From contig JBKHBH010000029.1 in assembly GCA_046542505.1 (NCBI GenBank), forward strand, positions 1 to 21,469: 21,469 nt of DNA, given 5' to 3'. Each line of letters starts with the position of its first letter. Position 1 is the first letter of the stretch. The notes beneath the pieces were generated by a model, which ran no database searches, had not been told where the DNA came from, and worked only from the letters and a program-made list of their open reading frames with translations. This stretch comes from Thermovirgaceae bacterium (GTDB lineage: Bacteria; Synergistota; Synergistia; Synergistales; Thermovirgaceae). Position numbers and translations under genes: made by a program. This document shows, one piece after another, positions 1 through 21,469 of the stretch.

Positions 1-987
1 CTCATGGGAAAGGGATCCTTCCCCGAGGACCATCCCCTCTCTCTGGGAATGCTGGGCATGCACGGAACGCCCTGGTCCAACACCGCCGTCAGCGGGGCTG
101 ACCTGATCCTTGCGGCGGGAGTCCGCTTCAGCGACCGTTCCACGGGGGACCGTAAACATTTCGCCGCAGACGCCAGGATTATCCACGCCGATATCGACAA
201 GGCGGAATTCGGGAAGAACGTCAATGCCGATTTCCCCCTTTTGGGACACCTTTCACGGATTTTGCCGGAATTTCGCAAACGTCTTTGCGGCCCCGCGAAA
301 CATCATGAGAAATGGCTTGAAAAGATCGAAAAGGTCCGCCAGGCCTACGACGTGCCCGATGTGTCGGGATCCGGTCTTAACCCGGCGGAGGTTATCCGCA
401 GGGTCCGATCCCGCGTCGCCCCGGAGGATATCGTCACCACCGAGGTCGGCCAGCACCAGATGTGGGCGGCCCTGCACTGGAAAACCACCGTTCCACGTAC
501 CTTCATTACTTCGGGGGGGCTCGGGACCATGGGTTACGGCCTTCCCGCCGCCGTCGGAGCCGCATTTGCCAGACCCGGGCGCCCGGTCACGTGTCTTTCC
601 GGTGACGGCAGTTTCTTCATGAACGTGCAGGAACTCGAAACCTGCGTGCGTTACCGGCTTCCCGTCCGGTTGGTCGTCTTTAACAACGGCAGCCTGGGAA
701 TGGTGCGTCAGTGGCAGGAACTTTTCTGGGACAAACGGTATATCCAGACCTGCGAGGAACCTGCCTGCTCGATTTCACGGGTAGCCCAATCCTTCGGGTT
801 TTCCACCTGGACCGTTCTCGATCCCTCGAAGCTGGAAGAAGCCCTGGACGGCGCCTTTGCCGCCGATGGGCCCTCCCTGGTGGAATGCCCGATTGCCACG
901 GAGGAACTGGTCTACCCCATGGTTCCGGCAGGGGGAAAACTTGATGCGTTCCTTTTCCCCTTGAAGAATCCTGGAAGCAACTTATGA
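1..987 (+). CDS. ilvB: Acetolactate synthase large subunit, biosynthetic type (5' end outside the window)
   Basis: Motifs LGMLGMHG, GVRFSDR, TEVGQHQMWAA, TSGGLGTMGYGLPAAVGA, the TPP-binding GDGSFFMN...NNGSLGMVRQWQ and C-terminal VYPMVP. The frame is open from position 1. Confidence 0.95.
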   Translation, partial: LMGKGSFPEDHPLSLGMLGMHGTPWSNTAVSGADLILAAGVRFSDRSTGDRKHFAADARIIHADIDKAEFGKNVNADFPLLGHLSRILPEFRKRLCGPAKHHEKWLEKIEKVRQAYDVPDVSGSGLNPAEVIRRVRSRVAPEDIVTTEVGQHQMWAALHWKTTVPRTFITSGGLGTMGYGLPAAVGAAFARPGRPVTCLSGDGSFFMNVQELETCVRYRLPVRLVVFNNGSLGMVRQWQELFWDKRYIQTCEEPACSISRVAQSFGFSTWTVLDPSKLEEALDGAFAADGPSLVECPIATEELVYPMVPAGGKLDAFLFPLKNPGSNL

Positions 988-1047
988 TTCTTGCCTTCGA
1001 TAAATCTTCCTGGAAAAGCAAGAAAACCTGACCGATCTTTTTTACAA

Positions 1048-1082
1048 ATCAAGCATCCCATTTTGTATCTGGGATGCTTGAT
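1048..1082. terminator. Hairpin between convergent genes, probably a terminator
   Basis: Perfect 13-bp inverted repeat ATCAAGCATCCCA / TGGGATGCTTGAT with a 9-nt loop, downstream of both ilvB (+) and the minus-strand block. U-tracts are weak. Confidence 0.65.
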
Positions 1083-1115
1083 AACGTATTGACTTCTTAT
1101 GCATGCAACAACGAG

Positions 1116-1395
1116 CTATAACTTTTGCCGGGAAATAAATTCCAGATCGAGCCTCGGGGTGGAACTGATAAATTCTTTAAGCAGTTTGAACGCTCCGAAG
1201 GCGTCGCGAAGGTCCATCACTTCAGAGGAGGAATGTGTATACCTACGCGGTATAGAAAAATAACCCGTTGGGATTCTCTCACCAACGCGCCGCAACGCCC
1301 TACTGTAGGTGGTCCAAGAGCCTACTTCAGCATTGAACTGCACCGGGACGCCACTTGAACGCAGGACAGCATATAAGGCTTTTTTCAAAACCCAG
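1116..1395 (-). pseudogene. C-terminal remnant of an M42-family metallopeptidase
   Basis: The translation GVPVQF..GSWTTYS..IPTGYFSIPRRYTHSSSEVMDLRD matches the M42 C-terminus (GxTDA..GIPT..ISIPxRYxHSxxE). Only about 90 codons are recognisable, the TD motif is degenerate and there is no good RBS or start. The 5' boundary is approximate. Confidence 0.65.
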
Positions 1396-1521
1396 GTTGG
1401 ACACTCTTCCCTACGCACGCCTGCAACACACTTTCCTGAAAATTCGCTTTGCCCGCCCAAGCTTTTTGGATACGGATGGACATAAATGGAAAAGTGCAGT
1501 GGCAAGCTATTATGATCTAAT

Positions 1522-2253
1522 CTAGAAAACAGGAGTATCGGTACGCAAGAGATGTTTTTTTACATTTTCATCTTTTTCAAACTTTTCCAGGTTTTTACTG
1601 AGATGTTCCCGCATGTACCTGGATGCGGCTTCTTCATCTTGAGCAGCAATGGCTTCAAAAATCATTTTATGCTCGTTGAGTATAGTCTGCGGATCGATAT
1701 TCACGGCATAAAGCCTTTTTCGTCTAAAGGCTATGAAGTTTTTCATGAATGCCGAAAAGTTCTCGTAAATCCTCGACAAAAGGGGATTCTGGGAAGATTC
1801 GACAACGGAAGAATGAAAATAAGCATCCCAGGTACTGGCTTCACCTTCAATATCGGGAAAATCGACTTTTGCAAGGTTTTCAATACAGGACCGCATCTTA
1901 TCCAGATGATCTGGTTTTCTACGACGGGCAGACAAGGCCGCAGCGGGAATTTCAATCAGGAATCGCAATTCCATAACATGACGAATGTATTCCTCGGGCC
2001 ATATGGTCAGCGTTTCCAGATTCGTATCCAGTACGTCTAGAAGATTGTTCCGGATAAAGACACCTTGCCTCTCCCTAATTTCGACGATACCTTTTGCATC
2101 GAAAGCGACAAGAATTTCCCTGAGCAGGTTTCTGCTGATTTGAAGCTCATGAGCAAGTTCACGTTCAGGAGGGAGCTTTTCGACTCCTTTTCTCATCTGT
2201 CGCTTGATGATTTTCATGAGCTTTTCTCCAAGTTCTTTCCGCGATCGTGCCAT
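1522..2253 (-). CDS. GntR-family, FadR-subfamily transcriptional regulator (wHTH + FCD)
   Basis: HTH LPPERELAHELQISRNLLRE..GIVEIRERQG. FCD motifs ELRFLIE, DAYFH, SQNPLL, EHKMIFEAI and MREHL. SD-like AGGAG upstream. Confidence 0.93.
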   Translation of the reverse strand: MARSRKELGEKLMKIIKRQMRKGVEKLPPERELAHELQISRNLLREILVAFDAKGIVEIRERQGVFIRNNLLDVLDTNLETLTIWPEEYIRHVMELRFLIEIPAAALSARRRKPDHLDKMRSCIENLAKVDFPDIEGEASTWDAYFHSSVVESSQNPLLSRIYENFSAFMKNFIAFRRKRLYAVNIDPQTILNEHKMIFEAIAAQDEEAASRYMREHLSKNLEKFEKDENVKKHLLRTDTPVF

Positions 2254-2520
2254 TCACTGATCACTTCTCTCCTGCATTTACTATGTTTGCCGATTACAAC
2301 TTATTATCACCCATGGAATCCCACAACTACCAAAACTCATCTACACAACGTAAAAGATTGAGCAAAAAAAAAGACAGGGACGTTGCCGCTTGCCGCTGCT
2401 TTAATGTTCGTCGAGCATATTTTCATTATTCATAAACAGAAAACGTTTATCCTTTTAGCGGTTCCACACAGAGTTGCTCAGGGCGATGACGAGATGATGT
2501 ATCGCCCCATCAGTATCCCA

Positions 2521-3504
2521 TCAGGGAAGTATAAGCGTCTTTATTGGCGCCTCTTCTTTTCCACTGCATGCATGTTCGAAAGCACGCTGTATTTCATCCA
2601 GTCTGAATTCTACCTCTATGTATGGCATGATGTCCAAGATTTTTTGTTCCACAGGCCTCAATGCCTTTTGTGCCCACACATATCTCTCGTGCCAGGTATG
2701 ATGAACCAGGCATGTCGTGACGATACTGATTCCGTCATCATGCCACCGGCTGATATTAAGTCTGACAGGCTCGGTTATCCAGCTGTATAGAACAATCCTG
2801 CCGTTTCTTGCAACAATTTCCGACGCCAGGTTCATCGAAGATTCGGAGCCTGCGCATTCAACGACCACATCCGAGCCGGCTTCGCTCGAAACTTTTCCGG
2901 ACGCGCTACATATGTCGTCTTCGGGATGTAAAACAACATCTGCACCAAAGCGTTTAGCAACCTTCCGCTTTGCATCTGAGGGATCAACAGCTATAACCAT
3001 TGAAGCTCCCATCTTTTTTGCACACTGAACGATAACCTGCCCTGCGAAACCACACCCTATCACGGTCACCACATCGCCGAGCCGGATGCCGGCGTTCATA
3101 GCACTGAAAACCGCGCAAGCCGTCGGTTCACCAAGAGCAGTTTCGCGTTCGTTGAAGCTTTCAGGGGCAGGTTGCAGTTGCCACTCTTTTGCGGTGAAAT
3201 AATCAGCGAAATTGTTGTTCCAACCGAAGGAAATAACCCTGTCGCCTATGTTAAAATTGTTCACCCGTCTCCCTATCTCCACGATTTCCCCGCCACTTTC
3301 GTGTCCCAGTGGAAACGGGTAGGTTGGCGGGTGACGGAATTCGGTCGTAGAGGGTGGCATTTTTCCGCAAAAAATATTCTTGTCCGAGCCGCAGATGCCT
3401 ATAGCGGTGTTCTTGACCATGACCTCATCCGGGGCACAGCTTATTTCCTTTTCCACTATCGAGATTCGGCCTGGCTGATCTACCAACGCTGCCCGTGTCT
3501 TCAT
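2521..3504 (-). CDS. Zinc-dependent medium-chain alcohol/polyol dehydrogenase (threonine/sorbitol dehydrogenase-like)
   Basis: Catalytic Zn motifs GICGSD and LGHESGG, plus EPTAC, Rossmann motif GCGFAG and DVVVECAG. Confidence 0.9.
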   Translation of the reverse strand: MKTRAALVDQPGRISIVEKEISCAPDEVMVKNTAIGICGSDKNIFCGKMPPSTTEFRHPPTYPFPLGHESGGEIVEIGRRVNNFNIGDRVISFGWNNNFADYFTAKEWQLQPAPESFNERETALGEPTACAVFSAMNAGIRLGDVVTVIGCGFAGQVIVQCAKKMGASMVIAVDPSDAKRKVAKRFGADVVLHPEDDICSASGKVSSEAGSDVVVECAGSESSMNLASEIVARNGRIVLYSWITEPVRLNISRWHDDGISIVTTCLVHHTWHERYVWAQKALRPVEQKILDIMPYIEVEFRLDEIQRAFEHACSGKEEAPIKTLILP

Positions 3505-3562
3505 CGTGTACCTGTCCCCCTCAACCTGCTATTTCATTGCTGTTGTTTTTCTCGTCCTTTTT

Positions 3563-4837
3563 TTACATCAAAAGATCCGGGAGAAATGTGACAATTGACG
3601 GCACATAGGTTATCAGCAACAAGACACCTACAAGGATCAAAATCATTGGCCATACACGATAGGCTATCTTGTCGAAAGGTATTGCCGTGACTTTCTGAAC
3701 AACATAAAGAGCCATGCCCATTGGTGGAGTCAAAATGCCTATCAGCAGGTTTACGCACATGATAATGCCCAGATGAACTGGATCTATGCCCGCAGCGACC
3801 ATGGCGGGGACAAGTATTGGAGTAAGCAGTACGATTGCTGAATTGGTCTCAACAAAACATCCTACTACAAGAAGGGCTAAATTAAGAAAGAGGAGGATGA
3901 AGATCTTGCTGACCCCGGCCTTGCCAACGAATTCAACGAAAATCCTCGATGCCCCGGAAGCCGTCAACAACCACGAAAAAATGGCCGCAAAACCAATTAT
4001 AAGCATGATACTGGCGGAAGTTCGGGCCGACCCCTTGAGAACACTCCAGAAAGTCTTGAAAGTTATCGTCCTGTAATACAACCCGAGCATAAGGGAATAG
4101 GCGCTTGCTATAGCAGCGGCCTCCGTTGGGGTAAAAACACCTCCGAAAATGCCTCCGAGAATTATAACCGGCGATAGCAAAGAGAGAAAGGCTTTCTTGA
4201 AAGCAACCCAGACATTGGAAATGCTCGGTGCAGGGTGTATGACAAACTGTCCCGGATTACGTCTGCCTATAATCCAGATATAGCCCATCAGGGCAGTTCC
4301 CATGAGGATACCCGGAATCATCCCCGCAAGGAAAAGCCTGCCAACTGACACCCCTGCCAGCACACCGTAAAGGACATAAACAATGCTTGGTGGAATGATG
4401 GGTCCAATAGTCGAGGCAGCTGCGCAAATGGCGGCGGCTCGATCCTCAAGGAAACCGTCATCTTTCATTCCTTTTATCTGTATCGGCCCCAGTCCTCCGG
4501 CAGCCGCAAGTGCCGATCCACTCATGCTTGCAAAGAGCATACTCGTAAGGATCGTCACGTGTCCCATGCCCGCAGGCTTGTGACCTATCAGACTTCGGGC
4601 AAAATTCCAGAGTTTGTCTGTAACACCCGTCATATTCATCATGTTGCCGGCGAAGACAAAAAGAGGGAGCGCCATAAGTGGAAAACTGTCGAGCCCGACA
4701 AAAAGCCTCTGGGTCATTAGCGCATAAGGGAAGCCGTTGAAGTACATGACCAAAAGGGAAATGATACCAAGTGTAAATGCAATGGGAATTCCGGAAAACA
4801 GGAAGATAACGAAAAGAGCCAGCATGGCAAAAACCAT
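3563..4837 (-). CDS. dctM: TRAP transporter large permease
   Basis: Hydrophobic 424 aa with DSFPLMALPLF, SMSGSALA, IGPIIPPS, GGIFGGVFTPTEAA and GILTPPMG. Confidence 0.95.
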   Translation of the reverse strand: MVFAMLALFVIFLFSGIPIAFTLGIISLLVMYFNGFPYALMTQRLFVGLDSFPLMALPLFVFAGNMMNMTGVTDKLWNFARSLIGHKPAGMGHVTILTSMLFASMSGSALAAAGGLGPIQIKGMKDDGFLEDRAAAICAAASTIGPIIPPSIVYVLYGVLAGVSVGRLFLAGMIPGILMGTALMGYIWIIGRRNPGQFVIHPAPSISNVWVAFKKAFLSLLSPVIILGGIFGGVFTPTEAAAIASAYSLMLGLYYRTITFKTFWSVLKGSARTSASIMLIIGFAAIFSWLLTASGASRIFVEFVGKAGVSKIFILLFLNLALLVVGCFVETNSAIVLLTPILVPAMVAAGIDPVHLGIIMCVNLLIGILTPPMGMALYVVQKVTAIPFDKIAYRVWPMILILVGVLLLITYVPSIVTFLPDLLM

Positions 4838-5298
4838 TATTTCTCCCTCCTTTGGCCTGCCTTGAAAAGGTTGAAGAATGCCACAGCACCCATAAGCACG
4901 AACGCAACGGGAAGAATGGAATAAATAAGGTAGAGTGGAATACCGCTGCCAGGTGCTTCCTGACTACAGGCGACTGACGTCTGCATCAGCTTTACCCCGC
5001 TGTAAGCCATGAGAAAACAGAAAACCGACAGGATTCCACTGATCATGAACTCGAGAATATTCTTCAGAAAGGCGGGGAGTTTATTTATGAAATAATCCAT
5101 AAGGATATGGTCGTTTTCCTTGGTAATAATGATGCTGAAGACTAAAACGGAACAAATCATCGACCATCGCGCAAATTCTTCGGTCCATGGAGGTGGGGAA
5201 CTGAAAATATACCTTGCTACAATCTGGATAAGAACAAGGACTATCATTAAGCAGAAAAAAAAGGCGCCAATGCTCTCGATGGCTCGCTTGGTTTTCAA
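4837..5298 (-). CDS. dctQ: TRAP transporter small permease
   Basis: Four TM segments with QIVARY..PPWTEEFARW and HILMD. TTG start with GGAGG SD; the stop overlaps the dctM start (TAATG). Confidence 0.93.
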   Translation of the reverse strand: MKTKRAIESIGAFFFCLMIVLVLIQIVARYIFSSPPPWTEEFARWSMICSVLVFSIIITKENDHILMDYFINKLPAFLKNILEFMISGILSVFCFLMAYSGVKLMQTSVACSQEAPGSGIPLYLIYSILPVAFVLMGAVAFFNLFKAGQRREK

Positions 5299-5327
5299 GA
5301 AATAACCTCCTCTCAGTTCGCTCAGTT

Positions 5328-5361
5328 AGCGGGCCGTCTCCATTAATTGGGACGGCCCGCT
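5328..5361 (-). terminator. Intercistronic stem-loop between dctP and dctQ (partial terminator or mRNA stabiliser)
   Basis: 11-bp inverted repeat AGCGGGCCGTC / GACGGCCCGCT with no U-tract on the minus strand. Confidence 0.6.
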
Positions 5362-5375
5362 TATTGATTTATAGC

Positions 5376-6350
5376 CTATTTGGCTATATCTGCGATCTGC
5401 TGGTAGTATTCTTCCCCGAATTCCTCCGCCCAGTCTTCGTGCAGAGGCTGTACAGCTTCCTTGAAGGGTGCCAAATCAGGTTCGGTGATGGTGACTCCAT
5501 GTTCCTTCTCAATTTCCTCAAGAAGTGCCGCTTCGCGCTCCATGGCCACATTCCTTTGGTAGTGGGTGGCTTCCATGGCTGCTTCCTTTACGGCTTCCTG
5601 TTGCTCTTCAGATAATTTGTTCCAGAAAACCTTGCTTACAAGGAGTGGTGCATCGAGATAAATATGTCTTGTCATAGCAAGGAAGTCCTGAACTTCGTAA
5701 AATTTTTGCGTCATGATGTGGAAAATCGGATTTTCCTGGCCTTTGACCACACCTTGCTGGAGAGCAGAGTAAAGCTCTGGGAAGGGGATCGGAACAGGCT
5801 TGGCACCGAAAGCAATGAATGTGTCTCTGAACATGGGGCTTTCCGGCGTCCTTATTTTGAATCCTTTCAGGTCACCCATTGTTTCGATCTTCTTGCTCGA
5901 GGTAACGAGACGCCATCCGTTTTCCATGTTTGCCAGCCGCACGATTCCCATCTTGTCGAGCCCTTCGTAAACTTTGTTTGAGATTGGGCTGTCAAGAAAG
6001 GCATAGACGTGCTCGGGGCTTTCCCACATGTAAGGAAGCGGAATTATCGAGGCCATCGGCACAAAACTGTCGATGGGTCCTTCAATGGCAAACTCAAGCG
6101 TTCCCATCTGAAGGCTTTCCATCATGTCCCGGTCTCCGCCCAGCTGGCCTCCAGGATAGGTCTCCACCTCAACTGCGCCATTGGTTTTCTCTTTGACAAG
6201 TTCGGCAAACTTCTGCGCACCGACCTCAAAGATGTGGTCCGGAGCCCCCACGTGACCCAATTTTGCCTTCAAGGGAGCCGAAATCGCCATGCTGCCAAAA
6301 GAAACCACCAAAACCATTGCCATAAACAGGACAAAGCTTCTCCTTCTCAT
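5376..6350 (-). CDS. dctP: TRAP transporter periplasmic substrate-binding protein
   Basis: N-terminal signal peptide, YPGGQLG, NGWR, DLKGFKIRTP with the conserved anion-binding Arg, and PFPELYSALQQGVVKGQENP. GAGGAGG SD. Confidence 0.95.
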   Translation of the reverse strand: MRRRSFVLFMAMVLVVSFGSMAISAPLKAKLGHVGAPDHIFEVGAQKFAELVKEKTNGAVEVETYPGGQLGGDRDMMESLQMGTLEFAIEGPIDSFVPMASIIPLPYMWESPEHVYAFLDSPISNKVYEGLDKMGIVRLANMENGWRLVTSSKKIETMGDLKGFKIRTPESPMFRDTFIAFGAKPVPIPFPELYSALQQGVVKGQENPIFHIMTQKFYEVQDFLAMTRHIYLDAPLLVSKVFWNKLSEEQQEAVKEAAMEATHYQRNVAMEREAALLEEIEKEHGVTITEPDLAPFKEAVQPLHEDWAEEFGEEYYQQIADIAK

Positions 6351-6366
6351 AACGTAACCTCCTCGA

Positions 6367-7269
6367 TTAGTGTTGTTCCTTGCTGGAAATGCTTGTGCCG
6401 GTCACCTTTTCATATACCTTGACCACTGCGGAATGATCCTTGTTTCCAAGTCCGAGCGCACGTGCTCCTTCATAAGTCTGTTGCGCCAAGGCTGCGAAGG
6501 GGAGTGGAACGTTCAGCCCTTTTCCGGCATCCAGGGCAAGACAGATATCTTTGTGCTGAAGGTTGACCATGAAACCTGGCTCATAGTCATCCTCAAGCAT
6601 ATGAGGAACCCGGGTCTCCATGGCCCATGAACGCGCCGAACCGGAAGCAAGAACTTTCTGAAGCACTTCAGGGTCGATTCCAGCTTTGACACCCAGAGTG
6701 AAAGCTTCGGCAATCGCACACAGGCTCAGTCCGACAACGATTTGGTTACACATTTTCGCAGTCTGGCCAGCGCTGGTTTCTCCAACATGGACAAAATTGC
6801 CAAGGACAGAGAAAACCGGCTTTGCCTCTTCGAGATCCTTTTCTGAAGCACCCACCATGATCCCCAGCTTCCCTTTCTCTGCGCCGGCGACTCCTCCTGT
6901 TACCGGAGCGTCGATCAGCCTGAGTTGCCGTTCTTTCGCCTGTTCATTGAGTTTCTTTGTTACCAACGGGGAAATAGAACTCATGTCGATCAGCAGGGAT
7001 CCTTCGGTTGCTCCTTGAAATACCCCTTCGGGGCCCGCAAGGACTTCTTCAACATGTGGGGAATTCGGCAGCATTGTAATGATCAGCTTCGCCTGCGAAG
7101 CCACATCAGCAGGAGAATTCCCTACATCAGCCCCAATCGATTTGAACTCCTTCAGCACCGATTCAACTATGTCGTAAACAACAACGTCGTAACCTGCCTT
7201 GAGAAGATTTCGGGCCATGGGCCTTCCCATGTTGCCCAACCCTATAAATCCAATTTTCAACAATATCAC
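6367..7269 (-). CDS. NAD(P)-dependent beta-hydroxyacid dehydrogenase (tartronate semialdehyde reductase / 3-hydroxyisobutyrate dehydrogenase family)
   Basis: IGFIGLGNMGRPMA, ITMLPNSPHV, DMSSISP, DAPVTGG, catalytic AKMCNQ and FMVNLQHKD. The real start may be the TTG at 7263 or 7260. Confidence 0.92.
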   Translation of the reverse strand: MILLKIGFIGLGNMGRPMARNLLKAGYDVVVYDIVESVLKEFKSIGADVGNSPADVASQAKLIITMLPNSPHVEEVLAGPEGVFQGATEGSLLIDMSSISPLVTKKLNEQAKERQLRLIDAPVTGGVAGAEKGKLGIMVGASEKDLEEAKPVFSVLGNFVHVGETSAGQTAKMCNQIVVGLSLCAIAEAFTLGVKAGIDPEVLQKVLASGSARSWAMETRVPHMLEDDYEPGFMVNLQHKDICLALDAGKGLNVPLPFAALAQQTYEGARALGLGNKDHSAVVKVYEKVTGTSISSKEQH

Positions 7270-7293
7270 CTCACCTTTCTCCGCTATTTTTGG

Positions 7294-9153
7294 TTACCCG
7301 TACATTTCCCGGGCTACGTCCTCAAGCCCGAGCCGTTTTAGGGTCTCCTGTTTTGGGAGCCCTGTACCCCTATCCCAACCACGGGCTTCATAGGTCTCGT
7401 CGAGCAGCTTGTCAAGGGTTTCTCTGGGAATGTATTTGCCCTTCGATGGTCCACTGGGGATAGGTTCTTCCATGAATCTCCAGGGAAGTTTGTCGTCTTG
7501 CCTGGTTTCTCCTTCACGGATGTTCGTTGCGCGCTCCAGGGTATAGACTCGATCACTGATATCTTTGAGGTCATTCAGGGAAAGATCCATTCCCGTCGTC
7601 ACCTTGACGAGTCTTACATGATCTTCTGTCAGCCCTGTCGGTCCAAAAATGCCCTCAAGCATCCTGCACATGATCATGGTGTCCATGAACGTCGTCATTC
7701 GCTGAACTTCAACTTCATAAGTTCCCTTTCCTTCGATGGTGTTAGGATCCACAATACCGGCTCTTTCAGCGGTAGGTCTGCCGTCCTGATGAGTACCCCC
7801 TCTGTTCGAGGTAGCGTACCCTATCGCCATCCCAGGGAGCCCCCGGGCGGAATGAGCGGGAACCTCCAGGCCTTTGACCTGTATGGCATACTTCCAGGCA
7901 TCTCCGCCAAGATGCTCGGCGAAACGGACGGTTCCTTCTCCCATGACCCATCCAATGCCTTCACGGTTGCCGATCTTTTCCACGAGCTTGACCATGTTTT
8001 CATGATCACCGAAGGAGAGATCAATCCCGTCGAGAGCATTTTTATCAAGGAGGCCTCGTTCCGCGCATTCCATCGCCATCGAGATGACGCCGCCGCCCGA
8101 GATGGTGTCAAGACCATACTCGTCGCAAAGCCTATCGGCGGCTATGATTGCGTCTATTTCTCCGACACCGCAGTTTGACCCCAGTGAAAAAAGCGTTTCA
8201 TACTCGGGCCCGACGCTCAAATATTCGCCATACTGACCTTCACGCGCCTTATTTACCTTTGCGCAGGCAATGGCACAGCCGAAGCACGCATCATTGGCAA
8301 CAAAATTGTTTTCCTTCAGGTATTTCCCACCTATCAGTTCTGCTTTCTCAAATTGTTCTTCCTGGTAATTTCTGGTTCCAAGCATACCCAGCTTGTTATT
8401 GACCTCTACTACAGCAGCGGTCCCGTAGGTCGGAAGTCCGGTTCCTGTTCCGGGGTTTTCACGGATACGCTCCCGGATTTCACTCGCGAACTCCTCAAAG
8501 GCTTCAATGTCCGCAACCTTGACGGATCCGGTCCCATGGACCGCCACGGCCTTCAGGTTCTTTGAACCCATAACGGCGCCTACTCCTCCACGCCCCGCTG
8601 CATGAACTCCGGATATAATGCAGGCAATTCTGGCAAGCTTTTCTCCTGCAGGTCCTATACAGGCCGTTGCAATGTCTTTTTCGCCGGTCAGCTCTCTCAA
8701 CTTGTTCTGGACGTCGAAAGTTTTGCCACCCCAAAGAGTTTCAGCATCGCGTATCTCAACCTTGTCATCATTGATCCAGAGATAGACAGGACTGTCAGCT
8801 TTTCCTTCCAGTACGATCCCGTCATAACCCGCATATTTCAAATAGGCTCCGAATTCTCCACCAACGTAGGAATCGATAAACCTGTTGTTCAGCGGAGATT
8901 TTGTTGCGATCATGAGTCTTGACCCGCAGACGGGCATGTTTGTCCCCGTTACGGGCCCGGTGAAAAACAAAAGCTTGTTTTGTTCACTCAACGGATCGAC
9001 ACCGGCAGGTATTTCGTCATAAATAATCTTTGCCGCAAAACCGTTTCCTCCAATAAACTGTTCCGCAAAACCATCTTCCACTTTTTCCGTCTCAATGCTT
9101 CGTTCCGAGAGGTTGACCCGGAGTATTTTGCCCATATAACCACTGTATTTCAT
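7294..9153 (-). CDS. aor: Aldehyde:ferredoxin oxidoreductase family (tungstopterin WOR) large subunit
   Basis: 619 aa with GYMGKILRVNL, KSPL, AGYDGIV, pterin-binding AAGRGGVGAVMGSKNLKA, [4Fe-4S] motif CFGCAIAC plus a distal Cys (IMCR), GPEYET, DEYGLDTIS and YEARGWD..GLP. Confidence 0.95.
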   Translation of the reverse strand: MKYSGYMGKILRVNLSERSIETEKVEDGFAEQFIGGNGFAAKIIYDEIPAGVDPLSEQNKLLFFTGPVTGTNMPVCGSRLMIATKSPLNNRFIDSYVGGEFGAYLKYAGYDGIVLEGKADSPVYLWINDDKVEIRDAETLWGGKTFDVQNKLRELTGEKDIATACIGPAGEKLARIACIISGVHAAGRGGVGAVMGSKNLKAVAVHGTGSVKVADIEAFEEFASEIRERIRENPGTGTGLPTYGTAAVVEVNNKLGMLGTRNYQEEQFEKAELIGGKYLKENNFVANDACFGCAIACAKVNKAREGQYGEYLSVGPEYETLFSLGSNCGVGEIDAIIAADRLCDEYGLDTISGGGVISMAMECAERGLLDKNALDGIDLSFGDHENMVKLVEKIGNREGIGWVMGEGTVRFAEHLGGDAWKYAIQVKGLEVPAHSARGLPGMAIGYATSNRGGTHQDGRPTAERAGIVDPNTIEGKGTYEVEVQRMTTFMDTMIMCRMLEGIFGPTGLTEDHVRLVKVTTGMDLSLNDLKDISDRVYTLERATNIREGETRQDDKLPWRFMEEPIPSGPSKGKYIPRETLDKLLDETYEARGWDRGTGLPKQETLKRLGLEDVAREMYG

Positions 9154-9155
9154 CT

Positions 9156-9434
9156 TTATCCCCCCACCACTGGACTGATGAAGAGCAACTCGTCTCCATC
9201 ATTCAAGGGTCGTTCAAATGCTTCCGGAAATCGCACCATTTGGCCGTTAATTGCAACGATTAAATATCGTGGTTTGCCGGTAGACGGCTCTACAACCTGT
9301 TTGTAAGGCTCTCCGTTGTCGATATGCTTCATCTTTTCGAGCACATCAGCAACAGTCCCACTGGCATCAAAAAACACTGAAAATTCATTCAATCCCGGAA
9401 TCCCTTCAATGTAAACCTGGACCGAAATCCCCAT
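9156..9434 (-). CDS. MoaD/ThiS-family sulfur carrier (ubiquitin-like)
   Basis: About 92 aa ending in LNDGDELLFISPVVGG (C-terminal di-Gly). Start moved to ATG 9434 behind a GAGGTG SD. Confidence 0.88.
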   Translation of the reverse strand: MGISVQVYIEGIPGLNEFSVFFDASGTVADVLEKMKHIDNGEPYKQVVEPSTGKPRYLIVAINGQMVRFPEAFERPLNDGDELLFISPVVGG

Positions 9435-9464
9435 ACACGCTTCACACCTCACCGGCTCCAAGAA

Positions 9465-9866
9465 TCAATCCTCCAGTGTTATTGCAACTTTGGGGCACTG
9501 TTTGATACATTCCGGCGAACCACCACAAAGATCGCATTTGAAGGCTTTTTTCGTTTCATTGTTAATGAAGATGGCATCAAACGGGCAGGCGTCCACACAT
9601 TTCCCGCACCCGATACATTTTTCTTCATCAACGAGCCAGGTTCCCAACTCATCCTGACTGATTGCATTTACCGGGCATGCCTCGGCACAGGGAGCATCAT
9701 CACATTGCCTGCAATAATCCATACCCAGTTCATGAGGCAACTTCTCCCTGTAAATCCTGATCCGTGCATGCGAGGGCTGATAGACTTGCTCTTTCGCTTC
9801 GCTGCAAGCAAGCATACAAATCCCGCATCCTGTGCACTTTCCGCGATCAACTACGATATGGGCCAT
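9465..9866 (-). CDS. 4x[4Fe-4S] electron-transfer subunit (DmsB/HycB-like), probable WOR small subunit
   Basis: Four Cys motifs: CTGCGICMLAC, CRQCDDAPCAEACP, CIGCGKCVDACP and CDLCGGSPECIKQCP. ATG 9866 follows AAGGAGG. Confidence 0.92.
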   Translation of the reverse strand: MAHIVVDRGKCTGCGICMLACSEAKEQVYQPSHARIRIYREKLPHELGMDYCRQCDDAPCAEACPVNAISQDELGTWLVDEEKCIGCGKCVDACPFDAIFINNETKKAFKCDLCGGSPECIKQCPKVAITLED

Positions 9867-9888
9867 TCTGCGCCCTCCTTCCAAAAAC

Positions 9889-10527
9889 CTATTGCTTCGC
9901 CTTATTGCCTTCAGCCATCATCCCGAGGATCCGCTCCACGCGTGGGGTATTGACAACACCACACACGCATTGGCTCGCAATCGTCTCAGCCGCATCTTTG
10001 AGTTTAGTCTTGCCGTTGGCTACCTCTTCAGCCATTTTGTCGACAAGATCAAAAGGAATCATTCCGTGGCCACACATCGTCGATATTTCAAGGACGGGTT
10101 CTTCCGGAAGTTTCTCTTTCTTGCCCCAGATTCCAAGAGAACGCTCAACAGTGTGCATTTTCATTTCGTTTTTCCTGCAACACTGATCGATCGAATGAAC
10201 AATGCCGGATACAACGATGGAAAGACCCAAATCTGCTGTCTTTAGTTCTTTTAAGACAACAGAGAGAGTTTCCTCATCGTTAAAAACGGCGTGCACGATG
10301 GAATTGTCCATCATATCCTTGCCGACCCCTTCAAGACCCAGCATGTATTTGTTTCCTTTTTTCATGTCACCCATATTGGATGGATTGTGTTTCTTTACGA
10401 TTTCGAAAAATTTCTCGAATTTGGGTGCACTGTTCTTTGCATTAACACTTTGGGCTGCAATGGCAAAAACTACAAAATCGTCTTTCAAGGATTCTTCGCT
10501 ACCCCGTCTATGCAATGTATGAGTCAT
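9889..10527 (-). CDS. Conserved hypothetical protein with putative metal/Fe-S ligands
   Basis: Tightly packed in the operon with a GGAGG SD; start is ATG 10527 or GTG 10533. Motifs MTHTLHRRG, GLSIVVSG, CC, TMCGHG and CVCG. I cannot assign a function. Confidence 0.85.
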   Translation of the reverse strand: MTHTLHRRGSEESLKDDFVVFAIAAQSVNAKNSAPKFEKFFEIVKKHNPSNMGDMKKGNKYMLGLEGVGKDMMDNSIVHAVFNDEETLSVVLKELKTADLGLSIVVSGIVHSIDQCCRKNEMKMHTVERSLGIWGKKEKLPEEPVLEISTMCGHGMIPFDLVDKMAEEVANGKTKLKDAAETIASQCVCGVVNTPRVERILGMMAEGNKAKQ

Positions 10528-10532
10528 TTTCA

Positions 10533-11249
10533 CTACACCTCCGCAAGTGGTCTTCCAAGTCCAACGTTGACTTTTCCGTTGACCGAGTAAGCAAGTCCCA
10601 TTTCCTCCAGCACTCTTTCAAAATAGGGAACACCCGAATCATCAGTCACGCCGCAAATGTCCAGACTGAAAACGGTTTCAATTTCACCCGAGACTTTTTC
10701 CAACTCTTCAAGGACTTCCTTGATCTTTTCATCAGACACAAAGAACTCGACTATCGCGGACAGAGCCTTTTCCTGAAGATACTTGTCCTCGATTTCTCCC
10801 GTCTTTTTGTCCTTCATTATTGCTGTGACGGGGTTAAGAGGTTCAAACTCGACATTGTGTTTTGCACAGGCCTGCGCAACTTTCTGGACATCGTAGAAAC
10901 GCGTGCCTGTACCCGGACGGCCAAGTTCCGCAGCAATCCCTGTGTACCCTTTCTTGAACCGGCCTGTCACATCGTTCGTTTTCATTTCTTCGGTTCCCCG
11001 ACCAGGGACGGATGTGCTGCTGTGACTGATCAGGGGATTACTGAAGGCCTTTCTCAAATTTCTCATCTCATCAAGTTCGGGCTCGTAAATCGCTTCCACG
11101 GGACAGACATTGCTTGACTTGCACACCCCACACTCAACGCATTCATCCTGATCTATGAATGCTTTCCCTTCCCGCATTTCGATGCAACTCATAGGGCAAT
11201 AATTCGTACAAAGACTGCAACCAATGCATTTCTCCCTGTCGATTTTCAT
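10533..11249 (-). CDS. N-terminal 2x[4Fe-4S] ferredoxin domain fused to an uncharacterised domain
   Basis: CIGCSLCTNYCP and CVECGVCKSSNVCP, followed by VPGRGTEEMKTNDVTGRF and ELGRPGTGTRF. Start moved to ATG 11249 behind a GAAAGGAAGG SD. Confidence 0.88.
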   Translation of the reverse strand: MKIDREKCIGCSLCTNYCPMSCIEMREGKAFIDQDECVECGVCKSSNVCPVEAIYEPELDEMRNLRKAFSNPLISHSSTSVPGRGTEEMKTNDVTGRFKKGYTGIAAELGRPGTGTRFYDVQKVAQACAKHNVEFEPLNPVTAIMKDKKTGEIEDKYLQEKALSAIVEFFVSDEKIKEVLEELEKVSGEIETVFSLDICGVTDDSGVPYFERVLEEMGLAYSVNGKVNVGLGRPLAEV

Positions 11250-11312
11250 GAGATACCTTCCTTTCAAATATTGAATCATGCTTGAACAAGTGACATAAAT
11301 GTGTTTCTTCTC

Positions 11313-11323
11313 TGGTAGGACCA
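11313..11323. promoter_or_regulatory. Putative FadR-subfamily operator TGGT-N3-ACCA
   Basis: TGGTAGGACCA fits the PdhR/LldR-type core. It lies between the predicted -10 and the first gene of an operon that is linked to a FadR-type regulator. Confidence 0.65.
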
Positions 11324-11341
11324 TGGTTTATTTTTCCGACA

Positions 11342-11371
11342 ATTATACCATATGCATCGCGAAATATGCAA
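11342..11371 (-). promoter_or_regulatory. Sigma70-type promoter of the WOR/TRAP operon
   Basis: Minus strand TTGCAT-N18-TATAAT with an extended -10 (TGGTATAAT). Confidence 0.7.
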
Positions 11372-11585
11372 AAGGCTTTTCTTCACAAATAATATGTTTG
11401 CTTTACGGACTCTTCCTAGGGGTCAACAGCACTTCATTCAGCGTCAGCAAAAATACATCAAACACAAATGGGTCGTGGCTTCTCCTAGATGGTTGATGCA
11501 CGAAGAACGAGCCATGACAGTAGCCAAGAAGAACATAGGCGTCTTTGGGAATGAAAACCTTTTACCGGCTGGCTGCTTTGTCGTT

Positions 11586-12818
11586 TTAAAACCTTTTGTT
11601 TCCAGACTGGTAGCCTTGCCCGAGGAGGAGAAAAGCACTGAGAAGGACGGCCGAGACCGTCAGAAAAAGCGGGCGAAATCCCGTCATATCGACGAAAAAA
11701 CCGCCCAAGGGCGGGAGAAGGGCCACAAGGATATCCAAGGTTCCGCGAATCCCCAGAAAAAGGGGCCGGTCGTCGTCGGGGACGATGTCGAGCAGGTAGG
11801 GTTCGAAACCCACACGCCTTCCACTGTACATGAAGCCCGTCAGAAGAAAGACGGGATAAAATCCCGCCGGCCCGAAGCGAACCGCAAAGAGGGCCAGAAC
11901 CGGCGTCACCGCACCGATGAGGATGCAGGCTCCGACCACCGCCTTTGAAGTCCATTTCCTCGAAAGCGCCCCCCAGACGAGGTTGGACAAAAGAATTCCC
12001 GCCGTCTGGACGATCAGGTAGCGCCCCACGTAACTCCCCCCGAGGTCGAAACTCTCCTTGGCGAAAAGCATGTAAAAGGGGAGGACCATGAGGCCGAAAC
12101 CCGAGAGGTTTTCCACGATGACGAAGCGGCGGAATTCCGGGTTGGTCTTCAGAAGCTGCGGGATGCTTTTGAAAAGGGCCCTTATGGGCTCCCGTTTCTC
12201 CCGGGCCCTGGACGGCGGCTCTTCGATGAACCAGAAGGCGCCCGCAGCCACCATCAACCCGACGAAACCGATGAAAAGAAGGACTGCATACCCCCGGGGA
12301 AACCCCATGGACGCCGCCCCCAGCGTGCCGGCCACGATAAATCCACCGGCTACGGAGGCTCCCCCCGAGATAAACTGCTTGACGGCGTAGAGGGTACCCC
12401 GCTCACCCGACGGGACGAGCTTGGCGACGATATCGGCGTAGACCAGTCCCGCAAGGCCGCCACTCAGGGCGAAAAGAACGAGCCAGACGAAAAGGCTCGC
12501 CACCACCAGACCAGGTGCGGACCGGGCGAAAAACCAGACGAAAACGGCCATGCCAAGAAAGGCCGCCGCCCGGATGTAGATGCCCAGGATCAAAAAAGGC
12601 CGCCTGTATTGAAAGGTCGAGAGAAAATGTCCGAAAAGGACGTTGAAAAGGTAGGGACCTGCCAGCAGAATCGAATAGAGCAGGCCGAAAACCGTCCTCG
12701 ACGGCGTCAGTTCGTCCACAAGGGCGGGAAGGACCGTCCCGAAGTTTATCATCGCAAGGGTCAGCGCGAGAAAAAAGCCGTGCCAGATGAAGATGGCATA
12801 AACGGATCGGCGTTTCAT
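11586..12818 (-). CDS. MFS transporter
   Basis: About 410 aa with roughly 12 hydrophobic segments; DIVAKLVPSGERG, WGALSRKW and DDRPLFLG. Start moved to ATG 12818 behind a GGGAGG SD. Confidence 0.9.
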   Translation of the reverse strand: MKRRSVYAIFIWHGFFLALTLAMINFGTVLPALVDELTPSRTVFGLLYSILLAGPYLFNVLFGHFLSTFQYRRPFLILGIYIRAAAFLGMAVFVWFFARSAPGLVVASLFVWLVLFALSGGLAGLVYADIVAKLVPSGERGTLYAVKQFISGGASVAGGFIVAGTLGAASMGFPRGYAVLLFIGFVGLMVAAGAFWFIEEPPSRAREKREPIRALFKSIPQLLKTNPEFRRFVIVENLSGFGLMVLPFYMLFAKESFDLGGSYVGRYLIVQTAGILLSNLVWGALSRKWTSKAVVGACILIGAVTPVLALFAVRFGPAGFYPVFLLTGFMYSGRRVGFEPYLLDIVPDDDRPLFLGIRGTLDILVALLPPLGGFFVDMTGFRPLFLTVSAVLLSAFLLLGQGYQSGNKRF

Positions 12819-12841
12819 CCAGTCCCTCCCGTATAACATCT

Positions 12842-12864
12842 GTACGATGGCAATGCCATTGTAC
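12842..12864. promoter_or_regulatory. Inverted repeat overlapping the predicted extended -10 of the MFS gene
   Basis: GTACGATGGCA-A-TGCCATTGTAC (11-1-11, one mismatch). The minus strand reads TGGTACAAT across its upstream edge. Confidence 0.5.
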
Positions 12865-12880
12865 CAATAGACCCGGGTAA

Positions 12881-12936
12881 AAAGCCCCAAAAGGGCGCCC
12901 GAAAGCAGCTGCTTCCGGGCGCCCTTTTGGGGCTTT
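12881..12936 (-). terminator. 56-bp near-perfect palindrome, probable terminator of the 12950-13789 gene
   Basis: AAAGCCCCAAAAGGGCGCCCG / CGGGCGCCCTTTTGGGGCTTT around a self-complementary AAGCAGCTGCTT core. It ends in TTTTT on the minus strand. Confidence 0.75.
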
Positions 12937-12949
12937 CACTTCAGGTATC

Positions 12950-13789
12950 TCAAGCCGCCTGTCCGCTGTCGCCGGAGGACCCGTCCCTTGCAGCCTCTTT
13001 TACCTGATGCCGCTTCCCTGGTTCGGCCGCCCCGCTGGCATCAAGCCCCAAAGTCTCTATCCTGAGGGCTCCCTTGGGGCACACGGCAACGCAGTCCATG
13101 CAGCCGTAACATTCGGGACTCACGGGAAGCGTCTTCGATCCCCCTTCAGCCCGGGTCTTTTCGGCCTGTTCCAGAAGCGGGTCCAGAAGCCTTTCGGAAA
13201 GGTCGCACACCGACGTGCAGAGCCTGCAGTTCACGCACTTGTCCGCGTCCAGGACCACGGGGCTGCGTTTCGTCGCAGTAGCCATCAGCGAGCCCAGTGT
13301 TCCGCCCGGACAAATATGTGCGCAGAAAGACCGCGGCTCGAAAACGAGGGCCATGACGGCCGCAAGGGCAAGCATCACCTGGCAGAACCGCAGAAAGAGA
13401 AAGCCGTGCTGCGCGTAGGATGCGTATGCCACGGGAAGCCCCTTGTGAATGTTGACGAGCCAGACGATCCATCCGAAATAGGCGAGCATTCCCATGAAGA
13501 AAACTCCCTGGAGGATGCGTCCCTTGTTGAGCCACCGGGGAAAGGGAACCAGTCTCAGCGAGATTTTGCTCCAGATGAGATCAATGAACCCCCCGTTGGG
13601 ACACAGCATCCCGCACCAGATCTTCCCCCTGAAGGCGGCAAGCAGGCCTCCAAGGGCAATCATGAGAACGCAGAACCACCACTGCTTCATGATGAACACG
13701 GCCACGATGAAGGCGATCACAAGTTGCAACTGGAGGACGCTGCGAATGCCCTTCCAGGTTTTTGAATCGAGCTGGTTTTTTCCTGCCAT
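12950..13789 (-). CDS. Membrane 4Fe-4S-binding protein (NapH/MauN/YccM-like polyferredoxin)
   Basis: About four TM helices, two CxxxCP motifs (WCGMLCP, FCAHICP) and a C-terminal dicluster (CVNCRLCTSVC, CYGCMDCVAVCP). Confidence 0.9.
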   Translation of the reverse strand: MAGKNQLDSKTWKGIRSVLQLQLVIAFIVAVFIMKQWWFCVLMIALGGLLAAFRGKIWCGMLCPNGGFIDLIWSKISLRLVPFPRWLNKGRILQGVFFMGMLAYFGWIVWLVNIHKGLPVAYASYAQHGFLFLRFCQVMLALAAVMALVFEPRSFCAHICPGGTLGSLMATATKRSPVVLDADKCVNCRLCTSVCDLSERLLDPLLEQAEKTRAEGGSKTLPVSPECYGCMDCVAVCPKGALRIETLGLDASGAAEPGKRHQVKEAARDGSSGDSGQAA

Positions 13790-13797
13790 GAAACAAA

Positions 13798-13855
13798 ACC
13801 CCCTCTGGGTATGTAGATTCTCGTAAAATCTACAATACCCTTAGGGGTATGTCAA
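13798..13855 (-). promoter_or_regulatory. Sigma70 promoter with two CsoR/CstR/RcnR-like G/C-tract operators
   Basis: Minus strand TTGACA-N17-TAGATT. The palindrome ATACCC-TTAG-GGGTAT (13835-13850) fills the spacer, and a second site ACCCCCTCTGGGTA (13798-13811) overlaps the SD. Confidence 0.7.
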
Positions 13856-14280
13856 GGAATTTCTTTTTTCTCTCCGTGACCGGGGAAGATTTCTTCCGGG
13901 AGGTCGGGATATTTCTCTTTCAGGGACGCGAGCCATGATTTTTCCTCGAATCCTTCCTCGAGGGGCATGACCTCCCGAACGGTCCACTCGTCGCAAGGTG
14001 CTTCAAGCAGCGCGCCGTATGTTTCGTATCGCTGGGAACCGTCCACAGACTGGGGCTCCGTCAGGGCAAAACACCATCCGCCCTTGACCTTCATCCAGCG
14101 GACCACGAAGACGACCTCGAGATCGAACCGGTTGCGGATATCATCCCTCATGACGTCCAGGACAGCCTTCCGTTCAGGCGTCCCCCAGGCGGGCGTAAAG
14201 GCCTCCTCTGCCGAGGATGGTTGAAGGAAGACAAGCGTCACTGCCATAAAGGAAAGGACAAGAACAATCGTCTTTCGCAT
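13852..14280 (-). CDS. Secreted hypothetical protein
   Basis: Sec signal peptide MRKTIVLVLSFMAVTLVFLQPSSA and an AAGGAG SD. 142 aa, divergent from ygiQ. Confidence 0.8.
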   Translation of the reverse strand: MRKTIVLVLSFMAVTLVFLQPSSAEEAFTPAWGTPERKAVLDVMRDDIRNRFDLEVVFVVRWMKVKGGWCFALTEPQSVDGSQRYETYGALLEAPCDEWTVREVMPLEEGFEEKSWLASLKEKYPDLPEEIFPGHGEKKEIP

Positions 14281-14385
14281 TCTTTTGCTCCTTTCGGGCA
14301 GAATTGCCGGAATTTTCGCTTTCTGCGAAAATTGACACCCTCAGGCAAGTATATCCCCTGGAAAAAAAGGATGCAGGTGATTTCC

Positions 14386-16287
14386 ATGACGGCAGACAGT
14401 CAAATAGAGTCCTCCAGCAGGGACGGGTTTCTTCCCGTCAACCTCAGGGACATGAAGCGGCGCGGCTGGGATGAACTGGATTTTCTGTTTGTCACCGGTG
14501 ACGCTTACGTGGACCATCCAAGTTTCGCCCATGCCGTGATTTCCCGTGTGCTCGAATCGGCGGGCTACCGCGTGGGGATCGTCGCCCAGCCCGACTGGCG
14601 CGACGCGAAAAATCTGGCCGTCATGGGAAAACCACGCCTTGCTGTTCTGGTCTCCGCCGGCAACCTGGACAGCATGCTTTCAAACTATACGGCGGCGAAA
14701 AAGCCGCGTCGAAGCGACCGCTACAGTCCCGGGGGGATCGGCGGCAAGCGACCCGACAGGGCTACCATCGTGTACTGCAACCTGGCCAGAAGTCTCTGGA
14801 AAGACACCCCCCTGGTCATCGGCGGGATCGAGGCCAGCCTGAGACGATTCGCCCACTACGACTACTGGTCCGATTCCATCAGACGTCCCGTTCTCGCCGA
14901 CAGCCGGGCCGACCTCCTCGTCTGGGGCATGGGCGAAACCCCGATCCTGGAGATCGCGCGCCGTCTCGAGAGGGGCGAAAAAGCGACGGAAATAACTGGT
15001 ATCAGGGGTACCTGCCTCATGACAAAAAATCTGGAGACCTTTCCCGGCATCGTGGAAATCCCTTCCTTCGAGGAAGTGGCTTTTGACAAAAAGGCCTTTG
15101 CCGAGGCATTCCGGATGAGCGACGCCGAGCAGGACCCCGGACGTGGCCGACCCGTGGCACAAAGGGTCGGAACCCGCTGGATGATCCAGAACGCGCCGGC
15201 AAAACCCATGACCCCGAAAGGTCTCGACGCCGTCTACGAACTCCCCTACACGAGGAAATGGCACCCTTCCTGCAACGCCGAAGGGGGCGTCCCGGCTCTC
15301 GATGAAGTCAAGTTCAGCATCACCGCCCACAGGGGCTGCTTCGGCGGATGCGCCTTCTGCGCCCTCTCCTCGCACCAGGGACGAATCATCCAGCCCAGGA
15401 GCAGGGCGTCTATCCTTCGGGAAGCCCGCCTTTTGACGGAAATGGAGGATTTCAAGGGCTACATCCATGACATCGGCGGCCCGACGGCGAATTTCAACGC
15501 CCCGGCCTGCGCCCTCCAGGAAAAGGGGACCTCCTGCGACGAAAGACTTTGCCTCTGGCCGACACCCTGCCCCAACCTGAAAACGGGACAAGGAGAATAC
15601 CTGGACATCCTCCGCGCGGTCCGGGCCCTTCCTGGAGTCAAGAAAGTCTTCGTGCGTTCGGGCATCCGGTACGACTACTTGGCTGATGACAACAGCGCCT
15701 TCCTCGAGGAAATCTGCGCCCATCACGTGAGCGGCCAGCTCAAGGTGGCGCCGGAACACGTCGCTAAAGCCGTGACGGACCGGATGCGCAAAAGCGGCAA
15801 GGAGACCTTTCTGGCCTTTAAAAAGAAGTTCGAGGCAGCGAACAAAAAGGTGGGGAAAAAACAGTTTCTCGTGCCCTATCTCATGTCAAGCCATCCGGGA
15901 AGCACCCTGAAGGATGCCGTGGAGCTCGCCGAGTTCCTGCGGGATATCCGATACCAGCCCCGGCAGGTCCAGGATTTTATCCCCACCCCGGGGACCCTTT
16001 CAACATGCATGTACTGGACAGGGCTCGACCCCTTTACCGCAGAACCTGTCTACGTTCCTAAAAGCTACAGGGAAAAGTCGATGCAGCGGGCGCTGCTCCA
16101 GTACAGAAACCCGAAAAACCGCAAACTCGTGGAACAGGCCCTGCATGAGGCGGGCCGGGAGGATCTCATAGGGAAGGGGCCGAAGTGCCTCATCCTTCCT
16201 GCTCCTGTCAACAGGAAAGGCCTGCGTCAGGGGAAAGGAAAACATCCCGGGGCAAAAAAGATGCCACCTCCGGGTCAAAAGAACTGA
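14386..16287 (+). CDS. ygiQ: YgiQ-family (UPF0313) radical SAM protein
   Basis: VTGDAYVDHPSF, GNLDSM, GGIEASLRRFAHYDYW, radical SAM motif RGCFGGCAFC, GQLKVAPEH and VQDFIPTP. Start moved to ATG 14386 (14371 is also possible). Confidence 0.95.
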   Translation: MTADSQIESSSRDGFLPVNLRDMKRRGWDELDFLFVTGDAYVDHPSFAHAVISRVLESAGYRVGIVAQPDWRDAKNLAVMGKPRLAVLVSAGNLDSMLSNYTAAKKPRRSDRYSPGGIGGKRPDRATIVYCNLARSLWKDTPLVIGGIEASLRRFAHYDYWSDSIRRPVLADSRADLLVWGMGETPILEIARRLERGEKATEITGIRGTCLMTKNLETFPGIVEIPSFEEVAFDKKAFAEAFRMSDAEQDPGRGRPVAQRVGTRWMIQNAPAKPMTPKGLDAVYELPYTRKWHPSCNAEGGVPALDEVKFSITAHRGCFGGCAFCALSSHQGRIIQPRSRASILREARLLTEMEDFKGYIHDIGGPTANFNAPACALQEKGTSCDERLCLWPTPCPNLKTGQGEYLDILRAVRALPGVKKVFVRSGIRYDYLADDNSAFLEEICAHHVSGQLKVAPEHVAKAVTDRMRKSGKETFLAFKKKFEAANKKVGKKQFLVPYLMSSHPGSTLKDAVELAEFLRDIRYQPRQVQDFIPTPGTLSTCMYWTGLDPFTAEPVYVPKSYREKSMQRALLQYRNPKNRKLVEQALHEAGREDLIGKGPKCLILPAPVNRKGLRQGKGKHPGAKKMPPPGQKN

Positions 16288-16297
16288 ACCGCCTTTT

Positions 16298-16858
16298 TCA
16301 TACCTGGTCGTAGCGGAAACAGTCCACCAGATGATCGTTCACCATCCCCACGGCCTGCATGTGGGAATAGACGACGACGGGGCCCACGAAACGGAATCCG
16401 CGCTCTCGGAGGTCCTTGCTCATGCGGCGCGAAAGAGGCGTCTCGGCGGGGACTTCCGAAGGGTTCCTCCAGGAATTGACGACAGGCTGGCCGTCCACGA
16501 AACGCCACATGTAATCCGAGAAGGAGCCGAAGTTTTCGCAAACATCCAGGAAGGCACGGGCGTTTTGTATGGCACCCTCCAGCTTCCGGCGGTTTCTGAT
16601 GATCCCCCTGTCGGACAGGGCACGGGCGACTTCTCCTTCGCCCCAACGGGAAAGGCGCTCCGGGGCGAACCCCTCCAGGCACATGCGGAAATTTTCGCGT
16701 TTCTTGAGAATCGTGAGCCAGCTCAGGCCCGCCTGGAAACCTTCGAGGAGAAGAAATTCGAAAAGCTTTCGATCGTCGTGAAGGGGAACCCCCCACTCCG
16801 TGTCGTGATATTCACGGAGAAGGGAATGGGCCTCGGCCCAGGGACACCGGTTCTGCAC
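16298..16858 (-). CDS. tag: DNA-3-methyladenine glycosylase I
   Basis: RCPWA..YHDTEWGVP, LEGFQAGLSWLTIL, IIRNRRK, GFRFVGP and MQAVGMVNDHLVDC. GTG 16858 behind AAGGAG gives a typical 186 aa. Confidence 0.95.
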   Translation of the reverse strand: MQNRCPWAEAHSLLREYHDTEWGVPLHDDRKLFEFLLLEGFQAGLSWLTILKKRENFRMCLEGFAPERLSRWGEGEVARALSDRGIIRNRRKLEGAIQNARAFLDVCENFGSFSDYMWRFVDGQPVVNSWRNPSEVPAETPLSRRMSKDLRERGFRFVGPVVVYSHMQAVGMVNDHLVDCFRYDQV

Positions 16859-16903
16859 GCTTGGACACTCCTTTGGGGACACCCTTTCCTCCAAGTGTAC
16901 CGC

Positions 16904-16940
16904 AAAAACGACGGACGGCCCCGGATAATCCGGGGCCGTC
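16904..16940 (-). terminator. Rho-independent terminator downstream of the small ORF
   Basis: Perfect 13-bp inverted repeat GACGGCCCCGGAT / ATCCGGGGCCGTC, followed on the minus strand by CGTCGTTTTT. Confidence 0.7.
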
Positions 16941-16983
16941 ATCTATCTTGGAAACGAAAGGAGAGAAAGGAGAAGCTGCAAAT

Positions 16984-17109
16984 TTACAGATACTGGATCA
17001 TGAGACTGGCGACGCCGTAGGTTGCTCCTGTGATCGTTGAAGCTGCAACGGCAAAGGTTCCCAGAACATCCCTGCCCGCGCTTTGTACATCCTTGCTGAA
17101 ATGTGCCAT
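16984..17109 (-). CDS. Small 41-aa protein MAHFSKDVQSAGRDVLGTFAVAASTITGATYGVASLMIQYL (not in the ORF track)
   Basis: AGGAGG SD 7 nt before the ATG, its own promoter upstream and a terminator downstream. The C-terminal 27 residues are uncharged and moderately hydrophobic. Confidence 0.7.
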   Translation of the reverse strand: MAHFSKDVQSAGRDVLGTFAVAASTITGATYGVASLMIQYL

Positions 17110-17174
17110 GATTTGACCTCCTGATATGGTCCGAGCCAATTGTTATTCATGGAACGCATTTCCTTTCAGCCATA

Positions 17175-17202
17175 AGAATATCAAGTTTTTTGTAATTGTC
17201 AA
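17175..17202 (-). promoter_or_regulatory. Sigma70 promoter of the small ORF
   Basis: Minus strand TTGACA-N16-TATTCT with an extended TG (TGATATTCT), in an AT-rich context. Confidence 0.65.
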
Positions 17203-17286
17203 TATACATGCCACAATTCAGACAAAAGACTCAATATACTGTGTTGCATACAACATGATTTGGGAATCTTCCCTCGCTTCTGCTGT

Positions 17287-17321
17287 AAAAAGGGGCGGCC
17301 CCCAATGGGAGCCGCCCCTTT
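17287..17321 (-). terminator. Rho-independent terminator of the baeRF gene
   Basis: AAAGGGGCGGC / GCCGCCCCTTT stem ending in TTTTT on the minus strand, about 20 nt after the stop. Confidence 0.8.
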
Positions 17322-17342
17322 CGACAAGACTCCATGCAATCC

Positions 17343-18461
17343 TCAGTAGCGGAATATGGCCGCAATATCACCACCGCCGGGAACGGCGTCCGCCTCAACG
17401 GCATAGACTGTTCCTCCGGTCTGCAATGTCTGCGCGGCGGCAAGGTCGAGAAGATCCCTTCCCGTTGCTTCGTCATCCACATCCACGGTGTTGTTTTCCT
17501 GGTCGAAACGGCCGATGACCTGGCGTCCCAAGGCGACAAAAAGCGTATCTACCCGGCCGGAAACCGCAGCCGGGACGACTTCCTCCACCTGGTTCGATGC
17601 CTTGCCCGTACCCTGAAGATCGCCGAACCGTTCTCTCGCTTCCTGCTGGGCCTTGTTGAACAGGGGCTCTACAATCTCCCAGGCCTTTTTGTGGAGGTCC
17701 CGCAGGCTCGCATTCTCGGGACTGCCTTCGATGGCCTCTTCCACAAGGCCCTGATAGGTGTTCGCCTCTCTGTAAATGGAGCAGATGTAGGACACCCCTG
17801 CCAGAACAAGCGGGCTTCCGCCCTTGAGGATGTCCCTGAGGCCACCGTCGACCTTTCTGAAGAACCGGAAGATATTGTCCTTGAAATCCTCGTCGCCGGC
17901 GCCATGTGCGTGGAACTGGCCCGATGTACCGCCTCCGAACTGTCCCTGCTTTTCCAGGGGTTCGTACTGGAGGGCCTCGGAAAGGCTTTCCGGAACGCCT
18001 TCAGGCTCAAGCTCCCTGACGCTGTCTTTTGTGCAGTGAAAGAGCCGGATCTTCTTCTGGCTCAATCCCAGGATGTAGAATTCCTCGTCTCCGCTCAAAA
18101 TGGAAAGCAGCGGTTTGATGTGGAAATGTTCCGAAACCATGACCAAATCGGTCACTCTCATGGGAAGACGGAAGATCCTCGAAAAACCGGGGGCCAGAAA
18201 CGCTGCGAGCCCGGCGGACTGCTTCTCCCAGAACATGGAATCCGAAAGAAGGGCCCGTGCGGGTTCCTCGATTTCCTCTTTCTGCTGGGATTTGAGCTGC
18301 GAGTTCTCCAGCCGGCTTTCAACCTCCTTGAGAAGGGTCTTGAACCGGATCTGGCTCTTCTTCGGGTCCTGTGGCACAGGATTCTCCATGTACAGGGAGA
18401 TGCATGGTCCTTCGGCGTGCTCTGCCAACGTGAATACTTCATCCCTCGTCAGTGCCTTCAT
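17343..18461 (-). CDS. Bacterial archaeo-eukaryotic release factor-like protein (baeRF family 3/7-like)
   Basis: CISLYM..IRFKTLL, FHIKPLL, FYILGLSQKKIRLF, PLVLAGV, AAVSGRVDTLFV and the aeRF1 domain-3-like end GGTVYAV..IAAIFRY. ATG 18461 follows AAGGAGG. Confidence 0.85.
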   Translation of the reverse strand: MKALTRDEVFTLAEHAEGPCISLYMENPVPQDPKKSQIRFKTLLKEVESRLENSQLKSQQKEEIEEPARALLSDSMFWEKQSAGLAAFLAPGFSRIFRLPMRVTDLVMVSEHFHIKPLLSILSGDEEFYILGLSQKKIRLFHCTKDSVRELEPEGVPESLSEALQYEPLEKQGQFGGGTSGQFHAHGAGDEDFKDNIFRFFRKVDGGLRDILKGGSPLVLAGVSYICSIYREANTYQGLVEEAIEGSPENASLRDLHKKAWEIVEPLFNKAQQEARERFGDLQGTGKASNQVEEVVPAAVSGRVDTLFVALGRQVIGRFDQENNTVDVDDEATGRDLLDLAAAQTLQTGGTVYAVEADAVPGGGDIAAIFRY

Positions 18462-18644
18462 GGGCAACGCCTCCTTTTAAAATTACACAGGGGAGGATTT
18501 TCTCCTCCCCGTTTTCCCCTTGCTTCTTCGGTTTTTCTCTCTGCAGTGATTCCGGCCTCTCCATATAAAGACCTCCGTCTTCGCCGCATTTCGGCTGCGA
18601 AAAGCACCGCTGAAACACTTCGAGATAACACGGCGTTTTGGTAA

Positions 18645-18653
18645 ATTATATCA
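18645..18653 (-). promoter_or_regulatory. Extended -10 promoter element upstream of the baeRF gene
   Basis: Minus strand TGATATAAT with only a weak -35 (TTCGTT). It implies a leader of about 175 nt. Confidence 0.5.
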
Positions 18654-18695
18654 TCCGCTGCGGGGAAAACGAAAGGAAATACTGCTGCAGATTTT

Positions 18696-20606
18696 TCAGG
18701 AAATCCCGAAGGTAAAGCCCTTTTCCCGGAAAAGTGCGAGGCAGGCCCTGGCGGCCGCCGGATCATACAGAGTTCTGCTGTGGCTTTCGATCTCGGCCAG
18801 CGCCTTTTCGATCCCCCTGGCCGGTCGGTATGGGCGGTGGAAGGACATGGCTTCGACAACGTCGGCCACGGCGATGATCCTGGCTTCGTGAAGGATGTCA
18901 CCGTTCTTGAGCCCGTCCGGATATCCGGACCCGTCAAGGCGTTCATGATGCTGGAGGACGATCTCTGCAAGGTTCCAGGGCAGGTCGATATCCTTGAGTA
19001 TCTCGTATCCGGTCCTTGGATGGGCCCTGATGATGTCCATCTCGAGGTCACTCAACATGCCCGGCTTGCTGAGGATCTCCGTGGGGACGTTGATCTTTCC
19101 GATGTCGTGAAGCTGTGCGGCCAGATCGATGGCCTTGACCTTTTCCTCCCGGAAACCGAGTTCCCGTGCGATGGCTACGGCCAGCTCGGCGACTCGCCGC
19201 TGGTGTCCCGCCGTATAGGGGTCCCTCGACTCCGCCACCGCCGAAAGGACGGCCACAGTCTGCTCCCAGGTCTTTTCCATGCGCCTGTAGCCTTCGCGCG
19301 CGGCGTTACGGCTTGTCAAAAGGTCCCGCTCCACGTTCTTGAGTTCCGTCACGTCCCGGTAGACCGTATAAACCGCCGAGAGCTTTCTCTTGACATGCAC
19401 GGGAACGGCTGACATGATGACGTCCACGGGGGTTCCGTCTTTTCTCCGCCGGATCGTCTCGGCGAAAAGCTGCTCCCCCCTGGATCCCATGGCCTCGTAT
19501 TGCCTTCCTTCCTCCTGCAGGTCAGGCGGGACGACCAGATCGTTCAGGGTCTGTCCCACGGCTTCGCCGGCGGTGAAACCGAAAATCCTCGTGAAGCCTG
19601 CGTTGATGCGCCGTATGACGGAATTGCAGGGGTTTACCAGAACCACGGCATCGGGAATTTCCTCGAAGAGTTTCTCCAGAAAGACCTTTTCCCGGATCAG
19701 GTCCTGCTTGCTCTTCAAAAGTTCCCTCGACCGTTGCCAGACCTGCCTCCGCAGTCTGATCCCCGCAAGGGTTAGGATAAATACCAGAAGCACCAGGAAC
19801 ACTCCGCCCCAAACCAGGTACTTGAAATACGTCGGAGCGGTTTCCACCAGATTCCCACCACCCACCCATTTTACGATGGACCTGTGCAGGGCGGAATCGG
19901 GGTTGCGGCTCATCTCCGCAAGGTGAAAGTCCAGAATCTGCGTGAGGACGTGGTTTTTACCTTTGGGGACGGCAAAGCGGAGGTCAACGGGGCTGAAAAT
20001 AAAGTTCGTGCTATGGACGTCATACAGCTCGTCATGCCTCGCGGCGAAGATCCGGTTCACCACCCCGGCGTCGGCCTGTTCCGTGGACAGGGCGCGGAAA
20101 ACAGCCTCGACGCTTTTTGTCTCAAAAAAAGTGCAGTCTATTCCGAAATCGGCGGCAAGGCGCATGAACTCTCGGCCGTAGATGTCGCCACGCTCCACGG
20201 CCACCACCTGTCCCGCGAGATCGAATATGGAACTGACCTGCAGGGAAGACCTGGTGTACACCACTCCCCAGTTGGAGGCCACCGTCTGGTTTGTGAAATC
20301 GTAGCGGCGCTCCCGTTCCTCGGACCAGGCAATGGCCGCCATGACGTCGATCTCGCCCTCTTCGAGGCCCTTCAGGCCCTCGGCGAAGGTCCCTGGAACA
20401 TAGCGGATCGTCCATTCCTTTTCAGCGGCCACGGCTTCGAGGACGTCGGCGTATACGCCCCGCCAGTCCCCGTCCTCATCGGTAAAAATGAGAGGGGGGC
20501 TCTCGTAGACGCCCACAGCGACCTCCTGTTCGGCCCACAGGCACGACGGGCAGAAAAGGACCAGCATCAGCAGGAACGGGGCCAAAAAGACAGGGCGCCG
20601 GGACAA
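18696..20606 (-). CDS. Membrane-anchored HD-GYP cyclic-dinucleotide phosphodiesterase with a periplasmic PBP sensor and a PAS domain
   Basis: Signal peptide, SBP family 3-like domain (VGVYESPP, EERERRYDFT), TM helix, PAS (INAGFTRIFG, RRKDGT, RDVTE) and HD-GYP (RDPYTAGHQ, HDIGK, HHERLDGSGYP, RPYR). Confidence 0.93.
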   Translation of the reverse strand: MSRRPVFLAPFLLMLVLFCPSCLWAEQEVAVGVYESPPLIFTDEDGDWRGVYADVLEAVAAEKEWTIRYVPGTFAEGLKGLEEGEIDVMAAIAWSEERERRYDFTNQTVASNWGVVYTRSSLQVSSIFDLAGQVVAVERGDIYGREFMRLAADFGIDCTFFETKSVEAVFRALSTEQADAGVVNRIFAARHDELYDVHSTNFIFSPVDLRFAVPKGKNHVLTQILDFHLAEMSRNPDSALHRSIVKWVGGGNLVETAPTYFKYLVWGGVFLVLLVFILTLAGIRLRRQVWQRSRELLKSKQDLIREKVFLEKLFEEIPDAVVLVNPCNSVIRRINAGFTRIFGFTAGEAVGQTLNDLVVPPDLQEEGRQYEAMGSRGEQLFAETIRRRKDGTPVDVIMSAVPVHVKRKLSAVYTVYRDVTELKNVERDLLTSRNAAREGYRRMEKTWEQTVAVLSAVAESRDPYTAGHQRRVAELAVAIARELGFREEKVKAIDLAAQLHDIGKINVPTEILSKPGMLSDLEMDIIRAHPRTGYEILKDIDLPWNLAEIVLQHHERLDGSGYPDGLKNGDILHEARIIAVADVVEAMSFHRPYRPARGIEKALAEIESHSRTLYDPAAARACLALFREKGFTFGIS

Positions 20607-20701
20607 GGAACCACTTCCTCACGCAGTCCGTCTACGGACAGGATCCCGATTGACAGCGACTCGCACCGGTTACTCAATAAAAACGCAGACTATGTTGCTT
20701 A

Positions 20702-20730
20702 TTGTACAATGTTACGTGTCAACATATAAA
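20702..20730 (+). promoter_or_regulatory. Possible sigma70 promoter of the PP2C gene
   Basis: TTGTAC-N17-TATAAA in the AT-rich divergent intergenic region. Confidence 0.4.
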
Positions 20731-20798
20731 GCTGCATCTTGTCACGATCCGGTTTTTCGGCCGATGGAGCACCGTCTTTCGCCAGAGGGAGGGATTCC

Positions 20799-21469
20799 AT
20801 GAACTGGGTCTGCGTGGGTGACCAGAATCAGGGAAACAGGCATCGCCAGGAGGACCGCTGGGACATTTTCCGCCAAAGAAACCGTCTTCTCGCTGTCGTG
20901 GCCGACGGCATGGGAGGCATGCCGCTGGGCGACGCGGCCGCTGAAGAAGCGGTCGAAACCTCCGGGGCAACCTTTCGCGAAAAGAAACTTCACATGGAAG
21001 ATCCCGCAAAAGTCCTGATTGCCGCGGTGACCAAGGCCGACCGGGCCGTTTGGGAAATGGCCGCACGGGAAGGGCTCGCCGGTTCCGTGGGAACGACCCT
21101 GGTTGCGGTTCTCGCGGAGGGTCGATGGGCCTGGTGGGTCTCCGTGGGAGACAGCCGGGTATACCTTTTCAGAAAAGGGGTTCTGAGACAGCTCAGCCGC
21201 GACCATACCGTGGGAGAGGAACTCCGTGAAGCCAGACGCGGGGGAGCCTCCCCCGAAAGAGATCCTCTCTTTTGGTCCTCCCCGGAGGCCATAACGAGCT
21301 TTATCGGAATCGGAGGACTCGAGAAGGTCTCGCAGCCGGAAAGCCCCCTTCACGCCGAAAAAGGGGACCGCCTCCTTCTCGCCAGCGACGGCCTGTTCAA
21401 CACCCTTTCAAGCGAAAAAATTCTCGCCTGCCTCGAAGGTTCCCCGGAAAATCCTGCCCGCGCCCTGGT
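20799..21469 (+). CDS. PP2C/PPM-family Ser/Thr protein phosphatase (3' end outside the window; not in the ORF track)
   Basis: My own translation from ATG 20799 (GGAGG SD): MNWVCVGDQNQGNRHRQED..VVADGMGG..GTTLV..VSVGDSRVY..LSRDHT..LLASDGLFN. Confidence 0.92.
   Translation, partial: MNWVCVGDQNQGNRHRQEDRWDIFRQRNRLLAVVADGMGGMPLGDAAAEEAVETSGATFREKKLHMEDPAKVLIAAVTKADRAVWEMAAREGLAGSVGTTLVAVLAEGRWAWWVSVGDSRVYLFRKGVLRQLSRDHTVGEELREARRGGASPERDPLFWSSPEAITSFIGIGGLEKVSQPESPLHAEKGDRLLLASDGLFNTLSSEKILACLEGSPENPARAL

Follow-up and report, generated by a model that had tools for sequence, protein, structure and literature searches.

The block of genes at positions 1116–11371 of the window (the whole 21,469-nt stretch of Thermovirgaceae contig JBKHBH010000029.1 that was analysed) raises the question of whether its AOR-family oxidoreductase belongs to a dedicated catabolic pathway, and for what substrate, or serves general aldehyde detoxification. 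We give a probability of roughly 0.6 to the block being a horizontally acquired, repressor-controlled catabolic island for one imported hydroxy-carboxylate. Its features are as follows.

1116–1505, minus strand: M42 peptidase gene remnant (Pfam Peptidase_M42 2.1e-07, profile positions 224–292 of 292)
1522–2253, minus strand: g01, GntR+FCD regulator, FadR subfamily type (Pfam GntR 1.1e-09, FCD 5e-23)
2521–3504, minus strand: g02, MDR Zn-dehydrogenase, polyol/threonine-dehydrogenase-like (Pfam ADH_N and ADH_zinc_N)
3563–4837, minus strand: g03, DctM, TRAP large permease (Pfam DctM 1.1e-104; TIGR00786 412 bits, above its cut-off)
4837–5298, minus strand: g04, DctQ, TRAP small permease (Pfam DctQ 4.3e-28)
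5322–5367, no strand: palindrome between the dctP stop and the dctQ start (23-nt arms, 83% complementary)
5376–6350, minus strand: g05, DctP, TRAP solute-binding protein (Pfam DctP 2.4e-86)
6367–7269, minus strand: g06, beta-hydroxyacid dehydrogenase (NAD_binding_2 and NAD_binding_11)
7294–9153, minus strand: g07, AOR-family pyranopterin subunit, WorL (AFOR_N 2.1e-78, AFOR_C 8.3e-129)
9156–9461, minus strand: g08, MoaD/ThiS-like small protein, WorX type (Pfam ThiS 6.3e-10; C-terminal ...VVGG)
9465–9884, minus strand: g09, polyferredoxin, WorS type (Fer4 families; 16 Cys, four cluster motifs)
9889–10527, minus strand: g10, 212 aa, predicted subunit of a new Fe-S heterodimer (no Pfam or NCBIfam match)
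10533–11249, minus strand: g11, 238 aa, N-terminal 2x[4Fe-4S] ferredoxin domain (Fer4, residues 1–60 only) and unassigned C-terminal domain
11313–11323, no strand: candidate operator, a TGGT-N3-ACCA palindrome (sole perfect match in the window, a pattern arising at least once in 25 of 100 window shuffles)
11342–11371, minus strand: sigma-70-like promoter, TTGCAT-18 nt-TATAAT (recognised by eye, absent from the consensus-scan list)

The original prediction of ten co-oriented, tightly spaced genes with a GntR/FCD regulator agreed with our annotation, in which all eleven minus-strand genes were found with the contents listed. The ten structural genes (2521–11249) are separated by gaps of -1 to 77 nt, a spacing that suggests their co-transcription, and a 267-nt gap separates them from g01, which probably has its own promoter. 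An earlier start, at 11324, had been proposed for the first gene; g11 translation most likely begins at 11249, because its homologues begin there and the SD-like AAGGAAGG lies just before this position. The SD-like GAGGAGGT precedes the dctQ start. For g09, the ATG at 9866 may be an alternative start, and the palindrome between dctP and dctQ may form a hairpin downstream of the binding-protein gene that stabilises the mRNA.

A consensus scan of the window for promoters and terminators gave nothing above chance. In the window and in the orthologous locus L019, from a second genus, the TGGT-N3-ACCA palindrome is situated downstream of the -10 box and ahead of the first gene; in L019 the pattern has no other match, and this one occupies the corresponding position. 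A second site before the regulator gene was not found. The best NCBIfam match of g01 was LldR, at 106 bits far under the cut-off of 311, and its orthologue in L019 is 57% identical. We infer that g01 represses the operon at the candidate operator TGGTCCTACCA.

The gene-neighbourhood check indicated that the set is conserved, as had been expected. The same genes occurred in the same order, up to the contig ends, in 5/5 other places with an AOR orthologue (58–78% identity) in two phyla, instances that include close, non-independent relatives (76–78% identity) and a single distant one, L049, from a Peptococcaceae MAG. All 11 genes were present in G006 (L019) at 47–80% identity, along with a second GntR gene, while the partial loci comprised g11 to dctQ (L116), GntR to dctM, where the contig ends (L117), and the AOR, beta-hydroxyacid dehydrogenase and DctP on a 2.9-kb contig (G008, L108). 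L049 carries g11, g10, WorS, WorX, an IS110 insertion, the AOR (58%), an MFS transporter, the beta-hydroxyacid dehydrogenase (50%) and the Zn-dehydrogenase (51%); here MFS replaces the TRAP transporter and a sigma-54 activator replaces GntR. For more distant AORs (35–49%) in the same metagenome scan, g11/g10 was nearby in 1/77.

The GC content of the cluster was 0.483 versus 0.575 and 0.579 in the flanks, and GC3 was 0.43–0.58 in block genes versus 0.60–0.75 in flanking genes. Positions 1001–2000, at a GC of 0.442, include the M42 peptidase remnant, which corresponds to the C-terminal 70 residues of the family and sits within the low-GC block. Of 267 other genomes in the phylum, two had an AOR orthologue of at least 77% identity, and five genomes from the same genus, including a 99% complete one, yielded none. 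Judged by composition and distribution, the block appears to be a low-GC island acquired horizontally by this anaerobic bacterium, a point absent from the earlier reading. Because the set is conserved and the composition breaks at both ends, we do not regard the block as a random succession of genes.

By its subunits, the AOR can be assigned as a WorL+WorS+WorX enzyme. The nearest solved chains to g07 were 9mqx_D (A. mobile WorL), 9g7j, 1aor and 8c0z, and it scored 438–482 bits with the AOR clade versus 280 bits with WOR5. The PfAOR residues T243, E313 and H448 and the four cluster Cys are retained; Y427 is replaced by His and C447 by Thr. The best solved chains for g09 were 9mqx_E (3.2e-30), 8c0z_C (AorA) and 6x1o_B (WOR5 small subunit), and WorX has been described in PMC13328260. 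Tungsten, which sequence does not distinguish from molybdenum, is the presumed metal; a WtpA tungstate-binding protein is encoded in the genome, with a score that exceeds the equivalog cut-off.

The genome also encodes about ten AOR paralogues, and within the clade nearest to g07 the characterised enzymes act on many aldehydes and have been assigned a detoxifying role (PMC13328260, PMC12318220). Both points would suit an AOR for general aldehyde detoxification, with an unrelated transporter operon beside it by chance. The neighbours, however, travel with this AOR subclade in all five other places, including the other phylum, where the transporter changed and the enzymes were kept, and g07 is joined to the genes on either side at 2–24 nt spacing. 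In addition, only three of 20 aligned AORs have His at the Tyr427 position, and these are the full-length members of the subclade that were compared, from the window, G006 and L049. General detoxification is thus already disfavoured and, in our view, very improbable.

The nearest solved chains to DctP (g05) were 4p47 (1e-59) and 4pdd (9e-56), then SiaP. DctP keeps an Arg/Arg/Asn/aromatic/Asp signature, in which R147, R167, N207, F190 and D73 align with 4P47 R152, R173, N213, Y196 and D76. According to PMC11668362, this signature marks a TRAP binding-protein group with pantoate or erythronate in closed structures, and its residues are linked to ligands in which a hydroxyl adjoins the carboxylate. 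A 2-hydroxy acid with further hydroxyl groups is the most likely substrate. According to the same paper, the isethionate binder IseP has this signature too, so the ligand could also be a sulfonate.

Scores for g06 fell just under the NCBIfam cut-offs for tartronate-semialdehyde reductase (307/397 and 304/341) and HIBADH (278/292), and its best solved relative was 3cky, a 2-(hydroxymethyl)glutarate dehydrogenase (1.9e-80). It also matched sulfolactaldehyde 3-reductase (213 bits) and 6sm7 (1.7e-47), IseP matches g05 at 1.4e-40, and a P. furiosus Class II WOR is active on aliphatic sulfonates (PMC13328260), as would fit a C2–C3 organosulfonate such as 2,3-dihydroxypropanesulfonate. In such a route, g06 would form sulfolactaldehyde and the AOR sulfolactate, which g02 would oxidise and g11/g10 desulfonate. 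We consider this quite improbable: g06 scores its carboxylate-specific relatives higher, g05 is closer to 4p47 and 4pdd than to IseP, and g07 is closer to the AOR clade than to WOR5. Moreover, a Pfam search of the window gave no sulfite-handling gene, and the neighbours of g11/g10 elsewhere belong to carboxylate and acid-sugar families.

For g02, no NCBIfam equivalog cut-off was reached and PDB matches were weak. Its homologues (43–53% identity) adjoin g11/g10 pairs in 12/79 species loci, and the MDR dehydrogenase thus appears to be a recurrent partner of that module, an observation that the earlier reading did not contain.

The presence of two Fe-S-type proteins, g11 and g10, was as predicted; they are not AOR accessories, since most pairs occur without an AOR (one lies within 8 kb in 10/79 loci). 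Instead, the pair is an independent, widespread two-subunit module, with 890 clusters of g10 relatives at 50% identity and g11 upstream of g10 in 78/79 species loci. The predicted complex scored 0.93 versus 0.01 for the best control, on a scale whose mark was reached by about 116/157 solved complexes and 2/215 mismatched pairs (approximate counts, own alignments used). Runs of the complex model shared at least 88% of contacts, with partner pLDDT of at least 91, and we predict that g11 and g10 form a heterodimer. Invariant residues of g10 include H3, H6, R7, H125, C152, H154, C187 and C189, and those of g11 comprise eight Cys and the motifs GRGTEE.KT..VT, GRP and K...GLG; the invariant motifs of both proteins fall in the predicted interface.

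Models of g10 and g11 had pLDDT of 94 and 90.3, respectively. No PDB chain among 48,161 matched the g10 fold at Z≥5, the match of g11 was confined to its ferredoxin domain, and neither g10 nor the g11 C-terminal domain had a Pfam or NCBIfam family or a PDB relative. As neither fold nor sequence linked the pair to an enzyme, its catalytic role is read from context only, where the usual neighbours are carboxylate importers of the TTT and TRAP types and catabolic enzymes for acid sugars. From this context, g11/g10 is probably a key enzyme of the pathway.

A rather doubtful alternative is that g11/g10 is an electron-transfer module linking WorS to the redox pool, with the chemistry performed by the dehydrogenases and AOR alone. 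The classical ferredoxin domain of g11 would suit this role, as would the adjacency of the pair to WorS in the window, to WorS-like polyferredoxins in 12–18/79 loci and to an NAD(P)H-type Pyr_redox_2 protein in 11/79. Many pairs, however, occur with a carboxylate importer only, with or without an MDR dehydrogenase and without a ferredoxin-linked enzyme (e.g., L029–L038, L048, L050 and L062). Up to six paralogues per genome, with tandem duplicates, fit diversified substrate specificity, and the predicted interface contains about 30 invariant polar residues that do not belong to the cluster motifs.

Based on these analyses, we propose that the DctPQM TRAP system would import the hydroxy acid, and that the NAD(P) dehydrogenases g06 and g02 would oxidise its alcohol groups, one yielding an aldehyde. 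The tungsten-type WorL/WorS enzyme, with its altered pocket, would convert the aldehyde to a carboxylate and pass electrons to the polyferredoxin. A further substrate-specific step by g11/g10 may be either a redox reaction via its own ferredoxin domain or an Fe-S-dependent dehydration, and binding of the substrate or an intermediate would relieve GntR/FCD repression. Since no gene of the block reached an NCBIfam equivalog cut-off, every enzymatic step is assigned at family level; we infer the order of steps, the AOR direction, the g11/g10 chemistry and the substrate.

AOR-family enzymes are reversible, as the title of a reference cited in PMC13328260 indicates, so the AOR step could run in either direction. 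The nearest relatives of g06 are tartronate-semialdehyde reductase and 2-(hydroxymethyl)glutarate dehydrogenase, both physiological aldehyde reductases, and ferredoxin-linked AOR paralogues abound in the genome. A fermenter might therefore import a dicarboxylate, reduce it to the aldehyde with the AOR and reduced ferredoxin, and form a hydroxy acid with the dehydrogenases as an electron sink. This is unlikely, as the acidic residue and Arg/Asn pair of DctP, which bind ligand hydroxyls in its group of binding proteins (PMC11668362), are more readily reconciled with a hydroxy acid than with a simple dicarboxylate, an importer operon under a repressor is more typical of catabolism, and an energy-conserving step is not evident.

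A dedicated pathway is favoured over general detoxification because the set is conserved, DctP has its signature, the palindrome is present and the literature search matched the gene set to no described pathway, as the original prediction had stated; overall, that prediction is supported in part. The locus places a widespread, never-studied Fe-S pair inside an apparent single dedicated breakdown pathway. Among known systems, Tyr427 is nearly invariant in aldehyde-oxidising WORs (PMC13328260) and contacts the substrate in A. mobile WorL (PMC12318220). By sequence alignment, where the A. mobile enzyme has this pocket Tyr, g07 has His.

Domain searches with Pfam and NCBIfam returned the same eleven genes that the original prediction had named from sequence, all on the minus strand between positions 1522 and 11324 of the window. 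The ten structural genes are spaced from a 1-nt overlap to 77 nt apart, with 267 nt before the regulator gene. The sites discussed for the block are as follows.

Sites within the block
11371-11342 (minus strand): TTGCAT-18-TATAAT match, found by eye
11313-11323: palindrome TGGTCCTACCA, candidate operator
11249 (minus strand): most likely start of g11, the gene for a 238-residue protein with a Fer4 and an unknown domain
10527 (minus strand): start of g10, the gene for a 212-residue protein without a Pfam or NCBIfam family, beginning MTHTLHR
5322-5367: palindrome with 23-nt arms, in the intergenic gap that separates dctP from dctQ

The g11 start was chosen because its homologues and the protein atlas record begin there, and an SD-like AAGGAAGG precedes it. 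A consensus promoter and terminator scan of the window gave nothing above chance. The regulator g01 has a GntR winged helix-turn-helix at residues 13-67 and an FCD domain at 93-219 (Pfam). Its candidate operator is the sole perfect match in the window to TGGT-N3-ACCA, which we take to be the operator consensus of FadR-type (FCD) GntR regulators, and TGGTACTACCA is the sole match in the 20-kb orthologous locus of G006, a related genome. In both loci the candidate is flanked by a -10-like box on one side and the first gene on the other. At least one chance match to TGGT-N3-ACCA arose in 25 of 100 shuffles of the window, so the weight of the candidate operator lies in its common position in both loci. 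Relaxing the operator search revealed no further site ahead of g01. The palindrome between dctP and dctQ may form a hairpin that stabilises the upstream portion of the transcript.

The base composition of the island differed from that of its surroundings, in keeping with a foreign origin, with a GC of 0.483 across 1522-11371 versus 0.575 and 0.579 in the flanks. GC3 was 0.43-0.58 in the eleven block genes and 0.60-0.75 in the seven flanking genes, six of which were at 0.70 or higher. The window lies on contig 67 of a 142-contig, 2.14-Mb genome that is 93.5% complete. Among 268 sampled genomes of the phylum, an AOR of at least 77% identity was found only in the source genome, G006 and G008, the latter two belonging to the same family as the source genome and to different genera. 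No such AOR was found in the five same-genus genomes searched, which include one that is 99% complete and assembled as a single contig. The G006 copy was also GC-poorer than its flanks (0.498 versus 0.551 and 0.558), and it lies in a similar chromosomal region, since genes for YgiQ and the HD-GYP protein are again present some 10 kb from it. Neither a tRNA nor flanking direct repeats were found at the island ends. The following genes, of which the first lies inside the low-GC stretch and the others are native flanking genes, were noted together with genes for a YgiQ radical-SAM protein and an SBP_bac_3-PAS-HD-GYP protein.

Genes at the edge of the island and in its flanks
1116-1505 (minus strand): 129-aa ORF, M42 peptidase remnant
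12950-13789 (minus strand): NapH-like membrane ferredoxin-type protein
13852-14280 (minus strand): 142-aa ORF without Pfam or NCBIfam match
17334-18644 (plus strand): 436-aa ORF without Pfam or NCBIfam match

The M42 remnant stands in a low-GC stretch directly after the regulator. Its match to M42 peptidases is confined to the final 70 profile positions, and it probably represents a decayed gene that arrived with the island. Full-length M42 genes adjoin g11/g10 pairs in three other loci (L032, L039 and L059).

A gene-neighbourhood check bore out the expectation that the set would be conserved elsewhere. Matching neighbours were carried by five other places with an AOR orthologue; four of these are close relatives and not independent instances, and the fifth, L049, is a single distant witness.

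Loci in which an AOR orthologue has matching neighbours (identity to the window AOR given first)
G006 (L019): 78%; complete set of eleven in conserved order (47-80% identity) and an additional, divergent GntR gene
G008 (L108), 2.9-kb contig: 77%, partial; beta-hydroxyacid dehydrogenase 74%; DctP 80%, cut off
L116, metagenome contig: 76%; g11, g10, WorS, WorX, AOR, beta-hydroxyacid dehydrogenase, DctP, DctQ, then contig end
L117, metagenome contig: 77%; as L116, with an upstream GntR gene and DctM, then contig end
L049, MAG labelled Peptococcaceae bacterium BRH_c4a: 58%; sigma-54 activator, g11, g10, WorS, WorX, IS110 transposase (other strand), AOR, MFS transporter, beta-hydroxyacid dehydrogenase (50%), 104-aa ORF, Zn-dehydrogenase (51%), IlvD/Edd-family dehydratase

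In L049 the enzymes were retained and the types of importer and regulator exchanged. The IS110-family transposase of this locus (11596-12909, minus strand) is an insertion that separates WorX from WorL in the orthologous cluster. Among 77 more distant AORs (35-49% identity) from the same metagenome scan, one had g11/g10 nearby. The view that the set corresponds to no described pathway also stood: none was found in a literature search, with subscription journals mostly outside it, and no enzyme of the block was an orthologue of a characterised pathway enzyme by NCBIfam equivalog cut-offs.

The AOR of the block, g07 (WorL), has an AFOR_N domain at residues 8-208 (2.1e-78) and an AFOR_C domain at 222-610 (8.3e-129) by Pfam. 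Its nearest solved chains were 9mqx_D (482 bits), 9g7j (456), 1aor (438) and 8c0z (404), with FOR (366), WOR5 (280) and BamB (205) more remote. The cluster cysteines are kept, as seen from DACFGCAIAC and IMCRML, which line up with the corresponding motifs of 1aor; we take the [4Fe-4S] ligands of P. furiosus AOR (PfAOR) to be numbered C288, C291, C295 and C494. 9MQX is the A. mobile WorABCSL complex (PMC12318220). In the alignment with 1aor, T243, E313 and H448 are kept, Tyr427 is replaced by His (PAHSARG versus PAYDPRG) and Cys447 by Thr. The pocket residues listed in PMC13328260 are Thr243, Glu313, Tyr427 and His448 in PfAOR numbering; with three of these four kept, membership of the AOR/WOR family stands and the pocket is atypical. 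Tyr427 is said to vary hardly at all among aldehyde-oxidising members (PMC13328260), and the equivalent Tyr423 is reported to contact the modelled substrate (PMC12318220). The stretches GLEVPAHSARG and SNRGGTHQD were common only to the window, G006 and L049 among 20 aligned AORs (the window AOR, seven full-length paralogues in its genome, and the AORs adjoining g11/g10 elsewhere), and the Tyr427-to-His comparison covers these three full-length members of the subclade.

The polyferredoxin g09 (WorS) has 16 cysteines in four motifs, and its best matches were the small subunits 9mqx_E (3.2e-30), 8c0z_C and 6x1o_B. The MoaD/ThiS-like g08 (WorX) matched Pfam ThiS (6.3e-10) and ends in SPVVGG; MoaD-like WorX is considered a cofactor-processing factor in PMC13328260. 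Pfam identified no Pyr_redox or Bfu-type domain within the block. Having WorL and WorS without an FAD subunit or WorABC, g07/g09 would fall in Class II of the subunit scheme of PMC13328260, an assignment by subunit content with ferredoxin as the presumed partner. The source genome encodes the tungstate-binding protein WtpA of an ABC transporter (362 bits versus a curated cut-off of 355, found with PF13531) with a WtpC-like ATPase alongside (contig C121, L112 287-2373), and a search of the genome for TupA with PF12849 found only PstS. The WtpA and WtpC-like genes bear only indirectly on the metal of the pyranopterin site, putatively tungsten rather than molybdenum. The genome also has at least ten further AOR-family places, with 29-45% identity to the window AOR (contigs C101, C5, C12, C39, C128, C46, C138, C141, C10 and C133).

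The importer genes DctP, DctQ and DctM (g05, g04 and g03) were all identified by Pfam, with TIGR00786 and TIGR00787 above their cut-offs. The binding protein g05 was nearest to 4p47 (1.2e-59, 205 bits) and 4pdd (8.6e-56, 193 bits), followed by sialic-acid binders; the assignment of particular ligands to single PDB entries of this TRAP group is presumed here. R147, R167, N207, F190 and D73 of g05 align with R152, R173, N213, Y196 and D76 of 4P47, the first three being the carboxylate-binding Arg/Arg/Asn set and the last two the aromatic and the acidic position. According to PMC11668362, Arg152 and Asn213 of 4P47 provide supporting hydrogen bonds, an acidic residue typically binds the ligand hydroxyl, and closed structures of this group contain pantoate or erythronate. 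The same source notes that 4P47 is in a ligand-free, open form, that most ligands in the group co-purified, and that the isethionate binder retains the same signature residues (PMC11668362). Compared with the pantoate/erythronate binders and with 4P47 and 4PDD, g05 is closest by sequence and keeps all five signature positions, although the match is strong at the family level only and the likeness covers the signature positions.

The beta-hydroxyacid dehydrogenase g06 matched NAD_binding_2 (4.1e-52) and NAD_binding_11 (2e-39) and was below every NCBIfam cut-off, scoring 307 against 397 and 304 against 341 bits for tartronate-semialdehyde reductase, 278 against 292 for 3-hydroxyisobutyrate dehydrogenase (HIBADH), and 226 against 350 and 213 against 348 for the L-threonate dehydrogenase and sulfolactaldehyde reductase equivalogs. 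Its best solved relative was 2-(hydroxymethyl)glutarate dehydrogenase (3cky). This enzyme, GarR and 3-hydroxyisobutyrate dehydrogenase catalyse the reversible conversion between an aldehyde and the corresponding primary alcohol, in the position beta to a carboxylate; g06 belongs to the same two-domain fold family, with scores near but under the equivalog cut-offs. The Zn-dehydrogenase g02 is an MDR enzyme whose characterised relatives are only distant. Direct reading located the motifs GICGSD, GHESGG and GEPTAC, which presumably mark where the catalytic zinc is bound; the four-Cys structural-zinc loop is absent.

The evidence fits a substrate-specific pathway that handles an imported hydroxy acid and counts the AOR among its enzymes. 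Judged by the relationships of DctP and g06, candidate substrates would be 2-hydroxy acids resembling pantoate or a tetronate, or else acids that carry a beta-hydroxymethyl group. The same succession of alcohol, aldehyde and acid underlies an old aerobic route for pantoate through aldopantoate and dimethylmalate; a literature search on that route found nothing usable.

The comparisons showed that the least understood genes of the block, g11 and g10, are its most widely conserved element. A scan of one genome per species (185,579 species) matched at least 603 relatives; 79 loci were kept, and in 78 of them g11 immediately precedes g10 in the same orientation. The source genome has one copy of the pair, whereas tandem pairs and as many as six matches occur in some relatives. 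Searching 1.84 billion representatives with a profile placed the g10 family in 890 clusters (at 50% identity) at E<=1e-3; the count was 560 at <=1e-10 and 251 at <=1e-30. Almost all span 200-230 residues, with alignments that start at residue 1. Only three fused g11+g10 forms were seen, all unnamed. The best g10 matches in L011 (G028:C18) and L012 (G019:C290), of the neighbouring family f2, each contain one TAA; as these matches reach query residue 212, beyond the 207-aa frame, read-through of the match into the next tandem gene is most likely.

The first 60 residues of g11 form a 2x[4Fe-4S] ferredoxin domain. Invariant in g11 are eight cysteines in two CxxCxxCxxxC(P) motifs and the stretches GRGTEE.KT..VT, GRP and K...GLG, and invariant in g10 are three cysteines (C152, C187 and C189) together with H3, H6, R7, D17, N29, H125 and H154. 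Neither g10 nor the C-terminal domain of g11 had a Pfam or NCBIfam match, the best E value of a PDB profile search was 0.24, and in the protein atlas the only hits were the unnamed clusters to which the proteins themselves belong. The AlphaFold models were confident (pLDDT 94.0 for g10 and 90.3 for g11), and Foldseek found nothing at E<=0.001. In VIA-align comparisons of g10 with 48,161 solved chains none reached Z>=5 (best 1wuu_A, Z 4.8, rmsd 2.7 A, 75 aligned). For g11, three rows reached Z>=8, all on the ferredoxin domain (e.g., 7vzg_B, Z 8.3, rmsd 1.9 A, 60 aligned), and its C-terminal domain found generic alpha/beta-sandwiches only (best 2nyi_B, Z 7.0, rmsd 3.4 A, 83 aligned). With an hhalign probability of 1.3%, there was no evidence that g10 and g11 are related to one another.

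The two proteins were predicted to form a complex, with a score of 0.93 versus 0.01 for the best control. Of 157 solved complexes 116 attained the mark for this score, as did 2 of 215 mismatched pairs; these counts are only roughly valid here because alignments made for this analysis were used. Runs agreed in at least 88% of contacts, with partner pLDDT of at least 91. The predicted interface includes g10 residues 1-9, 122-137, 153-161 and 185-189 and g11 residues 15-19, 40-46, 86-95, 111-114 and 219-234, positions that coincide with the invariant motifs and the cluster regions in each chain. The prediction supports a putative heterodimer with a composite site adjoining a chain of clusters.

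We considered whether the pair could be a split form of the 6-hydroxynicotinate reductase of nicotinate fermentation; a literature search on that enzyme gave nothing bearing on g11/g10. Other two-subunit Fe-S enzymes of hydroxy-acid metabolism are TtdAB L-tartrate dehydratase, L-serine dehydratase and LutABC, which have two small subunits, Cys-bound clusters and genes beside carboxylate importers, and in LutB a domain of unknown type is joined to a 2x[4Fe-4S] domain. The g11/g10 pair is like these in kind only: no sequence, profile or fold relation to them was found, and g10, in contrast, has only three invariant cysteines and an adjacent invariant histidine.

The surroundings of the pair were surveyed in the 79 loci, by tblastn with the window proteins within 8 kb of g10 and by clustering neighbouring ORFs and scanning representatives. 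The ORF-cluster counts are lower bounds, as the greedy ORF picker missed the pair itself in some loci.

Neighbours of g11/g10 in 79 loci
By tblastn with window proteins:
WorS-like polyferredoxin: 18
TctC: 16
TctA: 16
DctM: 15
Zn-dehydrogenase: 14, of which 12 at 43-53% identity
Beta-hydroxyacid dehydrogenase: 13
DctP: 12
AOR: 10
GntR/FCD: 6
By ORF clustering:
495-aa protein, first ~90 residues like the CO dehydrogenase cluster-B/D domain: at least 12
Pyr_redox_2 proteins: at least 11
CitA-like sensor kinases and response regulators: at least 10-11
Amidohydrolases: at least 10
PanB (ketopantoate hydroxymethyltransferase): at least 6 (L034, L072, L080, L103, L104, L106)
Sigma-54 activators: at least 6
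RraA-like aldolases: at least 5
Also near the pair: GlcD/CCG, PdxA, IlvD/Edd, UxaA/GarD dehydratases, FAA hydrolases, Ldh_2, SDRs

Relatives in the source genome's own order had TctCBA, PdxA, aconitase-type, Iso_dh, LarA and HpcH neighbours, and in many loci the pair had only an importer, with or without an MDR dehydrogenase. Carboxylate importers adjoin the pair in Bacillota, Chloroflexota, Thermodesulfobacteriota and Bacteroidales as well as in the source phylum. The neighbour families are those of acid-sugar and hydroxy-acid catabolism, indicating that g11/g10 is not an AOR accessory. PanB beside the pair makes a link to pantoate or 2-oxoisovalerate metabolism possible. A five-gene set recurred, consisting of a polyferredoxin, the 495-aa protein, g11, g10 and a Pyr_redox_2 NAD(P)H-type flavoprotein, sometimes with an MDR dehydrogenase next (L051, L054, L055, L057, L060, L061, L063, L064, L065, L071, L077 and L082). 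Beyond its N-terminal ~90 residues the 495-aa protein belongs to no recognised family, and the set looks like an undescribed multi-subunit oxidoreductase.

Within the block, WorS may serve the AOR, g11/g10, or both. It is conceivable, though we think it unlikely, that g11/g10 founds a new class of Fe-S enzyme acting on hydroxy or sugar acids, in which a composite interface site beside a three-Cys (+ His) cluster would be fed by the built-in ferredoxin domain and wired to the AOR via the shared WorS, so that oxidation of the aldehyde would itself power a reductive or radical reaction at low potential, for instance a dehydroxylation or dehydration, of the same carbon skeleton in one complex. If this speculation is correct, this WOR subclade would gain a defined physiological pathway; according to PMC13328260, such a role has been defined for only five of 92 tungsten oxidoreductase clades. 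The ties of the subclade to an importer, two dehydrogenases and a regulator make its physiological role testable. The two-gene Fe-S module, for which no name, family model or structural relative was found, matters outside this operon, with 890 clusters and at least 603 places in the 185,579-species collection, and its reaction, once assigned, would annotate many anaerobic acid-catabolic clusters together.

Non-phosphorylative sugar-acid routes follow the logic of an acid sugar that is converted, by dehydration or dehydrogenation, to an aldehyde and then to an acid. The Weimberg-type route ends with a 2-oxoglutarate semialdehyde dehydrogenase step, and in the non-phosphorylative Entner-Doudoroff branch of anaerobic archaea the aldehyde step is carried out by an AOR-family enzyme, glyceraldehyde:ferredoxin oxidoreductase. 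Like these routes the block is without a kinase or CoA enzyme; unlike them it has no IlvD/Edd, UxaA/GarD or FAA-hydrolase-type dehydratase and no aldolase. Dehydration, if any, would fall to g11/g10.

Among AOR-clade enzymes, g07 resembles P. furiosus AOR (1aor), A. aromaticum AorABC (8c0z) and A. mobile WorABCSL (9mqx) in both AFOR domains, the cluster cysteines, E313, H448 and T243, and its operon likewise has a four-cluster WorS polyferredoxin and a MoaD-like WorX gene (PMC13328260). Clade 87, which holds AmWorL, PfAOR and AaAOR, is said in PMC12318220 to contain no heterodimeric WorSL enzymes; these three are among the four nearest solved relatives of g07 by score. The window AOR differs from these enzymes in the His at Tyr427 and Thr at Cys447 and in having neither the FAD subunit (WorN) nor bifurcating WorABC, and, whereas they are assigned to broad aldehyde detoxification, it lies inside an importer/dehydrogenase operon.

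Follow-up and report, generated by a model that had tools for sequence, protein, structure and literature searches.

In the window, i.e. the whole 21,469-nt stretch analysed here, two adjacent genes, A and B, precede genes for a tungsten-type oxidoreductase, a transporter and two dehydrogenases, and the question is whether their products are subunits of one enzyme, as an earlier note on this DNA supposed, and what step such an enzyme would catalyse. Database labels for the pair say only 'hypothetical protein' and '4Fe-4S binding protein'. Such pairs lead many operons with which strict anaerobes degrade organic acids; as long as this step is blank, the pathways concerned resist reconstruction. 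The pairs also bear on the coupling partners of Class II tungsten oxidoreductases and of the unstudied mini-CODHs. Judging by sequence, A and B, outside the described protein families, are most likely the two subunits of a metalloenzyme that takes part in the breakdown of organic acids.

The genes and the candidate promoter are located as follows.

10533-11249, minus strand: gene A, 238 aa; an N-terminal 2x[4Fe-4S] ferredoxin domain and a C-terminal domain outside any described family.
9889-10527, minus strand: gene B, 212 aa from the ATG at 10527; a protein outside any described family.
11342-11371, minus strand: candidate sigma-70 promoter, read by eye (TTGCAT, 18 nt, TGgTATAAT), about 93 nt upstream of the ATG of A.

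The two genes had been described as abutting or overlapping at a TAG/GTG junction at 10533. The junction exists, and an alternative start of B at this GTG, which has one base in common with the TAG of A, is mechanically possible, but the true start is almost certainly the ATG at 10527, 5 nt past the stop of A, because all 99 aligned B homologues begin with M-[TS]-H and GGAGG lies 8-9 nt 5' of this codon. The residue numbers of B given below run from the GTG at 10533. It is also plausible that A and B head the operon, as supposed: the gap upstream of A is 336 nt, and an extended -10 element, TGgTATAAT, can be read there by eye at 11342-11350. A scan for consensus promoters listed no site upstream of A, since the -35 element of the candidate is weak (three of six positions matching); this promoter may nevertheless drive the operon.

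Both proteins carry several conserved elements.

11070-11249, minus strand: residues 1-60 of A, clostridial-type dicluster ferredoxin domain (C8, C11, C14, C18; C37, C40, C43, C49).
10536-11069, minus strand: residues 61-238 of A, domain outside any described family with an ACT-like beta-alpha-beta-beta-alpha-beta core.
10968-11003, minus strand: residues 83-94 of A, invariant loop GRGTEEMKTNDV (GRGTEEMKTND).
10911-10928, minus strand: residues 108-113 of A, invariant loop ELGRPG.
10507-10527, minus strand: N-terminus of B, M-T-H-T-L-H-R, a conserved histidine-rich start (THTLH is residues 4-8).
10060-10080, minus strand: T152-M-C154-G-H156-G-M158 of B (TMCGHG, 152-157), one Cys and the His of a putative metal site.
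9958-9969, minus strand: C189-V-C191-G192 of B, two more Cys of the putative metal site.

Thus, all the motifs listed in the earlier note (the stretched ferredoxin motif, ELGRPG, THTLH, CC, TMCGHG and CxCG) are present on the minus strand, and as sequence patterns the motifs of A and B are far beyond chance.

The N-terminus of A belongs to the 4Fe-4S dicluster ferredoxin domains (Pfam Fer4 clan): residues 1-56 match PF12797, PF00037 and PF12838 above their cut-offs, the domain superposes on 2x[4Fe-4S] ferredoxin structures with Z of 8-9.8 and rmsd of 1.3-1.9 over 54-60 residues, and all eight ferredoxin Cys are invariant in 89 A homologues. The first cluster motif is C8xxC11xxC14xxxC18P, and the second, stretched one is C37xxC40xxC43-x5-C49P (CxxCxxCx5CP). 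With both CxxCxxC...CP motifs, residues 1-60 resemble the ferredoxin-domain subunits (PorD-type delta, FwdG) and the clostridial 2x[4Fe-4S] ferredoxin; however, the spacer in the second motif has five residues rather than three, the other 178 residues of A match nothing described, and B is no known catalytic subunit. For the C-terminal domain of A there was no match in Pfam or NCBIfam, nor any PDB sequence match by profile, and a Foldseek search of A against the PDB matched only the ferredoxin domain; the core at approximately 96-200 yields generic matches to ACT-like folds (Z 6.2-6.4). More than 3,500 A homologues were found, and in the 89 compared G83-E88, K90-N92, E108 and G110-P112 do not vary. 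The invariant polar residues that are not cluster ligands include R66, R84, E87, E88, K90, T91, N92, E108 and R111, and further N139, S164, E168 and K226; the protein ends with the tail NGKxNxGLGRP.

In B, conservation was counted over 133 divergent representatives (29-50% identity). C154, G155 and H156 are each present in 133 of 133, C189 and C191 in 132 each, and N195 in 100%; at the N-terminus, H5 is kept in 117 representatives, H8 in 123, and R9 in 98%. The expected conservation of Cys and His residues therefore holds for three invariant Cys and one invariant His and fails for the CC pair at residues 118-119 (C119, 77/133; C118, 48/133). The invariant polar residues other than ligands are R9, D19, H127 and N195. 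We infer that C154, H156, C189 and C191 form the core of B, a putative metal site, whose metal centre would most likely be an Fe-S cluster with one His ligand; against the latter counts that a Cys3His set is likewise typical for zinc, structural or catalytic.

Site-differentiated and His-ligated Fe-S centres include the aconitase/IspH-type [4Fe-4S] cluster with three Cys and the CDGSH/mitoNEET [2Fe-2S] cluster with three Cys and one His. The ligand inventory of B, including the CxC pair, is similar to these, but the order and spacing of the ligands (C-G-H, 32 residues, C-x-C) and the fold are different. In particular, the CDGSH motif is C-x-C-x2-[ST]-x3-P-x-C-D-G-[SAT]-H, whereas in B C154-G-H156 and C189-x-C191 follow in the opposite order and there is no Pfam match, hence B has no CDGSH domain.

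A and B were considered together in 79 loci taken from other species, a non-random sample in that these score best among at least 576. For 84 of the 85 B genes in these loci, gene A lies directly upstream on the same strand, and the sole unpaired B sits at a contig edge; likewise, 84 of 88 family-A matches are paired with B, the four unpaired ones being weak matches. The genes overlap by 4 nt in 20 of the 84 pairs, and translational coupling of A and B is strongly supported. Natural A-B fusions occur as well (P0244, 456 aa; an ORF of L046, 463 aa). The complex predicted for A and B reaches an ipSAE of 0.92 (0.01 for the best control), a mark that 116 of 157 complexes of solved structure attain, as do 2 of 215 mismatched pairs, with at least 89% contact agreement between runs and partner pLDDT of at least 89; as no similar complex has been solved, this result does not reflect a memorised structure. 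The predicted interface, given as residue lists, comprises on A 15-21 and 40-46, both near its ferredoxin clusters, together with 87-95, 106-114 and 219-235, and on B 3-10, 119, 124-139, 151-163 and 187-191, coinciding with the invariant motifs of both proteins, the loops and C-terminal tail of A among them; the putative metal ligands of B are thus predicted to lie beside the ferredoxin domain of A. Adjacency, fusion and the predicted complex thus strongly support an obligate pair, the subunits of one heterodimer, in agreement with what had been proposed.

The suggestion of a new metalloenzyme pair also stands, as searches of Pfam, NCBIfam, PDB sequences and folds gave no confident match to a characterised enzyme. 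For B there was none in Pfam, NCBIfam or PDB sequences, profile search included, and no fold match either in Foldseek against the PDB (best E 0.013, all E>0.01) or in a wide VIA structure search (best Z 4.9); a search for longer, fused or named B relatives returned two unnamed proteins, and in the ESM Atlas both A and B fall into unnamed clusters only. DUF362 (PF04015), the NCBI name of some A homologues, does not match A at E<=1, nor does it match 12 A homologues missing part of the ferredoxin domain. In manner of working the pair resembles LutABC, a flavin-free multi-subunit Fe-S system of lactate utilisation with one ferredoxin-domain subunit, found in carboxylate-catabolic operons under GntR/FCD regulators, but it has two subunits instead of three and no relation to LutABC in sequence or fold; neither LUD (PF02589) nor CCG (PF02754) domains are seen in A or B at E<=1. 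The accessible parts of the literature, including those of PMC13328260, PMC3328121, PMC8776680, PMC6344411 and PMC13056359, contain no description of the pair. Hence none of the findings that the earlier note had named as fatal to its proposal, i.e. unconserved Cys and His residues, a lack of co-occurrence or a confident match to an enzyme, was made.

The C-terminal domain of A (approximately 96-200) and the N-half of B (approximately 17-112; Z 4-4.9, weak) have a core fold in common with ACT, PII and MTH1187/YkoF-like domains; however, the scores are typical of a common arrangement, with no sequence relation and no common ligand site. These ACT/PII-like ferredoxin folds could point to a ligand- or redox-sensing or cofactor-handling protein, whose ACT-like domains would bind a small molecule in regulation or in metalloenzyme maturation. 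The regulators that often directly adjoin the pair (GntR/FCD, sigma-54 activators, CitA-type kinases) would suit this, as would the His-rich N-terminus of B, a possible metal hook, and the association with Ni- or W-enzymes in 22 of the 79 best-scoring loci (of at least 576). We nevertheless consider a sensor or cofactor handler very improbable, since regulators beside the operons they control are the rule and uninformative on A-B, most of those 79 best-scoring loci (of at least 576) have no metalloenzyme client, and the folds match weakly (Z 4-6) and in a generic way.

As a side observation, hhalign aligns A 84-221 with B 10-126 collinearly and insignificantly (P 0.038, probability 1.4%), a hint that the two may share an ancient duplication.

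Downstream of B, the window contains the following genes.

9465-9866, minus strand: WorS/CooF-type polyferredoxin, 133 aa from the ATG at 9866, 22 nt past the stop of B; Pfam Fer4_11 and others.
9156-9461, minus strand: MoaD/ThiS-like small protein (PF02597; MoaD family TIGR01687 below cut-off).
7294-9153, minus strand: large subunit of a tungsten-type aldehyde:ferredoxin oxidoreductase (AOR), 619 aa (PF02730, E 2e-78; PF01314, E 8e-129).
6367-7269, minus strand: beta-hydroxyacid dehydrogenase of the 3-hydroxyisobutyrate / tartronate-semialdehyde reductase (HIBDH) family (PF03446, PF14833).
3563-6350, minus strand: TRAP transporter (DctP, 5376-6350; DctQ, 4837-5298; DctM, 3563-4837).
2521-3504, minus strand: Zn-dependent medium-chain alcohol/polyol dehydrogenase (PF00107, PF08240).
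1522-2253, minus strand: GntR/FCD-family regulator (PF00392, PF07729), the last same-strand gene of the cluster.

The upstream TPP enzyme at 4-987 was considered as a glyoxylate carboligase and rejected; it is a biosynthetic acetolactate synthase and unrelated.

The best PDB match of the HIBDH-family protein is 3cky, 2-(hydroxymethyl)glutarate dehydrogenase (E 1.9e-80), and its best NCBIfam match is 2-hydroxy-3-oxopropionate reductase, with 307 bits, under the cut-off of 397. 3cky is Hgd of the Eubacterium barkeri nicotinate pathway, and this match, together with frequent amidohydrolase neighbours elsewhere, had prompted the idea of A-B as the 6-hydroxynicotinate reductase of that pathway; the amidohydrolase neighbour matches Xaa-Pro-dipeptidase-type enzymes and no enamidase chain at E<=1e-10.

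At least 576 species genomes carry the pair (Bacillota, Chloroflexota, Thermodesulfobacteriota, Bacteroidota, NC10 and others), Synergistota-like relatives of the window included, and family B forms 846 clusters at 50% identity among 1.84 billion proteins. A genome may contain up to five copies, and L058 has three tandem pairs. In 43 of the 79 best-scoring loci (of at least 576) a transporter gene lies within 7 kb (TRAP, n = 17; TTT, n = 14); recurrent neighbours in this best-scoring set are Zn-ADH (n = 12), the HIBDH family, amidohydrolase and GntR (n = 10 each), and rarer ones RraA and PanB (n = 5 each), IlvD and UxaA dehydratases, and glycerate kinases. An AOR, mini-CODH or polyferredoxin is near the pair in 22 of the 79 best-scoring loci (of at least 576); in the remaining approximately 57 no redox partner is nearby, which counts against a redox enzyme. 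On a quick B tree built without bootstrap, the context labels follow the tree (33 changes, compared with 52.4 on shuffling; 0 of 200 shuffles give as few). As no third partner is universal, which argues against reading one reaction from context, the neighbourhoods provide a theme for A-B rather than a reaction. Transporters, dehydrogenases, amidohydrolase, GntR, aldolase-type enzymes, dehydratases and glycerate kinases make this theme one of organic acids, and the redox part of it comes from the 22 loci just mentioned and from P0267, a natural fusion of B with a polyferredoxin.

It had been supposed that A-B could be an electron-accepting module for the tungsten oxidoreductase (WOR), as no NADH/flavin (HydABC-like) subunits were seen. 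Indeed, the operon of the window encodes none, and the window has no CODH. The WOR itself fits Class II (WorL and WorS) of PMC13328260, whose accessible part makes no mention of A-B. Compared with the electron modules of WORs (the WorS polyferredoxin; the WorABC bifurcating 'plug', as in Acetomicrobium mobile WOR1; AorC), the pair adjoins WorS-WorL here, but has no flavin or NAD(P) domain and mostly occurs without an AOR. Moreover, there are just two clusters in A and no Fer4 motif in B, and WorS is a separate gene, so that the pair does not qualify as a WOR/AOR electron-transfer subunit. An AOR is found within 7 kb of the pair in 8 of the 79 best-scoring loci (of at least 576), and no AOR match at E<=1e-10 was obtained for 4 of 19 B-positive genomes (92-99% complete) from the phylum of the window; on the same quick tree, the 7 rows with the AOR label lie scattered, with 6 changes, and 72 of 500 shuffles give as few. 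Thus, the link between A-B and AOR is local, not general, and a role as the electron-accepting module of WOR is not supported for the family at large.

The pair could still be an electron-transfer adaptor, or 'plug', leading from the polyferredoxin wires of WOR/AOR or of mini-CODH to a cellular carrier, and not an enzyme. The order in the window, with B followed after 22 nt by a WorS-type polyferredoxin, the MoaD-like protein and AOR, recurs in L024 and in G110, a genome of the same family, and an operon with no NADH/flavin module would suit an adaptor, as would the P0267 fusion. Similarly, in 14 of the 79 best-scoring loci (of at least 576) a CooF-type polyferredoxin and an approximately 495-aa CODH-like protein of the mini-CooS/clade G Ni-CODH kind, sometimes with an NAD(P)H flavoprotein, stand directly upstream of A; the accessible parts of Techtmann 2012 (PMC3328121) and Inoue 2022 (PMC8776680) note the cooF neighbour alone for mini-CooS/clade G, and in that of PMC13056359 clades G and H are left out of the neighbourhood analysis. 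We find an adaptor quite unlikely, given the low AOR counts and the scattered AOR label above, the 22 of 79 best-scoring loci (of at least 576) with any of AOR, mini-CODH or polyferredoxin, and the minimal clusters of a regulator and A-B only (L083, L086). The pair looks like an enzyme rather than a wire because many polar residues other than ligands are invariant, because it has expanded into paralogues, and because its context tracks the B tree.

If A-B is an enzyme, it could be a non-redox Fe-S hydro-lyase or isomerase, e.g. a dehydratase of di- or tri-hydroxy acids, with the cluster of B as Lewis acid and the ferredoxin domain of A either structural or keeping that cluster reduced or repaired. 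Three invariant Cys and a His could hold a site-differentiated cluster, and the neighbouring enzymes use 4-hydroxy-2-oxo acids or products of these: among the 79 best-scoring loci (of at least 576), 8 have an RraA-type aldolase or PanB directly upstream of A and 6 have HIBDH immediately downstream, and glycerate kinases occur. The nearest solved relatives of the window's DctP are 4p47 and 4pdd; according to the accessible part of PMC11668362, where OaIseP was the query, its homologues include ligand-free 4P47, and the others are mostly bound to pantoate or erythronate, which also favours such a dehydratase. On the other hand, eight invariant ferredoxin Cys (89 A sequences) would be costly for a non-redox enzyme, and known dehydratases (IlvD/Edd, UxaA/GarD) are already present in some A-B clusters. 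Neither A nor B has a Pfam, NCBIfam or PDB-sequence match to aconitase, IlvD/Edd, Fe-S serine dehydratase or UxaA/GarD, and Fe-S hydro-lyase families are absent from their listed fold matches. We therefore regard a hydro-lyase as unlikely.

In the preferred reading, A-B is a heterodimeric Fe-S enzyme, linked to ferredoxin, whose substrates are small hydroxy- or oxo-carboxylates; in this specific form we judge the reading evenly poised between right and wrong. Electrons would enter or leave via the two [4Fe-4S] clusters of the ferredoxin domain of A and pass to the metal centre of B held by C154, H156, C189 and C191, which would serve a composite active site at the A-B interface. To this site B may contribute its N-terminus M-T-H-x-x-H-R, D19, H127/T128, N195 and R198, and A the loops GRGTEEMKTND and ELGRPG and the C-terminal tail (K226). 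The substrate would be a small hydroxy- or oxo-carboxylate imported by the TRAP transporter of the cluster, elsewhere by TTT, and the reaction a ferredoxin-linked redox step, perhaps reductive dehydroxylation or reduction, consuming low-potential electrons. Alternatively, the enzyme could perform an Fe-S-type oxidation of a hydroxy acid, against which counts that hydroxy-acid oxidation at the ferredoxin level is thermodynamically awkward. In the window, the pair and the neighbouring tungsten AOR probably exchange these low-potential electrons by way of the polyferredoxin 22 nt past B; such coupling would be a local arrangement, not the role that defines the family. As a defined heterodimer with clear candidates for the metal site and for the active-site residues, and with natural fusions, the pair lends itself readily to anaerobic expression, spectroscopy and structure determination.

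A more elaborate reading takes A-B as a new class of anaerobic metalloenzymes, in which a His-ligated Fe-S cluster on B, fed by A, would work together with a second, mononuclear metal site built from the N-terminal M-T-H-x-x-H-R hook, D19 and H127 of B. It would carry out ferredoxin-driven reduction, e.g. reductive dehydroxylation, of small hydroxy- or oxo-acids, separate subfamilies being specialised on separate acids. Taken jointly, these features make a tentative and unlikely picture; if true, A-B would provide fermenting and syntrophic bacteria with an internal sink for the low-potential electrons from tungsten AORs and mini-CODHs.

The genes of interest, A (encoding a ferredoxin-domain protein) and B (its Cys/His-rich partner), and those following them all lie on the minus strand of the window:

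11249 to 10533, minus strand: gene A, 238 residues
From ATG 10527, minus strand: gene B, 212 aa, directly after A (residue numbers count from the GTG at 10533)
From ATG 9866 (the real start), 22 nt after B, minus strand: WorS/CooF-type polyferredoxin
3' of the polyferredoxin gene, minus strand: MoaD-like protein
3' of the MoaD-like gene, minus strand: tungsten-type aldehyde oxidoreductase (AOR)
3' of the AOR gene, minus strand: beta-hydroxyacid dehydrogenase
3' of the latter, minus strand: TRAP transporter DctPQM
3' of the TRAP genes, minus strand: Zn-dependent dehydrogenase
Last downstream of B, minus strand: GntR/FCD regulator

The ORF finder starts B at a GTG sharing one base with the TAG of A (10533). 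Since GGAGG precedes the ATG at 10527, we took this ATG, 5 nt past the stop of A, as the start; every aligned B homologue begins with M-[TS]-H-x-x-H-R. An extended -10 box was seen by eye in the 336-nt gap 5' of A and was not listed by the promoter scan. The heptamer TGCATAT occurs twice at 11351-11370 (minus strand), across this candidate promoter, the copies, also noted by eye only, being 13 nt apart start to start with 6 nt between them; the GntR/FCD regulator could use this repeat as its operator.

Residues 1-56 of A form a clostridial-type two-cluster ferredoxin domain (Pfam Fer4 families) with the motifs C8xxC11xxC14xxxC18P and C37xxC40xxC43x5C49P, the latter bearing out the stretched second motif described in the earlier note. 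The remaining ~180 residues, which carry GRGTEEMKTNDV (residues 83-94) and ELGRPG (108-113), match no Pfam or NCBIfam model. Among 89 A homologues all eight ferredoxin cysteines are invariant, as are R66, S70, P72, T79, G83-R-G-T-E-E88, K90-T-N92, T95, E108, G110-R-P112, N139-P140, S164, E168, T192, G225-K226 and L231-G232, and the C-domain has no conserved Cys.

By sequence, B has no match in Pfam, NCBIfam or PDB. It carries THTLH (4-8), CC (118-119), TMCGHG (152-157) and CVCG (189-192). A profile search of the whole library (1.84 billion proteins; E<=0.001) yielded 846 clusters, from which 133 full-length representatives, 29-50% identical to the window's B, were aligned. C154, G155 and H156 are present in 133/133, C189 and C191 in 132/133 each, N195 in 100%, R9 in 98%, D19 in 94%, H127 in 93%, H8 in 92% and H5 in 88%. 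As C154, H156, C189 and C191 are near-universal, the putative metal-binding core of the family is Cys3His, in agreement with the earlier suggestion of three Cys and possibly a His. The CC pair does not hold as a family feature (C119 in 77/133, C118 in 48/133, as is H81) and is lineage-specific. Whichever functional reading applies, the site may bind zinc instead of an Fe-S cluster.

In a pattern scan with one genome per species, at least 576 genomes encode a B relative. The best-scoring 79 loci, not a random sample, were retained, with crude gene calls (longest ORFs). Searched with HMMs built from the homologues, these loci yielded 85 B genes, 84 of which directly follow a family-A gene on the same strand; the only exception lies at base 23 of its contig. 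Conversely, 84/88 family-A matches are paired with B, the other four being weak, and 20/84 pairs overlap by 4 nt. The pairing of A with B is obligate. They are sometimes joined: P0244 (456 aa) clearly carries A, a linker and B in one chain, a single 463-aa ORF (L046:8248-9639) matches both models, and in P0267 (411 aa) B is fused to a four-cluster-type polyferredoxin, mirroring the window's gene order of B followed by polyferredoxin.

With both alignments supplied, the predicted A-B complex has an ipSAE of 0.92, compared with 0.01 for the best control; the score rests on alignments made in this analysis, and the same mark is attained by 116/157 solved complexes and 2/215 mismatched pairs. At least 89% of contacts agree between runs, with partner pLDDT at least 89. 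PDB searches found no similar solved complex, hence the score does not derive from a structure already known to the predictor. The predicted interface comprises conserved elements of both proteins: residues 15-21 and 40-46 (around the clusters), 87-95, 106-114 and the C-terminal tail 219-235 of A, and 3-10, 119, 124-139, 151-163 and 187-191 of B. This would be expected for electron transfer from the clusters to B and an active site common to both subunits. Synteny, fusions and the modelled complex together support the heterodimer proposed in the earlier note.

Both predicted folds are confident (pLDDT 89.6 for A, 90.7 for B). The N-terminal half of B is modelled as beta-alpha-beta-beta-alpha-beta, and the C-terminal half as helical, bearing the Cys/His ligands. 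In the Foldseek comparison that the earlier note proposed, B matched nothing in PDB at E<=0.001. The exhaustive VIA search for B reached Z 4.9 at best, all matches being generic ferredoxin-fold or PII/ACT-like. In A, only the ferredoxin domain matched well (Z 8-9.8); the A C-domain scored about Z 6.2-6.4 against ACT-like domains. Profile searches against PDB sequences gave nothing for B or the A C-domain, and ESM Atlas neighbours of both proteins fall in unnamed clusters only. In a profile-profile comparison A 84-221 (window 10587-11000) aligns collinearly with B 10-126 (10156-10506), insignificantly (P 0.038, probability 1.4%), pairing RGTEEMKTND with RGSEESLKDD, NPVT..M.D..TG with NPSN.MGDMKKGN and SAIVEF with NSIVHAV; this is no more than a hint that the A C-domain and the B N-half may go back to an ancient duplication and pair as a pseudo-symmetric dimer.

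The ferredoxin domain of A is ordinary, whereas all else of A-B lies outside described families. A has no profile match to DUF362, the name NCBI gives some homologues; the pair did not fall into LUD/CCG (LutABC; Pfam), Fe-S hydro-lyases (Pfam, NCBIfam) or WOR electron modules, nor B into CDGSH proteins (Pfam). Literature searches found no mention of the pair, nor did the accessible parts of PMC13328260, PMC3328121, PMC8776680, PMC6344411 and PMC13056359. We rate A-B as a protein system outside every known family, new as such; the kind of reaction it carries out is probably a familiar one, Fe-S redox or Lewis-acid catalysis.

For the neighbourhoods, 979 ORFs within 7 kb were clustered and named via Pfam, NCBIfam and PDB searches. 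Among the best 79 of at least 576 loci no third gene is universal; a transporter of any kind occurs in 43 (TRAP 17, TTT 14), a ~495-aa CODH-like protein (mini-CooS) in 14, Zn-ADH, polyferredoxin and a response regulator in 12 each, the 3-hydroxyisobutyrate dehydrogenase (HIBDH) family, a Xaa-Pro-dipeptidase-like amidohydrolase and GntR in 10 each, a sCache-type histidine kinase in 9, AOR in 8, an NAD(P)H flavoprotein in 7, and RraA-type aldolase, PanB and PCC in 5 each. IlvD and UxaA dehydratases, glycerate kinases, PdxA, HMGL-like and Ldh_2 enzymes are scattered. Some relatives comprise GntR, A and B alone (L083, L086); L085 has an amidase, a DcuC carrier and a D-2-hydroxyacid dehydrogenase, and L087 an OYE-type Fe-S flavoenzyme with an aconitase-family protein. 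In Bacteroidota (L054, L056) A-B clusters with an apiosidase-like glycoside hydrolase, RraA-type aldolase, HIBDH, amidohydrolase and FGGY kinase, and in a Dehalococcoidia locus (L058:8282-12706) three A-B pairs stand in tandem after a TRAP transporter.

Mini-CooS lies directly upstream of A-B in L026, L029, L031, L032 (6738-8225), L035, L037-L040, L042, L048, L052, L059 and L019, usually in the order CooF-type polyferredoxin, mini-CODH, sometimes a PadH-like NAD(P)H flavoprotein, then A and B. It matches CODH-II in PDB with E 3e-27 over residues 5-82 and 174-467. We found no description of this set in the portions of the literature available; according to the accessible part of PMC13056359, CODH clades G and H were excluded from its neighbourhood analysis.

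In a quick maximum-likelihood phylogeny built from 84 B sequences the context labels cluster (33 changes vs 52.4 in shuffles; as low in 0/200). One starred clade holds 12/15 mini-CODH rows, and the aldolase/HIBDH/amidohydrolase context forms one well-supported clade with members from five phyla, suggesting that the entire cluster was transferred as a unit. The tree places the window's B next to Bacillota pairs with a TTT context, a grouping that is not strongly supported. AOR contexts are dispersed over the tree (6 label changes in 7 rows; a value this low in 72/500 shuffles). Of 151 genomes from the window's phylum, 19 carry B (13/54 genera, up to 5 copies) and 81 carry AOR; on the co-occurrence of B with AOR, 15/19 B-positive genomes have AOR, and four (G054, G092, G128, G138; 92-99% complete) lack it at E<=1e-10. 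AOR, mini-CODH or polyferredoxin, any of them, accompany A-B in 22/79 of the best loci. That A-B is purely an electron-transfer adaptor for WOR or mini-CODH is therefore a reading we hold to be quite unlikely: obligate pairing, natural fusions, a large number of invariant polar residues besides the metal ligands, expansion into paralogues and clade-specific contexts argue for a substrate-converting enzyme of diversified specificity, not a housekeeping electron carrier. A sensing or maturation role is very improbable.

The invariant built-in ferredoxin domain of A and the recurrent, independently acquired AOR, mini-CODH and NAD(P)H:polyferredoxin neighbourhoods argue that electrons form part of the reaction. 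A non-redox Fe-S hydro-lyase is unlikely. We give an even chance to A-B being a heterodimeric Fe-S oxidoreductase linked to ferredoxin, its active site composed from both subunits, in which electrons would pass from the clusters of A to a centre on B, the pair in the window being wired to AOR through the polyferredoxin.

Small hydroxy- or oxo-carboxylates are the substrates suggested by the neighbouring genes, which encode transporters, GntR/FCD regulators, dehydrogenases of polyols and hydroxy acids, aldolases for 4-hydroxy-2-oxo acids, and glycerate kinases. The solved proteins closest to the window's TRAP binding protein are 4p47 and 4pdd. We take 4PDD, 4PAK and 4NQ8 to carry erythronate or pantoate. 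The ligand-free 4P47 is among the OaIseP homologues, most of them bound to pantoate or erythronate (PMC11668362, accessible part). In a genome of the same family (L081, G110:C50:3000-22000) the window's operon recurs in identical gene order, with a divergent GntR gene upstream and a glycerate 2-kinase (DUF4147/MOFRL) after it, which hints that the pathway ends in glycerate.

The window's genome (2.1 Mb) is very rich in tungsten enzymes, with the AOR C-terminal family PF01314 matched 11 times across at least six contigs, and has a single copy of B; G057 and G094, of the same phylum, have 4-5 B matches each. An MFS-type ORF 5' of A (11586-12890, minus strand) may be degraded or mis-started, since PF07690 matches it partially, in two stretches within residues 261-422, and hairpins resembling terminators lie within it (11701-11714 and 11850-11868). 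The plus-strand ORF 11352-11948 (198 aa), which overlaps it and has no family match, is probably spurious. Between the MFS gene and the gene of a membrane Fer4 protein (12950-13789), a perfect 20-bp G+C-rich hairpin at 12885-12932 has T runs after it on both strands and resembles a strong terminator acting in both directions.
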